Counted from the stretch's first letter, positions 1 to 64,000 are shown. The stretch: DNA of 64,000 bases from Anaerolineaceae bacterium (GCA_035388405.1 DAOOPV010000007.1:63-64062), one strand, 5' to 3'. Numbers and translations: made by a program. The notes: generated from the letters alone by a model not told the origin.

Positions 1-2997
1 GACCGCTTCGGTTTTATCAAGACAGTTTGGCTGAGCAACACCAATCCTCAGGATGCCCCGTGCGATGTGGAAGTGCTGGATGGTTTTCAGAACATTCTTC
101 CAGCAAACATCAGCCCGGCAACCCAAAATGTGTACAGCTGCCTGCTGGATGCCTATAAACGCAGCGAATTGGACGAAGAGACAAACCTGGGATTGTTCGG
201 CCTTAACTCGCGATTGACTGACCTGGCTGAACCCAGCGAATCGCTGGTTGCAAACGTGGTTTTTCAGCTTGGGCTGGAGCCGCAACACGTGCTGCTTTCT
301 TCCAAACAGCTCCCCACCTTCCGGTTTGGGGGAAGCCTTGAAACAGAGACGGAAATTCGGGGGGAACGCGGTGCGTATTTTGTTCACGCCAACCTGCATT
401 TGGAAGCGGATCAAATTGCCCAATGGTACTTGGCAGCGGATGTTCACCAGGATCACACCGCTCTGGCACGTTTGCGGGAATTCCTGAAAACGCCCATGGA
501 CGCGAAGCAACAAGCGATTGAGCAGGATATTAAATTCAGCGCACTTGATTTACAGAACTATGTGGCAGACGCGGATGGATTGCAGGTTTCGGAGAAGATC
601 CATGCCAGCACGCACCATTTCGCAAACGTCCTTTTTAACGTCATGCGCGGTGGAATATTCTTTCAAAACTATTTGATCGAAAAATCTGACCTGCTGGATT
701 ATCTCTCCACCCACCAACGAGATCTTCCAACAGTTCATGCTGACTTCTTCGCAGCTTTGCCGGAAAAATTTAGTCTTTCGGAAATGCGTTCTCGCGCTGC
801 TGAATTGAGTGATCCCAGCCTGCGCCGTTTGCTGAACACCTATTTGCCCCTCACATTCAGCCGCCGGCATGGCGATCCCAGCCGACCATGGAATGTGTTT
901 TCCATCAACCTGAAAAATAAGGACGGCTCGCAACGCCTGGATTACGCGGGTAATTGGCGTGACATCTTCCAAAATTGGGAAGCCCTGGTGTATTCCTTCC
1001 CCGAGTTCGTGGAATCCACGGTGGATACTTTTTTGTGTGCTACTACGGCGGATGGATATAACCCTTACCGAATTAGCCGTGCTGGTTTGGATTGGGAAGT
1101 GCCTGAAGAAGGCAATCCCTGGGCGAATATCGGTTACTGGAGCGATCATCAAATTATCTATTTGCTCAAACTGATGGAAGCCAGTGAGCGTTTTCATCCC
1201 GGGGAGCTGCGTCAGCGGCTGGACATTCCAGTTCTGAGCTATGCGAATGTGCCCTATCGCATCAAAACCTACAAGGAGTTACAGAAAGATCCGCACAGCA
1301 CGATCGTGTATGATCACCTGCTGAATGAAAACATTGCAGAGCGGGTGCGGCAACATGGCAATGACGGACGCTTGCTGTTTGCCGCGGATGGCAGCGTTGT
1401 GCATGCCTCACTAGCCGAAAAGCTGCTCACGCTCATGTTGGCCAAACTGGTCAACTTCGTCCCGGAAGGCGGGATTTGGATGAATACCCAGCGCCCGGAA
1501 TGGAACGACGCGAACAACGCCCTGGTGGGGTATGGCCTCTCGGTGGTTACGCTTGGTTATCTGCGGCGCTTTGTGGCTTTTTTCCAGGAGCTGATCAAGG
1601 ATGAGGAGGGCGAGTTTTCCCTTCACAGCGAAGTTGCTGAATTACTCCAAACCATTGCCGGGCATCTAATGAGGTTCCAGCCCACTTTAAGGGGGCAATT
1701 CACAGCCGAAACGCGCCGGGAGATGATGGACGCGCTTGGCGAGGCTGGCAGCAGCTATCGCTCTGGGATTTACGCCCATGGATTCAGCGGAGACCTGAGC
1801 CAGTTGTCTGCAGATGCATTACGAGCGTTTCTGGCAACCGCGCAGGAATACCTGGAGCATAGTTTACGAGCCAACCGGCGCCCGGACGCGCTCTATCATT
1901 CTTATAATTTACTGCGCATTGAACCAGGGCGAGCCCATGTGGACCGCCTTTATGAAATGCTTGAAGGGCAAGTTTCAATCCTCTCTTCTGGTGTGTTGAA
2001 TGCTGAGGAGTCCCTTTCGCTCCTGGAGAGTCTGCGACTAAGTTCACTTTTCCGGGCGGACCAGCACACGTATATCCTCTATCCAGATCGGGTTTTACCC
2101 TCTTTCCTCAAAAAGAATACTTTGCTGCCTGAACAACTCAACCATTTGCAGTTACCTGCCCGATTGGTAGCAAATCTGGATACGACCCTTTTGACCCAGG
2201 ACATTCACGGCTTGTTTCACTTTGGCAGCAGCCTGCGCAATATCAAGGATGTGCGTAAAGTTTTGGAAACCCTGCGAAACCAGCCCGAGTATGTGGATCT
2301 GGTTGACCAGGAAAGCGACTCTGTTCAACGTTTGTTTGAAAACACCTTCCGCCATGCCGAGTTCACCGGACGTTCCGGTACCTTCTTTGCTTATGAGGGC
2401 TTGGGGAGCGTCTATTGGCACATGATTTCGAAACTTCTATTGGCAGTCCAGGAGACCGCTGTGCGGTTTAGAAACGAACCTGATGCGGAAAAGCTGTGCG
2501 ATTTCTACCGTGATGTTCGTGCGGGGCTTGGGTATCAGAAAACACCTGCTGAGTACGGCGCTTTTCCCGCCGATCCATATTCACATACCCCCAAAGGACG
2601 CGGCGCGCGCCAGCCAGGCATGACCGGGATGGTAAAAGAGGAAATCCTGACCCGCCAGTTGGAGGTGGGGGTGCGGTTCGAAGCAGGGCGGCTGGTGTTT
2701 GACTCCTATTTACTTGATTCATCTGAACTGCTCTCTTCACCGCGTAGATTTGCCTATTTGGATGTGTTAGGCGAACAGCAGACTCTGACCTTACCGGCTG
2801 GGACACTGACCTTCTTCGTCTGCCAGACCCCCGTTTCCGTTCAATTTGGCGATCGCGATGAAATCGAAATTCACCATGCAGATGAAACATCCCGGAAACA
2901 AAGCGGTCTCTGGTTGGATACAGAAACCAGTCAGCACATATTCATGAGAGATGGTGTAATCAAGCGTTTGATTGTGACTTTTGTACGCAGGGAATAA
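1..2997 (+). CDS. Large conserved protein of unknown function, 5' end cut by the window edge (at least 998 aa)
   Basis: Frame 1 is open from nt 1 (DRFGFIKTVWLSNTNPQDAP precedes the listed GTG at 67) to TAA at 2995-2997. It is one long ORF with backbone-like GC-rich codon usage. I cannot name a family motif with confidence. The overlapping antisense ORFs are shorter shadow ORFs. Confidence 0.75.
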   Translation, partial: DRFGFIKTVWLSNTNPQDAPCDVEVLDGFQNILPANISPATQNVYSCLLDAYKRSELDEETNLGLFGLNSRLTDLAEPSESLVANVVFQLGLEPQHVLLSSKQLPTFRFGGSLETETEIRGERGAYFVHANLHLEADQIAQWYLAADVHQDHTALARLREFLKTPMDAKQQAIEQDIKFSALDLQNYVADADGLQVSEKIHASTHHFANVLFNVMRGGIFFQNYLIEKSDLLDYLSTHQRDLPTVHADFFAALPEKFSLSEMRSRAAELSDPSLRRLLNTYLPLTFSRRHGDPSRPWNVFSINLKNKDGSQRLDYAGNWRDIFQNWEALVYSFPEFVESTVDTFLCATTADGYNPYRISRAGLDWEVPEEGNPWANIGYWSDHQIIYLLKLMEASERFHPGELRQRLDIPVLSYANVPYRIKTYKELQKDPHSTIVYDHLLNENIAERVRQHGNDGRLLFAADGSVVHASLAEKLLTLMLAKLVNFVPEGGIWMNTQRPEWNDANNALVGYGLSVVTLGYLRRFVAFFQELIKDEEGEFSLHSEVAELLQTIAGHLMRFQPTLRGQFTAETRREMMDALGEAGSSYRSGIYAHGFSGDLSQLSADALRAFLATAQEYLEHSLRANRRPDALYHSYNLLRIEPGRAHVDRLYEMLEGQVSILSSGVLNAEESLSLLESLRLSSLFRADQHTYILYPDRVLPSFLKKNTLLPEQLNHLQLPARLVANLDTTLLTQDIHGLFHFGSSLRNIKDVRKVLETLRNQPEYVDLVDQESDSVQRLFENTFRHAEFTGRSGTFFAYEGLGSVYWHMISKLLLAVQETAVRFRNEPDAEKLCDFYRDVRAGLGYQKTPAEYGAFPADPYSHTPKGRGARQPGMTGMVKEEILTRQLEVGVRFEAGRLVFDSYLLDSSELLSSPRRFAYLDVLGEQQTLTLPAGTLTFFVCQTPVSVQFGDRDEIEIHHADETSRKQSGLWLDTETSQHIFMRDGVIKRLIVTFVRRE

Positions 2998-3007
2998 TAT
3001 CGGATTT

Positions 3008-3152
3008 GGTACGTTCAAAAACAGAGCGCACCCTACAGAGAGCAAAAGAATCCAACAAATGAGAAGGTAGGGTGCGATCTTCCGTTGATCGCACCAATCA
3101 ATGCAGGTGGATGTTATTATGGTGCGTTCAAAGGCGGAACGCACCCTACAGA
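3008..3152. repeat. Three copies of a hairpin unit (GGTGCGNTC-N7-GANCGCACC), two followed by CTACAGA, in a convergent intergenic region
   Basis: Read directly. 3008-3032 is ggtacgttc/aaaaaca/gagcgcacc (imperfect). 3071-3095 is ggtgcgatc/ttccgtt/gatcgcacc. 3121-3145 is ggtgcgttc/aaaggcg/gaacgcacc. gtagggtgcg at 3068-3076 is also the reverse complement of cgcaccctac at 3027-3036. Confidence 0.7.
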
Positions 3153-3254
3153 AAATAAATGAATAATACAAGTGAGCCGGATTGACCCCCAAAAATATAC
3201 GGGGCATGCCTGCTATCCCCTTGTAACTTACTCTCAGGTTTATAGAAAAAACTT

Positions 3255-3812
3255 TTACGAGAAGACCTTCTCCACAAGAGCAGTGTATTCCTGCCATGCT
3301 GGAAACTTCTCCAACTCTACGGTGGCATCAGCAATGGCGCGGTAATACCAGGCGTGCTTCTTGGGGTCTTTTTGGTTAAAACGCTCCCAAAGTTGGTCGC
3401 CAAGCGCCAGGTGGTCCCGGTACATGGAGCGGATGTTAGAGAGTTTGTCTCCAAGCGCCACCATCTTCACGGCAAGATCTTTCTCACCGTCGAGGTGTTG
3501 GATGGTTTCCTGCTTGCGGATCAGCCATGTGTCTGAAGCGGGAAGATCTTCCCGCTTGTTTTCGGTCTCTGAGTTTACAAGGCCAGCCACGCGCTCGCCA
3601 AACTTATCCGCGATCTCATACATGGAGATATGAGCGTCCTCCAGGGTGTCGTGCAGGACCGCGGCGGCAATGATTTCAAGGTCGTCCGTCATGCTTGCCA
3701 CGATGGCGGCAGCTTCAAGCGGGTGCAGGATGTAGGGTGTGTTCGTACCTTTGCGGAGTTGGCCGCTGTGGGCATGGATGGCAAAAACTATCGCGTCGTC
3801 CAGTAAAGTCAT
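3255..3812 (-). CDS. HD-domain protein, RelA/SpoT-hydrolase-like (small alarmone hydrolase type)
   Basis: 185 aa. It has HAHSGQLRKGTNTPYILHPLEAA, then AAVLHDTLEDA (the HD dyad), then ETENKRED, which is the usual layout of stand-alone (p)ppGpp-hydrolase-like HD proteins. Confidence 0.75.
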   Translation of the reverse strand: MTLLDDAIVFAIHAHSGQLRKGTNTPYILHPLEAAAIVASMTDDLEIIAAAVLHDTLEDAHISMYEIADKFGERVAGLVNSETENKREDLPASDTWLIRKQETIQHLDGEKDLAVKMVALGDKLSNIRSMYRDHLALGDQLWERFNQKDPKKHAWYYRAIADATVELEKFPAWQEYTALVEKVFS

Positions 3813-3844
3813 ATATTCCTCCCATAAATAAATGTGAGAAATAG

Positions 3845-4177
3845 TTACGGCTGTTTTTCGAGGCGGCTAAGAAAGGCTTCGAGGATGACGCCATAGGCAA
3901 CGCCCGCGATGAAACTGATCGGATCCCGAAAATTCGTGGAGCTGTAAAAAGCAAAGGAAACCAGCAGCCCGATAATTGCCCCGCGCAGCAAGGATTTGTT
4001 CCGGCTTGTAGTCTGCCACGGTGCTCCAACAGCCAAACCAATGATGACCCGGTTGAACCACAGAGCAAAAATGAAAGTTGGAGAGGCAATTCCACCCGAG
4101 CGCAGGGATGCCCCGACCACACAAACAATTCCTAACACCGCACCACCGATCAGCGCCAATTTCAATCTTTTAGTCAT
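3845..4177 (-). CDS. Small integral membrane protein (about 3-4 hydrophobic helices), unknown function
   Basis: 110 aa, dominated by hydrophobic stretches (LALIGGAVLGIVCVVGA, FIFALWFNRVIIGLAVGA, AIIGLLVSFAFY, FIAGVAYGVILEAF). ATG at 4177. Confidence 0.6.
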   Translation of the reverse strand: MTKRLKLALIGGAVLGIVCVVGASLRSGGIASPTFIFALWFNRVIIGLAVGAPWQTTSRNKSLLRGAIIGLLVSFAFYSSTNFRDPISFIAGVAYGVILEAFLSRLEKQP

Positions 4178-4600
4178 AATTTGCCTCTATACCTGCTCCG
4201 AATAAGTGAATTATTGAAATTATCTCTTGTGGTTTAATGGTATCACTTTCCCTAAAGACAATATCGTTAAGAAATCCCTTGGTTGTTCTTCAGTTGTGGC
4301 AATCCTTAGCCATGATAAGCAAATTTATGTGTTTAAGTGACTTAAGAAATTGACGGACGTTCCCGTCCAGGCGGGTGTGATCAGGATTTCAGGGTTTAGT
4401 TCTTCGCATCTTGCGTTTACCTGCGAGAAGTGGCTGGTATCCCAAAAATCGTCGGGCTTACGCGCCAATTCGTGCATGTGGGTAATCACGAGCTGACGGG
4501 GTAGCCCATCTCGAGCACACCATTGCCATCCCTGACGTGCAGCCCCTATAATGGATGAGATCCAGGTCTTTGGTCCGAATTGGTACCACTGGGGGGGCAC
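4157..4600. repeat. Copy A of a diverged local duplication: membrane-protein gene start, intergenic spacer and a decayed MBL gene 3' part
   Basis: 4161-4260 aligns loosely with 6307-6410 (ttcaatcttt..gtcata.., ..tggtatcactttc..). The core 4362-4493 aligns with 6508-6639 with about 6 mismatches in 132 nt by eye. 4501-4600 aligns with about 6836-6950, so copy A lacks the equivalent of about 6648-6835. Confidence 0.8.
4325..4600 (-). pseudogene. Remnant of the 3' part of an MBL-fold hydrolase gene (paralogous to 6489-7355), with an internal deletion
   Basis: The 91-aa ORF ends ...RQLVITHMHELARKPDDFWDTSHFSQVNARCEELNPEILITPAWTG. This is nearly identical to the C-terminus of the 288-aa MBL protein (...RRLVVTHMHELARKPDDFWDTSHFSQVNARCGELNPEILITPAWTG). 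It has no N-terminal catalytic part (no HxHxDH). Confidence 0.75.
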
Positions 4601-4828
4601 GATAGTACATGGTGTTTTTCTAAAAAATTGATTCCCAGTAATTCAAGTTAAAAGTAAAATATATTTATGTTTTGTCAAAATTGAGTATTTCGACAGGATT
4701 AATTTCATTTGCATTCTTTTTACATCTCAACTAATCTGGAAGTTAAAATATTATCTACAACAATTATGACTTTCCGTTTACTGTAATGCCAACCGTTTTT
4801 TATCAATGAATAATTATGCGAGTATATT

Positions 4829-5179
4829 TTATCCCTTTATATTTTTCACCAAACCAAACGCTTTTATTCCAATAGTTATTATCTTGTCTAATACTGAATT
4901 TCCGAATTTTTTGCCTAAGGCAAGTGCTACCACGCTAGCAATTGTAGCTCCAACTCCAGCTTTGACCTTCCCAGCTTTAACCTTGGTATCTTCATGCTTT
5001 GCATGGCAGCGTACACAGTATTTGTCATTAACTTCAGGCAGCGGGAAAAAGCAATCCTTGCATACATGAAATAACGGACTTCCGCATTTTGAGCAGAATA
5101 TCTCTGATTCTTTGAATTTAAGTTTCTTAATATGAGCCTCACAAGACTCATTGACACAACCTTTGATTTTTTTCATCAT
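4829..5179 (-). CDS. Double zinc-ribbon protein with a Lys-rich hydrophobic/amphipathic C-terminal tail
   Basis: 116 aa. Four Cys pairs (C8/C13, C29/C32, C40/C43, C55/C58) make two zinc ribbons. The tail is KVKAGKVKAGVGATIASVVALALGKKFG...IGIKAFGLVKNIKG. The start overlaps the upstream stop (ATGA at 5176-5179). It lies in a strongly AT-rich segment. Confidence 0.65.
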   Translation of the reverse strand: MMKKIKGCVNESCEAHIKKLKFKESEIFCSKCGSPLFHVCKDCFFPLPEVNDKYCVRCHAKHEDTKVKAGKVKAGVGATIASVVALALGKKFGNSVLDKIITIGIKAFGLVKNIKG

Positions 5180-6210
5180 TTATTCTCCTTTATAACGTCA
5201 AGATAGATCGTCTTATCAGGTGTATTTATTTGCTTGTAAAAATCTGACACATCGAGCTTCAGCTTAGCTCTTGATTTCCAAATACCCTTTTCGGTTCCGT
5301 TATCTGTTCTATCACATTGTCCGAGTAATCCTGCGTTCTTCGCTACGGTTCCATCAATGAAATATGAATATTCATTGAGCACAGTTGACATAGCCGTTAA
5401 TTCACCCTCGCTGCAATAGATTCCAGCACGAAGCATCGTAGCCTGATGAATAAACGAGAATGACTGATTAATGCTATTAATGCGACTGTCAATCAATTCA
5501 ACACTTTTTCCTTTACCAATCTTATACTCACCATCAGCAAGGTATTTGATGTCTGACTGCATTGTTAGTCCAAGTTGAAATCTAGCCTCCGAAAGCGCCC
5601 GTAAAGATTGCGCAATTAAGGCTTTTCTCATTTCTGGATCAACAACATTTCTTGCTTCTAAGTACAAGGTCAATCCGCTATAGTACAATCCGATTCTGTC
5701 ATTCTGCTGTCCTTGTATTACTTCCCTAACACTCTGGTCTATGATTGCAATCTGGTCAGCAATCTGCTGAACTTGCTCTTGAAGTGCTTTCATCTGCAAT
5801 GAATTAGCCGTCTGGATTGGATCGATACCTTTTGCAAAGACTTCTTTCCGAATATCTAACTTCGAACCGTACCTACCACTGGCCTCACGGACCTGAGCGT
5901 ACATTTTGCCATATTTGTCTGTTGATAATTTAATCTTGCCACTTTCAATTGCTTCCAGGGTTTTTTCAGAAGCATTGACGACATATTTGTAACCCTTCTT
6001 CGTTGCTTCGTGAACCTGGGCAAAGATTGGGGATGCTTTTGCTACTGCTCTATAAACATTCTCAACAATAATCTCGGCTTGAGAGAGCTTCAACTTTAGA
6101 CCATTTGACAATAACTTAACAGGATATGCCGTGGTATAAGGAGATAGTTCATCCGATTCCGGACTCGTTAAGTCAATATAAACATTTTCACTTTTGATGA
6201 TTTCGGCCAT
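5176..6210 (-). CDS. 344-aa protein of unknown function, predicted largely helical/coiled-coil in its centre
   Basis: Clean ORF with GGAGG-type RBS (aaaggagggtaaaaATG on the minus strand). The central region is heptad-like and Q/E-rich (LQMKALQEQVQQIADQIAIIDQSVREVIQGQQ). I recognise no catalytic motif. It is translationally coupled to the zinc-ribbon gene. Confidence 0.65.
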   Translation of the reverse strand: MAEIIKSENVYIDLTSPESDELSPYTTAYPVKLLSNGLKLKLSQAEIIVENVYRAVAKASPIFAQVHEATKKGYKYVVNASEKTLEAIESGKIKLSTDKYGKMYAQVREASGRYGSKLDIRKEVFAKGIDPIQTANSLQMKALQEQVQQIADQIAIIDQSVREVIQGQQNDRIGLYYSGLTLYLEARNVVDPEMRKALIAQSLRALSEARFQLGLTMQSDIKYLADGEYKIGKGKSVELIDSRINSINQSFSFIHQATMLRAGIYCSEGELTAMSTVLNEYSYFIDGTVAKNAGLLGQCDRTDNGTEKGIWKSRAKLKLDVSDFYKQINTPDKTIYLDVIKENK

Positions 6211-6299
6211 TTTTACCCTCCTTTAACTTATCATTCCATTTTCAAATAATAATTTTACCCCACTTCCTGGTGTTCAAGCCAACGATTACCCATGCTTCA

Positions 6300-6950
6300 G
6301 GCAACTTTCAATCTTTTTGTCATAAATAGCCTTTCTTAACCGGTTTCGAATGAACAAATTGAGGAATACTTCGTTTGTGGCTGAATAGTATCACTTTCTT
6401 TGACAGTAAGTTTTCTTTTGTCTATCACCTTATTGTCCTCTAGTGATAGCAAGCGTCAACCACCAAGTTAATTGGTGCAGCAGAGACATTAGAGCTCAAC
6501 TGACATCCCCGTCCAGGCGGGTGTGATCAGGATTTCAGGGTTTAGTTCCCCGCATCTTGCATTCACCTGCGAGAAGTGGCTGGTATCCCAAAAATCGTCG
6601 GGCTTACGCGCCAATTCGTGCATGTGGGTGACCACGAGCCGGCGGGGGGCAGGCTCAGTGATAAAGCGGCAAAAATCTTCAAGCAGGGGAGGTGTTTCGT
6701 AGAGGGCACACTTTTTTCCAAGCCAGAGGTGCGCGAAGATGCCATCCAGGCTGCCAAGTTTGGTCAGGCTCTCTGGCGGGAACAGGCGGGTATCGCCTGG
6801 GAAGGCCCATCTTTTTCCGGAGAACTCCGCCAGGTAGCCCATTTCCGGTACCCCATTGCCATCCCTGAAGTGCAGCCCCTCAAAGGGTGTCAGGACCAGG
6901 TTCTTGATCTGAATCGGCACACCCGGCTGCGGTATGACAACCTTCGGAGT
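6300..6950. repeat. Copy B of the local duplication: 8-codon remnant of the membrane-protein gene, spacer and the 3' part of the intact MBL gene
   Basis: On the minus strand, 6300-6325 reads ATGACAAAAAGATTGAAAGTTGCCTGA (MTKRLKVA*). This matches the first six codons (MTKRLK) of the 3845-4177 gene. 6508-6639 is about 95% identical to 4362-4493. Confidence 0.8.
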
Positions 6951-7355
6951 TTTCCCCATGAAGATTGTTTGGACCTCTTTTAGCATAAACTCCGGCACAA
7001 TCCATGAGATAGGCAGATCAACGAGGTCGGAAAGTAGCTCGAGATCAAGATGATCAGCATGCCTGTGGGTCAGAACCACCGCCTCCAGGGGAGCCAGGTC
7101 GTTTGCAAAATCCAGGTTGTTTGGCAGAGAGAGGCGTGAGAACAGGGAGAGTGGATCCAAAGCCCAATGGACACCAGCAGTATGGAAGAGGTAATTAGCG
7201 CAGTAAGTCAGCCAGGCGGCATCTGTTTCAGCAGCCCGCCACTGCGCGACCATTTGTTCCCAGAGAGCATGGTAGCCCTCCACAGCGGTTTTTGCTAGAA
7301 GGGCTATCCTGGCTTGTTGGTCTTCGAAATTTATTCTATGCGTAGTATTTTGCAA
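6489..7355 (-). CDS. MBL-fold metallo-hydrolase
   Basis: 288 aa with THRHADHLD (HxHxDH metal motif). It overlaps the upstream PfkB gene stop by 20 nt (operonic). Confidence 0.8.
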   Translation of the reverse strand: MQNTTHRINFEDQQARIALLAKTAVEGYHALWEQMVAQWRAAETDAAWLTYCANYLFHTAGVHWALDPLSLFSRLSLPNNLDFANDLAPLEAVVLTHRHADHLDLELLSDLVDLPISWIVPEFMLKEVQTIFMGKTPKVVIPQPGVPIQIKNLVLTPFEGLHFRDGNGVPEMGYLAEFSGKRWAFPGDTRLFPPESLTKLGSLDGIFAHLWLGKKCALYETPPLLEDFCRFITEPAPRRLVVTHMHELARKPDDFWDTSHFSQVNARCGELNPEILITPAWTGMSVEL

Positions 7356-8229
7356 TGAAGTCTTCCACTTCAGCGAGGGTGCGGTTGAAAATGCCCAGTT
7401 TTTCCACTTTCATACTGGTAACCGCAGCGGCGTATTTTCCAGCTTCGCGGGGTGGAAGGGAGAGGCGCGCGCTCACATATGAACCAAGGCAGGTATCCCC
7501 TCTGCCGCTGCGACCATCCATGCTCTTGGAGTGGAATTCGTAGTGGTGGTTTTGACCATCCGCGTGCACCAGAACTCCGGTTGCGTGGGTGAGCAAGATT
7601 TCTTTCGCGCCCTGCTGCACATAAAAGGCAGCCGCTTTCTCGATATCGGTCTCACCAGTCAGGTATTTGGCTTCCATGGCGTCGGATTTCAAGATATCCA
7701 GATCTGAGAGAACCTCTCTCATTTCATCCCAGGGTTCATAGACAAGGTCCTGCCCGCGCAGCACTCTGACAAAGCCCTGGACATCCGCAGCCAGCAGGAC
7801 GCCTTCACGCGACCGCATGGCGTGGAAAAAGGCGGGTTCCACTTCCCCGCGGATGCTTGGGCTGACCGCGATTGCACGGGCCGTGAGCCCCTCCAGATGT
7901 TCTGGATGGATGGTTCCGGCGGTGTGGGTCACGTAAAGATCGCGTTTGTCCACATCCAGCGTTTTGTATTCCAGGGTCATCAGTGTGGAAGACGGGCTAT
8001 AAATGGGGTAGCAGTCGATTCCATCCGCGCGCAGCATCTGCACTACGTGCTCATCTTCTTTTGCCAGGTGGGTCACCACCGCGCCGCGGAGCCCAAGCGC
8101 CTTGCCGGCGTGGGCGGCATAATTCATGCCACCGCCGTCCACCTGGCGCGTGCCTGCGGGTGTGATGATGGTGTCTTTGGTGTAGTTACCAGCAAAAATT
8201 ACATCATAATGTTTTTCAGTTTTTTCCAT
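7336..8229 (-). CDS. PfkB-family carbohydrate kinase
   Basis: The N-terminus VIFAGNYTKDTII and the C-terminal anion-hole motif GRGDTCLGSY are typical of the ribokinase/PfkB family. The preferred start is ATG at 8229 (MEKTEKHY), preceded by GGAGAAGAG. The ORF-track start at 8268 lacks an RBS. Confidence 0.8.
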   Translation of the reverse strand: MEKTEKHYDVIFAGNYTKDTIITPAGTRQVDGGGMNYAAHAGKALGLRGAVVTHLAKEDEHVVQMLRADGIDCYPIYSPSSTLMTLEYKTLDVDKRDLYVTHTAGTIHPEHLEGLTARAIAVSPSIRGEVEPAFFHAMRSREGVLLAADVQGFVRVLRGQDLVYEPWDEMREVLSDLDILKSDAMEAKYLTGETDIEKAAAFYVQQGAKEILLTHATGVLVHADGQNHHYEFHSKSMDGRSGRGDTCLGSYVSARLSLPPREAGKYAAAVTSMKVEKLGIFNRTLAEVEDFIAKYYA

Positions 8230-8315
8230 TCTCTTCTCCAAAAAAGACAAATACGTTCTAATGTGCAAGCATTTAGCTCCTGTTAGAGGCCGCAGATCTG
8301 ACCGACAGCTTCTCG

Positions 8316-9320
8316 TTAGAAAAGCGCTAACAGTGCAGGCAGCGCGTTTTGGAAGAGCCAGTAAAACAACCCTCCAACGAGCATGGTCGCGGGAATGGTG
8401 ATAACCCAGGCAATCATGATCTCACCGGCCACACCCCAACGCACTTTGCTCATCCGTTCGGCAGCCCCAACACCCATGATGGATGAACTCACCACCTGGG
8501 TTGTGCTGACGGGGCTCCCCAGCAGGGAAGCGGCAATGATTACGATTGCGGAAGTGATCTGCGAGGAAAAGCCGTGGACCGGGCGAATTTTGTAGAACTT
8601 CGAGCCAAGGGTTTTGATCAACTGCCAGCCGCCGAGGGCGGTTCCGATGGCAATTGCTGTCGCGCAGGCTAGCACGACCCAATTTGGCACATGGAAGGTG
8701 GACTGAAAACCGGTAATAACCAAACCGAGGGTGATGATACCCATGGTTTTCTGGGCGTCGTTGGTGCCATGGCTAAGAGCCAGCCCTAAAGACGTGATCA
8801 CCTGTAGTTTCTTGAAGACCCCGTTAATTTTTGGAGTTGCTTTCCAGGAAAGGAGATACACGATGTTGGCAATGATGATGCCTGCCACGAAACCGATGAC
8901 CGGTGAGGCAAATAAGCCAATTAAAATCTTGGTAATACCCTTGATGAGCAGTACCTTGAAACCGGCTTTCACTACCACCGCGCCAATCAAACCGCCGATG
9001 ATGGCATGCGAGGAGCTGCTTGGGATACCCAGGATCCATGTCAGCACGTTCCAAAAGATCGCGCTGAAACACGCAGCCAGGAGCACCATCATGTTGATGT
9101 GTTCAGCGGCGACGATGTCGTTGCCAATGGTGGTAGCGACCGCAACGCCGAAGATAAACGGGCCGACAAAATTCGCCAACGCGGTCATCAGCAGGGCGAT
9201 CTGCGGGCGGATAGCGCGCGATGAGATCATGGTGGCGACGATGTTGCTGGAGTCGTGGACACCGTTGAGGAAATCGAAGATCAACGCGAAGATGATGAGA
9301 AGGATCAGTGAAGCTTCCAT
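8316..9320 (-). CDS. pit: Inorganic phosphate transporter, PiT family
   Basis: 334 aa and polytopic. It has the duplicated PiT signatures GVHDSSNIVAT and GTNDAQKTMGII. Confidence 0.85.
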   Translation of the reverse strand: MEASLILLIIFALIFDFLNGVHDSSNIVATMISSRAIRPQIALLMTALANFVGPFIFGVAVATTIGNDIVAAEHINMMVLLAACFSAIFWNVLTWILGIPSSSSHAIIGGLIGAVVVKAGFKVLLIKGITKILIGLFASPVIGFVAGIIIANIVYLLSWKATPKINGVFKKLQVITSLGLALSHGTNDAQKTMGIITLGLVITGFQSTFHVPNWVVLACATAIAIGTALGGWQLIKTLGSKFYKIRPVHGFSSQITSAIVIIAASLLGSPVSTTQVVSSSIMGVGAAERMSKVRWGVAGEIMIAWVITIPATMLVGGLFYWLFQNALPALLALF

Positions 9321-9331
9321 AATTCTCGGCG

Positions 9332-9952
9332 TTACGAGGTCTTGACCACAATGTCCGCCAGGACGTTGGCGGCTTCATCACTTCGATCCGCGGCATTGCT
9401 CAAGTGGCGATAAACTTCGCGCATCTTCATCGCCTTGACGACACCTTTCAGGTCTTCCGTGTCCTTGAACATGTTCGCCAGGGCTTCCCGGTAGACATGT
9501 TCAATCTTGTTTTCGACCTTTTTGGCGCGGTTGGCATGTTCGGCGGTCACACTCGGGTGATCCTGCAAGCACTCCACGGCCTTCAGCATTTCGAAAGTAG
9601 ATTCCTTGAGCAGTGTGCAGATCTGCACCATGTATTCGGTGGGTTTGACCTTGAAAATGACGATCTCGGTCATGGTGCTATAGGCATAATCTAAAATATC
9701 GTCGATTGCCCTTGAAAGCGCGAAGATATCTTCCCGGTCAAAGGGGGTAATGAAGGTGCGATTCAGTTCATCAATCAACAATCGGCGCGCTTCATCCGCT
9801 TCTTTTTCCTTTGCGGTCAGCTGATCCGCGATTTTTGTGTCGGGATTGATCATGTACGCCAGCAATAGATCTACGCCTTCCAGGGTCAGATTGGTTTGCT
9901 CTTGAATTCTCTGCAGGAAAATATCCCGGCGTTTCTTAAAGATTTTCAACAT
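9332..9952 (-). CDS. DUF47/PhoU-like phosphate-transport regulator partnered with PiT
   Basis: 206 aa, helical. It sits immediately upstream of pit in the usual DUF47-PiT pairing (EADEARRLLIDELNRTFITPFDREDI). Confidence 0.75.
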   Translation of the reverse strand: MLKIFKKRRDIFLQRIQEQTNLTLEGVDLLLAYMINPDTKIADQLTAKEKEADEARRLLIDELNRTFITPFDREDIFALSRAIDDILDYAYSTMTEIVIFKVKPTEYMVQICTLLKESTFEMLKAVECLQDHPSVTAEHANRAKKVENKIEHVYREALANMFKDTEDLKGVVKAMKMREVYRHLSNAADRSDEAANVLADIVVKTS

Positions 9953-11679
9953 GATGTATTCCTCCGTTCAGAGTAGATACTGGCAATACAGCCAGTTTTT
10001 TCCAATAATTTCAGACCAGGCAAGAAATCCTCATACGCAGCTGCGTTGTTGATCTCGAGCGTCCGGACTGCGTGAGCAGGCAAATAGCTTGCCAGCCAGG
10101 CAAAGTCAACATCTCCGGTGCCAGGGAGTTGGTGATCCACGATGTCTTTTACATCATGGAGGTGGACTCCTACCATCCTTGGTGAGAAAGCCTCCAGCCA
10201 TTGTTTGAAAGACATCAATCCAAGGCGATCGTGCACCTGGATGTGTCCAACATCCAATTGCCAGCCCACCCAAGGCTGCTGGAATTCATCCAACAGGACT
10301 TCCAATTCCTCGAAGATGGGGAGTTCGTAGTGATGCAGGCGGTTCTCCAAGCCAAGAAACACACCCAAATCCTTGGAAAAGTCCACGATCTCGGTCAGAC
10401 TGCGGATCAATGCTTCGAGGTGGGGTTTTCCGCGTTCAAGCCGGTCTTTGATCAATTCTTTCCGCAGGGTTTCGTATCCCAGGGTTCCCTTGAGCCCTTC
10501 GCGATACATATCCCTCAGGCGGCTGTCCATGGAGTGGTCGCCATCCACCCGACCTGGGTGGATAACCACGAGCCTGGAACCCAGGCGCCAGGCCAGTTCA
10601 ATGGTGCGTTTTAGCGTGTCCACTCCGACGCGTCTGCGTCCTTCCACCAACGATGTGACCTGAAAATCACCCAATTCGAGCTGTTTGTTCGGGATCACTG
10701 CTGGACAGGGGTCATGGACCGACCCGACATGGTAGCGGTTAAAGTCAAAAGTTTCCAATTCTTCAGGGGTAATCTGGTGATTAAGCTCAAACCGCGCAAA
10801 GCCCAATTCGCGACCCTTGCGGCAAAAATCGTTGGCACTATCGGTGGAACGTGACCACCACATGGTTGAGAGCGCCGCGTCGTAGAGCGTGTCCGAAGCC
10901 AAGGTGGGGGTTGTCACTAAATGTGACCACGCGCCAGGAAAATGTGCCAAACTCTCGTGCAGGGAACTCACGGTGACATCCGCCTGCATTGGGCAAGGGT
11001 TTTCTTCGCGCAATTCAGTCTGGGACTCGATCATGACTACCAGGCCGATGCCAGCTTCGCGCGCGCCAATCAGATCCCGCGAGGGACGATCGCCGATGTA
11101 GGCGCATTCTTCCGGGCGGACACCAAGAGCCTGTGCCGCGGCGATGAAAGGCGAAGGGTGCGGTTTGCGCTTGCCGAAATCTGCGGCTTGCAAAGTGATA
11201 TCAAATAAATCTTTGATGCCAGCCTTATCCAGGAACCTGGGTGAGGTGTGGCTGACAGTTCCGAGGCGATAGCCCCGTTCCTTCAACGTTTTCAGCGCAC
11301 GGATTGTTTCAGTGGGGATGAAACGTTTTCCGCGGGAGTCACCCCACCAGGTCTGTAGTTTATTCGCGTGCTCCGCAATGAATGCAGTGGGGAACTCTGG
11401 CAGCAAGTATTTGCTCCAGCGTTCGGAATAGGACAATTCATCAAGGGAGCGGTAAGACCACTCCTTGTATTCCTTCTCACGTTGGGTGAGCCTTTGGATG
11501 AAGCTCTCAGGACTTTCTTTGAGGTTTAAGAATTGAAGCATCTCAGAAATGATTTCAGGATCCCTGGAATCGTGGTTCAGTTTTTGAACGATTGTGCCAC
11601 CCAAATCAAACAGGATAACCTTGAGTTGGTTTTGATTTTGTGTGGTGATAGCTTCTGGCGAAGAGCAATTAATTACCAT
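9946..11679 (-). CDS. Fusion protein: HAD-like hydrolase domain (N) plus xylose-isomerase-like TIM-barrel sugar-phosphate isomerase/epimerase domain (C)
   Basis: 577 aa. HAD motifs: ILFDLGGT (motif I variant), VSHTS, GKRKPHP, YIGDRPSRDLIGAREAG. The C-terminal half has VVIHPG, GLENR and DVGH, which are TIM-barrel metal-ligand style motifs. Confidence 0.75.
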   Translation of the reverse strand: MVINCSSPEAITTQNQNQLKVILFDLGGTIVQKLNHDSRDPEIISEMLQFLNLKESPESFIQRLTQREKEYKEWSYRSLDELSYSERWSKYLLPEFPTAFIAEHANKLQTWWGDSRGKRFIPTETIRALKTLKERGYRLGTVSHTSPRFLDKAGIKDLFDITLQAADFGKRKPHPSPFIAAAQALGVRPEECAYIGDRPSRDLIGAREAGIGLVVMIESQTELREENPCPMQADVTVSSLHESLAHFPGAWSHLVTTPTLASDTLYDAALSTMWWSRSTDSANDFCRKGRELGFARFELNHQITPEELETFDFNRYHVGSVHDPCPAVIPNKQLELGDFQVTSLVEGRRRVGVDTLKRTIELAWRLGSRLVVIHPGRVDGDHSMDSRLRDMYREGLKGTLGYETLRKELIKDRLERGKPHLEALIRSLTEIVDFSKDLGVFLGLENRLHHYELPIFEELEVLLDEFQQPWVGWQLDVGHIQVHDRLGLMSFKQWLEAFSPRMVGVHLHDVKDIVDHQLPGTGDVDFAWLASYLPAHAVRTLEINNAAAYEDFLPGLKLLEKTGCIASIYSERRNTSC

Positions 11680-11691
11680 AATGAATCGTTT

Positions 11692-13401
11692 CTATACCTT
11701 CTTTACGCAGCCACGGTCGACCAATACCTCGAGACCGCGGGCTATTTGATTTGTTGTGCAGTCTGGCGAAACCTCAAGAGTTCGAAAAATACCGTCTGCC
11801 AAATAAGGGGAAAAGCTCGAAAAATCGACTTCGCCCATACCCGGGGCTAAATGATCCTGCAAGCCGTTCACATCGTGTAAATGCATGCCAATCAGGCGGT
11901 GGTGGAAGCGGCGAAGCCACTCGCCTTTGCCAACCATCCCCAACACTTCCAGGTTGTGAGCATGACCAGCATCGTACTGGAAGCCAAACCAAGGTTCATC
12001 ACACAGCTGCAGGAAGGTTTCCATTTCATCCGGCAGCGGCAAGTCGTGATACCGGTTTCGGTTTTCGAGACCGATGGTGATGCCGGAACCCCTGGCGAAG
12101 GCAATCATTTCCTCCAGGCTGCGGAGCACCTGGCTGAGGTGGGGCTGTTTGTGTTGGTCTCTATCGGCAACGTAATCCTGTTGGAGTTGGATATATTCCG
12201 GAGAGCTGGACTTGCCCTGTAGATACCATTCCCGGATTTTTGTATCCCTGGAATGATCGCAGTGTACCGAACCGCAGTGCACCACCACCGAACGTGAGCC
12301 AAGGCGGACTGCCAGGTCGATGGAACGTTTCAGGTTGTCGACTGCCTTGATGCGGTGGTTTTCATCCAGGCTGGAAAGGGAAATATCCTGTCTCTTCAAC
12401 TCTGTATACCCAAATTCTGAAGGGCAGGGGTCGTGGAGCGTGGCGACGTAATACTTGTTTCGATCCCATTCCTGGTACAAGCGAGGGGTGACCTTGTTGC
12501 TGAATTCAAAGCTGACAAAACCCAGTTTGCGGGCTAAGGCGAAAGTCTCAGAAAAAGGCATCTCCTGATCAGCGCTCCACATCGTGGAGAGCGAAATGTC
12601 GTAAAGCATTTCAGGTTGTTTGGGTTCGATCTCCTTTGAGATAGTCCCATCTACGCCATGGAAGATCTTCAACAACTCGCCAAGGCAACCGATCCGATAT
12701 TGGGGTTTGGTCTCCGTGATGGTTTCTGCCTGGAAGTCATCATCCGGGTCATACTCATCCGTTTGATATCCGCTCATGTTTACGATGATGACCGTGCCAA
12801 ACCCAGCTTGCATAGCCCCGACAAGATCCCTTGAAAGGTTATCTCCGACGTAGGCACAATTCTGGGGCAATACGCCCATTCCCCTTGCGGCTTGCAGGAA
12901 CATGGATGGATGTGGCTTTCGGCTGCCAACCACGCAGGATAAGATCACCGGGTGGAAGTATTCAGTCAAACCATTGTCAGCCAACATGGCGGGGGCTTCG
13001 ACAGATGAGGTCGTGTTGCTTACGATTGAGAGTTTATAGCCCCGTTTGGCAAGTGTTTTGATGGTGTCGACCGCGTCCGGAAAAATCTGGTTATTCCGGG
13101 AAGCCCGCCACATTTGATTTAGCGTGACAGCGTTTTGCCAGACGAATTCGTGGGGAAAGTCGGGCAACATAAATCGCGTCCAAAGTTCCGTCTCGGGCAG
13201 CTCGAGGAGAGTCTTCTTACACCACCTGCGGTATTCCTTCTCGTGTTTTCGAAGCAGGCTCAGGAAGTCAGACGGTTCACCCTCCACCCCCAGGAAGGAT
13301 TGCAGATTGCGGATGTAATCCAGGTTCCCTTCCCTGTTTTTGATGGTCGCGCGGAGTGTGCCACCAACGTCGAAACAAATCGCTTTAATTTCACCAGTCA
13401 T
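11692..13401 (-). CDS. Paralogous HAD-like plus xylose-isomerase-like TIM-barrel fusion protein
   Basis: 569 aa with the same architecture: ICFDVGGT, VSNTTS, GSRKPHP, YVGDNLSRDLVGAMQAG, then VVVHCG, GLENR, DAGH. Confidence 0.75.
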   Translation of the reverse strand: MTGEIKAICFDVGGTLRATIKNREGNLDYIRNLQSFLGVEGEPSDFLSLLRKHEKEYRRWCKKTLLELPETELWTRFMLPDFPHEFVWQNAVTLNQMWRASRNNQIFPDAVDTIKTLAKRGYKLSIVSNTTSSVEAPAMLADNGLTEYFHPVILSCVVGSRKPHPSMFLQAARGMGVLPQNCAYVGDNLSRDLVGAMQAGFGTVIIVNMSGYQTDEYDPDDDFQAETITETKPQYRIGCLGELLKIFHGVDGTISKEIEPKQPEMLYDISLSTMWSADQEMPFSETFALARKLGFVSFEFSNKVTPRLYQEWDRNKYYVATLHDPCPSEFGYTELKRQDISLSSLDENHRIKAVDNLKRSIDLAVRLGSRSVVVHCGSVHCDHSRDTKIREWYLQGKSSSPEYIQLQQDYVADRDQHKQPHLSQVLRSLEEMIAFARGSGITIGLENRNRYHDLPLPDEMETFLQLCDEPWFGFQYDAGHAHNLEVLGMVGKGEWLRRFHHRLIGMHLHDVNGLQDHLAPGMGEVDFSSFSPYLADGIFRTLEVSPDCTTNQIARGLEVLVDRGCVKKV

Positions 13402-13423
13402 ATTTGGGTCCTGTCTGTTTTTA

Positions 13424-14854
13424 TCAGCCCTGCAAGCAGGACACCTTTGGAATTTCGCGAATATCGTTTATGTATGCATCTGCCAGGGTTCCAGCGTCGT
13501 AGTTTAGCGCGATGGTTTTCATGCCAATCTCGCGCGCTCCGTCGATCTCTGCTTTCTTGTGCCCCACAAAGACCGCGTCGCAAGGATCCACGCCAACCTG
13601 GGTCAAGGCGCGCTGGTACATTTCGGGGTCAGGTTTGCGCGCGCCAACTTCTTTTGAGCTGATCACAGAATCCCAGACTCTGCCAAAACCATGCTGGTCA
13701 AACCAATTCAGTTTGATCGAGAAAGCCATGGCGGTGTCGGTGATGATACCGAGCATGTACCCCCTTTCTTTGAGTTCCAGGATCGTTTCTGGAGCTCCGC
13801 AGATGATCTCGACGTTGTTGTCGTCGGCTTGCATCGCGTCCATCCCCTCAGAAATCAAATCCGGATCCGTAATGCCAAGAAAACGGATAAGCTGTTCATA
13901 AAAGCCGTGGCGCGGGAGTTTGCCTGTGAATGCCAGCGCTTTAAGTCGTTTTCTCTCATCATCGAAACCTTTTGGAAATTCCAACTGGTGTGAATCAAGA
14001 AACGCTCTAAGATGCTGATCTTTATGCGGCCTGGTGTAGAGGATGTCGCCGGCGTCAAAGAAGATGGCCTTCACTTTGTGTCCATTATCGTTTCGAGCTG
14101 TCTGCGCGTCCTGGTCGAGGTATTGCTTGATCAGTGGGATCAATTCGGTCATGTCGTCGATCTGGGCATCAGGCTTGGCGCCTTCGTCAGGTTCACCATT
14201 ATCATAGATGTGGTGGATCTTGATGGCTGCCCTGAAACCAGCTCTTTGCGCACCCAGGATGTCGCGGTTGACTTTGTCGCCGATGTAGATACAAGCGCTG
14301 GTTGGCACCTGCGCCAGGCGTGCCGCGTGGTAAAAAATTGCCGGGTCAGGTTTGCGCCGACCATATTCGGAAGAGAGAACAACCGGGTCAAAGTAGCAGT
14401 CAATCCCATACTCCTTGAGGCTGTAAGGGACCTGTTGACTGCTCTGTGTGTTGCTGATGCAACCTATCTTTAAGCCCATTTTCTGGATTTCAGCCAGAAC
14501 CTGCGGAATTTCAGGACGCATCTTACGCGTAAACAGACGTGTTTCGTAGATGAAGGCCAACTCCTCGGCAATGGGTTTCAAATCTGCAGGGTTCAGGTGG
14601 AGATCTTTTAGGAAATAGGTTGCCCAGATCTCGGCTGGTTTGAGCTCCACGTTGGTTACCATGTTCCAGCGCAGATACTCTGACGTGCCTGCCGTGATCA
14701 TGTCTGCCAGGCATGTGTCCGAACAGGAGTTTATGATGCCTGTACGGCTGAGGCATTCGCGTACCGCAGAAACAGCCTTTATTCTCTGTTCCCTGGTGTA
14801 ACGGAATGTGTCAATCGTACCTCCCATGTCGAAAAAGACAGCTTTAAGCATCAT
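13424..14854 (-). CDS. Tandem double HAD-like hydrolase
   Basis: 476 aa. The first domain has VFFDMGGT...ISNTQS...GRRKPDP...YIGDKVNRDILGAQRAG. The second has IFFDAGD...ITDTA...GARKPDP...FVGHKKAEIDGAREIG. Confidence 0.75.
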   Translation of the reverse strand: MMLKAVFFDMGGTIDTFRYTREQRIKAVSAVRECLSRTGIINSCSDTCLADMITAGTSEYLRWNMVTNVELKPAEIWATYFLKDLHLNPADLKPIAEELAFIYETRLFTRKMRPEIPQVLAEIQKMGLKIGCISNTQSSQQVPYSLKEYGIDCYFDPVVLSSEYGRRKPDPAIFYHAARLAQVPTSACIYIGDKVNRDILGAQRAGFRAAIKIHHIYDNGEPDEGAKPDAQIDDMTELIPLIKQYLDQDAQTARNDNGHKVKAIFFDAGDILYTRPHKDQHLRAFLDSHQLEFPKGFDDERKRLKALAFTGKLPRHGFYEQLIRFLGITDPDLISEGMDAMQADDNNVEIICGAPETILELKERGYMLGIITDTAMAFSIKLNWFDQHGFGRVWDSVISSKEVGARKPDPEMYQRALTQVGVDPCDAVFVGHKKAEIDGAREIGMKTIALNYDAGTLADAYINDIREIPKVSCLQG

Positions 14855-14898
14855 AGTGTCACCGTGTTGTATTTGTAATTTTTTGACCCGTTTTTTTT

Positions 14899-14933
14899 AT
14901 CAGGCACGAATTTTTTGAGGATTCGTGCCTGAT
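14899..14933 (-). terminator. Strong stem-loop downstream of the ABC substrate-binding-protein gene (13-bp stem, no canonical U tract)
   Basis: atcaggcacgaat / tttttgagg / attcgtgcctgat, read directly. On the minus-strand RNA the hairpin is followed by AUAAAAAAAAC rather than U-rich sequence. It may be an mRNA-stabilising or attenuating hairpin rather than a classic terminator. Confidence 0.45.
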
Positions 14934-14959
14934 TGATCGAAAATCTCAGCAGAATCTGG

Positions 14960-16165
14960 CTATTTGCCCAAATTCAGCAGGTAGAAATCACGTGCTTCGA
15001 GCATGTGATCGTAGGCGTATTGTTCAGCAATGAACCAGGTCATCTCGAACATTTCGTCCAATGGTTTCTGTCCCTCAGGAACCTCGTAGGTTGAATCGGG
15101 GAAGTAGGTGCCGAACTTGGCCCATGGGTCACGACCATCAGGACTGGTGACAAACTTGACCCAAAGCTTGGCGGCGTTTGGATGCGGTGCCTGGTTGATG
15201 ATACCGACGTAGCTCTGGCTCTGGACACCCAGCTTTGGCTGGATACCCCAGCAGGGTTCAAACGCCAGGATGCCTTCCTGTACATCAGCCATGTTGGAAT
15301 AGGAGGTAAGAGCCATGTAGCTCTCGGTCATTCCAGGGGTCGCGAAGGCGGAATCGACTTCATCACCACCGGGTTGAGGGATGGGGCCGTTCTGCGCGAA
15401 GCGCTTGAGCCACAACCAACCAGCATCAGGGGTATCTGCGTCCAAAACAGGCTCGCTGCCGTAGAGGTCGACATAGGCTTGTTTGACTTCGTCAGCATGG
15501 AATGCAAAGGTGATCAACTTGCTTAAAGTTGAGGCATCATTCAGAGGATCTTCAATGAAGAATTTCCCTTTCCATTCCGGCTGGGTGAGTTCCCAGATGT
15601 TAGTAATGGGGCAGGTGTCGTTCAGTTCAGAGTTGTAAGCAAACACGCTGGTTCCAAAGCGGCTCATCAGCAAGGGTTGGGTGTACTGTTCTGGCGTGTA
15701 AGCGGCTGTGGAATCGGGTACGAAGCGCCAAACGTAATTCTTGGGCAGCACTTGCCCAACCAGGTCTGCACCACCACTGCTAAACCAGACATCACCGGTG
15801 AATGCTCCAGCTTTTTGTTCCTCGAGGGTTTTCATGAGGACATCGTCACCGCCAAGGTCATAAGCTTGCACGTTGATCTCGGGATAGAGTTCCATAAAGG
15901 CTTCAGCAGCCTTTTCGACCTTGGACGAGTTGGCATAGACCAAAACTGTTCCTTCTTTTTTGGCTGCTTCCTCGATCGCCGCCCAATCCTGGGTGCCGGT
16001 TTCGTACTCGCCCAGCAGATTGGCCTTCAACCATTCCTGTTGGAGGGTGAGGGTTTCGGGCTGAGCGACTGGTTCAGTTGCGGCGGGTTCTGCTGGCTTT
16101 GCGCCGCAGGACACGAGCATTGTGATCACGAGGATCAATGCTGCTAATCTAAAAAATGCTTTCAT
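14960..16165 (-). CDS. ABC transporter substrate-binding lipoprotein (family-1 solute-binding protein)
   Basis: The preferred start is ATG 16165 (MKAFFRLAALILVITMLVSCGAKP, a signal peptide plus lipobox Cys), preceded by AGAAGGAGAAAG. It sits next to the ATPase and permease genes. Confidence 0.8.
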   Translation of the reverse strand: MKAFFRLAALILVITMLVSCGAKPAEPAATEPVAQPETLTLQQEWLKANLLGEYETGTQDWAAIEEAAKKEGTVLVYANSSKVEKAAEAFMELYPEINVQAYDLGGDDVLMKTLEEQKAGAFTGDVWFSSGGADLVGQVLPKNYVWRFVPDSTAAYTPEQYTQPLLMSRFGTSVFAYNSELNDTCPITNIWELTQPEWKGKFFIEDPLNDASTLSKLITFAFHADEVKQAYVDLYGSEPVLDADTPDAGWLWLKRFAQNGPIPQPGGDEVDSAFATPGMTESYMALTSYSNMADVQEGILAFEPCWGIQPKLGVQSQSYVGIINQAPHPNAAKLWVKFVTSPDGRDPWAKFGTYFPDSTYEVPEGQKPLDEMFEMTWFIAEQYAYDHMLEARDFYLLNLGK

Positions 16166-16290
16166 TTCTTTCTCCTTCTGTAGTTGGTTCAAAGTTGTTA
16201 AAAACATCGACTGTCCATTGCTCAGTTTTCTTCTCTCTAATGACCTCCTTGGCAGGTAACAAAAAGGGTTCACTGGATTCTCGACTCTCT

Positions 16291-17373
16291 CTACGCAGTA
16301 ATAAGTGCTTCAGTTTCTTTATCGTAAAGGTTGATCGCATCTTCCTTGAACGACAACCAGATGGGTTGATCCATCTGGATCTTGCTGACACCCATTTCTT
16401 TAATGGTCAGCTCGGTGTCACCCTTGCGGGCAATAATGGTCGTATCGGCGCCTGAGGGTAAAACTGAATAGGCGGCGAATTCGACAGCTCCGTCAGTCGG
16501 TTCATTGTGGATGATGATATCTTCAGGACGTAAACCCACCACGACATCACCCGTTTTGTTGTAAGTTTTCACCGGGATGTTGAACTTACCGATGTCCACC
16601 AGGTTCTGACCCGACACCCATCCGGGCATCAGATTGACCTTTGGATTGCCAATGAAATCGGCCACAAAAAGATTGGCTGGATAGTGGTAGACCATATCGG
16701 GGGTATCCAATTGTTGGATGACGCCCAGTTTCATTACCGCAATTTTGGTGGACATGGTCATGGCTTCGACCTGATCGTGGGTCACATAAACCGTTGTGGC
16801 ATCAGAAATGTGGTGCAGACGTTTCAACTCAGTGCGCATATCCATTCTCAGGCGGGCGTCCAGGTTAGAGAGGGGTTCGTCCATCAGGAAGACTTTTGGT
16901 CGGTATGCAAGCATCCGAGCCAGGGCAATACGCTGCTGCTGACCACCACTCATTTCGCGAGGATAGCGGTCTTCGTAACCCGCCATCTGCACTTCTTCAA
17001 GGGATTCTTTGACCCGGATATCCATGTCTGCTTTCGACATTTTCTGAATTTCAAGCGCGAAAGTGATGTTCTTATAGACGTTCATGTGCGGCCATAAAGC
17101 ATAGTTCTGGAAAACCAATCCCAAATCCCGCTGCCCAGAGGGGAGTGATATGCCCTTTGAGCGTGAATAGACCAGCTTGTCGCCAATGATGATCTCTCCA
17201 TCATCCGGGTCTTCCAAACCTGAGATACATCGCAAAAGGGTGGTTTTACCGCAGCCGGAAGGTCCCAGGAGTGTCAGGAACGAACCGGGCTCGATGGTCA
17301 CGCTTACGTTATTGACCGCAACGACATCCCCGAATTTTTTTGTTAAGTTCTTAATAATAATTGGTGTATCCAT
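16291..17373 (-). CDS. ABC transporter ATP-binding protein (MalK/PotA/UgpC-like with C-terminal regulatory domain)
   Basis: Walker A GPSGCGKTT, signature MSGGQQQR, Walker B VFLMDEPLS. 360 aa. Confidence 0.9.
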   Translation of the reverse strand: MDTPIIIKNLTKKFGDVVAVNNVSVTIEPGSFLTLLGPSGCGKTTLLRCISGLEDPDDGEIIIGDKLVYSRSKGISLPSGQRDLGLVFQNYALWPHMNVYKNITFALEIQKMSKADMDIRVKESLEEVQMAGYEDRYPREMSGGQQQRIALARMLAYRPKVFLMDEPLSNLDARLRMDMRTELKRLHHISDATTVYVTHDQVEAMTMSTKIAVMKLGVIQQLDTPDMVYHYPANLFVADFIGNPKVNLMPGWVSGQNLVDIGKFNIPVKTYNKTGDVVVGLRPEDIIIHNEPTDGAVEFAAYSVLPSGADTTIIARKGDTELTIKEMGVSKIQMDQPIWLSFKEDAINLYDKETEALITA

Positions 17374-17385
17374 GTTCTCCTCGTT

Positions 17386-19221
17386 TTATAATCCCAAGCC
17401 TTTTTTCAGGCTTCCGCCGCGGAACCGGCTGATAAGAAAGTTGCCCGACAGGACAAGCACGATCAGAATGATGATGACAGCGTTAGCTTGTTGTTCATTT
17501 CCATTTTCGATGTACCGCATGGTCTGGCTTGCCAGCACAGCGGTAGTGGGGGTGACCAGCAGAATGATCAGCGAAAGCTCGCGCATGGTCGTGATGAAGG
17601 TCATCAGGAACCCGGAGACAAAACCGGTGCTGGTCAGCGGGAAGATAATGCGCTTAAACCGTCTCCATGGTCCTGCACCCGCGATGGCTGCGGCTTCTTC
17701 CAATTCTTTACCGACCTGCAGCATAGCTGAGACGCCACTGCGGGCAGAATATGGAATATGCTTAGCGACCGATACCACCACCAGCAAGGCAAAGGTGCCA
17801 TAGAGGGCAGGGATCGGTCCCACCGATTTTGTGAACATCGAAATATAAACCGCGCCGAAAGCAATACCCGGAATTACGTAAGGAATAAATGCTATTTGCT
17901 CGACGATTTTTGAGAGCTTTGTTCCACGACCTTTGACGATGGCATAGCCAAGGATCACCCCCAACAAGGCCGTGAATGTTGCGGTAAAGAAGGATAGTCG
18001 GATCGAATTCCAGGCTGCCAGGTAAATCTTCCTGTTCAGCAAGACACCCGGCTCACCACTGTTGATGTTCATGACGCCTTTGCCGATCCAGTGCTCCAGA
18101 GTAAGGTTGCTGAAACTGTAATCACCCGTCCTGAGCATGAAAGTGCTGTAGATCAGCAGGGAGAGGGGTAACACTGCAATGAAGAATTGGAAGATTACCA
18201 CCAAGGTAGTGAGCAGACCTTTGAAGTTGCGAAGTTTCTGCTTTTGCGCCATAAAACCGCGTCCGCCGATGGTTTCGTAACTCTTCCTGGTGCCCACCAG
18301 TTTTTGATTGATCATGATAGTCGTCATGGCAAACAGGATCAAAACGATCGCCAGGACAAAACCATCTCCATAATTTCCAATACCCGTATTTGACCTGAGC
18401 ATGGTTGAGAGCGTGTAGTATTGCACCGGAACGCCCAAGACGTTCGGTCCACCGAAAGTACCCATGGTCTTTGAGAAGGTCATGATGAAGCCAGAGGCAA
18501 TCGCGGGAATGACCAGGGGGAAAGTGATCTTCCTCATGATGCGCCAGCGACCTGCGCCAGCTAATTCGCCTGCTTCCTCAAGAGAAGAGTCGATGGAGAG
18601 CAAAGCTGCTGAGACAAACAGGAAAAAGAAGGTGTAATAATGAAGAGCACTGCTGACGATGATTGGAACCGGACCGTATGCCAGCCAATCGGGTGTTGGG
18701 CTGTGTGTCAAAAACTCCAGCAATCCTGGAGTTCCACCAGATGTCTGGTTCTTGAAAAGCACGATCCAAGCCTGCGCGATTGTCCAGGAGGGCATGATGT
18801 AGGGAACTGTTGCCAGGGTGTTGATAATTCCTTTGCCTGGTACGTCGGTTCTGACCACCAGCCAAGCCATCAAACCGCCAATCACCAGGGCAAGACCTGT
18901 AGCACCAAGGGAGATGGTCAGCGAATGCAGGAGCGGCTCGTACGTCATGATCTCGCTGATTTTGCTGCTCAGCATCCGGACCCAGTGGTAAAACGTCAGG
19001 TCTCCGATTTCTGCTCCAGGAATGGCGCGAAGATCCATTTCCTGCACTGAGAAGGTGGTAATGATCATGCGGTACAGTGGAATAATAACCATGTAGACCA
19101 TCACAGCCAGCATGATCAAGGAAAGCACAACATGCGGGCTGCTCAGCCAATGGAAAAATCGGCGTAAGCGCGCATTCCAGTTTTGTCCGGATGATGGAAC
19201 TGTTTTTGATGCTACAGCCAT
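17386..19221 (-). CDS. ABC transporter permease, fused double-permease type
   Basis: 611 aa with two tandem 6-TM halves, as seen in FbpB/ThiP-like permeases. It is adjacent to the ATPase gene. Confidence 0.8.
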   Translation of the reverse strand: MAVASKTVPSSGQNWNARLRRFFHWLSSPHVVLSLIMLAVMVYMVIIPLYRMIITTFSVQEMDLRAIPGAEIGDLTFYHWVRMLSSKISEIMTYEPLLHSLTISLGATGLALVIGGLMAWLVVRTDVPGKGIINTLATVPYIMPSWTIAQAWIVLFKNQTSGGTPGLLEFLTHSPTPDWLAYGPVPIIVSSALHYYTFFFLFVSAALLSIDSSLEEAGELAGAGRWRIMRKITFPLVIPAIASGFIMTFSKTMGTFGGPNVLGVPVQYYTLSTMLRSNTGIGNYGDGFVLAIVLILFAMTTIMINQKLVGTRKSYETIGGRGFMAQKQKLRNFKGLLTTLVVIFQFFIAVLPLSLLIYSTFMLRTGDYSFSNLTLEHWIGKGVMNINSGEPGVLLNRKIYLAAWNSIRLSFFTATFTALLGVILGYAIVKGRGTKLSKIVEQIAFIPYVIPGIAFGAVYISMFTKSVGPIPALYGTFALLVVVSVAKHIPYSARSGVSAMLQVGKELEEAAAIAGAGPWRRFKRIIFPLTSTGFVSGFLMTFITTMRELSLIILLVTPTTAVLASQTMRYIENGNEQQANAVIIILIVLVLSGNFLISRFRGGSLKKGLGL

Positions 19222-19338
19222 CTTGTCTCTCCTCTCAGTACAATTACTACCTTTACATATCTCTTGTGCATACTAGAACATTGAACCTCCAGGTGTAAAG
19301 ATTTTCCAGTACTTACATACTGTTTATCAGTAAAAGCG

Positions 19339-20229
19339 TCACTCATCCGCGCAGGTGTTAAACGCCTTCAACTGATCCCGTAGATTGTCAAGCTTGTCAA
19401 GCAGCGTCATGGATTTTTCTTGTTCCATGCTTGCCAGGGATAACAGCAGCGCGTTGATGACTGTCATGGGAACAACCAAAGAATGGAATTCACCGATCGG
19501 ACCGCGTTTCGCTGACAAGACCACGTCCACCTTATCGCCAAGGATGGCTTCGAGCGTGTCGGTGAGCATAATGATGGTTGCGCCAACTTTGTTGGCGTAG
19601 TCAATGACCAATTTGAGAGCAGGGTTCTGATCGAAGAAGCAGATCACAAACAAAAGATCCTTTTCTTCCATCATCGTGAGGTATTCGAGAAACTCGCGAC
19701 CTGAGCTTGTAAGCGGAACAACTTCGCGTCCGAATCTGCGCAGGCGGAGCTCAAGGAGGTCTACCAATGAGACCGATGGACCGAGCCCAAAGACAAAAAC
19801 GCGGTCGTGTTCATGCAGAATCTCGACCGCGTTGTTTAATTCTTCGCGTTTGATGGAATCCAACGCCTGGGACAGAAAATCAATTTCTGTTGCTGTCAGG
19901 CGCTCAAAGATGTCGCCGCCGTCCCGGAGGTCGTTCAGCCTGCCGCGTAAGCGGGCGGAGTGAGTTACCCGCCGGCGGAAATTGTCTTGCAGGACCGCGC
20001 GCATAGTCGGGTAACTGCTGAAGCCAAGACTGCGGGCAAAGCGTACCAGGGTCGCCTCGCTCAGATCCAGCCGACTGGCAATTTCGCCAGCAGAAAGGAA
20101 CGCGGACTCCTCCTGGTTTTTGCGAAGGAAGTTGGCAATACGCTTTTCGCTCTTGGTCAGGTTATTGAAATGATCAGTCAGAACCTGGCTGAAGTCAATT
20201 TTTGGGGGAGATTTTGAAGGGCTGTTCAT
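19339..20229 (-). CDS. MurR/RpiR-family transcriptional regulator (HTH plus SIS domain)
   Basis: RIANFLRKNQEESAFLSAGEIASRLDLSEATLVRFARSLGFSSY is the HTH_6 region, and the C-terminus is SIS-like. The preferred start is ATG 20229 (MNSPSKS). Confidence 0.8.
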   Translation of the reverse strand: MNSPSKSPPKIDFSQVLTDHFNNLTKSEKRIANFLRKNQEESAFLSAGEIASRLDLSEATLVRFARSLGFSSYPTMRAVLQDNFRRRVTHSARLRGRLNDLRDGGDIFERLTATEIDFLSQALDSIKREELNNAVEILHEHDRVFVFGLGPSVSLVDLLELRLRRFGREVVPLTSSGREFLEYLTMMEEKDLLFVICFFDQNPALKLVIDYANKVGATIIMLTDTLEAILGDKVDVVLSAKRGPIGEFHSLVVPMTVINALLLSLASMEQEKSMTLLDKLDNLRDQLKAFNTCADE

Positions 20230-20307
20230 AACACCTCGGTGCAGATCCTTGATCAAAAAAAGGGACAACAATATCTGTGTTCGTGAAATACCACTTACAT
20301 TTGAAAC

Positions 20308-20336
20308 AGTATAGTGCAATTGAATAAAAATTGCAA
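20308..20336 (-). promoter_or_regulatory. Sigma70-like promoter candidate for the RpiR gene (TTGCAA-17 nt-TATACT on the minus strand)
   Basis: The minus strand reads ttgcaa tttttattcaattgcac tatact. This puts the -35 at 20331-20336 and the -10 at 20308-20313. The short inverted repeat tgcaat..attgca overlaps it. Confidence 0.4.
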
Positions 20337-20355
20337 GATAAATTTCATAAATTCA

Positions 20356-21579
20356 TTAATTTTCGTTGCTCGTTACTGTCAGAAGTGGCTGTATCCCAGG
20401 AGTGGCCCAAATCTCGACCCGTGAAGTGTCCACCACCAGTTCGCAAAGCTCCATTTGCGGCTTATAGACCTGTTCGGCCATCAGGAATTGCTCCCGGAAA
20501 TAGCGATTCAAGAAGTAATACAGTTCATACTTCTTTCGAAAGTCCATATCGCGCCGCCATTTGCGCTTCAGGCGCACGGCATCATCGGTGATGTACATCA
20601 CCTTTATTCCGGTCAAAGCCGCGATTTCAGGCAGGAGGAATGGGAAGTTCCCTTCCATGAAGATGATGTCAGCGGGTTCAATGCGCATAGTATCCCGCCC
20701 CGGTTTGAGCTTTCCATCGAGAGCATGGCTTGAGGTTGCGGAAATAAAGTCATATTGAGGTGTCATCGCGGCTCTACCAGCTCGCAGATCCTCAAGTGCT
20801 CGTGTCAGCATCTCAAAGTGCAGGGCTTCCTGGCCAAGCGAGTCAATCCCATGCGCTTCCCGATAATCCCGATCCGTCAGAAAGTGGTCAATCTCGAGAC
20901 CCGAGATACTCTTGCCGGTGCTTTGAAAGGCTTGCTGCAGCCGTTCGACGATTTCGGTCTTGCCCGCCGCAGTCTGACCAGCAATGGCGATCAAGATGGG
21001 GGTGCCCATCTTTTCTACCAACGAGTGAACAATCCTGATGAAGGCCTCATCCACTTCCTCGTTTGCCTTCTTGAAGTCTTTGTAGCCAACGGCAGGCAGG
21101 TTTTGGAGGTCGTTCTGCAGGCGTTCAAATGCCAGGAAAGGTTTTCCGCCAAGATGCGCGATGATGTTTTCAGTGTAATATTCTGACCGGTGGATGAAGT
21201 AGAACCCACGCGGATCAAAGGTAAAGTGTTTTTCCACCCAATCCGTTGGGTAGTCGCCAGTAGTCAGACCTACAAAGAGCATCCGCAACAGCGAGAGGAT
21301 TTGGGGGTCCATGGTTGGGCGATTATCCAGTTTGGGTTTGAGTTGAATACCAGAATAAAAGGCAGCGCTGTTGACCATCTGCTCAATTTCATCCTTGCTC
21401 TTCAACTCCACTGATTGCCAACCCGGTTTCGGGGTGATGTTCTCGAGGCAATAGCGAAACTCGAACAACTCAAGGCCGTTTAGCGCCGGGCAGAGAGTAA
21501 CCATCTTTTCAAAAAGCTTTTCCGAAAAGAGATCGTTGTTTTGGAGGAGGGGGTTCGGCATATCTTTCACTTCTTCCAT
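20356..21579 (-). CDS. PRK/uridine-kinase-family P-loop kinase with about 190-aa N-terminal domain of unknown function
   Basis: 407 aa. Walker A is GQTAAGKT. The C-terminal half has the uridine kinase/phosphoribulokinase-like layout (IIFMEGNFPF...RLKRKWRRD). It is a paralogue of 22826-24004. Confidence 0.7.
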   Translation of the reverse strand: MEEVKDMPNPLLQNNDLFSEKLFEKMVTLCPALNGLELFEFRYCLENITPKPGWQSVELKSKDEIEQMVNSAAFYSGIQLKPKLDNRPTMDPQILSLLRMLFVGLTTGDYPTDWVEKHFTFDPRGFYFIHRSEYYTENIIAHLGGKPFLAFERLQNDLQNLPAVGYKDFKKANEEVDEAFIRIVHSLVEKMGTPILIAIAGQTAAGKTEIVERLQQAFQSTGKSISGLEIDHFLTDRDYREAHGIDSLGQEALHFEMLTRALEDLRAGRAAMTPQYDFISATSSHALDGKLKPGRDTMRIEPADIIFMEGNFPFLLPEIAALTGIKVMYITDDAVRLKRKWRRDMDFRKKYELYYFLNRYFREQFLMAEQVYKPQMELCELVVDTSRVEIWATPGIQPLLTVTSNEN

Positions 21580-21582
21580 TTA

Positions 21583-22788
21583 TTACGCTCCGTATTTGGA
21601 CACTCTTCCGGCATTTGCCAGCGCGATCGGCATGACGTGGTAAGCGGGGATCTGCCCAAGGTTTCCTTGGGCGCAGTTGGTTTCCCCAAATTCTGTGAAT
21701 TTGTCCGCGCGAACGTACTTCGCGTACATGAGCAGCGGCACTGGATGCCAGCTGTGAGATTTGAGCACCGCCGGGGAGGAATGGTCGCCCCCGATGATCA
21801 CCACGTCCGGGTTCAATGCCATCAAGCGGGGCAGTTGGGCATCAAACTCTTCGATGGCTTTTACTTTTGCGTCGAAATCTCCGATTTCTCCATAAGTATC
21901 TGTCTTTTTGAAGTGCAGGTAGAAAAAATCATATTCTGACCAATGCTTTTCAAGGCAGTCAAATTCATCGCTGAGGTCTGAGCCGTTCACCGGGAGCACG
22001 TTCATGCCCACCAACCTTGCCACTCCGCGGTACATGCCGTTAACAGCGATAGCCGCGGCATTTAATTTAAAGATGTCCGGATATTTGGGCATCGTGGGGA
22101 ATTTGGCAAAGCCGCGCAGCAGGATCATGTTGGCGGGGGCTTCGTTTTTGAGAACCACTTCTGCCTGTTCCAGGAATGCGTTGACAAGCGCTGCGGTCCG
22201 CACCGAGCTTTCATCCAACGCCTGAACCTTTAGAGGCGCAGCGCCAGTGACCAATGGGTCAGAGTCCGTCAGCGAGGTCCCCAAGCCTGGTGCCCGCAAT
22301 ACGAGCACAAAACGGTGCTCCTTGACAACTTCCACGAACACTTCCGCGCCGTCCAACTTGATGGTTCGCAGTTTTTGGACGAGCCGTTCACTGTCACAAG
22401 TAGGCAACCTGCCAGCACGGCGGTCCACCAGGAGCCCATTTTCGTCAACGACGCAGAAGTTACCCCTGGCTGCCACATCGTCCGGACCAAGCTCAAAATC
22501 CACGCCCAGGGCTTCCAAAGCCCCTCGTCCTATTTGATATTCCAGGGGATTAAAGCCAAAGATCGAGAGGTGACCGGGACCACTGCCGACCGTAATGCCA
22601 GGACCGGCGGGGATGGTCATCCCCAGGGCTGATTTTTGCGCCAAGGCGTCCATGTTAGGTTTGCAGGCTGTTTCGAGTTCGGTTTTGCCGCCCTCTTCGC
22701 GTGGGAGCCCGCCCAAACCATCCATGATCAACAGCACAATCTTTGTGTCTGCTTCAACGATCTGCCCACGGAAGAATTCATCGAACAT
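21583..22788 (-). CDS. Archaeal-type cofactor-independent phosphoglycerate mutase family protein (ApgM-like, alkaline-phosphatase superfamily)
   Basis: KIVLLIMDGLGG...GSGPGHLSIFG...VVIGGDHSSP...SHSWHPVP is the ApgM/COG3635 pattern. The preferred start is ATG 22788 (MFDEFF). The track start at 22899 would overlap the upstream gene. Confidence 0.75.
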   Translation of the reverse strand: MFDEFFRGQIVEADTKIVLLIMDGLGGLPREEGGKTELETACKPNMDALAQKSALGMTIPAGPGITVGSGPGHLSIFGFNPLEYQIGRGALEALGVDFELGPDDVAARGNFCVVDENGLLVDRRAGRLPTCDSERLVQKLRTIKLDGAEVFVEVVKEHRFVLVLRAPGLGTSLTDSDPLVTGAAPLKVQALDESSVRTAALVNAFLEQAEVVLKNEAPANMILLRGFAKFPTMPKYPDIFKLNAAAIAVNGMYRGVARLVGMNVLPVNGSDLSDEFDCLEKHWSEYDFFYLHFKKTDTYGEIGDFDAKVKAIEEFDAQLPRLMALNPDVVIIGGDHSSPAVLKSHSWHPVPLLMYAKYVRADKFTEFGETNCAQGNLGQIPAYHVMPIALANAGRVSKYGA

Positions 22789-22825
22789 GGCGTGCCTCTT
22801 CTCTCTTGTTTTCTCTATCCATGCA

Positions 22826-24004
22826 TCAATCTGCCAACCGGGCTTGCAAGTCTGGATGGAGCCACAAATGCGCGTTGCTGGTATCCACGATGATGTCACA
22901 ACACTGCATCATGGGTTGGTAGATTTCCTGATTTCGCTGAAACTGGGTTCGAAAATAGCGGTTCGCCAGGTAGTGCGGATCATATTTCTTGCGGAAGTCC
23001 ACGTCCCGCTTCCACTTCCGTTTCAGTCGGCTGGGGTCATCGGCAAAGTAGACAATCTTCAGATTGATCAACCTGGCGATTTCGGGAATGTGGAACGGGA
23101 AGTTGCCTTCCAGGATGATGATGTCAGCTGGCTGGATGGTTTGGGTAGACTGACCCGGGCGAAGGAGACCATCCAAATCGTGGCTGGAGGTCGCCTGGAT
23201 GAAATCATAACGGGGGATAACCGCCGCTTCGCCGCGCAGAAGCGCGTTGATTGCTTCAATGAAGAGGGGATAATGAATGACGGCTGCATCCATCGGTCGC
23301 CCATCGCGAAAAATGCGATCCTTGTAGAAGTTATCCATCTCCACTGAGGTGCAAGAAAAACCGGATTCTTTTAAAGACTGTAATAATCGGGCGGTGATTT
23401 CAGATTTGCCTGAGGCAGTTGGTCCGACGATCGTCAGCAACAGCGGTGTGCTGCTGGAAGATATCAGAGATTGAACAACCCGGATGAATGTTTGGTCTGT
23501 TTCCTGATTCGCCTTGGCAAATTCTTTGTAGCCAACCTCGAACTTGTTTTTCAGGAGTGCTTGCCTTGCTTCAAAGCTTTTGTATGGCGCGCTGCCAAAG
23601 CGCTGGCGAATTGTGGGGGTGAGGTAAGCGGTGCGGACAAAAAATACGAAAGCACGCACGTCAAAGTAAAAGTGCTGATCCACCCATTGGATCGGGTAGA
23701 GTCCCTCAACCAGGCCAACAAAAAGCTCCCTGGTCAGGGACACGATCATGTTATCGAGGATGATCTGGTCGTTATGTTTTGGTTTTAGTTGGATGTTGGC
23801 GAAGAATTCCGGGGTGGCAATTCTTTCCAGCAGGGTTTCGATCGATTCTGGCTGAACGCTTGCCCAGCCTTCTGCAGGTTGGAGGTTCTTCAAGGCGTAT
23901 TGGAACTCGTATAACTCCAGTTCGGCAACACCAGGATTAATCTGCTGAAGCTTCACAAACAAGTCAGTCGTAAATTGTTTAGGATCAACCAAGTTCGCAG
24001 GCAT
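22826..24004 (-). CDS. PRK/uridine-kinase-family P-loop kinase, paralogue 2
   Basis: 392 aa. Walker A is GPTASGKS. Its N-terminal domain (ELELYEFQYALKNLQPAEGW...IQLKPKHND) parallels that of the 407-aa paralogue (GLELFEFRYCLENITPKPGW...IQLKPKLDN). Confidence 0.7.
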   Translation of the reverse strand: MPANLVDPKQFTTDLFVKLQQINPGVAELELYEFQYALKNLQPAEGWASVQPESIETLLERIATPEFFANIQLKPKHNDQIILDNMIVSLTRELFVGLVEGLYPIQWVDQHFYFDVRAFVFFVRTAYLTPTIRQRFGSAPYKSFEARQALLKNKFEVGYKEFAKANQETDQTFIRVVQSLISSSSTPLLLTIVGPTASGKSEITARLLQSLKESGFSCTSVEMDNFYKDRIFRDGRPMDAAVIHYPLFIEAINALLRGEAAVIPRYDFIQATSSHDLDGLLRPGQSTQTIQPADIIILEGNFPFHIPEIARLINLKIVYFADDPSRLKRKWKRDVDFRKKYDPHYLANRYFRTQFQRNQEIYQPMMQCCDIIVDTSNAHLWLHPDLQARLAD

Positions 24005-24026
24005 TCGTTAACACCTTTACTCGTAG

Positions 24027-25604
24027 TTACCAGGGAGTACCCTGCCCCAGTACCATCGCTTCGTAGGCTTTTTTGATCTTGCCGTAATTACCATCCCGGT
24101 CCAGGGCGATCCCTCGTCCGACGGCGGTGACGATCGTCCCAAGTCCGATTTTGCGCATTTCACCCTCCAGCTTTTCCAGCAGGGCTGGTGCGCTGCCTGG
24201 CTCGGTGCTGCGTCCATCAAAGATCAGGTGCAGAAACGCGTTTGATAGACCTTTTTCTTTAGCCATTCGCAGGAGAGCCAGGGGGTAGTCGATTGAACCA
24301 TGTGAGCTTTTCTCGGTCAGGAGGCCGATCAGGTGCAGATTGCTCCCTTTGCGGAGGACGTTTTCGATCGTCTCGACGAAGACTTCATTTTTCGCAAACG
24401 AGCCGTCTTTAAGCGCCAGATCCAGGCGCACGTCATCTTGCAAAACAACCCGCCCCGCGCCAATGTTCATGTGACCCGCTTCCGAATTGCCAGGCTTGCC
24501 GGCTTGCAACCCAACCGCTTCACCGGAAGCTTGCAGATGAGCCAGTGGAAAATCCCGGCAGAGAGCATCCCAGGTGGGTGTGGTTGCGACAAAAATGGGA
24601 TTGTTTTCGTCCTGGCTGCCTTCCCCCCAACCATCGAGGATGATCAGCAGAACCTTGCGGTCCTTTCCCCAGTAGTGGGGTTTCACCAAGGCTGCACCCG
24701 TCATGGAAGGATGTGTTTCGACACCCAGTATGTCCAAAATGGTCGGGGTGAGGTCCCGCAGACTGCCATCTGAGAGTTGAATGTCACCCTTAGCCTGGGG
24801 GTCGATCACGATAAAGGGCACCAGGTTGGAAGTGTGTGCCACGTGCGGCTTGCCTTCAGCGGTAAGCAGCACTTCAAGGTTGCCGTGGTCGGCTGTGATC
24901 AGCGAAACATAACCCCCGGATTTGGCAACCTGCAAAACCCGGGCAAGGTGCTCATCCACAGCCTGGGCGCAAGCAATCTTCGCTTCGCTGTTACTGGTGT
25001 GCCCAATCACGTCACCGTTGGCAAAGTTGGTCACGATGCAGTCAATGCCTTCTCGCAGACCGCGAATGACTTCATCAGCCACAGCGGGCAGGCTGAGCTC
25101 CGGAACCTGGTCAAAGGGGATGCCTTTGGGTGAAGGGACACGCACATCCACTTCGCCGGGGTAAGGCTGATTGTTTCCGCCATTCAAAAAGAAGGTGACG
25201 TGAGCGAATTTTTCGGATTCCGAGCAGCGCATTTGCGTTTTGCCAGCCTTGCTCAGGAGTTCGCCGAGGGTGTGGTCGAGTTTTGCGGGCGCAAAAGCAA
25301 CCGGCAGGTCTTTGAATTTGTCGTGATACAAAGTGAGGATGACAAATTCGAGGTCCTGCAACCGAGTGCGTTCAAAATGCGCAAAATCGGTTTCAGTGAA
25401 GGCTTCGGTAAGCTCAATTTCCCTCTCGCCCCGGCGGCAGCAGAAAATGACCGCGTCACCGTCCTGAACCTTTGCGAAGGGCTGCCCCTCCGGATTCAGG
25501 CGCACGTGAGGCTCCATGGAATAATCGGTCTGTCCGCGCGCGTAAGCTTTGCGAACTGCTTCAGCGAGGAGAAAGCCGCCGTGTTTGACTTCACTCGTGT
25601 TCAT
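24027..25604 (-). CDS. Circularly permuted 2,3-bisphosphoglycerate-independent phosphoglycerate mutase (GpmI-family) homologue
   Basis: All iPGM signature blocks are present but reordered. NGDVIGH, TADHGN and the C-terminal MTGAALVKP lie at aa about 195-308. The canonical N-terminal blocks LLIILDGWG and GNSEAGHMNIGAGR lie at aa about 318-385. The protein ends at ...LDRDGNYGKIKKAYEAMVLGQGTPW, which is a mid-protein block in canonical enzymes. Confidence 0.8.
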   Translation of the reverse strand: MNTSEVKHGGFLLAEAVRKAYARGQTDYSMEPHVRLNPEGQPFAKVQDGDAVIFCCRRGEREIELTEAFTETDFAHFERTRLQDLEFVILTLYHDKFKDLPVAFAPAKLDHTLGELLSKAGKTQMRCSESEKFAHVTFFLNGGNNQPYPGEVDVRVPSPKGIPFDQVPELSLPAVADEVIRGLREGIDCIVTNFANGDVIGHTSNSEAKIACAQAVDEHLARVLQVAKSGGYVSLITADHGNLEVLLTAEGKPHVAHTSNLVPFIVIDPQAKGDIQLSDGSLRDLTPTILDILGVETHPSMTGAALVKPHYWGKDRKVLLIILDGWGEGSQDENNPIFVATTPTWDALCRDFPLAHLQASGEAVGLQAGKPGNSEAGHMNIGAGRVVLQDDVRLDLALKDGSFAKNEVFVETIENVLRKGSNLHLIGLLTEKSSHGSIDYPLALLRMAKEKGLSNAFLHLIFDGRSTEPGSAPALLEKLEGEMRKIGLGTIVTAVGRGIALDRDGNYGKIKKAYEAMVLGQGTPW

Positions 25605-25628
25605 CGCGCTATCCTCCAGAAAGATCCC

Positions 25629-26396
25629 CTATTTGTGTGCCTGAAATTTTTCATCAAGGACCACTCTCGGGCATGATGGGAAGATTTCAAGCAGATCTGT
25701 AAATTGATGAATGATCAGGTCAGGCCGGTTTTCATCCGTGATGGTTGATTCGGCTAATTCTTCCGGGCTGATGAGAATGATTGTCATCCCGAAGCCAGCT
25801 GCACGGGTTCCAGTGACATCGCGTTTCAGATTATCCCCAACATAGGCGCAGCGTGAAGGGTCTACCCCCGCGTTTTGGGCAGCGATGTGGTAAATGGCTG
25901 GGTCGGGTTTGCGAATTCCCAAGACGGAAGAAAGCGCAATAGATTTGAAGTAGGGGGTGAAGCCATCCGCTTCCATCCACTCAGGGATTTCGCTGGTGGT
26001 GATCAGGTTGCTGATGATGCCAAGCGAGTAACCCCGGTCAAAAAGGGTTTGCACCACTTCCTTGCCGTTTTCCACGACCACTCGCAGCCCCATCGACTGG
26101 CGATACTGGTAGGTCAATTCGGTGCCAAGCGGTCCGATGCGTTCTGCGGGAAAATCATAAGCCAGCCAACGCGTCCAAAGTTCGGATTCGGGTGCTTCGC
26201 GCATGGTATCAAAGGCCCACTTGCGATAAACCTTGTAGCGTTGGTCCAGCTTTTCGCAGAAAGCTACAGGGTCCTCGTCTGTTCCAACCAGATCCACAAT
26301 TCTCTGCCTGGCTCTGGCTTGGTGGTCGTCATTCTTCGTTAATATCCGCAGCGTGTTCCCAAGGTCGAGAAAAACCGCTTCAATTTCCTGGATCAT
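25629..26396 (-). CDS. HAD-like hydrolase (DxGNT motif I variant)
   Basis: 255 aa: VFLDLGNT, ISNLIT, GIRKPDP, YVGDNLKRDVTGTRAAG. Confidence 0.8.
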   Translation of the reverse strand: MIQEIEAVFLDLGNTLRILTKNDDHQARARQRIVDLVGTDEDPVAFCEKLDQRYKVYRKWAFDTMREAPESELWTRWLAYDFPAERIGPLGTELTYQYRQSMGLRVVVENGKEVVQTLFDRGYSLGIISNLITTSEIPEWMEADGFTPYFKSIALSSVLGIRKPDPAIYHIAAQNAGVDPSRCAYVGDNLKRDVTGTRAAGFGMTIILISPEELAESTITDENRPDLIIHQFTDLLEIFPSCPRVVLDEKFQAHK

Positions 26397-26427
26397 TATT
26401 CAGCCTTCCTATTTATTATTACCGTGT

Positions 26428-27159
26428 TTATGAACGCGGAGGGAATATATCAAGGAGCTGCTTTATTTCCTTAATAACATAATCAGGTTTGAGGTCAGTC
26501 GATTGCGGTTCTTTGGCTAAGGTGTCTGGTTCTTCAATGAGGACCATCATACCGAATCCAGCTGCCTGGGTTCCTTCGACGTCACGGATGGGGTTATCAC
26601 CAAGATAAGCGCATTTGGAGGGGTCTACGCCCATCACCCTGGCTGCCAGCAGGTAAATCGCTGGGTCGGGTTTGCGAATCCTGACCTTGGAGGAAAGGAT
26701 CACGGTCTTAAAATAGCCGGTCACGCCATCTGATATCATCCAGTCCGGGATTTCAGTTTCTGTGATTGTGTTGGCGATAATTCCCAGTTGATAGCCACGG
26801 CGGTGAAGTTCCGCGACAGTATCTTTGGCGTCCTCACGGGGAACGCGCCTGCCATCGCGATCACGCCACAGCCGGGTCAGGCGGCTCACGTTCGGCGCGA
26901 TGATCTCGATGGGGTAGTCTGGCAGGAGCCACTGTGTCCAGAGTTCCAATTCGGACGCATCGAGGAGCGATTTCTTAGCGAGACTGCGGTAGGCTTTCCA
27001 GTTTTTTTCCAACTTTTCGAAGAAAACTTCAGGAGTTTCAGTCGCGTTGACCAACGTCATCAGGTCATCTTTGGCTTGTTGTTGAAACTCGGGATCTTCT
27101 TTAACAATACGCAGTGTGTTTCCTACATCCAAGAAAATGGCTTCAATTTCAGGTGTCAT
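26428..27159 (-). CDS. HAD-like hydrolase (DxGNT motif I variant), paralogue
   Basis: 243 aa: IFLDVGNT, IANTIT, RIRKPDP, YLGDNPIRDVEGTQAAG. Confidence 0.8.
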   Translation of the reverse strand: MTPEIEAIFLDVGNTLRIVKEDPEFQQQAKDDLMTLVNATETPEVFFEKLEKNWKAYRSLAKKSLLDASELELWTQWLLPDYPIEIIAPNVSRLTRLWRDRDGRRVPREDAKDTVAELHRRGYQLGIIANTITETEIPDWMISDGVTGYFKTVILSSKVRIRKPDPAIYLLAARVMGVDPSKCAYLGDNPIRDVEGTQAAGFGMMVLIEEPDTLAKEPQSTDLKPDYVIKEIKQLLDIFPPRS

Positions 27160-27270
27160 TATTCCTCCGGGAGCGATTTGACTTGCAAAATTACTTAAAA
27201 TGTAACGAATCTTTCAATTGCATATCTTACGACAAGATCAACCAATTTGCAAGTAATCTTTCGAAAACTA

Positions 27271-27299
27271 TTGACTTTTGGCCCAAGAGCCTGTAAACT
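27271..27299 (+). promoter_or_regulatory. Sigma70-like promoter candidate of the LacI-family operon (TTGACT-17 nt-TAAACT)
   Basis: ttgact at 27271-27276, a 17-nt spacer, and taaact at 27294-27299. The palindromic operator starts 11 nt downstream. Confidence 0.5.
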
Positions 27300-27309
27300 A
27301 TATTCATCA

Positions 27310-27325
27310 ATGCACACGTGTGCAT
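27310..27325. promoter_or_regulatory. 16-bp perfect palindrome ATGCACACGTGTGCAT, candidate LacI-family operator (copy 1)
   Basis: Read directly. It is self-complementary, lies between the -10 candidate and the regulator's RBS, and recurs at 34551-34565. Confidence 0.65.
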
Positions 27326-27338
27326 AAGGAGAAACGTA

Positions 27339-28364
27339 GTGGCAATCACCATCAAGGACATTGCAAAAAGGGCAGGAGTTTCTCACTCGACGGTCTCCCG
27401 TGCCTTGCGAGTAAATCGCCTTGTGTCCAGTGAAACTGCCCGGCGTATCCACGACATCGCCCAGGAAATGGGCTATCGACCCAGCGCAGTGGCGCGCAGT
27501 CTCAAAACCAACCGCACCCAGGTTCTGGGCGTGATTGTCAGCAGTATTTCCGATCCTTTTTTTGGCGAGATCCTCAATGGGATCGAAGCGAGCGCGCAGG
27601 CTGGCGGTTATAGCCTGTTTATTGCGGCTTCCCAGCATGATCCAATTAAAGAACGGCAAATCGTTCAGACGATGATGGAGCAGCGTACCGAAGGGGTAAT
27701 TATTTGCTCATCTTCCTTCAGCCCTGAACACGGACGCCAGCTGCTTTCCTATGGATTTCCAGTTGTGGTGGTCAACCACCAGGGCAGCGAAAGTTTTAAC
27801 TATTCTATTTACCATGATGATATCGACGGCAGCTCGCAAATCACCCGGCATCTGATTTCGCTGGGACACAAAAGAATTGCCTATCTTGGTAACTCCCAAT
27901 CCGGCAGGACCACACAGGACCGGTTGCGGGGTTTCCTGGACGCCATGGCAGAAGCTCACTTGGAAGTGCCAGAGAATTACGTCCATCACGTGGAGGGCGG
28001 TGAACCCCTCCTGGGCGCTGAAAGCGTCCGATACTTCGCAAGACTGACTCCGAGACCCACCGCGATCATTTGTTTTAACGACATGCTGGCGATTGGTGTG
28101 CTCAAAGGCTGTGAACAGTCCGGTTTACGGGTTCCAGAAGACATTTCGGTGACCGGTTTCGACAACATAACCTACTCAGCGTTTACAACGCCTTCTCTGA
28201 CCACTTTTGATCAGCCAAAATTTTCCATCGGACAGGAAGCTGCTCAACTTCTATTGGATTTGCTCCAAGCCGAGGATGGAATTATCCCGGACATGCCAAA
28301 TGTGAAAGTGCTAAAAGGGAAGCTGTTGGTCAGAGGATCAACCGGAATTCCTGGTGAGGTTTAA
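27339..28364 (+). CDS. LacI-family transcriptional regulator
   Basis: HTH TIKDIAKRAGVSHSTVSRAL plus a periplasmic-binding-protein-like core. The preferred start is GTG 27339, preceded by AAGGAG with a 7-nt spacer. The ORF-track start is 27318. Confidence 0.85.
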   Translation: MAITIKDIAKRAGVSHSTVSRALRVNRLVSSETARRIHDIAQEMGYRPSAVARSLKTNRTQVLGVIVSSISDPFFGEILNGIEASAQAGGYSLFIAASQHDPIKERQIVQTMMEQRTEGVIICSSSFSPEHGRQLLSYGFPVVVVNHQGSESFNYSIYHDDIDGSSQITRHLISLGHKRIAYLGNSQSGRTTQDRLRGFLDAMAEAHLEVPENYVHHVEGGEPLLGAESVRYFARLTPRPTAIICFNDMLAIGVLKGCEQSGLRVPEDISVTGFDNITYSAFTTPSLTTFDQPKFSIGQEAAQLLLDLLQAEDGIIPDMPNVKVLKGKLLVRGSTGIPGEV

Positions 28365-28371
28365 TCCATTT

Positions 28372-29886
28372 ATGAACAATCCCTTTACCCTCAAATCAGA
28401 TCGTGATCTCTCCCTAATCCCACAATCTTTCGTGAGTTATCGAGGGTTGGAATTGGGCTTGACTTGCGAAGAGGGAACCAGGCAGTTGGTAATATTGGCT
28501 GCTAATGTGGACCCCCGACTCAAGCCATTTGAAGGCAAGCGTGCGGATTTTGCAGGAAAGACGCTTGTAGAGGGACCGCTTTCGTCTGCCAATGCGGCAG
28601 CCTTGAGGGATCTGTTGCCTTGGCTTCGCCCGCAAGTCCTGGGCTTGAAGACCTCGGTTGGTATGGGAGATCGTTTGGGGCTGGCAACACCCGGACACGT
28701 TCGCGCCGTCCGTGCCTGCAACGGTAATGTCGCTCCGATTTTTGCGCAGCAATCCATCAGGGAGTTGGCGCGGACCGGTCGAACACCGCAACAGGTCATG
28801 GATGATGCCATGTGGGGTGTCTTCCAGGAAAACTGGCAGGATGGTTTTGGTGCGGATGCGGACCACCTGAAGACTGAAACCGACATTGATGTCTGCCTGG
28901 GTGCTGGCTTCACCTTTTTTACGATCGACCCGGGCGCGTTCGTGAACGATCGAGCCGATAACCTTGGCTTGGAAGATCTCAGGCTCCTGGCTGTGGACCT
29001 GCCTTCTGCCTTGAGAGAGTCCGAGAGCGATCTGTTGAACTGCTCGCGCACCATTCAAGGACTCAAAATTCATTTTTCTGAAGCAATTTTGCTCAAGGCA
29101 ATGGTGAAATACGGGCACGCCATTTGGCATGTGGTCAAAATGTATGAGCACTTGCGGGCTGCCAGCGCTGGTAAATCCTTTGAATTGGAAGTTTCTGTTG
29201 ATGAAACAAAATGTCCAACCAGTCACGCTGAACATTACTATTTCGCCCATGAACTGAAGCGAATGGGGGTGCAGTGGGTTAGCCTGGCGCCCCGTTTTGT
29301 GGGTGAATTTGAGAAGGGTGTCGATTACATTGGGGACCTCGCCGCATTTGACGCGGATATCACCGGGCATGCAGCCATCGCCAAAGAGATGGGACCTTAC
29401 AAGATCAGCCTCCATTCGGGTTCGGATAAATTCAGCATCTATCCGGCTGCCGCACAACGCACAAAGGGCTTGGTGCACCTGAAAACCGCCGGAACCAGCT
29501 ACCTTGAGGCTATTCGCACCATCGCGGAAATTGACCCTCACTTTTTCAAGGAAATCTACGAATTCTGCCTGGGTCGTTACGAACAGGATAAACTCAGCTA
29601 TCACGTTTCTGCCCGCCTGGACCGTGCGCCTGCTGCCAGCGAGACAGGATCGCCCAACGATTATTTGGATAATTTTGACGCGCGTGAGATCCTGCACGTC
29701 ACATTTGGATCGGTGCTCAAGGAGAAATACCCCGAAGGCACCAGGCGTTTCTATGACCGCTTGATCGCGTTACTTGATCAACACCCTGAGGTCTATGCCA
29801 GCAATCTTGAGCGGCACTTCAAACGACACTTGGAGCCATTCTGCCAAGCTGTTAAAACACAACGAACAAAAAGAAGCAACGGGTGA
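28372..29886 (+). CDS. uxaE: Tagaturonate/fructuronate epimerase (UxaE family)
   Basis: The blocks GDRLGLATPGHVRA, IFAQQSIRE, GFGADADHLK, EVSVDET, ISLHSGSDKFSIYP, HLKTAGTSYLEA and HVTFGSVLK match my memory of the Thermotoga UxaE family. An alternative GTG start lies at 28354. The context (SDR reductase next) fits. Confidence 0.65.
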   Translation: MNNPFTLKSDRDLSLIPQSFVSYRGLELGLTCEEGTRQLVILAANVDPRLKPFEGKRADFAGKTLVEGPLSSANAAALRDLLPWLRPQVLGLKTSVGMGDRLGLATPGHVRAVRACNGNVAPIFAQQSIRELARTGRTPQQVMDDAMWGVFQENWQDGFGADADHLKTETDIDVCLGAGFTFFTIDPGAFVNDRADNLGLEDLRLLAVDLPSALRESESDLLNCSRTIQGLKIHFSEAILLKAMVKYGHAIWHVVKMYEHLRAASAGKSFELEVSVDETKCPTSHAEHYYFAHELKRMGVQWVSLAPRFVGEFEKGVDYIGDLAAFDADITGHAAIAKEMGPYKISLHSGSDKFSIYPAAAQRTKGLVHLKTAGTSYLEAIRTIAEIDPHFFKEIYEFCLGRYEQDKLSYHVSARLDRAPAASETGSPNDYLDNFDAREILHVTFGSVLKEKYPEGTRRFYDRLIALLDQHPEVYASNLERHFKRHLEPFCQAVKTQRTKRSNG

Positions 29887-29887
29887 A

Positions 29888-30721
29888 ATGATGACCATGG
29901 ATATCAAACAAACTTACGACTTTTCAGACCTTTGCGCAGTGGTGACCGGAGGGGCGGGCGTCCTCTGCGCGGAAATGTGCCGTGCCCTGGCAAGCCTGGG
30001 TGCTAAAGTCGCCATACTGGATCTCAATCCGGCGAACTCGGAAAAACTCGCGAACGAGATTAGGGAAAGCGGTGGTACCGCATTGGGAATCGCTTGCAAC
30101 GTGCTAGATAAAGAGAGCGTCCAGGCAGCCTGCGACCTGGTGCTGGAATCTTTCAGCAAGGTGGATATCCTGATCAACGGTGCCGGCGGAAATAAAGCGC
30201 AGGCAACCACCAGCGCTGAGTTGCCCTTTTTTGATTTACCCCAGGACGCGTTGCGTTGGGTGTTTGAGCTGAACCTCCTGGGAACCATTCTGCCCTCCCA
30301 GGTGTTTGGCAAGGCGATGGTAAAGCAAGGACAGGGCAATATTTTGAACATTTCCTCGATGAATGCCTTCCGACCGCTCACACGCATTCCTGCTTACTCG
30401 GCAGCCAAGGCTGGGGTGAGCAACTTCACCCAGTGGCTGGCGGTGCACCTGGCGCAGGAATACTCCCCCAACATTCGCGTGAACGCGATCGCCCCGGGCT
30501 TCTTTGTTACCGAGCAAAATCGCTTCCTCCTGACTGACCAACAAACTGGTGAACTGACCCCTCGCGGCAAAACCATCATCGGGCACACCCCCATGAACCG
30601 TTTTGGTAAGCCGGAAGATCTGTTGGGTACGGTTTTGTGGTTGGTGTCGCCTGCTTCGGCCTTCGTTACTGGTGTGGTTGTACCGGTGGATGGCGGTTTT
30701 TCAGCTTTTAGTGGAGTGTAG
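29888..30721 (+). CDS. SDR-family oxidoreductase, fructuronate/mannonate oxidoreductase-like
   Basis: VTGGAGVLC (cofactor motif), the YSAAK catalytic dyad, NISS. It resembles the SDR-type D-mannonate oxidoreductases found beside uxaE. The ATG at 29888 comes 1 nt after the uxaE stop. Confidence 0.65.
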   Translation: MMTMDIKQTYDFSDLCAVVTGGAGVLCAEMCRALASLGAKVAILDLNPANSEKLANEIRESGGTALGIACNVLDKESVQAACDLVLESFSKVDILINGAGGNKAQATTSAELPFFDLPQDALRWVFELNLLGTILPSQVFGKAMVKQGQGNILNISSMNAFRPLTRIPAYSAAKAGVSNFTQWLAVHLAQEYSPNIRVNAIAPGFFVTEQNRFLLTDQQTGELTPRGKTIIGHTPMNRFGKPEDLLGTVLWLVSPASAFVTGVVVPVDGGFSAFSGV

Positions 30722-30725
30722 AGCA

Positions 30726-31979
30726 ATGACCATCGGTTTGGGTTTTCTAGATCAATACCTCGACGATCACGCGGTTGAGAGCATAGTGGGAGAAGCGCTT
30801 TCCGGCATGGCGTTGGAAGGCAAAAGGGTCTTGTTCCTGATCCCGGACGGCACGCGCAGCATGCCGATGCCGCTGATGTTCAATTTGTTTGAAAAGCATC
30901 TTTCCGGGCGGGTAGCCGCGCTGGATTACTTGGTGGCGCTTGGGACTCACCAACCTATGAGCGATGAACAACTGAGCCATCTGATTGGGCGCGATGTCGA
31001 AAATGGAAAAGCTGGTGATAGCCACGTTTTCAACCATAACTGGAAAACCCCCGAAACTTTCACGCAAATCGGAGTGATACCCTCTGATGAGATCGAACGC
31101 ATCTCGGACGGTCGCCTGGTGGAAGAGGTTCCTGTGAGGTTGAACAAGCTGATACTTGATTACGATCACCTTTTTGTTTGCGGACCTGTTTTCCCACATG
31201 AGGTTGTTGGATTTTCGGGTGGGAATAAATACTTTTTCCCGGGCGTAGCCGGCCAGGAAATTATCAACTTCACCCATTGGTTGGGAGCTTTGATCACTAG
31301 TTTTGAAATTATCGGTTCCGGTTACACACCAGTCCGGGCAGTGATTGACCGGGCGGCGTCTTTCATCCCAAAACCCGTGCACTGCTTCAGCCTCGTTGTA
31401 ACACATGAAGGGCTTGCGGGCATCTTCTTTGGAGAAGCCCAGGAAGCTTGGGAAGCAGCCGCGGCACTCTCTGCGCAGAAGCATATCGTGTACGTGGAAA
31501 AAGCCTTTGAGAAAGTCATCTCGATTATGCCTGAGCTTTATGACGACCTTTGGACGGCAGCCAAGGGCATGTACAAAATGGAACCGGTGATCGCCGACGG
31601 TGGTGAGGTCATCATTTACGCCCCGAACATCACCGAGGTCAGTTACACCCACGGAAAGTACCTGGATGAAATTGGCTATCACTGCCGCGATTACTTCACC
31701 AAGCAGTGGAGCAGGTTTGAGCACTATCCTCACGGCGTGATAGCCCACTCCACCCACTTGCGGGGAATGGGAACGTATGACGAAACAACCGGCGTTGAGC
31801 AGCTGCGCATCAAAGTCACCCTTGCCACTGGCATACCCAGGGAACGTTGTGAAAAGATTGGCTTGGGTTACCTCGACCCAGCCAGCTTTGATCCGCAGGA
31901 TTGGGTTGGCAAAGAGGAGCAAGGCATCCTGGTGGTGCCCCGGGCTGGCGAAATGCTTTATCGACTCAAGGTGAACTGA
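30726..31979 (+). CDS. LarA-family nickel-pincer-nucleotide-dependent 2-hydroxyacid racemase/epimerase homologue
   Basis: IPDGTRSMP, LGTHQP (equivalent of catalytic His108), FPHEVVGFSGGNKYFFPG (equivalents of His174 and cofactor-tethering Lys184 in L. plantarum LarA, from memory). The ATG at 30726 follows the SDR stop. Confidence 0.7.
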   Translation: MTIGLGFLDQYLDDHAVESIVGEALSGMALEGKRVLFLIPDGTRSMPMPLMFNLFEKHLSGRVAALDYLVALGTHQPMSDEQLSHLIGRDVENGKAGDSHVFNHNWKTPETFTQIGVIPSDEIERISDGRLVEEVPVRLNKLILDYDHLFVCGPVFPHEVVGFSGGNKYFFPGVAGQEIINFTHWLGALITSFEIIGSGYTPVRAVIDRAASFIPKPVHCFSLVVTHEGLAGIFFGEAQEAWEAAAALSAQKHIVYVEKAFEKVISIMPELYDDLWTAAKGMYKMEPVIADGGEVIIYAPNITEVSYTHGKYLDEIGYHCRDYFTKQWSRFEHYPHGVIAHSTHLRGMGTYDETTGVEQLRIKVTLATGIPRERCEKIGLGYLDPASFDPQDWVGKEEQGILVVPRAGEMLYRLKVN

Positions 31980-31999
31980 TCTTTAGCAAATAAGGAGAA

Positions 32000-33409
32000 A
32001 TGATGCAATACAAAATCGGACTTGTTGGTCTTGGGGTGATGGGGCGCAACCTGGCGCTCAATATTGAACGAAATGGTTTCCCTATTGCTGTCTGGAATCG
32101 AAACCCGCAAAGGATGCATGACTTCATCAGCGAGGAGGGGGAAGGTAAGGCTCTGCTCGGCGTGGAAAAACTGCCGGACCTGATGGCGGCGCTCGAAAAA
32201 CCTCGTCGGGTGATCCTGATGGTTCAGGCCGGCGCGGCGGTGGACGAAGTCATCGATCAGATCAAACCTTTGATGGATCCAGGAGACATCCTGATCGATT
32301 GCGGTAACACGTTTTTCACCGACACCGAACGCAGAAACAAAGCTTTGGAAGCAGAAGGTTTTCAATACATCGGGGCTGGGGTTTCTGGCGGCGAGGAAGG
32401 CGCAAAGTGGGGTCCTGCCATCATGCCAGGTGGAAATCGGCCGGCGTGGGAAGCTTTGAGTGAAATCTTCTACGCGATTGCTGCCAAGGCGGAGGATGGT
32501 CAACCCTGTGTCGAGTACATGGGTCCTGGCGGAGCAGGGCACTACGTAAAGATGGTGCACAATGGAATTGAATACGGCGACATGCAGCTTATCTCTGAAG
32601 CCTATGACCTTCTAAGCCGCGGTTTGGGATTGGGCGCGGATGAATTACACGCGATCTTCTCCCGCTGGAACGAGGGACTGCTTAAGTCCTACCTGATCGA
32701 GATCACAGCCGACATCTTCAAGACCATTGACCCGGACACTGGCTTACCGCTGGTGGACTTGATCCTGGACCAAGCCGGGCAAAAAGGCACCGGCAAGTGG
32801 ACCAGCCAAAACGCCCTCGACATCGGCGTTCCCGTGCCAACGATCAACGCTGCCTTGCAAGGACGCATCATATCCTCCCTCAAGGAAGAACGCGTTTATG
32901 CAGCGACCCAGCTGCCCTCGCCGGAACAGAAGTATGAAGGCGACGCGGCAGAACTGATCAACGCGATTGAGAACGCGCTTTACGCAAGTAAGGTCACTTC
33001 GTACGCGCAGGGGCTGGCGATGCTTCGCATGGCTTCGCTGGAATACAACTACGATCTTAACATCCGCGATGTCGCCAAGATTTGGCGGTCAGGCTGTATC
33101 ATCCGGGCGAGTTTGCTGGGCGACATCATGGCTGCCTACGAACGCGATCCTCAACTGGTCAACCTGATGCTGGATGAGGTCTTCAAGAGCGCCATATTGG
33201 AAAGGCTGGATGACTGGCGCAAGGTTGTCCAGATCGCTGTCGGGCTGGGAATACCAGTGCCCGCAATGAGTGGCGCGCTTTCTTACTTTGACGCGTATCG
33301 CAGTGAACACTTGCCTGCCAACCTGATCCAGGCGCAGCGTGATTACTTTGGGGCGCATACCTATCGGCGCATTGACAAAGACGGTGTTTTTCACACCCAA
33401 TGGGTGTAG
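32000..33409 (+). CDS. gnd: 6-phosphogluconate dehydrogenase, decarboxylating
   Basis: 469 aa. IGLVGLGVMGRNLALN is the Rossmann motif, followed by GAGHYVKMVHNGIEYGDMQLI and the C-terminal AQRDYFGAHTY. AAGGAG RBS. Confidence 0.9.
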   Translation: MMQYKIGLVGLGVMGRNLALNIERNGFPIAVWNRNPQRMHDFISEEGEGKALLGVEKLPDLMAALEKPRRVILMVQAGAAVDEVIDQIKPLMDPGDILIDCGNTFFTDTERRNKALEAEGFQYIGAGVSGGEEGAKWGPAIMPGGNRPAWEALSEIFYAIAAKAEDGQPCVEYMGPGGAGHYVKMVHNGIEYGDMQLISEAYDLLSRGLGLGADELHAIFSRWNEGLLKSYLIEITADIFKTIDPDTGLPLVDLILDQAGQKGTGKWTSQNALDIGVPVPTINAALQGRIISSLKEERVYAATQLPSPEQKYEGDAAELINAIENALYASKVTSYAQGLAMLRMASLEYNYDLNIRDVAKIWRSGCIIRASLLGDIMAAYERDPQLVNLMLDEVFKSAILERLDDWRKVVQIAVGLGIPVPAMSGALSYFDAYRSEHLPANLIQAQRDYFGAHTYRRIDKDGVFHTQWV

Positions 33410-33423
33410 AGAGGCGAGATTGC

Positions 33424-34512
33424 ATGACTGGAAACTATGGTTTGAACATTCCTGAAAGTAGAGCAATGGACTTCGTATCGCTGGGAGCATTAGTCCACCG
33501 GCTGGATCCAGGGGTTGTGCCTTTCCACAAAGCGACGGAGTGTAAGATCCACGTCAGCGGTGGTGAGTTCAACTGCGCCGCCAACCTGGCGGACTGCTTT
33601 GGCTTGCGGACTGGCATTGCGACTGCCATGGTGGACTATCCCATTGGCGACCTGATTGCCGAACGTGTGCGGGCGATGGGCGTTAAGCCGTTCTATCGCC
33701 ACTTCAAGCACAACGGCGTAAACGGACCCAACATGGCGACCGTTTACAGCGACCGCGGCTACGGCGTTCGCCCGCCGGTGGTTTTCTATAACCGCAGTCA
33801 CGAGGCTGCCGCCGAGTTGAAGCCAGGTGATTTTGACTGGCAGGCAATCTTTGGCGGAGGTGTACGCTGGTTTCATAGCGGGGGGATCTTCGCGGCGCTG
33901 TCTGAAACGACTGGTGAAGTGATCATTGAAGGTATGCGTGCTGCCAAAGCTGCGGGGGCTGTGGTTTCCTTTGACCTGAACTATCGCGCAAAGCTCTGGA
34001 ACATCTGGGGCGGGCAGGAAGCCGCGCAAGCCGTTTTGCGCAAAATTATGGAGAATGTGGACGTTTTGGTGGGCAATGAAGAGGATATGCAACTTGGTTT
34101 GGGAGTTCATGGACCCCAGGTTGCAGGAGCTTCCAAGCTGGATCCGGGCGCGTTCATCGGAATGATCGATGAGGTTGTGCGGATGTATCCCAATGTCAAG
34201 GTTGTTGCCACCACGCTGCGCGAGGTGCACTCAACCAACCGCCACTCCTGGGGTGCGGTTGCGTGGATCAATGGTAGGACTTATGTGGCACCCACATGCG
34301 AGTTGGATGTGTTTGACCGGGTGGGTGGGGGCGATGGGTTTGCTTCCGGGTTGTTCTATGGGCTGCTTTCCGGTCAATCGGAACAGGAAGCCGTCAATCT
34401 TGGTTGGGCACATGGGGCATTACTGACGACTTTCCCCGGCGATACCACCATGGCGACCCTGGAGCAGGTGAGGGCTTTTGCCAAAGGAGGTTCAGCACGC
34501 ATTCAACGTTAG
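33424..34512 (+). CDS. PfkB-family sugar-acid kinase (2-dehydro-3-deoxygluconokinase-like; exact substrate uncertain)
   Basis: Ribokinase-like fold with the C-terminal DRVGGGDGFASG anion-hole motif. The start is ATG 33424, preceded by GAGAGG. Confidence 0.65.
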   Translation: MTGNYGLNIPESRAMDFVSLGALVHRLDPGVVPFHKATECKIHVSGGEFNCAANLADCFGLRTGIATAMVDYPIGDLIAERVRAMGVKPFYRHFKHNGVNGPNMATVYSDRGYGVRPPVVFYNRSHEAAAELKPGDFDWQAIFGGGVRWFHSGGIFAALSETTGEVIIEGMRAAKAAGAVVSFDLNYRAKLWNIWGGQEAAQAVLRKIMENVDVLVGNEEDMQLGLGVHGPQVAGASKLDPGAFIGMIDEVVRMYPNVKVVATTLREVHSTNRHSWGAVAWINGRTYVAPTCELDVFDRVGGGDGFASGLFYGLLSGQSEQEAVNLGWAHGALLTTFPGDTTMATLEQVRAFAKGGSARIQR

Positions 34513-34550
34513 AGGATCCTGAAGTGTGACTGACTTTTATTTATTAACGA

Positions 34551-34565
34551 ATGCACACGTGTGCA
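34551..34565. promoter_or_regulatory. Second copy of the palindromic operator (ATGCACACGTGTGCA)
   Basis: The 14-bp core TGCACACGTGTGCA is identical to 27311-27324. It lies about 30 nt upstream of the 34594 start, between possible -35 (TTAACG) and -10 (TAATAG) hexamers. Confidence 0.65.
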
Positions 34566-34593
34566 ATAATAGAAAACAAGGAGATTAAAGAAA

Positions 34594-35637
34594 ATGGAAA
34601 CTATGAAAGCGCTTGTCTTTAAAGGTGTTGGAGATCTGGTTTTGGAGCAGGTACCGATCCCGCACGTGAAGGATCCGGATGATGTCGTAATAAAAATTTC
34701 AGCAGTCGGTATTTGCGGAAGTGACGTCAAAATTGTGGAGGGCAAGCATCATTTCAAGCCCAACACCATTCTTGGTCATGAATTTTGTGGTGAAGTTGTG
34801 GAAGTTGGAACCCATGTGCATCATGTGAAACTGGGCGACCGGGTTGCGGTGGATAACAACATTCGCTGCGGTTTCTGCGACTTCTGCCGCATGGGTCTCA
34901 CCAGCCAGTGCGTGGACATCAAAACCAGCGCGCTGGGAGTGATGCGCGACGGTGGCTACGCCGAATACTGCCTGGTCCCTGAAAAGCAGTGCTTTGTGCT
35001 GCCGGACGAAATTGACGACGTGCTTGGAACCCAGGTCGAAACCCTGGCAACCGTCGTCAACGGCATGAACACACTGCAAATGCTGCCTTACGACTACGTG
35101 ATGGTGATTGGCTTTGGTCCAATCGGCTACCTATTCTCGCAGTTCGCCAAGAACATTGCTGCCAAAGTGGCTGTTACCGAAATCGATCCTTTCCGCCGCG
35201 AACTCGCAAAGCGCTGCGGTCTGACGGTCTGGGACCCACAGGAAGTCGATGTGGTCGAAAAGATTACGGAGTTCACCTACGGCCGTAAAGCCGATATCGT
35301 GATTGAAGCCACCGGTAACGACCTGGCAACCGCTCTGAAGTGCGTCACCCCTGGCGGAAAAGTTCTGCCCTTCGGCATGGACTCCAGCATCACGACCACC
35401 GTGGTTCCGAACGAGATCACCCGTTGGGCTACCAAGATTCTCGGGCTTTACCTTGGTCAGAATACCATGGTTCCCTCCGTGCGCATCTTCCGTGAGAACC
35501 GCCTAGACATGGACAATTTCTTCACCAAGGTCATCAACCTGGAAGACGGCGTGGATGCCTTCAAGATGCTCGGTCTTGACGTGCCGACCCTTACACATGG
35601 ACCTAAGAGCGCGATGAAGATCGTCATGCGCCCATAA
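34594..35637 (+). CDS. Zinc-dependent medium-chain alcohol/polyol dehydrogenase
   Basis: GICGSDV, GHEFCGEVVEVG, and a structural-Zn Cys cluster CGFCDFCRMGLTSQC. Confidence 0.8.
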   Translation: METMKALVFKGVGDLVLEQVPIPHVKDPDDVVIKISAVGICGSDVKIVEGKHHFKPNTILGHEFCGEVVEVGTHVHHVKLGDRVAVDNNIRCGFCDFCRMGLTSQCVDIKTSALGVMRDGGYAEYCLVPEKQCFVLPDEIDDVLGTQVETLATVVNGMNTLQMLPYDYVMVIGFGPIGYLFSQFAKNIAAKVAVTEIDPFRRELAKRCGLTVWDPQEVDVVEKITEFTYGRKADIVIEATGNDLATALKCVTPGGKVLPFGMDSSITTTVVPNEITRWATKILGLYLGQNTMVPSVRIFRENRLDMDNFFTKVINLEDGVDAFKMLGLDVPTLTHGPKSAMKIVMRP

Positions 35638-35694
35638 ACACCTGGAGCAATTATTCTCTCCCCTTCCAACATGGAGGGGAGATGAAGGAAAACA

Positions 35695-36711
35695 ATGAAC
35701 CGAAAAATCAACTTTGCAGTAATCGGAACCGGGCGAATGGGCAGTGTGCACGTGGCGAATATCGTCAACAAGGTGCCAGAAGCCAATCTCGTTGCTGTGT
35801 GTGACATTCGCCTGGATGTCGCGCAGGCAGTCGCGGACCGATGGGGGATCACCAGGGTGGTGCAGGATTATCACGAATTGCTTGCGGATGAAACCATCGA
35901 AGCTGTCTTGATCGCCACCACCACCAGCACACATGCGGAAGTGATCAAGGATTGCGCCAAGGCGGGAAAACACATCTTTTGCGAGAAGCCAATCGCCCTG
36001 GATTTAGCACGCATAGATGAAGCGCTCGAGGCTGTCGAGCTTGCAGGAGTCAAACTGCAAGTAGGTTTCAACCGCCGCTTTGACAAAAACTTTCAGCGGG
36101 TAAAGGAAATCGTCCGTTCAGGCGAACTGGGAAGAACCTGCATGCTCAAGATCACCAACCGTGATCCTGAATTGCCCTCCAAGGAGTTTCTACGGGTTTC
36201 TGGTGGGCTGTTTCTTGATATGACCATCCACGACTTTGACATGGCTCAGTTCCAAATCGGTGAGATCACGGAGGTCTACGCCACCGGTTCAGTTCTGATC
36301 GACAGCGAGCTGGAAGAATTCGGAGATTTGGACACCGCGCTTATCACGTTGAGGTTTAAAGACGGCACCATCGGTTCGATAGATAACAGCCGCCAATCGG
36401 TTTATGGATACGACCAACGCCTGGAAGTTTTTTGCCTGGAGGGAACCGCCATGGCGGAAAATGAGAAAGAGAACATGGTGCTGAAAGGCAACCGCGAGGG
36501 CTTCCAGAGTTCGCGCGTGCCCAATTTCTTCATCCAACGTTACGCGCCCTGTTATGTTGATGAAGTTCGCCAGTTCCTGGTATCCGTGCGGGATGATTTG
36601 CCTACCTTGGTGACTGGGGAAGACGGTCGCAAAGCGGTAGTGATCGGCTACGCGGCATGGAAATCCTTCCACGAAAATCGCCCGGTGAAAATCAGCGAGA
36701 TCACCGGATGA
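35695..36711 (+). CDS. iolG: Gfo/Idh/MocA-family oxidoreductase, myo-inositol 2-dehydrogenase-like
   Basis: INFAVIGTGRMGSVH Rossmann motif and EKP motif (FCEKPIAL). The context with IolN/IolM/IolO-like genes fits. Confidence 0.6.
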   Translation: MNRKINFAVIGTGRMGSVHVANIVNKVPEANLVAVCDIRLDVAQAVADRWGITRVVQDYHELLADETIEAVLIATTTSTHAEVIKDCAKAGKHIFCEKPIALDLARIDEALEAVELAGVKLQVGFNRRFDKNFQRVKEIVRSGELGRTCMLKITNRDPELPSKEFLRVSGGLFLDMTIHDFDMAQFQIGEITEVYATGSVLIDSELEEFGDLDTALITLRFKDGTIGSIDNSRQSVYGYDQRLEVFCLEGTAMAENEKENMVLKGNREGFQSSRVPNFFIQRYAPCYVDEVRQFLVSVRDDLPTLVTGEDGRKAVVIGYAAWKSFHENRPVKISEITG

Positions 36712-36747
36712 AATTAATCATATTGTTTATTACACGAGGAGCATGAA

Positions 36748-37872
36748 ATGTCAGAAAAATTAGTACCTGAAGGTTATCTGGCCTCCAACCAACCAGATCT
36801 GTTTTTTGAGGATAATGCCGTCGGGCGGCTGAAGAAAGAAGTTTGGGAAGCCAGCGACGAGGAGATTGATGCCATTTTGGCAGATTACGGTGTTCCTTCA
36901 CCGGTGGAATGGGGAAAGCCTGGCTCTTACATTCAGACTACCACCCGCTGGCAGGTGGAAGAAAACCGTAAGAAGAACGACATCGTGTTCATCCCCGTCG
37001 GCTGCACTGAATTGCACGGTCAACACCTGCCAAGCGCGGCAGACACGCTCTACGTCAGCGCGATCTGCGAAGGTGTACGGCGCTTTACCGCCAAGCGCGG
37101 CGCGCCTGTAAATCTTGCTCTTCCTCCGTTGAACTACGGTGGTCATCCCTATCACCACCTGGGCATGCCCGGTACGGTCATCGTTCGCGAACACGTTGTG
37201 CGCGAAATGATGATCGATGTCATGCTGGGTTTGTGGAACGATGGTTTCCGCAAGCAGCTGATCGTCAACAATCATGGGCAGCTTTGGATGCTTGAATCGG
37301 CTGTACAAGAATTCCAGAAGCGTTATCAACTTCCAGGTATTTTTAGGGTGATTGACTGGCACCGTGGCGTACGCGAATTCTTCCGCCCAACAAATCGCGG
37401 TGGAGAAATGAGCACCAACTTCGTGCATGCCGATGAGTCCGAAACCTCCCTCAGTTTGCTGCTGCATCCTGAAATGGTGGACATGAACTACGCCGTGGAT
37501 ACCGAAGGCAAGAGCTACCTGCCTGAAGGTCACTATGACAAATCTGTGGATCCATTTGGACGCCCGAGCCGCTGGTCTGAAGGCGAAGGTCACTTCGCAA
37601 TCGAAATCGCCGCCACTCCTGAGGGCGTGGTTGGTAAGGCGAAGTCAGGCACTGCCCACAAGGGCAAACGCCCCATGGCTGCCATCCTGAAATACCTCAC
37701 TCTCTGGCATGATGATGTGCTTGAGGCTTTCCCAGCCGGCAAAGTGCCGCCCGTGGAAGAAGTGACACTGCGTACAGAAAAAGACATGGAACCCTACCTG
37801 CGCGAGCCTTTGAGCGAAGGATGGAAGCCTGTTTATGGAATCCCCCGCATTGGACAGGGAACGGAAGTTTAA
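36748..37872 (+). CDS. iolN: Creatininase-superfamily hydrolase, 3-dehydro-scyllo-inosose hydrolase (IolN)-like
   Basis: IVFIPVGCTELHGQHLPSAADT and HADESETS are creatininase-family metal-site blocks. The gene sits between iolG-like and iolM-like genes, as in the Thermotoga-type inositol cluster (from memory). Confidence 0.55.
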   Translation: MSEKLVPEGYLASNQPDLFFEDNAVGRLKKEVWEASDEEIDAILADYGVPSPVEWGKPGSYIQTTTRWQVEENRKKNDIVFIPVGCTELHGQHLPSAADTLYVSAICEGVRRFTAKRGAPVNLALPPLNYGGHPYHHLGMPGTVIVREHVVREMMIDVMLGLWNDGFRKQLIVNNHGQLWMLESAVQEFQKRYQLPGIFRVIDWHRGVREFFRPTNRGGEMSTNFVHADESETSLSLLLHPEMVDMNYAVDTEGKSYLPEGHYDKSVDPFGRPSRWSEGEGHFAIEIAATPEGVVGKAKSGTAHKGKRPMAAILKYLTLWHDDVLEAFPAGKVPPVEEVTLRTEKDMEPYLREPLSEGWKPVYGIPRIGQGTEV

Positions 37873-37902
37873 TTTTTTGGTAATTCGAAAAGGAGAAAAA
37901 AC

Positions 37903-39096
37903 ATGAACGGAAAAATGGAAGGCGTTACCCTCGTCGCGGATTGGGACCCCAAACCCGGTTTTAAACTCGGCGCGAAAGATATTGAAGGTCGTCAGACCTA
38001 TTTGGGAAGTCAGGTTTGGCGCAATCCCCGCCTTGAGATCCGGGAATTTGACATCCCGACTCCTGGTGATGACGAAGTACTGATCGAAGTCAAGGCTTGC
38101 GGCATCTGCGGTTCGGATGTGCATATGGCCCAGGCTGACAAAGATGGTTACATCTTTTATCCAGGTTTGACCGGTTTCCCCAGCATTTTAGGGCACGAGC
38201 TCTCCGGTGTGGTGGTTGACGCTGGCAAGAAGGCGTTCGACAAGCGCACAAACAAGCCCTTCAAGGGCGGGGAAGCAGTGACAACTGAAGAAATGCTGTG
38301 GTGCGCCCAGTGCAAGCCCTGCGCGGACGGATGGCCCAATCATTGCGAGCGTTTGGATGAGATTGGTTTCAACGTCAATGGCGCGTTCACCAAGTACATC
38401 GTGGTGCCTTCACGGACTATCTGGAGCCTGGAACCGCTGCGCAAGAATTACGCCGACAAAGACCTGTTTGTGGCAGGCAGCTTGGTGGAACCGACCTGTG
38501 TGGCCTACAACGCGGTGATCGAACGCGGTGGCGGCATCCGACCTGGAGACCGTGTGGTGGTTTTGGGCGGTGGACCAGTTGGTCTGGCAGCCTGCGCCAT
38601 CCTCAAACGTGCCGGCGCATCCCAGGTGATCATCTCCGAAACCCAGGAAGACAGGGCGCAAATGGCTCTGAAATTAGGCGCGGACTATCATGTGAACCCG
38701 CTGAAGGAAGATTTCGCGGATCGTGTTTTGGAGATCACGGGTGGAATGGGAGCTGACCTGTTTATGGAAGCAACCGGTTTACCTGAGGTGGTCTATCCTG
38801 GAATTGAGCGTGTGGTTTGGGAAGGCCGAACATTGAACAGCCGCATCGTCGTCACCGCCCGGGCAGAAGCAAAGATGCCAGTGGCTGGTGAGGTGCTGCA
38901 GGTTCGCCGGGCTCAAATCATCGGCGCCCAGGGTCACTCCGGGCATGGCACCTTCCCGCGGGTGATCGAATGCATGGCCACTGGAATGGACATGACCACG
39001 ATCAGCACCAAGAAGGTCACCCTCCACGAGGTTCCTGAGAATATTATCCGCCTCCAGACCGACCGGTCTGAGTGCAAGATTACCTACGTAGCATAA
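37903..39096 (+). CDS. iolM: Zinc-dependent dehydrogenase, scyllo-inosose 3-dehydrogenase (IolM)-like
   Basis: CGICGSDVHM and GHELSGVV, with an extended N-terminus ending VWRNPRLEIREFDIP. Assigned from context. Confidence 0.55.
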   Translation: MNGKMEGVTLVADWDPKPGFKLGAKDIEGRQTYLGSQVWRNPRLEIREFDIPTPGDDEVLIEVKACGICGSDVHMAQADKDGYIFYPGLTGFPSILGHELSGVVVDAGKKAFDKRTNKPFKGGEAVTTEEMLWCAQCKPCADGWPNHCERLDEIGFNVNGAFTKYIVVPSRTIWSLEPLRKNYADKDLFVAGSLVEPTCVAYNAVIERGGGIRPGDRVVVLGGGPVGLAACAILKRAGASQVIISETQEDRAQMALKLGADYHVNPLKEDFADRVLEITGGMGADLFMEATGLPEVVYPGIERVVWEGRTLNSRIVVTARAEAKMPVAGEVLQVRRAQIIGAQGHSGHGTFPRVIECMATGMDMTTISTKKVTLHEVPENIIRLQTDRSECKITYVA

Positions 39097-39107
39097 ATTC
39101 ACACAAT

Positions 39108-39138
39108 GGAGGTCAGCTGGTCTCACCAGCTGACCTCC
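39108..39138 (+). other. Perfect 13-bp intercistronic stem-loop between the iolM-like and iolO-like genes
   Basis: ggaggtcagctgg / tctca / ccagctgacctcc, read directly. No U tract follows. The next gene's RBS (GGAG at 39144-39147) lies 6 nt downstream. Confidence 0.6.
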
Positions 39139-39154
39139 GAACTGGAGTGATTTG

Positions 39155-40000
39155 ATGAAATTATCAGTAGTGCTTTCCACCCAACAAACCCAGTTTCAGG
39201 CGGCTTCTTTTTCCGGCTCCCTGGCAAAAAATATCGCCGACATTGCCGCATTGGGATACGACGGGGTTGAACTCGCCATCCGTGACCCAAAATTGGTGGA
39301 TGTGGATGCGCTGGAGGCTCTCACTCGGGAACATGGCTTGCGCGTTCCGGCGATTGGCACCGGTCAGGCGTGGAATGAGGAGAGACTCTCTTTCACGGAT
39401 CCCGATGAGTCGGTTCGCAGGGCTGCAATTGAGCGCGTAAAGGCGCATGTGCCGGTTGCCGCGCGTTTTAATGCCGTAATTATTATTGGATTACTACGAG
39501 GAATTATCAAACCCGGCGTTACGCAGCAACAAGGCATGGCTTGGGTTTGCGAAGCCCTGCAGGAATGCAGTCAGGCTGCCAAACCCCTTGGCGTCAGGCT
39601 CGCGCTGGAACCCATCAACCGCTACGAAACGACTCTGGTTAATTCTGTAGCAGAAGGCATGGCTCTGATTGACCGGGTTGGCGCGGAAAACTTTGGGCTG
39701 CTGCTGGACACTTTCCACATGAATATCGAAGAACCGGACATCCTCGAAAGCATCAGCACTTGCGGTGACTGGATCTTCCAATTCCATGTTGCCGACTCGA
39801 ACCGCTGGTATCCTGGGGCGGGGCATTTGGATTTCTCCGATATTCTTACAAGACTACATTCGACCGGTTACAAAGGGTTTGTTTCGGGGGAATTTATGCC
39901 CCTGCCAGATCCTCTCACAGCCGCTCGTGAAAACATCGCCCACTTGCGTGGGATTCTTTCCGATCCGGGACTTGGTTATAACCCCGGAACACACTTGTAG
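39155..40000 (+). CDS. iolO: Xylose-isomerase-like TIM-barrel epimerase, 5-keto-L-gluconate epimerase (IolO)-like
   Basis: LALEPINRYE, LLDTFHMNIEE, HVADSNR and SGEF are the TIM-barrel isomerase/epimerase metal-ligand pattern. ATG 39155 follows GGAG. Confidence 0.55.
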   Translation: MKLSVVLSTQQTQFQAASFSGSLAKNIADIAALGYDGVELAIRDPKLVDVDALEALTREHGLRVPAIGTGQAWNEERLSFTDPDESVRRAAIERVKAHVPVAARFNAVIIIGLLRGIIKPGVTQQQGMAWVCEALQECSQAAKPLGVRLALEPINRYETTLVNSVAEGMALIDRVGAENFGLLLDTFHMNIEEPDILESISTCGDWIFQFHVADSNRWYPGAGHLDFSDILTRLHSTGYKGFVSGEFMPLPDPLTAARENIAHLRGILSDPGLGYNPGTHL

Positions 40001-40030
40001 AAACCAACGCCTGAAAAGGAGCAAACAGCT

Positions 40031-41677
40031 ATGCACGAGATCTATTCGAAAACCGCGCCTGAGGTGGACATCTCTCAAGTGAAACACATTGAGGGATTTG
40101 AGACCATCCAGGCCGAGTATTCTGCATATCTCAGTGATGAATCCAAATTATCTGCCAAGCCATTCGACTACCTGTTCTTCCCGAAGACTGAGGTTGAACT
40201 TGCCGCGGTAGTGAAGTTTCTGAACCAGCAAAAAGTTCCTTTTACTGTTGCTGGTGCCCGCACTGGTCTGGTTGGGGGTTGCGTCCCGCAGGAGGGAGCC
40301 CTGATCTCACTCGAGTATCTGGATAAAATCCTCGATGTCTACCGGGACGAAACATCTGGCGAGTGGAGAATTAAAGCGCAGACAAGCGTCAGTCTCAAGA
40401 ACCTCGACAGCATGTTGAGGGTCAAACAGATACCCACGCTTGAACAAAGTTCGGATGAAGCGATTCGCAGGCACTACTCCGAATTCAGGGAGGATCCTGA
40501 CCAATACTTTTACCCTCCTGACCCGACTGAAATGAGCGCCTCTTTGGGCGGTTCCGTGGTCACGAACGCATCCGGCGCGAGAACCTATCGCTTTGGTCCA
40601 ACGCGCGCGTGGGTTCGGGGGATGCGCGTGTTTTTAGCAAATGGGGAATACCTGGATATTCCCAGGGGGAAATACTTTTCTTCACCGGGAGGACAATTCA
40701 TTGTCTATAATTCCAAGGGCGGTGCCACTCCTATCACTGTTCCGGATTACCCGCAACCTCGCACGAAAAGCACCACTGGTTTTTACGCTGCCCCGCAGAT
40801 GGACCTGATTGACCTGTTCATTGGCTCGGAAGGCGTGTTGGGAATTGTTACCAGCGTTGATGTTGCGCTACTCCGGCGCGAAGACAAAGTCTCGATCATC
40901 CAGTTTATGGATTCTGACGAACAGGCGGTCACTTTGGCAGACGCGTTGCGGTCTGAAGGACGCATTCAATTGGACTTTCTCGAGTTTTACTCAGGCAATG
41001 CCCTGGATTTGCTCCGGCGCTTGCAGCGCGAAGAACCCTCCACGGTTGGAATGCCACCGATCCCGGAAGACGCGCAGGCTGCCTTGTTTATCGAGATGAG
41101 TTTTGACCCTCACCAGGAAGATCTTGACTTCTCCATCCTCGAAGCTGTGATCAATAGCTGCGGTGGCAGCCTTGAGCGATCGTGGGCGGGTTACGAAAGC
41201 CGCGAATTGGATCGTTTTAAGGTCTTCCGGCACATGGTCCCGGAGACAATTAATGGGATCATTGCTGAAAGAAAGAAGCAATATCCCGGCATTCACAAAC
41301 TGGGCACGGACATGGCAGTTCCCGACGGACACATGCGCGAGATGTGGGATTTGTATCGATCGCGCTGCGAAGAACTGCAGCTGGAGTGGTGCGCCTTTGG
41401 GCACATCGGCAACAATCACATCCACGTCAATATCCTGCCCCGGAACCTGGAGGAACTGGAAAAAGGGATGCAGCTTTATGAAATATTCGCGCAAAGGGCT
41501 GTTGAACTGGGCGGTTCGGTCTCGGCGGAGCACGGTATCGGGAAGATCAAAGCTAAATTTCTGAAATACATGTTCACATCGGAGCAAATTGGTCAGATGC
41601 AGCGCGTCAAAAAAGCCCTGGATCCACAAGGTTTGTTGAATCCCAACGACATTTTTTCTGTCGAGGTGACCGCATGA
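40031..41677 (+). CDS. FAD-binding (PCMH-type, GlcD/D-lactate-dehydrogenase-like) oxidoreductase
   Basis: 548 aa. The FAD-binding block is VAGARTGLVGG and the C-terminus has GGSVSAEHGIGKIK. Its stop overlaps the etfB start (ATGA at 41674-41677). Confidence 0.75.
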   Translation: MHEIYSKTAPEVDISQVKHIEGFETIQAEYSAYLSDESKLSAKPFDYLFFPKTEVELAAVVKFLNQQKVPFTVAGARTGLVGGCVPQEGALISLEYLDKILDVYRDETSGEWRIKAQTSVSLKNLDSMLRVKQIPTLEQSSDEAIRRHYSEFREDPDQYFYPPDPTEMSASLGGSVVTNASGARTYRFGPTRAWVRGMRVFLANGEYLDIPRGKYFSSPGGQFIVYNSKGGATPITVPDYPQPRTKSTTGFYAAPQMDLIDLFIGSEGVLGIVTSVDVALLRREDKVSIIQFMDSDEQAVTLADALRSEGRIQLDFLEFYSGNALDLLRRLQREEPSTVGMPPIPEDAQAALFIEMSFDPHQEDLDFSILEAVINSCGGSLERSWAGYESRELDRFKVFRHMVPETINGIIAERKKQYPGIHKLGTDMAVPDGHMREMWDLYRSRCEELQLEWCAFGHIGNNHIHVNILPRNLEELEKGMQLYEIFAQRAVELGGSVSAEHGIGKIKAKFLKYMFTSEQIGQMQRVKKALDPQGLLNPNDIFSVEVTA

Positions 41678-42474
41678 AGATCGTTGTGTGTGTAAAGCAA
41701 GTCCCCGAAGTTACCAACGTCCAGGTGGACCCGAAAACCGGCACTCTGATCCGCGAGGGTGTGAAGTCCATTTTGAACCCATTCTGCGAGTATGCGCTCG
41801 ATCACGCAGTTCGGATTAAGAATTCCGTGCCCGATGTCTCGATTACGGTAGTCACAATGGGTCCTCCGCAGGCAAAAGACGTCCTGATCAGGAGCCTCGA
41901 GTTAGGCGCGGATGAGGGCATCTTGATCACGGACCGTAAATTTGCCGGGGCAGATACCTGGGCTACCTCACTCACCCTGGCAGAAGCGATCAGGACTGTG
42001 GTTCCAGATTACGAACTGGTGCTGGTGGGCAAGCAGGCTATCGATGGTGACACCGCCCAGGTTGGTCCGGAAATCGCTGAGATACTCGGTTTGCCGCAGA
42101 TCACCTACGGAGTGGAAGTTGCACTCACGAGTACCCGAAGGCAAGTGAGAGTAACGCAGGAAGTTGAAAAAGGCTACGAGGTTATAGAAGCCAGTTTGCC
42201 AGCTTTGGTTACCTGCAGCAAGGGTGAGGTCGTAAGGCGCGCGCCGTCGTTTAAGGATGTCATCAATGCCCGGAATAAACGAATCAGGGTCGTGAGCGCA
42301 AATGATCTGCACCTGCCAGAAGAACAGTTGGGCTTGCAAGGCTCGTACACGCAGGTCGTGAAGGTTTTCCCACCGCCAGCGAAGAAGTCGAACCTGCTGC
42401 TGCAAAACCTGGAAGCAGCGGACGCCGCGAAGGAAATATTTGGGTTTTTGAAAGAAAAACGGTTTGTTGAGTGA
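41674..42474 (+). CDS. etfB: Electron transfer flavoprotein, beta subunit
   Basis: The classic N-terminus MKIVVCVKQVPE and GKQAIDGDTAQVGP. Confidence 0.9.
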   Translation: MKIVVCVKQVPEVTNVQVDPKTGTLIREGVKSILNPFCEYALDHAVRIKNSVPDVSITVVTMGPPQAKDVLIRSLELGADEGILITDRKFAGADTWATSLTLAEAIRTVVPDYELVLVGKQAIDGDTAQVGPEIAEILGLPQITYGVEVALTSTRRQVRVTQEVEKGYEVIEASLPALVTCSKGEVVRRAPSFKDVINARNKRIRVVSANDLHLPEEQLGLQGSYTQVVKVFPPPAKKSNLLLQNLEAADAAKEIFGFLKEKRFVE

Positions 42475-42526
42475 TCGCAATGGGAACGAGCAAACAGACT
42501 ACTGATAGGAATGGACGCAAGCGATT

Positions 42527-43729
42527 ATGTTGAACATTGACCACGAAAAATGTACCCGCTGCAAGGTGTGTATTCGGAATTGTCCTTTCGGGGCATTGAG
42601 CCTTGTGGGAGGTTCTCTGCATGTTAATGAGCTTTGCACCCTATGCGGTGCTTGTGTGAATGTCTGCCGCTTCGATGCCCTGAGCATTGAACGAAAAAAG
42701 GCCTCCCCGGAAGAATTAGCGCGCTACAAGGGCGTATTCGTCTGGGCTGAACAGGATGAAGAAACCTCGCCCCGCAAGCCGCGAAAAGTCGTGCTGGAAT
42801 TACTGGGAAAAGGCCGGGAATTGGCTGATAAGCTCGGGGAGGAACTGGTTGCCGTCGTATTGGCGGGTCCTGGTGAGGTGGATACTGAGGTTTACGGAGA
42901 GAATGGCGCGGACAAGGTGATTGTCTGCCGGCATGAGTTGTTGGATACGTACTCCACGGATGGTTTCACCAACGTCATGTGCGCCGTGATCACCAGCAAA
43001 AAGCCGGCGGTGGTCCTCTATGGAGCCACACCCCACGGACGGGACTTTGCGCCGCGGGTGGCAGCCCGTCTTCACCTGGGGTTGACGGCGGACTGTACCG
43101 GGCTTGAGATCAACGCCGACGGGCAGCTGGTTCAGACCCGCCCGGCATTTGGCGGGAATATCATGGCATCCATTATCACGCCCTTCAACCGTCCACAAAC
43201 TTCTACAGTCCGTCCAAATGTTTTCCCTGTTCCTGGCAAATATATCGGCTCATCGATAGTGGAGGAAATTTTCCCGGTCACGCTCAACCGTGCCGCAATT
43301 CGCACCCGGGTGGTGGAAAGGCGCTACCTGGACAAGGAAAGCGGTGTAAGCATCGAAGACGCGCGCGTGATCGTCGCGGGCGGCAGGGGTTGCCAGAAGG
43401 CTGCGAACCTAGAACTCCTGCAGGAGCTGGCGCAAAAATTGGGAGGCGTGATGGCTGGCTCGCGCGCCATCGTGGAGCAGGGTTGGATCCCGCACACCCG
43501 CCAGGTGGGGCAGTCTGGCACGACGGTTGGCCCGGAATTGTACATTGCGGCGGGCATCAGCGGCGCAATCCAACATGTGGTTGGAATGAGCTCATCCAAG
43601 ACGGTCATCGCGATCAACAAAGACCCCGAAGCTGCAATTTTTAAGACTGCTGATTTGGGTGTCGTTGGAGATGCGGTCGAGATTATCCCGCTTCTTGCTG
43701 CAATGATAGAGGAGAAAGCGTCCTCGTAA
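42527..43729 (+). CDS. etfA: Electron transfer flavoprotein alpha subunit with an N-terminal 2x[4Fe-4S] ferredoxin domain
   Basis: CTRCKVCIRNCP and CTLCGACVNVCR are the cluster motifs. An EtfA core follows, ending PELYIAAGISGAIQH. Confidence 0.85.
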   Translation: MLNIDHEKCTRCKVCIRNCPFGALSLVGGSLHVNELCTLCGACVNVCRFDALSIERKKASPEELARYKGVFVWAEQDEETSPRKPRKVVLELLGKGRELADKLGEELVAVVLAGPGEVDTEVYGENGADKVIVCRHELLDTYSTDGFTNVMCAVITSKKPAVVLYGATPHGRDFAPRVAARLHLGLTADCTGLEINADGQLVQTRPAFGGNIMASIITPFNRPQTSTVRPNVFPVPGKYIGSSIVEEIFPVTLNRAAIRTRVVERRYLDKESGVSIEDARVIVAGGRGCQKAANLELLQELAQKLGGVMAGSRAIVEQGWIPHTRQVGQSGTTVGPELYIAAGISGAIQHVVGMSSSKTVIAINKDPEAAIFKTADLGVVGDAVEIIPLLAAMIEEKASS

Positions 43730-43892
43730 GTGTCTTTGTTATTCCTTTAAGTCAAAAGAACTGAAACGCGAGTGTTTCGATAGGGCAATGCTTAGATAGC
43801 TTTGTGGATGTGCGGTGGAGGGCACACACAAATATATTGACACAGAACGATCCGTATCCGGTTTGCTGCCTGCCACCTGTTTGAGGGTACTG

Positions 43893-44633
43893 CTAAATTT
43901 TAGTGCCGCACTCCGGGCAGAATTTAGCGCCTTTTACTTCCGTCCCGCATTTGGGACAGACCACCGGGCCACGCTCAATCTTCGTCCCGCACTCGGGGCA
44001 GAATTTGGCACCATGTGCATCGGCGCCGCAGCTGGGGCATTTATCTGCTATCGGCTGTGCCATGACCGTCCCACACTCGGGACAAAACTTTGTGCCAGCC
44101 GCTGCCATCACTCCGCAATTGGGGCATTTTGCTGTGCTGTTCTGGGCCTGGCGGATCGAGCTTTCGGCAGTTTTGAGTACACCTGTCAACCCGAAGGCGT
44201 CGGCAAAGCCCTTGATTGCTGAACCTGCCTGTGCACCGCGCGCTTCGGCGATTTCTTCGGAACGCGGGCTATCTTCCTGGCAAAAGCCGCTCTGGCTGTC
44301 AAAATCGGAAAGACACACCACCCGCCCACAGGTGGGGCACTCGCGGAAGTTGACCTGCACCTGCCCCCAGGCTTTTTCAAGCTGCTGCGGGTTGAGCTTC
44401 ATGCTGTAGCGTGGGTCTTCACCCAGCACATTCTCTGCTGCCGCGCTGCCCACCAGGGGCACCTTACGCAGCAGGTTGCCCAGGGCTTGCTTACCAAAAT
44501 CCTTGGTGGCAGTCCCTACAAAATCGGGCTGGCTGCGGAACTCGCGTTCGCAGGCGTCACAATAGAAAACAGCATACGGTCCAGCGCCATCATTGCGGAC
44601 ATCATAACGCGGCATGCGGGAGAAAGGTTCCAT
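43893..44633 (-). CDS. Multi-zinc-ribbon protein (N-terminal CxxC...CxxC domain plus a C-terminal tandem array of four CPxCG zinc-knuckle pairs)
   Basis: 246 aa. The C-terminus is AKCPNCG...KFCPECGTV...DKCPSCG...KFCPECGTKI...VCPKCG...KFCPECGTKI. The repeat is also visible in the DNA (ccgcactc(c/g)gggcagaattt at about 43907 and about 43977). Confidence 0.7.
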   Translation of the reverse strand: MEPFSRMPRYDVRNDGAGPYAVFYCDACEREFRSQPDFVGTATKDFGKQALGNLLRKVPLVGSAAAENVLGEDPRYSMKLNPQQLEKAWGQVQVNFRECPTCGRVVCLSDFDSQSGFCQEDSPRSEEIAEARGAQAGSAIKGFADAFGLTGVLKTAESSIRQAQNSTAKCPNCGVMAAAGTKFCPECGTVMAQPIADKCPSCGADAHGAKFCPECGTKIERGPVVCPKCGTEVKGAKFCPECGTKI

Positions 44634-44765
44634 GGTTGCCTCCAGAAGTGTCTAGGTGGGATGCAGAATGAGTTGAAAGCATTATACATCTCCCGATAAA
44701 TTTCATCTAATAATCCCTGTCTTATGTTGAGTATAACTAACTATTCACCTTAGCCAGGTTTCTGA

Positions 44766-45413
44766 TCAGTTTGTTAAGTAAGTGATGACTTGATCCAAAG
44801 AAGACAATGTCGCGCTGGTCATCTCCAGATAGGGCTGGTTCGGTACTTTCATGTCGGGGACGCAGATGACTGGGATATTTGCTGAAAAAGCAGCTTGAAT
44901 TCCCGCCTCACTGTCTTCCAATACCAAGCAATCTTCTGGCTTCTCAGAAAGCTTTTCACATGCTCGCAGAAAAATATCCGGGGCTGGTTTTCCTCGTTTT
45001 ACTTCATAACCAAAAACCATCTCATCGAAGCTATCGACAAGATTGTGTTGTCGCAAGATGTTGAGCGCTCTTTCTTCAATACTTGAAGAAGCCATGGCGA
45101 TCTTGTAATTATTCGTTTTCAGGAATGAGAGTAGTTCCCTGGCGCCAGGTTTTAAGTCCACACCCTGGGCAATGAACCCATTCTCAATCTCGACTATCTG
45201 GCTAAAACCGAATTCAGGGGTCCAAGGTATGTGGTAAGTATCAATTAAGTACTTAACATTCAGTGCGATTGTTTTCCCGCTAAACTTTTGCGCATAGTCT
45301 TCCAAAGAAAATTCGCGGCCAATTTCAGCCAGGATTTCCTTGTAGATCCTGAATGAAATCAACTCGGTATCAACCAACAATCCGTCTAAATCAAAGATCA
45401 CCGCTTTTGTCAT
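44766..45413 (-). CDS. HAD-family hydrolase, canonical DxD type (beta-phosphoglucomutase/phosphatase-like)
   Basis: VIFDLDGLLVDT (canonical motif I), ASSS, GKPAPD, LEDSEAGIQAA. Confidence 0.8.
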   Translation of the reverse strand: MTKAVIFDLDGLLVDTELISFRIYKEILAEIGREFSLEDYAQKFSGKTIALNVKYLIDTYHIPWTPEFGFSQIVEIENGFIAQGVDLKPGARELLSFLKTNNYKIAMASSSIEERALNILRQHNLVDSFDEMVFGYEVKRGKPAPDIFLRACEKLSEKPEDCLVLEDSEAGIQAAFSANIPVICVPDMKVPNQPYLEMTSATLSSLDQVITYLTN

Positions 45414-45560
45414 GTGTTTGCTCTTTTAGGGGAATTCCAAATAGAACTATTACTTCGTCATCTGTTTGGAATTGTACTACCTACCCGGCGTCTGGGTAGT
45501 ACCTATGGCCGCCAAGTCCGCTTCTTTTGTGGTTCTCGAGTATCGTGAGACGTGAATTGG

Positions 45561-45893
45561 CTATTTTCGTATGAACTGATGGTCGGAATCAGGAATTCCT
45601 GCATTGTCTGATGAGTATCTTTCTACTTTCATGTGCAAATCGTACTTTTCACGAAGATCCAGTATTTTTTCCATGACAGGAGAGGAATGATGCTCATCAA
45701 GGTCAGACTGGCTCTGCCAGCAATCTATCAGTAACACCGTCTCCGGATCGTTCATCGGCAGGAAGTATGCATACTTCAGGTTGCCTTGCTTGCGGCGAAT
45801 CTGCTCAGCGATCCCAAGGCTTTCCATTTCCTCGGCAAACTTCCCGGCACTTCCATCTTTACCGGAATAATAAACATTCACGCTAATGCTCAT
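45561..45893 (-). CDS. Antibiotic-biosynthesis-monooxygenase (ABM)-like small protein
   Basis: 110 aa. The ferredoxin-like ABM pattern is present (VLLIDCWQSQSDLDEHHSSPVM). Confidence 0.55.
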   Translation of the reverse strand: MSISVNVYYSGKDGSAGKFAEEMESLGIAEQIRRKQGNLKYAYFLPMNDPETVLLIDCWQSQSDLDEHHSSPVMEKILDLREKYDLHMKVERYSSDNAGIPDSDHQFIRK

Positions 45894-46069
45894 GTTGTTT
45901 CCCTTTAACCTTATTACTAAACAGCCTTAAGGCTTACATGTCTTAATGGGTAGATTGTTAACCCTGGGCTAAATTGCTCCTGCATTATTCTTAAATACAG
46001 TCCAAAGTATTCTTTGAAGATCAACTGATTTATGGTGCTGCCACAAATAATTGATCATAAGTCTATGAG

Positions 46070-46390
46070 TTAGAAGAATATCTTTTGGAAGCCTATCCCG
46101 CATATCCTCAAATCGCGTTCAAAATCAAACAATCCTTTGTTCCTAACCAAATATTCGCGAAAGGCATCTGTTACCTCTTCTGACCTGCTCACTCGCAGGA
46201 TGTTCTCCTTAAACCGCTGCCACTCTGAGATTGGCATGACGTAGTGAAAGTCGTTATCGATCTCAAAGTCCACAGTCGCGCCGATCTCAGCACCTGAATT
46301 ATCGGTCCAGATGCGATAAAAAACGATATCAGACACCTCCATTTGCTCACTGCTGGTATATCCTAGTTCTATCCATTCATCGCTGTACAT
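46070..46390 (-). CDS. Hypothetical protein
   Basis: 106-aa ORF in the same orientation as its neighbours. No recognisable motif. Confidence 0.4.
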   Translation of the reverse strand: MYSDEWIELGYTSSEQMEVSDIVFYRIWTDNSGAEIGATVDFEIDNDFHYVMPISEWQRFKENILRVSRSEEVTDAFREYLVRNKGLFDFERDLRICGIGFQKIFF

Positions 46391-46429
46391 TTTTTCTCCA
46401 TTTAGTCTATTGCGGGTTCGAAATTGTAA

Positions 46430-47215
46430 CTATGACGCTTTGACTTGTAACAGTGTCTCAATAGCTCCTCTCAGGCTTTCAACGAGTAATGCTAACTCGG
46501 TTTCCATTCCTTCCCACTTGTCCTTAACCTCTCCCAAATATGCTTTCCTCGCGAGATCGAGCAAAGCAGCTTGCTCTTCAGGAAGTTGAGGGATTGCCCA
46601 CTCTGCTGCCTGATCTTTTGAGGTGAACTCACGCGTGGAGGTAGTAATCCACATCCTGGCTAAGGTCAAGATGACGTTGCGTTCATCGCCTTTGAGGCTT
46701 GCAATCAAGCCAGGCAAGGAATCTTTCATTGCTCTTTGAATGTCTTCCCATGGTATGGGTTCCAGTACTTCTTCCACCTCGGGTCCGGATAGCGTGATGC
46801 TGTTCATCTCGGCTTGAGCCAGGAGTAGGGCCAAATCCGGGTCATCTGTTGCGCCGGGGATTTCTCCCTTCTCGAATTGCTCTCTCAGCCACTCACCATA
46901 CATAAACTCGTACTTGGGAGGGAAATGCCAGGGAAGGACATTTTTTTGATTGACAACCGTAACCTCAAGTGGTCTGATACCTGTGGACCCTCCTGGTTTT
47001 CCGGAAATTTCCATTAGCTGTTTCGTGAGCTCGGTCCTCGAGCTTTCTGACAAACTGCAGTTTGTTAGGGCTAAAATGTCCACATCGCTATCGGCGCGCA
47101 AGCCACCCATGACCGCGGAACCATACAGATACACCCCGACCAATTGACACTCCAGCAACTCCTTTATGAGGTTCAGTGCTTGAATTGCTTCTTCTGGTAC
47201 CTGGTTGTACTTCAA
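46430..47215 (-). CDS. Aminoglycoside nucleotidyltransferase, ANT(3'')/ANT(9) (AadA-like) family
   Basis: GSAVMGGLRADSDVDIL is the nucleotidyltransferase G-S...DxD motif. Family blocks follow: LEVTVVNQKNVLPWHFPPKYEFMYGEWLR, ERNVILTLARMW, KDQAAEWA. TTG start at 47215. Confidence 0.8.
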   Translation of the reverse strand: MKYNQVPEEAIQALNLIKELLECQLVGVYLYGSAVMGGLRADSDVDILALTNCSLSESSRTELTKQLMEISGKPGGSTGIRPLEVTVVNQKNVLPWHFPPKYEFMYGEWLREQFEKGEIPGATDDPDLALLLAQAEMNSITLSGPEVEEVLEPIPWEDIQRAMKDSLPGLIASLKGDERNVILTLARMWITTSTREFTSKDQAAEWAIPQLPEEQAALLDLARKAYLGEVKDKWEGMETELALLVESLRGAIETLLQVKAS

Positions 47216-47319
47216 ATTAATATTCCCTTTAGATTACCTTTATCTTTATTGCATCCAAAGTCTTTTTTAGAACAATGACAGACTCGACGTGGACATTCTG
47301 TTGATAATAGGTTTTCACA

Positions 47320-48072
47320 TTATTCCGGCCAAATAAGATACAGAGTTTTTACTCCCATAATTTGTCCGCCTATATCATAGGCAACAACATAATCCGCGTC
47401 TCCTTTATGGTATGTTACACGTTCAATTAATTCTCCAGCAGCGTCAAAGGATGCAATTTTCACACTATCCGTACCATTTGGAAGCGGATAATTTGAATAA
47501 TCCAAGAATTCTACTGGTCTTAACTTTTCAGACTGTAACTCGCCTTTTTCGTCATAGCAGGTAATGACAAAAAAATCAGTTGGCACGGCAATGTATATCG
47601 TAATCTTAGATTTAAAATCGTTACCTTCAATTACAGTAGTCCCCTTAACTGCAGCAGTAGATAATGGTTTATCAGGTTCGAAATAGACGCCGTCTCCGTC
47701 ATAGTAGAGGTAATAAGCCGTTACAGAATTTTCACTTGTTTCGTCATCAATGTAGGCAACCATCGCTTCTGCTCCGATGGTCTTGCTGTCGACATCAGCT
47801 CCGAATGTGATGCCTATCACATTCTGGTCGCCCGCATAGGAAGTTTCAGAATCATAATTAAAAAAGTACACAGCAGATGCATCCAAATCAAACGAGTATT
47901 GGTGATTTGCAAACTTGGCATAATTTTTGCCATTCTGTTCTATTATTTGTCGATCATTAATAACAATAATGCCGATTGCCTTTTCATGGTTAACTACAAA
48001 CTCATTTTTCCCGCAACCTGTCAGCAAAATTGATATGGAAATGGCTACTAACAAAAGTGCATTCTTCTTCAT
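47320..48072 (-). CDS. Lipoprotein of unknown function
   Basis: MKKNALLLVAISISILLTGCGKNE is a signal peptide plus lipobox. Confidence 0.65.
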   Translation of the reverse strand: MKKNALLLVAISISILLTGCGKNEFVVNHEKAIGIIVINDRQIIEQNGKNYAKFANHQYSFDLDASAVYFFNYDSETSYAGDQNVIGITFGADVDSKTIGAEAMVAYIDDETSENSVTAYYLYYDGDGVYFEPDKPLSTAAVKGTTVIEGNDFKSKITIYIAVPTDFFVITCYDEKGELQSEKLRPVEFLDYSNYPLPNGTDSVKIASFDAAGELIERVTYHKGDADYVVAYDIGGQIMGVKTLYLIWPE

Positions 48073-48604
48073 GACTGTCCTCTCTGAAATGGCAGTTATA
48101 CCAGATACTTACCTCACATACTCGAGTCAATGCTATCCGATTTTCAGGCGAAAGTACACCAAAGTCACAGTAGATGAGGGTAGCTAAATCGAATTCTTCT
48201 TCAAAGTCAATTGTTAGATAGTCTTGATAGATGAATTCGTTCTTTTCGTCTCCAAAATGCTCACTCGCGTAAGCAATCGAGCGTCGCGAGAAATCGATCC
48301 CTGTGATGCCTAACCCCTTGTCAGCAAAACGCTTGGCATACATTCCCGGACCACAACCGAAATCTAAAATTTTTCCATCTCTTCTCCCAAGCAAAGAAAC
48401 AATCCAGTCCACCGAGCGATCCATGAACCCATGCGTCCTGGAGGCGCTATCGACATCAGGGTCTAAATGCAGCGCCAACATTGATTTAGAGATATGTTCA
48501 TCATCCCAAAATGGAATGCCGGTTGTCGCGTACGCACTTGGTTTACTTCCGATCGTTTCAACAATTTTTCTGTATGGTGAAATGTTCATTTTCTTTTTCT
48601 CCAA
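48002..48604 (-). pseudogene. Class I SAM-dependent methyltransferase, apparently 3'-truncated
   Basis: Motif I ILDFGCGPG and the downstream GIDFS and IYCDFG blocks are intact. After about aa 160 (SPENRIAL) the sequence loses family character, runs 71 nt into the lipoprotein gene and stops. Confidence 0.5.
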
Positions 48605-48621
48605 GTGACTTTGAGAGCCAT

Positions 48622-49503
48622 TTATTCTGGCCCTTTTTCCGCAGCCACTTTCCTTTTTTTACTTAGATTATCATCGATGAAAACGGCAATATCTGACGCG
48701 ACACCTTCAGGGTCTTCACAATACAGCAAGTGCCCAACATTTTGATGCACGACAAGCTTAGAGCCAGGTATCACTCTTGCCAACTCCTCCTGACTTTCTC
48801 TAGATAGAAGTTTATCCTGATCTCCCCAAATAATCAGGGTAGGGGTATTGATTTTGTTGAGCTCGCCCGGGAATTGCTCCTGTAGCATGTGCTCAGTAGT
48901 TTCCCGCCATACTTTTGCTGGAACCTTCAGATTTTCCTGGATGATCATCTCCAGGAACTCTTGGGGAATGGGCTTAGATAGAGTACCCAAAGCAAAGTCT
49001 TCCACGAATTGCCTGTCAAGCGGGTCTGTCAATTTCGATATAGCTGAGTCCCAAATCTCCTGAACAGCAGGAATTCCCTGAAGGGTTGCTGGAGAACCAA
49101 GCAAAACAAGGGCTAGAGTCCTATCCGGATGATCAATGGTAAAGATTCTGGCTGGAAAGCCTCCACTGGACGCTCCCAGAATGACGGCCTTTTCGATATT
49201 CAGGGCATCCATGAACATCAAAAGATCTTCTTCGAAATCCCTGGTGGCGTAGCCTGATTCCGGGCGGCTTGAATTCCCATGACCTCTTTGGGTCAAGGCA
49301 TAAATATGCAATGATTTGGGTAGGTAACGAATGAGTGGTTCAAAGATATGCCAGGAGTCAGCTAATCCATGCAGCAGAATAATCGGGATTCCTGCAGCAG
49401 TACCCTGCTCAAAGTATGAAATCTTTACTTGATTTGGAAGTTCAATATACCCTTCAGCTTCTACCATGGATCGTTCCCCGTCCTTTATTAAACTACAATT
49501 CAC
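48622..49503 (-). CDS. Alpha/beta-fold hydrolase
   Basis: HGLADSW oxyanion region and the nucleophile elbow GASSGG. The start is GTG 49503, or alternatively ATG 49467. Confidence 0.8.
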   Translation of the reverse strand: MNCSLIKDGERSMVEAEGYIELPNQVKISYFEQGTAAGIPIILLHGLADSWHIFEPLIRYLPKSLHIYALTQRGHGNSSRPESGYATRDFEEDLLMFMDALNIEKAVILGASSGGFPARIFTIDHPDRTLALVLLGSPATLQGIPAVQEIWDSAISKLTDPLDRQFVEDFALGTLSKPIPQEFLEMIIQENLKVPAKVWRETTEHMLQEQFPGELNKINTPTLIIWGDQDKLLSRESQEELARVIPGSKLVVHQNVGHLLYCEDPEGVASDIAVFIDDNLSKKRKVAAEKGPE

Positions 49504-49619
49504 ATGGCATCTGCCTGGGAGGTCGGGCTGTCATAACATTTTGTGTGTCGATAACCCATTCGCCAAAACTCCCCTCCTGAAGTTTGGGGCAATGTTTTGT
49601 CAGACGCTCGTACATTCAT

Positions 49620-50513
49620 TCACCCTTTCTTTTTCCAGTTGGTCGAGGTCGCGAAGGGGCGAAAGCCGATGCTGTAGTAAAACTGCTGGGAAGAACCAAC
49701 AAAAGCCAATTTGGCTCCAAGCAATCCGACCCGGCGAATGCCTTCAAGAACAGCTGCTTTCCCCGAACCCAATTGCCGGTAGTCCGGATCGGTTGCGACC
49801 GGTTCTACCAATGCAAATCCACCCTCGGGGTCATACCACATGCCGCAATACGAAACGAAATTGCCTTCTGGCGAAACCACAGCGACCTTCAGGTCCAGAT
49901 CGACATTTGGGCGAAGCATTTCCTCTTTTGCGCTCAGTTCGTCTTCCAGTGAGAAAGCGAACATACCTTCCCCCCTTAATTCGTGGTTGAAACCTCTCCA
50001 CAATACGCGGCGGTATTGTGACAAATCGAAGCTTTCATTTAAAGTGGTGATAAAGAATCCTTCCGGCAGTTTATAGTCCAAGGAGGTTCTATCGATGTAG
50101 AAGACCGAATCCGGTTCCTTGCGTTGTGAAGCGACATAACCTAAGCGGGCAGCGATGTCCTGAAAAATGGGATCATTGTCGGGAATTACGATTTCAAAAC
50201 TGTCAGGAGTAGATAAATATTCCTCAGCATATTTCAGCATTTGTTCTTTTAAACCCCGATAATTCGGTTTTGTGAGGCAAAACGCGGTCCCTGGAACGGT
50301 GTCGAACGTGGCGATGCCCACGATTTCGCCATTTTCTTCCCATATCCCGATCTTACCAATCGCGGTCTTATCCAGGTAACTATGGGTTGCCATCCAATCC
50401 CACCGGGCGTAGCTGAATTCCGAATATCCCAGCTTTAGAATGAAAGCTCTGACTTTGAAATAATCATCTGTGATCCCGGCAATATTTGTATAATTACGAA
50501 AAACCGGTGGCAT
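49620..50513 (-). CDS. GNAT-family N-acetyltransferase
   Basis: 297 aa. The C-terminal acetyl-CoA-binding style block is VATDPDYRQLGSGKAAV. AAGGAG RBS. Confidence 0.65.
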   Translation of the reverse strand: MPPVFRNYTNIAGITDDYFKVRAFILKLGYSEFSYARWDWMATHSYLDKTAIGKIGIWEENGEIVGIATFDTVPGTAFCLTKPNYRGLKEQMLKYAEEYLSTPDSFEIVIPDNDPIFQDIAARLGYVASQRKEPDSVFYIDRTSLDYKLPEGFFITTLNESFDLSQYRRVLWRGFNHELRGEGMFAFSLEDELSAKEEMLRPNVDLDLKVAVVSPEGNFVSYCGMWYDPEGGFALVEPVATDPDYRQLGSGKAAVLEGIRRVGLLGAKLAFVGSSQQFYYSIGFRPFATSTNWKKKG

Positions 50514-50561
50514 GATTCTCCTTTTCCAGATTCGCGATCTTGTTATTTAAAGAATGTCTAT

Positions 50562-52331
50562 TTATGTAAAAATGCTACCGTCTCCACATGTGTTTGAGTT
50601 ACTAAAGGAAGACATAGAAACGTCCTCGTTTTGGGAAAAAGTACACGGAACGATTTGATTGCCATCTGAATCAAATTCTCTTCTCAAAACTTCGAATTTA
50701 CTTTTGTGTAACTTTTCCTTAAATCCGGTTTTGAAAACGAATGTGATTAAACCAGGGTCTGGTTTTCCACCTTCGCCATATCCTCCAATAATCGCTTTTT
50801 CGACTATGCTCTCAAACACGAATCGGTCGAATTTCTCCAAGATTGCCTGGTTTTCAAGCGTTGACCTAAAACTCTGTATCCGTGATCGAAGGTCGTCCTG
50901 TTGGTCTTTGGTTGCGGATAAATCGTTTAGTGTTGAATTCAGGGCGTCGAGATTACTGTCAATTTCAAATAACTTCCTGGAGAAAGACTCCTCGTCGATT
51001 GTTCCTTCAAGCCGTAAATCAATGAGTTTGCTCTTCTTGTGATCAGTGGTAAACAATTCCTTTTCAATTCTTTTGATGGTTTTTTCCACATTTTCTTCAG
51101 TAAGCGTCTCTTCGGTCAGTGTTAGGAATTCATCAATAAGCGCTTTATCGTTTCCACAAAGAAGCTTGTAGGCTTCAAGGAACGCATCCTCAATAATGCT
51201 TTCCTCAATTCCTTTGCTCTCTGGGCAAAACCTCTTGCCTCTTTTGGTAGCCAAAGTGCATTGCCAGATAATTTTCTTATGTCTTGCACCTGCATGCCAA
51301 CTGCGTCTGTTTAGATTAGTATTACAAAAACCACACTGTAACAAGCTGCTAAATGCGTATTTACGACTGTATTTCTCACGCTTCCCTTCCGGATTTAGTC
51401 GTCTGGGGTAACCTCGTCTTGCGAGGATTTCCTGAGCTTTTGCAAATACCTCCTCCGAAACAATTGGCTCGTGATGATCTTTAATGTAGTACTTGTCCTG
51501 CTCCCCGAAATTCTCCAGACGTCGTTTGGATATTGGATCTACTGTGAAGGTTTTTCCGAGGAGGAGATCCCCCTTATACTTTTCATTTTTGATGATGTTA
51601 ATTACGGTGGATGCGGGCCATTTGGCATGACCGTTTTTGGTTTTGTAGCCCAGGTTTTGCAGCTCATTTCCAAGAATTGTACAGCCTGCCCCTTCGATAT
51701 ACCGCTGAAAGATATATCGGACGATTTTAGCTTCTTCCTGATTGACTGTTAGGGATTTATCCTCCGGATGATAGTCATATCCCAGGCAACCCTGGAAGCC
51801 GACAATCTCACCCCGTTGCATTTTCATACGGAGCCCTTTTTTAACGTTAGCGGAAATATTTTCAACTTCCTGTTGTGCAACGGAGCTCAAAATGACCAAC
51901 AGCAACTCACCATCCATGGTAAGAGTATTGATATTCTCCTCTTCAAAGAAGACAGCGACATTCTTCTCTTTCAGCATACGAACATAGCGCAAGGTGTCCA
52001 GGGTGTTTCTGGCAAACCGCGAGATAGACTTGGTGATAACCAGGTCTATCTCTCCATTCATACAATCGTTGACTAGTCGTTGAAAATCCTCCCGATTTTT
52101 GATTTGTGTTCCTGTGATTGCCTCATCAGCATAGATACCAGAGAATACCCATTCGCTTTTGGATTTAATAAACTCCGTGTAATGCTGTACTTGGGATTTG
52201 TAGCTGCTTAGCTGGTCCTCACTGTCCGTGCTGACACGACAATAGGCTGCCACGCGCAATCGTTCGATTTCCTGGCCATTGCCTCGACGGGCAACTAAAC
52301 CTTGTCCTTTAATAACTTCAACTGGTTTCAT
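50562..52331 (-). CDS. Large serine recombinase
   Basis: 589 aa. The resolvase catalytic block is RVAAYCRVSTDSEDQ, followed by a recombinase domain and a Cys-containing zinc-ribbon region (CGFCNTNL...WQC) and a coiled coil. Confidence 0.9.
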   Translation of the reverse strand: MKPVEVIKGQGLVARRGNGQEIERLRVAAYCRVSTDSEDQLSSYKSQVQHYTEFIKSKSEWVFSGIYADEAITGTQIKNREDFQRLVNDCMNGEIDLVITKSISRFARNTLDTLRYVRMLKEKNVAVFFEEENINTLTMDGELLLVILSSVAQQEVENISANVKKGLRMKMQRGEIVGFQGCLGYDYHPEDKSLTVNQEEAKIVRYIFQRYIEGAGCTILGNELQNLGYKTKNGHAKWPASTVINIIKNEKYKGDLLLGKTFTVDPISKRRLENFGEQDKYYIKDHHEPIVSEEVFAKAQEILARRGYPRRLNPEGKREKYSRKYAFSSLLQCGFCNTNLNRRSWHAGARHKKIIWQCTLATKRGKRFCPESKGIEESIIEDAFLEAYKLLCGNDKALIDEFLTLTEETLTEENVEKTIKRIEKELFTTDHKKSKLIDLRLEGTIDEESFSRKLFEIDSNLDALNSTLNDLSATKDQQDDLRSRIQSFRSTLENQAILEKFDRFVFESIVEKAIIGGYGEGGKPDPGLITFVFKTGFKEKLHKSKFEVLRREFDSDGNQIVPCTFSQNEDVSMSSFSNSNTCGDGSIFT

Positions 52332-52572
52332 TATCCCTCACCTCACTATGTGTATCAACCATATTAGATTGTACACTATTAAGGGGTGTAGGTTGAATCC
52401 ATATTTCAGAAATTACACTAAATTTATCCATTAACTTGCTTCGAACTTTTTCATACTCAGTTCTTGTGATCAATTGATTGCTAAGGAGACGGCTAAGCAT
52501 TGCTAATTGCAAACTATATCTAAGAAGAGCGCCAGCCCCCATTGGTTCAGGTCTATCTATTTTTGGGTTCAC
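52318..52572 (-). CDS. Small ICE protein of unknown function
   Basis: 84-aa ORF. Both ends overlap neighbours (14 nt and 4 nt), which indicates translational coupling within the recombinase operon. Confidence 0.5.
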   Translation of the reverse strand: MNPKIDRPEPMGAGALLRYSLQLAMLSRLLSNQLITRTEYEKVRSKLMDKFSVISEIWIQPTPLNSVQSNMVDTHSEVRDNETS

Positions 52573-52868
52573 TTAACTTGACTCGATCTGCTGATGATTT
52601 TGAAACGAACAACAGCCCGGACTAAACGAGAAGTAAGCTGAGCCTCAATTTCGGGATTCGGCATCTTAATAATTAAGCCTCCTTCGTCTCTGACATTACG
52701 TCTGGATAAGTAGGTGATGTAAGGGTTGTAATGGCTGATAACTTGATCCATGGCTATTGGATCACCCTGAACTGCACAGATAATCACTGCGTATGGAATC
52801 AATCTGTTTGTTGGTATAGGTTCGTTTTCAAATTTCTGGACAGCCATTAGCGATTTTCTCCAAGTCAT
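52569..52868 (-). CDS. Conjugative-transposon HTH-type small regulator
   Basis: 99 aa. Its position between the sigma-factor-like gene and the recombinase is typical of Clostridial ICE regulatory modules. Confidence 0.5.
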   Translation of the reverse strand: MTWRKSLMAVQKFENEPIPTNRLIPYAVIICAVQGDPIAMDQVISHYNPYITYLSRRNVRDEGGLIIKMPNPEIEAQLTSRLVRAVVRFKIISRSSQVK

Positions 52869-53256
52869 GCTTAATTCTTTCTAAAGCAGAAGTCCGCCAG
52901 TTCTGAATCGTACTTCTTGGTATCTGTGTTATCTCGCTTATTTTTCGATCATTAAGACCATCAAAATAATACAAGTTGATGATCTGCTTTAAAGGTTCCG
53001 GTAGGTTTTGGATTACAGCTTTTAAAAGCTCATTGGTTATCCATAATCCATTAATTCGATATTCGGACAAGACATCCATAGGGTCAGGATTGATGAATAG
53101 ATACTCTTCATCAAGAGCTAGATCTGAAAAATTGAGAATTCTATTTTTTCGTCTGTTCATTGCTTTGTGAGCATTGATTGCTTCGTTCTTTAATGTCCGT
53201 TTGCAATAAGAATCGAACGCGTAACAGACACCTATTTCAAATGTTCCAGGGATCAT
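52828..53256 (-). CDS. Sigma-70-family (ECF-like, region 2/4) RNA polymerase sigma factor
   Basis: Region 4 HTH: LPEPLKQIINLYYFDGLNDRKISEITQIPRSTIQNWRTSALERIK. Confidence 0.7.
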   Translation of the reverse strand: MIPGTFEIGVCYAFDSYCKRTLKNEAINAHKAMNRRKNRILNFSDLALDEEYLFINPDPMDVLSEYRINGLWITNELLKAVIQNLPEPLKQIINLYYFDGLNDRKISEITQIPRSTIQNWRTSALERIKHDLEKIANGCPEI

Positions 53257-53891
53257 GTCATCTCCTTTCGCTTCTTAAAACAGCGCTCAAAGAAGATTTG
53301 CCAATGTGGGTGAGAACGGGAATAGAAAAAAAGCTCTGCTTTGTTGAAGGCAGAACTTTTCCTGTAGTTGATCTCGATGACTTTCTATTTCCAGATTAGG
53401 CTTTGTCTAATAAACCCTTGAAAACTAAACCCTACAAATCGGCTTTGTGATGAATAGGTCTCATAGATGTACCTGATTGATGTGAAGTGTTGCATAATCT
53501 CAATTTACAGTAGCTGGCATTAATTCGGCATTAACTGATAAAACCAACTTTCGCTATCTGTTTATTCACGTCGATATTCGTTCAAGTATTCCACAAAAAA
53601 AAGTAAGAGGCTTTCTGAGAGGATATTCTCAGGAGGATTTCTGATATTTGGAACTCTCCCGCTTTTTCGCTGTTTCATTTTCAACTATTCTACATAGTTT
53701 CCTCCTATGTTATCCATGTCAGTTGGCAAATACTCTTTGGCTATTGTTAAATGAAGTAGAGCAACAGAATGACGTATTAGCAAGCAAAGGAAGTGTATAT
53801 ACACATCCGAAATTTCCGGCCTGCAGAAAATTTTAGTCGCTGCGAGGTTGTGGGAATTGAAGAAAGATAGTTTCTTGGATTGGAATTATTT

Positions 53892-54221
53892 ATGGCTGAT
53901 CGAAGACGAAAGAATCCAATTTTGTTCTACGTGAATGACGAAGAGCTCCAATTAATCGATGCAAGGATGCGGAGTGTTGGCATTAAGAATCGTAGTGCGT
54001 ACTTACGCAAAGTTGCCCTTGATGCTTACATCATCCATGTTGATTATTCTTACCTGAAAGAGCATTCTCGCCAAATCAGAATGGTTGGGATCAATATCAA
54101 TCAAATAGCGCATCACTTGAATGCGACTGGAGAAATTTATCGTTACGATATTGAAGCGATTAAGAAAATGCTAGATGAAATATGGCAGTTACAAAGATCC
54201 ATCCTATCAAATCAACGTTAA
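53892..54221 (+). CDS. mobC: MobC-family relaxosome accessory protein
   Basis: The RHH-like N-terminus is ILFYVNDEELQLIDARM...NRSAYLRKVAL, and GININQIAHHLN is the MobC signature. It overlaps the relaxase start. Confidence 0.75.
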   Translation: MADRRRKNPILFYVNDEELQLIDARMRSVGIKNRSAYLRKVALDAYIIHVDYSYLKEHSRQIRMVGININQIAHHLNATGEIYRYDIEAIKKMLDEIWQLQRSILSNQR

Positions 54222-55507
54222 GGCAAGCCTTGTCGTATATTCTTGAAGGGAATAAAACCAGGGAAGGTTTGCTCGTCTCTAGTTTTGCTTGCTCTCCAGA
54301 AACCGCTGATCTAGAGTTTGGTTTTACTCTATCCCATTGCATGGAAAAAGGAAACAACCTTGCCTTTCATCTGATGCAATCTTTCAAGCCTGGTGAGACT
54401 GATGCGGAAACCGCACACAAAATCGGAGACGAGCTGGCTATTGAATTGCTCAAATGGAAGTATGAGTACGTTCTCAGCACTCATGTTGATAAGGGACACA
54501 TCCATAATCATTTAATCTTCTGTGCAGCTAACTTTGAAGATTTTCGTAAATTTGTTTCCAACAGAAAGTCCTATTATCAAATTCGATATATCAGTGACCG
54601 CCTCTGTGAACAGTATGGTTTGTCGGTTGTCATTCCTGGTGAGGAAAGAGGCAAGAGTTATAAAGAATACCTTGCCCATAAAGCAGGAACAAGTTGGAAA
54701 GCGAATTTGAGGCTCGCTGTCAACCAGGCTGTCAGAAGTAGCAGATCGTTTGAAGAATTCCTGATCAGAATGCATCTGGCAGGATACGAAATCAGGCAAG
54801 GGAAGTACCTTGCCTTTCGCGCAGAAGGGCAACAGCGATACACAAACTCAAAGGCCTTGGGAATTGGGTTTACCCAGGAACGTATTACAGAAAAGATAAA
54901 CACAAATACAGACAAACGCATTATTTTGAGGCCAGAACGGGATCTACAGCTTCTAATCGACATAGGTAACTCAATCAAAGCTATGCAAAACCCGAGATAT
55001 GCACAAGCTCTCAAAGTTCAAAACCTTAAGAGGGCTGGTAGGACTTTGAACTATCTGACCGAACTGGGAATTGACAGCTACGCTAAGCTTGATAAAAGGC
55101 ACTCGGAAATCAAGGATGCCTTTGACCAAACCAAAGCAGAAATTTTGAATCTCGAAAAGAAAATCGCTGAGCTATCAGCTATTGTGAAACAGTTAGGCGT
55201 CTTAGATAAAGCGTCATCCATAGATGCGCAAACCAAAAAGGTTACGACAAAGATTATCTATCAAACCTTAACCAAAGCATCTGTCAGTTTCCTTTTAGAA
55301 AAAGGAATAAAGCCACCTTATCCCTCAACAGAAATGTTGTTAAATGAAGTCAAGAATATGGAAGTAGAAAAAGAGACGCTTTACCAAAGTTATTATCAAT
55401 TAAAGCGAGATTGGAGACAAAGTGAAACCATGAGAAAAAACATTGAACAGCTCATTCGTCCAGGAGAAAGCCTTAGTTTGGAGAAGGAAGAAGGTCATTT
55501 TTCTTGA
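54182..55507 (+). CDS. Relaxase/mobilisation nuclease (MobA/VirD2-type)
   Basis: N-terminus MAVTKIHPIKSTL and the histidine triad HVDKGHIHNHLIF. Confidence 0.85.
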   Translation: MAVTKIHPIKSTLRQALSYILEGNKTREGLLVSSFACSPETADLEFGFTLSHCMEKGNNLAFHLMQSFKPGETDAETAHKIGDELAIELLKWKYEYVLSTHVDKGHIHNHLIFCAANFEDFRKFVSNRKSYYQIRYISDRLCEQYGLSVVIPGEERGKSYKEYLAHKAGTSWKANLRLAVNQAVRSSRSFEEFLIRMHLAGYEIRQGKYLAFRAEGQQRYTNSKALGIGFTQERITEKINTNTDKRIILRPERDLQLLIDIGNSIKAMQNPRYAQALKVQNLKRAGRTLNYLTELGIDSYAKLDKRHSEIKDAFDQTKAEILNLEKKIAELSAIVKQLGVLDKASSIDAQTKKVTTKIIYQTLTKASVSFLLEKGIKPPYPSTEMLLNEVKNMEVEKETLYQSYYQLKRDWRQSETMRKNIEQLIRPGESLSLEKEEGHFS

Positions 55508-55605
55508 ACACAAAACTCAGGTTCCATCCAGAAGCAACTTGTCTATGGTACTTATGAAGAATGATAAACTATTAACAATGCTGATACAGCGAAGGAGTAT
55601 TTATT

Positions 55606-56889
55606 TTGTATCCGGAGAAAGAAAGTTCCAAGGTTGAATTAAAGAGAGAATTGACTGATTCCTTTCTGAAAACTGTTAGCGCTTTTGCCAATTATGGTGG
55701 GGGAAAGATTGTCTTTGGCGTCTCAGAAAACGGCAGTGTTGTTGGCATTGTTGACCCAGAAAAAACACGTCTTCAGCTTGAGCACAAGATTAATGACAGC
55801 ATTTCTCCAAGACCAGAGTTTTTTCTCAACACGAGTAGCTTTGAGGAAAAACAAATCGTGGAATTAACGGTGAGCAAAGGAAAGAACGCACCCTATCTTT
55901 ACAATGGTAGAGCGTATAAAAGAAGTGATACGTCTTCCACGCCTTTGGATTCAAATGAGTTACGTAGACTTTCTCTGGATAGCAGTAGCATGACTTTTGA
56001 CCAATTGCCATCTCATGAAGAAGAATTGAGCTTCAAAGTACTGGAACGTTGGTTACAAGAAACGGTCGGTCTCAAGAAACTTGGCGATGATTCATTGCGC
56101 ACCCTTGGCTTGATGAAAGACGATCAATACTTGCGCTCAGCTGAATTATTGGCTGACACTAATCAAAACGCTCAATCTGCAACGATTATTGTGAGATTTG
56201 GTAAAACCATTTCTGAGTTTATGGACCGTGCGGATCTGACCTACCAATCCTTGCTTTCTCAATACCAAGGCGCAATGGAAATGTTTGATAAATGGTATCA
56301 GTCCTATGAGGCTGTGGATGGCTTTTTACGTGTGCCACGAATTCAAATCCCCAGAGATGCCTATCGTGAAGCCGTCGCCAATGCACTAATTCATCGGCGT
56401 TATGACCAAGGTGGTGCAGTTCAAGTCGCGATGTACGAGGACAGAGTTGAAGTTACATCTCCTGGTGGTTTGCCAGAAGGGGTTAGTGAAACCGCATATC
56501 TCTACAGCCAGATATCTATTCCAAGAAACCTAATTCTCGCTGAAGTTTTCCACCGTCTGCACTTAATTGAAAAGTTTGGAACCGGCATCGACCGCATCCG
56601 AAAAGAGTACGAGCCATATGCCTCAAAGCCTCACTTCGAAGTTTCTGATGTGCTTATCAGGATAGTCTTGCCTGTCATTGATTATAAAAAACAGCCTGAA
56701 GAAATTTCTTTGGAAGAAAAGATTTTACTGCTCATAGCTCAAGAGGGGTCCGTATCCAGGGCTGAGGTTGAGCAATCTACTGGATATGGAAAGACAAGAG
56801 TTTATCAGATTCTTACCTCGATGATTCAAGCTGGAAAAATTATACAGTCAGGAAAAGGCCCACAAACAAGATATCAGATAAACTCCTAA
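55606..56889 (+). CDS. AlbA_2/Schlafen-like DNA-binding domain protein with a C-terminal ATPase-like and winged-HTH region
   Basis: KESSKVELKREL...VSAFANYGGGKIVFGV is the AlbA_2 N-terminal signature. ANALIHRRY and EKFGTGIDRI are HATPase_c_4-like. The TTG start follows GAAGGAG. Confidence 0.65.
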   Translation: MYPEKESSKVELKRELTDSFLKTVSAFANYGGGKIVFGVSENGSVVGIVDPEKTRLQLEHKINDSISPRPEFFLNTSSFEEKQIVELTVSKGKNAPYLYNGRAYKRSDTSSTPLDSNELRRLSLDSSSMTFDQLPSHEEELSFKVLERWLQETVGLKKLGDDSLRTLGLMKDDQYLRSAELLADTNQNAQSATIIVRFGKTISEFMDRADLTYQSLLSQYQGAMEMFDKWYQSYEAVDGFLRVPRIQIPRDAYREAVANALIHRRYDQGGAVQVAMYEDRVEVTSPGGLPEGVSETAYLYSQISIPRNLILAEVFHRLHLIEKFGTGIDRIRKEYEPYASKPHFEVSDVLIRIVLPVIDYKKQPEEISLEEKILLLIAQEGSVSRAEVEQSTGYGKTRVYQILTSMIQAGKIIQSGKGPQTRYQINS

Positions 56890-56906
56890 TGTTTTTTAAT
56901 TAAGGC

Positions 56907-56952
56907 TATCGTTCACTTTTACGCCTAAAGTGAACGATAAAGTGAACGATAG
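56907..56952. terminator. Inverted repeat plus an extra direct half-site between convergent ICE genes
   Basis: tatcgttcactt / ttacgccta / aagtgaacgata, followed by a second aagtgaacgata. Read directly. Confidence 0.45.
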
Positions 56953-57094
56953 CAATCTTATCCATTTTTCGGTAATTCCCCGCAACTAAACCGAACCGAA
57001 TTGGAGGAAATCACTGGTTACAAAAAGTCCCGGCTTTACAATGTTTTAGGATCCTTGTGGAAAATGGAAAGTCCTCCAACAATGATTTACGGAA

Positions 57095-59947
57095 TCAAAC
57101 TATCTCCCTTTCCACACAATTCAGCTTCTCATTCTGATTTTTGTTTGCTTCAGGTTTTGCTAATCGCAATCTCTCCCGAATGGATTGTTTTTCAGCAACA
57201 CCATCCCTTTTGTCTAGATGGTGGGTCACTTGCACACGACCGTCCTGATCATCGATATCCACCCGTCCAGGAGCTCCATCATGATCAATGTCCCTTTCAA
57301 CACCTTTTGTATTGATGTAGGAAGCCATTTGCGGAAAGTCGGGAATTTGAGGATCAGAATTCAGATTCATTTGTTGCCTGCTTTCCTGTACATAATTCAC
57401 CACGTCAGCATAGTAAGCCCTCAATCCCTCACGTCTCTCTTCAGCAATATTTGGAAGACCTGCCTGATAACCCTCCGTACGTTCTTTGAGGAAGGTCAAG
57501 GCGGTATGCTGATTGAAATACGGGATAATCTCATCCCGCACATCCCCCAGCACATTTGGATCAGCTTGCAACTGTGTTTCACCCATTTCTTTGAGGTAAT
57601 TGCGCCAGGAGCGATCTGAAAGCCTTTCCTGAGCAGTTACCTGCATGTGATGGGAGAGACTGCCATCGCCAGCACCTATCTCTTGTTTCCCGGTGTAAGC
57701 AGCTGGAAGGCCTTCTTTGATGTATTCCACCCGGAAATCTGTGCTGTAGGTGAGCGGACCGGAATAATCGGATTTTTGGCGGTCAATCGCCTGACGTTGA
57801 TCCAGCCTTTCCATCAAGCGGTTGGCTTGTGAGAGGGGCATATGTAGGCCGTCCGGAATCTCAGCATGCTCAGAGTGGCTAAAACTCACCAATGGTTCAC
57901 TGACCCTCAGAACATCAAGATGCTCGATTGCTTCAGCGGTGAGCAGGGTTGCAGTAATGCCATCCCTGCCAACTTCACTCAGGGAAAGGTCTTTGGCAGC
58001 GTCCAGCATCAGATCCGGTTCGCCAAGGAAGCCTTCGGATACTGGCTTCTGCAGGCTGTCTGTGAGCATGTAATGAACCTGATCATCTTCACGCAAAAGC
58101 GTGAGTGTTTCTCCATTTTCAAGCAAATAGATAGCAGAAGGTTCCTGAATTTGATCGATCTGCTGCAGGAGCTTGTTTGCTCTCGTAGTATAAGGGCTAC
58201 GGTCTTCCTGAGCCACCGTTTCCAACCAGGGACGTAAGCTTTCGGTTTGGTTGAGCTGGTGGTCTTCGAACTGTAATGCGCTTTCAGGCAAAGCTTCAAA
58301 CGCGTAAGGTTGTAAGGCTTCAGCCAAGGCAGCTACCTTTCCTTTGACGGCTTTGACCGCTGCCTTACGAGTTTTGGGTTCCTCCACTTCGAGTTCTTGT
58401 TTCAGGTTTTGGATCTTGTCATCAATCGAAGAAATCAACTCGGAAGCAGTATCCCGGATGGTTTGCAGCGAAACTTTCAGTTCAGATAGATCTTTATCGC
58501 TGCTCCAACCAGCCAGGTAGCCAAAACTGTTATCCGCTGTTTCAATGCCATAATACTGACAAACGGCATAAGCAATGCTTTCAGCTTCAACTTCCTGGGT
58601 GCGCTGATCCTTCTCGTTTTCTGTCCCTTTGGCTCCTCTTTGTTGGGGATCACGGTCGTGCAGCTTGGCATGCGAGATCTCATGGATTGCGGTTGCCACG
58701 GTCTGAATCTCACTCATGCCTTGCCGTAAAGCAATTTTCTTGTCTTTGAGATGAAAATAACCATCCTTGTCCGCTTTCATCGCCTTGAACTCGATCGGCA
58801 CCGGTGAGACAGACTTCATAGCCTCAAAGAGCAGGTCGTAATCTGGCACGTTACCTTGCAGTTCTTTGACCAGGGTGGGGAGTTCCTTACCTTCGGTTTG
58901 GGAGACATCAAAGACCGGAACCACCCGAAAACGCTTGACCGTCACTTCCTGTTCTTCCATGACTGGATTGCCTTGGCTATCCAAAACGGGCTTCTTTGTC
59001 TGTGGATCGATCTTTTCTTTTTCAACCAGGCGTTTCTCCTCAACAGGCGCGATGATACGAATGGCTTTCTCCCCTTTGAGCACCTGGCGTTCAAACCGCT
59101 TCTGCCAGGCATGATAACTGGCAACCAGCGAAGCCTCCGGGTTTTGCATTGCAATCAGAAGAGTGTTATTCAGGCTATAGTGGTGGAAGCGGGACATGAC
59201 CTTGAGATAATCAGCATACTTTCCGCTGCTGAAGATTTCCTTTATTCCTTCTTCTAGTTTTGCGGTAATCTCATCAAGGGCTTTGTCCTTGTTCTCGAAG
59301 TCCACCTTCTTTTCCGTAAGACAGAGTTCTGCGTCATAATGAGCATTTCGTTCAAGAATTCCATGTGCTCGGAAAGAATAGACCGCATCCCGATTGAGAC
59401 CAGTAATGATGATGTGGTCCACCACTGGGATTCCAAGCATTTCACCAGCTTCCTTGAGTGCTCTGGTTGCTGCCAGGTCCTCATTACTGGGGGTTAGTTC
59501 TCCGGAAGGATGGTTGTGACAAATCAACACCGAAACAGCTTTGTTCAGGATCGCATTGCGGAAAATTTCCCGGGGATGAATGATGGAACTGTTGATCGTA
59601 CCCACTGAGACCTGTTCATAGTCAATGACCCGGTTCTTGGTGTTAAGAAAAGCCACCACCATCGACTCCTTGTCATGCACCTGATCGATGACCGTGTGCA
59701 TATAACCCGCTGCAGAGGTTGGGGAACTGAGAATCGGATTTTCACGGGTGAGCGAACTGCTCATGCGGTAGAGATCAAGGAAAGCCTTATGTTTGGCTCG
59801 TTGCTCAGGGGTTTCCAGCAGTTGATAGGCGTTATCCACCAGAGCTGCCAGCCCTTTGCGCTCGGCATATTCTGTAACCACAGACTCCTGCACGCCGATG
59901 ATATGGGCATAAGCAGTGATGTAACGGTTTTCTTCAGCCTGATTCAT
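57095..59947 (-). CDS. Giant ICE protein: RadC-like JAB domain plus ArdC-like ssDNA-binding domain plus HExxH metallopeptidase plus a long C-terminal extension
   Basis: 950 aa. ICHNHPSGELTPSNEDL is the JAMM/RadC motif. YLKVMSRFHHYSLNNTLLIAMQNPEAS...YHAWQK is the ArdC N-domain. HEISHAKLH is HExxH. Confidence 0.8.
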   Translation of the reverse strand: MNQAEENRYITAYAHIIGVQESVVTEYAERKGLAALVDNAYQLLETPEQRAKHKAFLDLYRMSSSLTRENPILSSPTSAAGYMHTVIDQVHDKESMVVAFLNTKNRVIDYEQVSVGTINSSIIHPREIFRNAILNKAVSVLICHNHPSGELTPSNEDLAATRALKEAGEMLGIPVVDHIIITGLNRDAVYSFRAHGILERNAHYDAELCLTEKKVDFENKDKALDEITAKLEEGIKEIFSSGKYADYLKVMSRFHHYSLNNTLLIAMQNPEASLVASYHAWQKRFERQVLKGEKAIRIIAPVEEKRLVEKEKIDPQTKKPVLDSQGNPVMEEQEVTVKRFRVVPVFDVSQTEGKELPTLVKELQGNVPDYDLLFEAMKSVSPVPIEFKAMKADKDGYFHLKDKKIALRQGMSEIQTVATAIHEISHAKLHDRDPQQRGAKGTENEKDQRTQEVEAESIAYAVCQYYGIETADNSFGYLAGWSSDKDLSELKVSLQTIRDTASELISSIDDKIQNLKQELEVEEPKTRKAAVKAVKGKVAALAEALQPYAFEALPESALQFEDHQLNQTESLRPWLETVAQEDRSPYTTRANKLLQQIDQIQEPSAIYLLENGETLTLLREDDQVHYMLTDSLQKPVSEGFLGEPDLMLDAAKDLSLSEVGRDGITATLLTAEAIEHLDVLRVSEPLVSFSHSEHAEIPDGLHMPLSQANRLMERLDQRQAIDRQKSDYSGPLTYSTDFRVEYIKEGLPAAYTGKQEIGAGDGSLSHHMQVTAQERLSDRSWRNYLKEMGETQLQADPNVLGDVRDEIIPYFNQHTALTFLKERTEGYQAGLPNIAEERREGLRAYYADVVNYVQESRQQMNLNSDPQIPDFPQMASYINTKGVERDIDHDGAPGRVDIDDQDGRVQVTHHLDKRDGVAEKQSIRERLRLAKPEANKNQNEKLNCVEREIV

Positions 59948-60117
59948 GGTAGCTCCTCACTTTCCTCAGTTTGTTCAAGCAAAAAGAAGAGCTCAGCTAA
60001 AAGCGAAGCATCTTCATCGCTTTCTGTATATTCCCGGGGATGCGCTTTGAGATCCGCCAGGTTTTCGGTGTTTACTTCAACCCCGGTCAGGCTGAAGATC
60101 AATTCTTTGATACTCAT
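59944..60117 (-). CDS. Small acidic protein (57 aa), translationally coupled to the RadC-ArdC gene
   Basis: My own translation is MSIKELIFSLTGVEVNTENLADLKAHPREYTESDEDASLLAELFFLLEQTEESEELP*. It is below the ORF-track length cutoff. Its TGA overlaps the ATG of the downstream gene (ATGA). Confidence 0.45.
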   Translation of the reverse strand: MSIKELIFSLTGVEVNTENLADLKAHPREYTESDEDASLLAELFFLLEQTEESEELP

Positions 60118-60138
60118 TCTTGGCTCCTTTCTAAATTC

Positions 60139-60894
60139 CTATTCAAGGTCTTCATCTGAACTTTTTTCGAGGAAATCGTCCTCAAAGAAGTCACCCTCAT
60201 TCGGGGTTTGTTCTTTGGGTTTGATGACTTTCCAATAAAAAAGTGCCGCGCCTCCCAGAAGCAGGAGAAACACTCCGGCAATTGCCATACCACTGGTCAA
60301 AGGGATGGTAAAAGATGGTTGGTTGACTTGCAGGGATTCTTGTGGCACTGGGGTGGTTTGTGCTGTTGGCGTAGGTTCGTTTGGTTGCAGAAAGGGTGAG
60401 AGGGATGGAGATTCTTCAATTTTGACAAAGTTAAGCAGATCTTCTTCATCCACCTCCGTGACCAAATAAACATTCTCGCTCATTTTGCTGCGATCGATAA
60501 TCAAATAAAAGATTTTGTCATTGCGCGTTTTAATCACAAAGAATTCCTTTTCTGCAGGTTGGGCTGTGATCACGACCGGTGGCTCGAGATATGTATCGGT
60601 GGGTGGTCTGGGTGTAGCTTCTTCAGTCGGTTCTTCGGTAGGCACAGGTGTCATTCCACTTCCCATGGGCAACCTAACCAAGCTGTACTCACTTAGGTTT
60701 GCTCTGCCAGGTGGCATCTCCGCCACCAGACTGCCTTTGGCATCCGTGGGGGGCGCTGGCATAACGATTGCTGCGTTTCGAATTACCTCGGCAAAAACGG
60801 CTTTTGTTGAGATGAAACCAAGCATTAGAGGCAATGCCAGGATCAGGCTCAGGATAAGAGACTTAAAACTAGTTTTCATTCTCTTCAAGCTCAC
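60139..60894 (-). CDS. Cell-surface conjugation protein (DUF4366-like): signal peptide, Pro/Thr-rich linker, C-terminal TM anchor
   Basis: An N-terminal hydrophobic signal (LILSLILALPLMLGFI), PT-rich stretches, and C-terminal AIAGVFLLLLGGAALFYW. Confidence 0.6.
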   Translation of the reverse strand: MSLKRMKTSFKSLILSLILALPLMLGFISTKAVFAEVIRNAAIVMPAPPTDAKGSLVAEMPPGRANLSEYSLVRLPMGSGMTPVPTEEPTEEATPRPPTDTYLEPPVVITAQPAEKEFFVIKTRNDKIFYLIIDRSKMSENVYLVTEVDEEDLLNFVKIEESPSLSPFLQPNEPTPTAQTTPVPQESLQVNQPSFTIPLTSGMAIAGVFLLLLGGAALFYWKVIKPKEQTPNEGDFFEDDFLEKSSDEDLE

Positions 60895-61126
60895 TTTCTC
60901 GTATCCAGGCGTTCACATGCGTTAATTCTTCAAAGGGATTCTGTTTCAACCGCTTCATTAAAGCATCCAGTTCGGATGGTCTCAGTTGCAGGGCGCGTAC
61001 CGTTTTGAGGATTTCACTGTTTTCCAATTCAATTTCTTTTTCATTTAAGGCGTTGAGTTTCTCTTGCAGCACCTGGATTCGAGTTTCAGTTTTGATTTTT
61101 TCAGTTCTAAGTTGGGTTAAATTCAT
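60869..61126 (-). CDS. Small coiled-coil conjugation protein (DUF4315-like)
   Basis: 85 aa with the heptad-rich stretch LRTEKIKTETRIQVLQEKLNALNEKEIELEN. Its position upstream of the DUF4366-like gene is typical. Confidence 0.55.
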   Translation of the reverse strand: MNLTQLRTEKIKTETRIQVLQEKLNALNEKEIELENSEILKTVRALQLRPSELDALMKRLKQNPFEELTHVNAWIRESELEENEN

Positions 61127-61137
61127 TGATTTCTCCT

Positions 61138-62514
61138 TTACTCGTAGTACTCCGGGGTTCCATACCCGAAGATATAGTGATTGTTGACTGGATAGCTGTC
61201 GGTGTGGACGCTATCAGCCCAATTGCCTTCTATTGTGTATACTGTGCTGCCATCACAACTCTCGACGATGCCAACATGATCAGGGAAGGCATCCCCATCC
61301 CAGTCGTAGAATATGATTTCACCAGGGGCGGGGCAATAGCCTCGATCCTGCCAGAGATTGTTAGATTTGAACCAGGATTCACCAAAGCTGCATCCAGCAA
61401 ACTTGGGGAACAATCCTTCTGAGATCAATCCGTTTTGATCTGCTACCCAGGATACGAAAATGGCACACCATTCTACCCGTGAGGGAAAGCCATACCAGGA
61501 CCAATACGGTTCACCACCCACCTGACCGAGTTGGGAACGCGCCACCTCCACCATACCTTCTGAGCCGCGTATGCTCTCAGCCAATCCTCCAACGATGCTG
61601 CCTCCCATAAATGTCGTTGCTGAAAAGGCAAACGTAGCAACTGAACCAACCAGAAGAAGCAGAACCAGGACGAGGGAGGCATAAAGCCCGGCTCGACTTC
61701 TAACAAGCTGTGTCGCCTTTTCGACGACCTTTTTCAAACCAAGTTTTGCTGTTTTTTGCGTGCTTGATGTCTTTAATGAAGAGGATACCCGCAGGGCTTT
61801 GGCATATTCCAATTTGATCCGCTGCTTCTGTAGAAAGTGCATCACAAGATTTTTTGATTTGTGAGGTGACACCTTGGCTGAATGAGCAATGCCACTTTGC
61901 TGTCTCAGGCTTTGCCCCTGAAGCTGTTGGGTAGGAATTGACGTGCGAGAAGTTGGCCCGGGTTGAACACGTTTAATCAGTGAGCCCGTCTTGAAGGCAG
62001 TACTTTCCGCAATCTTTAATATATCGTTGGCGCTGTTGAAATCCTTTTGAGAAGGCTCTTCAGTTTGATGACTGGGTTTGAGCAGGGTTGTAGCGGCCTG
62101 AGCAAAGGGCATATATTTCTGCGTCGGTTTGCTTTTGTTGAATTTCAGCGAGGACGATCGGGTTTCTTTCCCCTTCTCAAAGCGTAAGCTTGAGGGTTTT
62201 ACTGTTAATCCGTTTTCTTGAATTCCACCAGCATTCTCGGTTATTTCGGCTTCCTGAGTGATGAGCTTTCTGCTGCGCTTTTGATTAGTCTCCTTTTTCT
62301 GAGCAGCTGATGAAATCACAGCTGCGTTTGGTCGATTGAAAGATTCTGTAACAGAGTTGTTATTTACTGCTTCTGGAATCGAATGCGTATTCTCTTGGAC
62401 AGCTTTAGTTTTTACCGGACTTGCTTCAGTACCGGGAATGTACTGGCGGGGAGCTTTGTGTCTGGTTCGTGATTCCCTTTGCATATTCAAGCTCCTTTCC
62501 GCTCTAAACCTCAT
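61138..62514 (-). CDS. Conjugation-associated peptidoglycan hydrolase (C-terminal CHAP/NlpC-P60 domain, central TM)
   Basis: WCAIFVSWVADQNG carries the catalytic Cys and PDHVGIVE the His. A TM helix is LYASLVLVLLLLVGSVATFAF. Confidence 0.75.
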   Translation of the reverse strand: MRFRAERSLNMQRESRTRHKAPRQYIPGTEASPVKTKAVQENTHSIPEAVNNNSVTESFNRPNAAVISSAAQKKETNQKRSRKLITQEAEITENAGGIQENGLTVKPSSLRFEKGKETRSSSLKFNKSKPTQKYMPFAQAATTLLKPSHQTEEPSQKDFNSANDILKIAESTAFKTGSLIKRVQPGPTSRTSIPTQQLQGQSLRQQSGIAHSAKVSPHKSKNLVMHFLQKQRIKLEYAKALRVSSSLKTSSTQKTAKLGLKKVVEKATQLVRSRAGLYASLVLVLLLLVGSVATFAFSATTFMGGSIVGGLAESIRGSEGMVEVARSQLGQVGGEPYWSWYGFPSRVEWCAIFVSWVADQNGLISEGLFPKFAGCSFGESWFKSNNLWQDRGYCPAPGEIIFYDWDGDAFPDHVGIVESCDGSTVYTIEGNWADSVHTDSYPVNNHYIFGYGTPEYYE

Positions 62515-64000
62515 CCGGTTTGGTGGTCATGATCTGATAGAGCTTGGTGTCCTTCGGGAAGTGATCGCTGAAAGGAATGATGGTATTGCCGTAAAAAAGC
62601 AAACCCTGACCTTCGCCGCTATGGGTGACATAAGACAATTGATCTTTTGAGATGTTCAGGTGTTTGGCTAAGATTTCCTGATCCCCACTGGCCTGGTTGA
62701 GCATGTAAATAAAATCGGAGTTGTCCAGAATGTTCTCTATTTCCCGCGACGCCAAAAGGTCTTTCACGTTTTGGGTGATGGCAGTTGGAATACCACCCCA
62801 TTTGCGGAAACGTTTCCAAATCTCCACTGAATAGGCAGCGGTTTGCTCCTCCCTGAGCATCAGGTGGAACTCATCCTGATAAAACCAGGTGGTTTTCTTG
62901 ACTGCCCGGTTGCGTGTTACCCGGTTCCAGACCTGATCCTGAATTACCAGCATGCCCAGTTTCTTGAGCTGCTTGCCTAACTCCCGGATATCAAAACAGA
63001 TCAGGCGGTTTTGCGTGTCCACATTGGTTTGGTGATTGAAGACCTTATAGGAGCCTCTGACATAGATCTCCAGGACAGTTGCCAGATATCGCGCGTCGGG
63101 TTCCTCCATTTCCAGCAGACGCGCGTAAAGATCCTCCAGAATAGGCAGGTTTTCAGGGATGGGATCCTGCAAGTACTTTTGGTAAATCAGTTGGACGCAG
63201 CGGTCGAGAACAGACTTTTCTTCCGGTTTGAGACCGCTTTTGCGACCTGCGGCAAGCTCCATGAACGAGAAGATGAAATCCATCTTGAGGGCGACCGGGT
63301 CCTCTTCCTCGCTGTAGTCCAGGTTGAGGTCGAGCGGATTGATATATTGGTTGGAATTGATCGATATTCGCACCACCTCGCCTTGAAGAGCTCGCACTAA
63401 GGGAGCATATTCGCTCTCCGGATCGGTGATGATAATGTCATCCTCCGTTACCAGAAAGGCATTGGTGATCTCGCGCTTGGCAGCGAAGGACTTACCGGAT
63501 CCTGGCGTGCCGATGATCAAGCCATTAGGTGTCTTGAGCTTGCGGCGGTCAGCCATGAGCAGGTTGTTGGAAAGCGCATTCAATCCATAGTACAAAGCCG
63601 GAGCAGGTTGGAAAAGCTCCTGGGTGGTGAAGGGGACGAAAATAGCCGTGGCGGAGGTGGTCAAAGCCCTCTCAATCGGAACGGGGTTAATCCCAAGCGG
63701 TAACATGGCGGCCAGACCGCGTTCCTGCTGATAGTCCAACGGTCGCAGATTGCAATTGGCAGACTGGGCAATGCCAGCGGTTTGGTAATAATCATTTTCC
63801 AGTTTGCGCTTGTTATCGGAGATATTCATTAACAGAAAGGTCACCAAAAAGAGGCGTTCATTCCTGCTTTGCAGGGACTCCAAGAGAGTTTTGGCTTCAG
63901 CGCCATAGGTGACTAAATCACTTGGGAGGATATCCATGTCATACCCGGAGCGAATTGCCTTCTTCTGCTCTTCAATCTTCATCTTGTCCAGGTCAGTAAT
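62504..64000 (-). CDS. VirB4-family type IV secretion ATPase, N-terminal part beyond the window
   Basis: Walker A GTPGSGKSF and Walker B-like WFYQDEFH. The frame stays open upstream of the listed Met at 63982 up to nt 64000, and VirB4 proteins are normally about 600-800 aa. Confidence 0.85.
   Translation of the reverse strand: MTDLDKMKIEEQKKAIRSGYDMDILPSDLVTYGAEAKTLLESLQSRNERLFLVTFLLMNISDNKRKLENDYYQTAGIAQSANCNLRPLDYQQERGLAAMLPLGINPVPIERALTTSATAIFVPFTTQELFQPAPALYYGLNALSNNLLMADRRKLKTPNGLIIGTPGSGKSFAAKREITNAFLVTEDDIIITDPESEYAPLVRALQGEVVRISINSNQYINPLDLNLDYSEEEDPVALKMDFIFSFMELAAGRKSGLKPEEKSVLDRCVQLIYQKYLQDPIPENLPILEDLYARLLEMEEPDARYLATVLEIYVRGSYKVFNHQTNVDTQNRLICFDIRELGKQLKKLGMLVIQDQVWNRVTRNRAVKKTTWFYQDEFHLMLREEQTAAYSVEIWKRFRKWGGIPTAITQNVKDLLASREIENILDNSDFIYMLNQASGDQEILAKHLNISKDQLSYVTHSGEGQGLLFYGNTIIPFSDHFPKDTKLYQIMTTKPDEV

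Follow-up and report, generated by a model that had tools for sequence, protein, structure and literature searches.

Between a tagaturonate/fructuronate epimerase and a PfkB kinase, in a 64 000-nucleotide stretch of DNA from an Anaerolineaceae bacterium (hereafter the window), lie genes for a fructuronate reductase-like SDR, a LarA-family protein and a 6-phosphogluconate dehydrogenase. Which pathway do these genes serve, and how might a LarA-type enzyme be supplied with its cofactor in this host? An earlier note on the locus had proposed a route from tagaturonate to ribulose-5-phosphate in which D-mannonate is epimerised to D-gluconate. In our reading, the five genes probably form the lower half of one catabolic operon that would convert myo-inositol to ribulose-5-phosphate in an uncultured Anaerolineaceae bacterium of sludge or digesters.

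Extent and conservation of the gene cluster

Profile searches identified UxaE, the SDR, the LarA homologue, Gnd and the PfkB kinase between positions 28372 and 34512 of the + strand, in agreement with the earlier note (Table 1). Its view of the cluster as five genes was, however, too narrow, as it had missed the LacI-family regulator upstream and the Zn-dependent alcohol dehydrogenase (Zn-ADH), the inositol genes and the oxidase/Etf genes downstream. The co-directional cluster extends from the LacI gene (27318) to the end of the EtfA gene (43729) and includes proteins that pass the equivalog models for IolG, IolM, IolN and IolO above cut-off (4/4). A weak promoter-like site is found ahead of the LacI gene at 27271–27299, but the sequence before this gene contained no inverted repeat that could serve as a palindromic operator. 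Terminator-like sites were no more frequent than in shuffled sequences, with none conspicuous between genes, so the operon limits given here are those of gene spacing only.

Table 1. Genes of the co-directional cluster, with positions counted from the first nucleotide of the window
Gene product	Position	Strand	Profile or structure match
LacI-family regulator, first in cluster	27318..28364	+	PF00356, PF13377, PF00532
UxaE, tagaturonate/fructuronate epimerase	28372..29886	+	PF16257, 484 bits; start Met at 28372
SDR fructuronate reductase / D-mannonate oxidoreductase (UxaD/UxuB-like)	29888..30721	+	NF006132, 388.6 bits (cut-off 281)
GntE-type LarA homologue, predicted D-mannonate/D-gluconate 2-epimerase	30726..31979	+	PF09861, 77.7 bits; 4NAR match
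Gnd, decarboxylating 6-phosphogluconate dehydrogenase	32000..33409	+	NF006765, 689.5 bits (cut-off 413); TIGR00873, 676.9 bits
KdgK-like PfkB kinase, inferred gluconate kinase	33424..34512	+	PF00294, 51.8 bits
Zn-dependent alcohol dehydrogenase	34594..35637	+	PF08240, PF00107; best NCBIfam IolM, 183 bits (below cut-off 450)
IolG, inositol 2-dehydrogenase	35695..36711	+	TIGR04380, 424.3 bits (cut-off 355)
IolN, 3-dehydro-scyllo-inosose hydrolase	36748..37872	+	NF041098, 309.7 bits (cut-off 245)
IolM, scyllo-inosose 3-dehydrogenase	37903..39096	+	NF041097, 515.8 bits (cut-off 450)
IolO, 5-keto-L-gluconate epimerase (product D-tagaturonate)	39152..40000	+	NF041099, 341.6 bits (cut-off 300)
FAD-linked oxidase (GlcD-like), EtfB, EtfA with ferredoxin domain	40031..43729	+	co-directional with cluster

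The arrangement was compared across 80 related loci carrying orthologues. The neighbours recovered were the SDR (67 loci), Gnd (49), PfkB (44), UxaE (40), IolG (30), IolN (28) and IolM (26). The SDR gene is directly upstream of the LarA homologue in 67 of the 80 loci, the kinase gene directly after Gnd in 44, the LacI regulator ahead of UxaE in 33 of the 80, and in 30 the Zn-ADH keeps its place after the kinase and before IolG. The kinase always accompanies Gnd and the epimerase; many loci from Acidobacteriota have the SDR and LarA homologue as a pair without a kinase. In rearranged loci (L107 from genome G015, and L030), the FAD-linked oxidase, EtfB and EtfA remain joined to IolO, IolM and IolN.

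The gene for the LarA homologue (larAH) is under purifying selection, with a dN/dS of 0.06–0.08; the values for Gnd, the kinase and the SDR were 0.03–0.04, 0.03–0.08 and 0.04–0.10. Contigs from two RNA libraries matched stretches of the operon with full identity, 31461–32002 in larAH among them. As these data consist of contigs only, where gaps in cover carry no meaning and DNA may have been carried over, they give a weak hint of expression.

Identity of the LarA homologue and its cofactor

The LarA homologue matched the structure of GntE2 (PDB 4NAR) over residues 20–415 with an E-value of 1.2e-66 and 228.6 bits, compared to 28–38 bits for the lactate and malate racemase structures LarA and Mar2. 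This match is decisive for the predicted fold. For GntE2, conversion of D-mannonate to D-gluconate has been demonstrated, together with a requirement for the nickel-pincer cofactor (NPN) (PMC7583248).

The motifs LGTHQP and PHEVVGFSGGNK, in which the earlier note had recognised both catalytic histidines and the cofactor lysine, are present in the translation and align with His108, His174 and Lys184 of Lactobacillus plantarum LarA (5HUQ alignment). Indeed, equivalents of LarA D72, R75, H108, H174, K184, H200 and K298 are all present: H75 and H158 form the catalytic pair (LarA His108 and His174), and R44, K168 and H184 correspond to the NPN-binding Arg75, Lys184 and His200, the last being the Ni ligand (FTHW). 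Specificity in GntE enzymes is associated with E, V, A and H at LarA positions F175, F176, W358 and T359 (PMC11770544). The GntE signature of the window protein comprises E159, V160, W276, A340 and H341, with a Trp at the LarA Y294 position; E159 and V160 were placed by direct alignment with LarA, and A340 and H341 were assigned to W358 and T359 only via the sequence alignment to 4NAR. The E, V, A, H signature and every NPN-binding and catalytic residue, including the His pair, are invariant in 80 orthologues.

In a quick tree, which is silent on the order among GntE sub-branches, the window clade (100% support) fell inside a GntE-like assemblage and apart from the MAR and LarA outgroups. GntE2 was represented in this tree by a Thermotogota protein scoring 571 bits to 4NAR, and GntE1, LarAH15 and group 18 sequences were left out. 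The protein scored 186.1 bits against the group 18 hexonate-epimerase model NF052594 and is not assigned to LarAH group 18 because the cut-off is 500. The grouping with GntE2 and away from the lactate and malate racemases is that expected for the proposed route, and supports the assignment of the protein as a probable member of the GntE branch rather than a lactate or malate racemase.

Because its NPN-binding and catalytic set is complete, the epimerase, like GntE2, most likely requires NPN. The earlier note had seen no larB, larC or larE in the window, and none was found in the whole assembly, either by HMM searches (with Thermotoga maritima as the positive control) or by tblastn with the LarB, LarC and LarE of a relative. 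These genes were likewise not found in G015, a single-contig, 99% complete genome of the same family with an orthologue 75% identical, and were not found in L036/G134, recorded as a Terriglobia chromosome, or in any of 11 close relatives. For 50 genomes carrying orthologues, most of them MAGs, LarB, LarC and LarE were all present in the same 18 and all missing from the other 32, with taxonomy confounding the comparison of larBCE-plus and larBCE-minus loci. One larBCE-less single-contig genome has three different LarA homologues. The earlier note had named the absence of larBCE from the genome as grounds for rejecting the route. We do not count it as such, because even where larBCE are missing, purifying selection on the orthologue is strong and its cofactor residues are intact.

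The LarA homologue of larBCE-less hosts might instead not be an NPN enzyme at all, and either epimerise NPN-free (e.g. with a simple metal and two histidines) or have another role. The 32 genomes without any of LarB, LarC and LarE favour this, as do the clear selection on the gene and the LarBCE rate among orthologue carriers, which at 36% is near the 25% of LarA-less genomes in a phylum sample and far from the 88% of LarA-family carriers that have LarC. It is nevertheless hard to accept, because all 80 orthologues, with or without LarBCE in their genomes, retain the His that ligates Ni, the tethering Lys and the Arg; every LarA homologue tested has also needed NPN (PMC7583248). We consider NPN-free action unlikely.

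If the epimerase uses NPN, a lineage without LarB, LarC and LarE must either take up NPN, or a late precursor of it, from its surroundings or have an unknown route to it, and epimerase activity in vivo would hang on that supply. A tentative suggestion, to which we give slightly less than even chances, is that a large GntE-type clade is maintained in NPN auxotrophs, with NPN or a late precursor exchanged between members of the community. Escherichia coli provides an analogy, as it retains a glucose dehydrogenase in apo form, for which PQQ has to come from outside. A literature search found no paper that joins the nickel-pincer cofactor with salvage, scavenging or cross-feeding; papers from mBio 2024, JBC 2024 and Nat Chem 2026 discuss larBCE without larA, not the reverse. 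LarA-family enzymes are assumed to depend on LarB, LarC and LarE, yet the orthologous group described here is conserved, with all of its cofactor-binding residues, in genomes that have none of the three. NPN exchange, unknown biosynthesis or NPN-independent catalysis would, if true, each alter the genome-based prediction of NPN enzymes, and the first would make NPN an exchanged cofactor.

The predicted route and the role of the kinase

In the proposed route, IolG, IolM and IolN would oxidise myo-inositol and open the ring to give 5-keto-L-gluconate, which IolO, a 5-keto-L-gluconate 4-epimerase yielding tagaturonate (PMC12632266), would convert to D-tagaturonate. UxaE would then produce D-fructuronate and the SDR would reduce this to D-mannonate. 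Inversion at C2 by the GntE-type LarA homologue would give D-gluconate, to be phosphorylated by the KdgK-like PfkB kinase to 6-phosphogluconate, from which Gnd would form ribulose-5-phosphate and CO2. Myo-inositol, degraded by the IolG, IolM, IolN and IolO of the same operon, is most likely the source of the tagaturonate. The data show the gene identities, the conserved residues, the synteny, the purifying selection and the failure of searches for alternative routes; all of the enzymatic activities, the substrate of the kinase and whether epimerisation comes before phosphorylation are inferred. Against the route we count the missing LarB, LarC and LarE, the closeness of the kinase to KDG kinase and the score of the LarA homologue below the cut-off of the hexonate-epimerase model. 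The section from tagaturonate onwards, as put forward in the earlier note, gains support from the GntE2 match, the specificity residues, the synteny and the lack of alternatives in the genome, but the idea itself had already been published.

The earlier note had found no mannonate dehydratase or KDPG aldolase in the window. Neither UxuA nor an Eda-type aldolase turned up anywhere in the 2.37-Mb assembly (115 contigs, 94% complete; UxaA was outside the search). The assembly also gave no Zwf, so that Gnd has no other source of 6-phosphogluconate, and no match to TIGR01313 (SKI-type gluconokinase). Of its three FGGY kinases, two are GlpK and XylB and the third is without assignment, and no FGGY protein passes the cut-off of TIGR01314 for the FGGY-type gluconokinase. 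Gnd and the PfkB kinase are each single-copy. Since UxuA, an Eda-type aldolase, Zwf and a canonical GntK were not found, the KdgK-like kinase is the candidate gluconate kinase, and it appears that a KdgK-type PfkB kinase has replaced gluconokinase by non-orthologous displacement.

Could phosphorylation precede epimerisation? The kinase would then act on D-mannonate, and the LarA homologue would epimerise 6-phospho-D-mannonate to 6-phosphogluconate. The kinase is no canonical gluconokinase, the gene order (LarA homologue, Gnd, kinase) leaves the order of reactions open, and the sequence data fit both. However, D-mannonate in its unphosphorylated form is the substrate of GntE2, GntE1 and LarAH15 (PMC7583248, PMC11770544), whose specificity residues are identical to those of the window protein, and the kinase-free SDR–LarA homologue pairs of many Acidobacteriota loci also speak for epimerisation before phosphorylation. 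We therefore regard the swapped order as quite unlikely.

It is very unlikely that the kinase genuinely acts on KDG, supplied from mannonate or gluconate by an unrecognised dehydratase, with Gnd as an unrelated housekeeping enzyme. Its best matches are indeed KDG kinases: the closest solved relative is the T. maritima KDG kinase (2AFB, 185 bits), the aldolase-kinase fusion model NF041633 matched in its kinase half with 253 bits, and homologues carry the KdgK annotation in databases. Yet the kinase is below every NCBIfam equivalog cut-off, those for KdgK included (NF041332, 131.6 bits against 440; NF040938, 82.9 against 400; NF052444, 34.3 against 400), searches of the genome gave neither UxuA nor an Eda-type aldolase, the lack of Zwf would leave Gnd without substrate from elsewhere, and Gnd adjoins the kinase in 44 loci. 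Least probable of all is that LarBCE were overlooked because they are divergent, lie in a part of the genome that was not assembled or are carried on another replicon, leaving no cofactor puzzle, for although the window genome is incomplete and most carriers are MAGs, the three genes are jointly present or absent in exactly the same genomes, the near-complete genome and close relatives yielded none, and the tblastn search was empty.

The KdgK-type kinase is currently annotated as a KDG kinase, and its apparent displacement of gluconokinase is testable. The route as preferred here would take the published Thermotoga pathway into Anaerolineae and Acidobacteriota, two groups with abundant members in digesters, sludge and soils. 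It also suggests that these bacteria may use inositol, and perhaps hexuronates, as fermentation substrates with no Entner–Doudoroff-type branch.

Comparison with known systems

According to PMC7583248 (citing Rodionova 2012) and PMC3750489, the mannonate-to-gluconate step was proposed earlier for the T. maritima gnd-uxaRED-gntEK cluster. The UxaE-UxaD-GntE-GntK-Gnd route is thus already published for that organism and is not new here. The T. maritima cluster (gnd-uxaR-uxaE-uxaD-gntE-gntK, with GntE2/LarAH20) shares with the window the enzyme set and the logic of feeding the pentose phosphate pathway. In both, the SDR gene directly precedes the epimerase gene, and the catalytic, NPN-binding and specificity residues of the epimerases are identical, although the window protein shares only ∼38% identity with a GntE2-like representative and belongs to a clade of its own. 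The regulator is of the LacI type here and of the GntR type (UxaR) in T. maritima. The place of GntK, which we take to be of the FGGY type, is held here by a KdgK-like PfkB kinase. T. maritima has LarB, LarC and LarE, whereas none was found in the genome of the window, and its cluster is partnered by pectin genes rather than inositol genes.

The four inositol enzymes correspond to the T. maritima IolG-IolM-IolN-IolO set, as that set is given in PMC12632266 (Rodionova et al. 2013 therein) and PMC3750489. D-Tagaturonate, the end product of the T. maritima-type inositol pathway, is the substrate of UxaE. By gene spacing, the inositol and UxaE-to-Gnd genes make up one co-directional cluster here, in contrast to the separate IolR and UxaR regulons of T. 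maritima, and the Zn-ADH and the FAD-oxidase/Etf trio are extra genes attached to the cluster here.

The window kinase has the fold and the long KdgK-type architecture of T. maritima KdgK (2AFB), but nothing in the window genome was found that would supply KDG or cleave KDPG. The E-V loop, the Trp and the A-H pair of the LarA homologue are common to GntE1/LarAH19 (Corynebacterium glutamicum), LarAH15 (Phytophthora nicotianae) and group 18, and its predicted substrate, as for other enzymes of the GntE branch, is a hexonate.

Gene content, conservation and proposed route

We called genes in the window from an ORF listing and family scans. The five genes at 28372-34512 that the earlier note had named, proposing a mannonate-to-gluconate bypass, are all present on the plus strand, and the LarA motifs quoted there were found in the translation of the LarA homologue (LarAH). 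Only the extent needed revision: intergenic gaps of at most 82 bases run from this five-gene core through to EtfA, and the cluster reaches from the LacI regulator to EtfA. At 80 fetched loci carrying LarAH orthologues 65–94% identical to the window's copy, the neighbouring genes were identified and counted by tblastn, taking the proteins of the window as queries. The complete order LacI-UxaE-SDR-LarAH-Gnd-PfkB-ZnADH-IolG-IolN-IolM-IolO is repeated across Anaerolineae genera. The Zn-ADH, which falls under all equivalog cut-offs, is kept between the kinase and IolG in 30 loci.

Features of the cluster, with family matches (bits; cut-off in brackets), number of the 80 loci with the gene as neighbour, and dN/dS among seven close relatives
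Feature	Position	Strand	Family match	Loci	dN/dS
LacI regulator	27318-28364, precedes UxaE			33	
UxaE	28372-29886	+	PF16257, 484	40	0.09-0.17
SDR	29888-30721	+	NF006132 (D-mannonate oxidoreductase), 388.6 (281)	67	0.04-0.10
LarAH	30726-31979	+	PF09861		0.06-0.08
Gnd	32000-33409	+	NF006765, 689.5	49	0.03-0.04
PfkB kinase	33424-34512	+		44	0.03-0.08
Zn-ADH	34594-35637		best NCBIfam IolM, 183 (450)	30	
IolG	downstream of Zn-ADH		TIGR04380, 424.3 (355)	30	
IolN	downstream of IolG; with IolM 36748-39096		NF041098, 309.7 (245)	28	
IolM	downstream of IolN; with IolN 36748-39096		NF041097, 515.8 (450)	26	
IolO	downstream of IolM		NF041099, 341.6 (300)	18	
GlcD-like FAD oxidase, EtfB, EtfA (with ferredoxin domain)	40031-43729, cluster end				

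IolG, IolM, IolN and IolO belong to the Thermotoga-type inositol pathway, whose end product, D-tagaturonate, is the substrate of UxaE (PMC12632266; PMC3750489). The tagaturonate entering the route is therefore most likely derived from myo-inositol. In the proposed scheme, myo-inositol would be converted to D-tagaturonate by these four enzymes and passed to UxaE; D-mannonate would be epimerised to D-gluconate by the GntE-type LarAH, and the gluconate phosphorylated by the PfkB kinase and passed to Gnd.

In rearranged loci on the other strand (L107, from the relative G015, 13202-20000; and L030), the FAD oxidase and EtfB/EtfA still adjoin IolO-IolM-IolN. They may be part of the inositol module (e.g. 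in redox balancing or hydroxy acid oxidation) rather than a separate lactate dehydrogenase operon. Across Anaerolineae genera (loci L030-L100), IolN and IolM are 83–94% identical, whereas identities at these loci are just 47–78% for LarAH, UxaE, Gnd and LacI, which points to unusually strong constraint on, or recent spread of, the two genes.

The stretch is present in metagenomes of activated sludge, digester, manure and biosolids from many studies. Two activated-sludge RNA libraries hold contigs identical to parts of the operon (the start of UxaE, the larAH 3′ end at 31461-32002, Zn-ADH, IolG, IolN and IolM). Contigs of this kind cannot prove transcription and might stem from carried-over DNA, so they give a weak hint of expression.

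The LarA homologue and the kinase

Among solved structures, LarAH matched the T. maritima D-gluconate 2-epimerase GntE2 (PDB 4NAR) at 228.6 bits (E 1.2e-66), against 31–38 bits for lactate racemases and 28.5 bits for the malate racemase Mar2. In a quick tree, with a Thermotogota protein (571 bits to 4NAR) standing in for GntE2, LarAH fell in a clade (support 100%) with members from Chloroflexota, Acidobacteriota and a handful of further phyla; this clade is nested in a GntE-like assemblage, apart from the MAR-type and LarA-type outgroups. Thus LarAH groups with GntE2 and not with lactate or malate racemases, a placement that the earlier note had named as refuting its reading. The best NCBIfam model was the group 18 putative hexonate epimerase; membership was rejected, since 186 bits is far under the 500-bit cut-off.

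Alignment to L. plantarum LarA (5HUQ) equates LarAH D41, R44, H75, H158, K168, H184 and K280 with LarA D72, R75, H108, H174, K184, H200 and K298. For the residues that set GntE specificity (E, V, A and H; PMC11770544), LarAH has E159, V160, A340 and H341, the last two positioned by the 4NAR alignment alone, and the marker Trp of groups 18–20 is W276. All 13 positions examined are invariant among the 80 orthologues.

The orthologue of one relative (G099:C383:2091-3338) has four in-frame stops and is likely a pseudogene. A protein of 2030 residues, P0265, has an internal GntE-like LarA domain (1105-1505, 43% identical to LarAH) and may be a multidomain fusion.

We searched the 2.37-Mb assembly (115 contigs, 94% complete) for alternative routes. 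UxuA and an Eda-type KDPG aldolase, activities already noted as missing from the window, were also not found genome-wide, nor were glucose-6-phosphate dehydrogenase or an SKI-type gluconokinase. None of the three FGGY kinases in this assembly (GlpK, XylB and one without family assignment) approached the gluconokinase cut-off. Gnd and the KdgK-like PfkB kinase are single-copy. With these routes not found, the operon is the only visible source of 6-phosphogluconate for Gnd, and a KDG kinase would be without partners. The kinase's closest characterised relative is the T. maritima KDG kinase (2AFB, 185 bits) and its homologues carry the annotation KdgK; it scores under every KdgK equivalog cut-off. 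We infer that it phosphorylates gluconate, having taken the place of GntK by non-orthologous displacement. Phosphorylation ahead of epimerisation would be a possible alternative order. The mannonate-to-gluconate mechanism is well supported by placement, residues, synteny and the alternative routes not found.

Apart from the PfkB kinase, the genome has a single candidate for a sugar-acid kinase, an FGGY kinase of 551 residues (G000:C11:25030-25773; L104:700-2352), under all equivalog cut-offs (XylB 247.6 against 380).

Cofactor supply

The earlier note had named a lack of the genes for nickel-pincer cofactor (NPN) biosynthesis, larBCE, in the genome as refuting its reading. This is what profile and tblastn searches returned: the 2.37-Mb, 94%-complete assembly yielded no LarC, LarB or LarE, and a relative's LarE, LarB and LarC as tblastn queries gave a weak PP-loop match and nothing more. 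G015 belongs to the same family, is assembled as one single contig and is rated 99% complete; its LarAH orthologue is 75% identical, and none of the three genes was found there. Among 50 orthologue-carrying genomes, LarB, LarC and LarE occur in the identical 18 and none of them in the other 32. Every one of the 11 close relatives is among these 32, as is a record whose title calls it a Terriglobia chromosome. These results argue against an assembly gap; random gaps would not be expected to give such an all-or-none pattern. In the quick tree, rows from genomes with and without LarBCE are interleaved.

The base rate came from a sample of 301 Chloroflexota genomes of 90% completeness or more; a Lar_N protein is encoded in 143 of them and LarC in 165. 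By hand cross-tabulation, LarC is present in 126 of the 143 genomes with Lar_N (88%) versus 39 of the 158 without (25%). The LarAH orthologous group, 36% with LarBCE, is an outlier against the 88%.

Among seven close relatives, all without LarBCE, dN/dS values were low for LarAH (see table), and the Ni-ligand His, tethering Lys and Arg of the 80 orthologues are invariant irrespective of LarBCE status. Judged from sequence, LarAH would be functional in larBCE-less hosts. The simplest reading is that it still binds NPN and that NPN or a late precursor is taken up by the host; apo forms of LarA homologues can gain activity in vitro when NPN is supplied (PMC7583248). An unknown NPN biosynthetic route, or NPN-independent catalysis by LarAH, is less likely. 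None of the papers searched (Desguin et al. 2014, a possible source for a count of larA-only genomes, lay outside this set) links NPN with salvage or cross-feeding, and those read emphasise the reverse situation, genomes that have larBCE but no larA. The point deserving pursuit is that the NPN pathway was consistently not found in genomes retaining LarAH.

In both L023 and L033, a TGA codon falls within the UxaE match. G015 has three LarA homologues. Besides the GntE-type one, they are a malate racemase of LarAH5 type, which at 517 bits passes its cut-off of 462, and a LarA-like protein, which at 428 bits stays below its cut-off of 460; these two lie at G015:C1:1778113-1778715 and 1807096-1807698 (L105:8093-9358, L106:8112-9347). 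The LarB model, which catches PurE in all 14 control genomes, had no match at E 0.001 in G015 or the window's genome; PurE may be missing, which would suggest purine auxotrophy.

Comparison with the T. maritima operon

The mannonate-to-gluconate route is already known. The T. maritima operon aldH-pelB-gnd-uxaRED-gntEK, which is under UxaR control, encodes the same enzyme set (PMC3750489), and Desguin et al. 2020 showed that GntE2 epimerises D-mannonate to D-gluconate with NPN, probably giving mannonate access to the pentose phosphate pathway, a hypothesis credited there to Rodionova et al. 2012 (PMC7583248). The window's operon is thus a variant of a known mechanism. The SDR-LarAH pair is the constant core in both; in contrast to T. 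maritima, the window's cluster is joined to inositol catabolism and has another kinase and another regulator, and its epimerase belongs to a clade of its own, with the Thermotogota proxy for GntE2 on another sub-branch.
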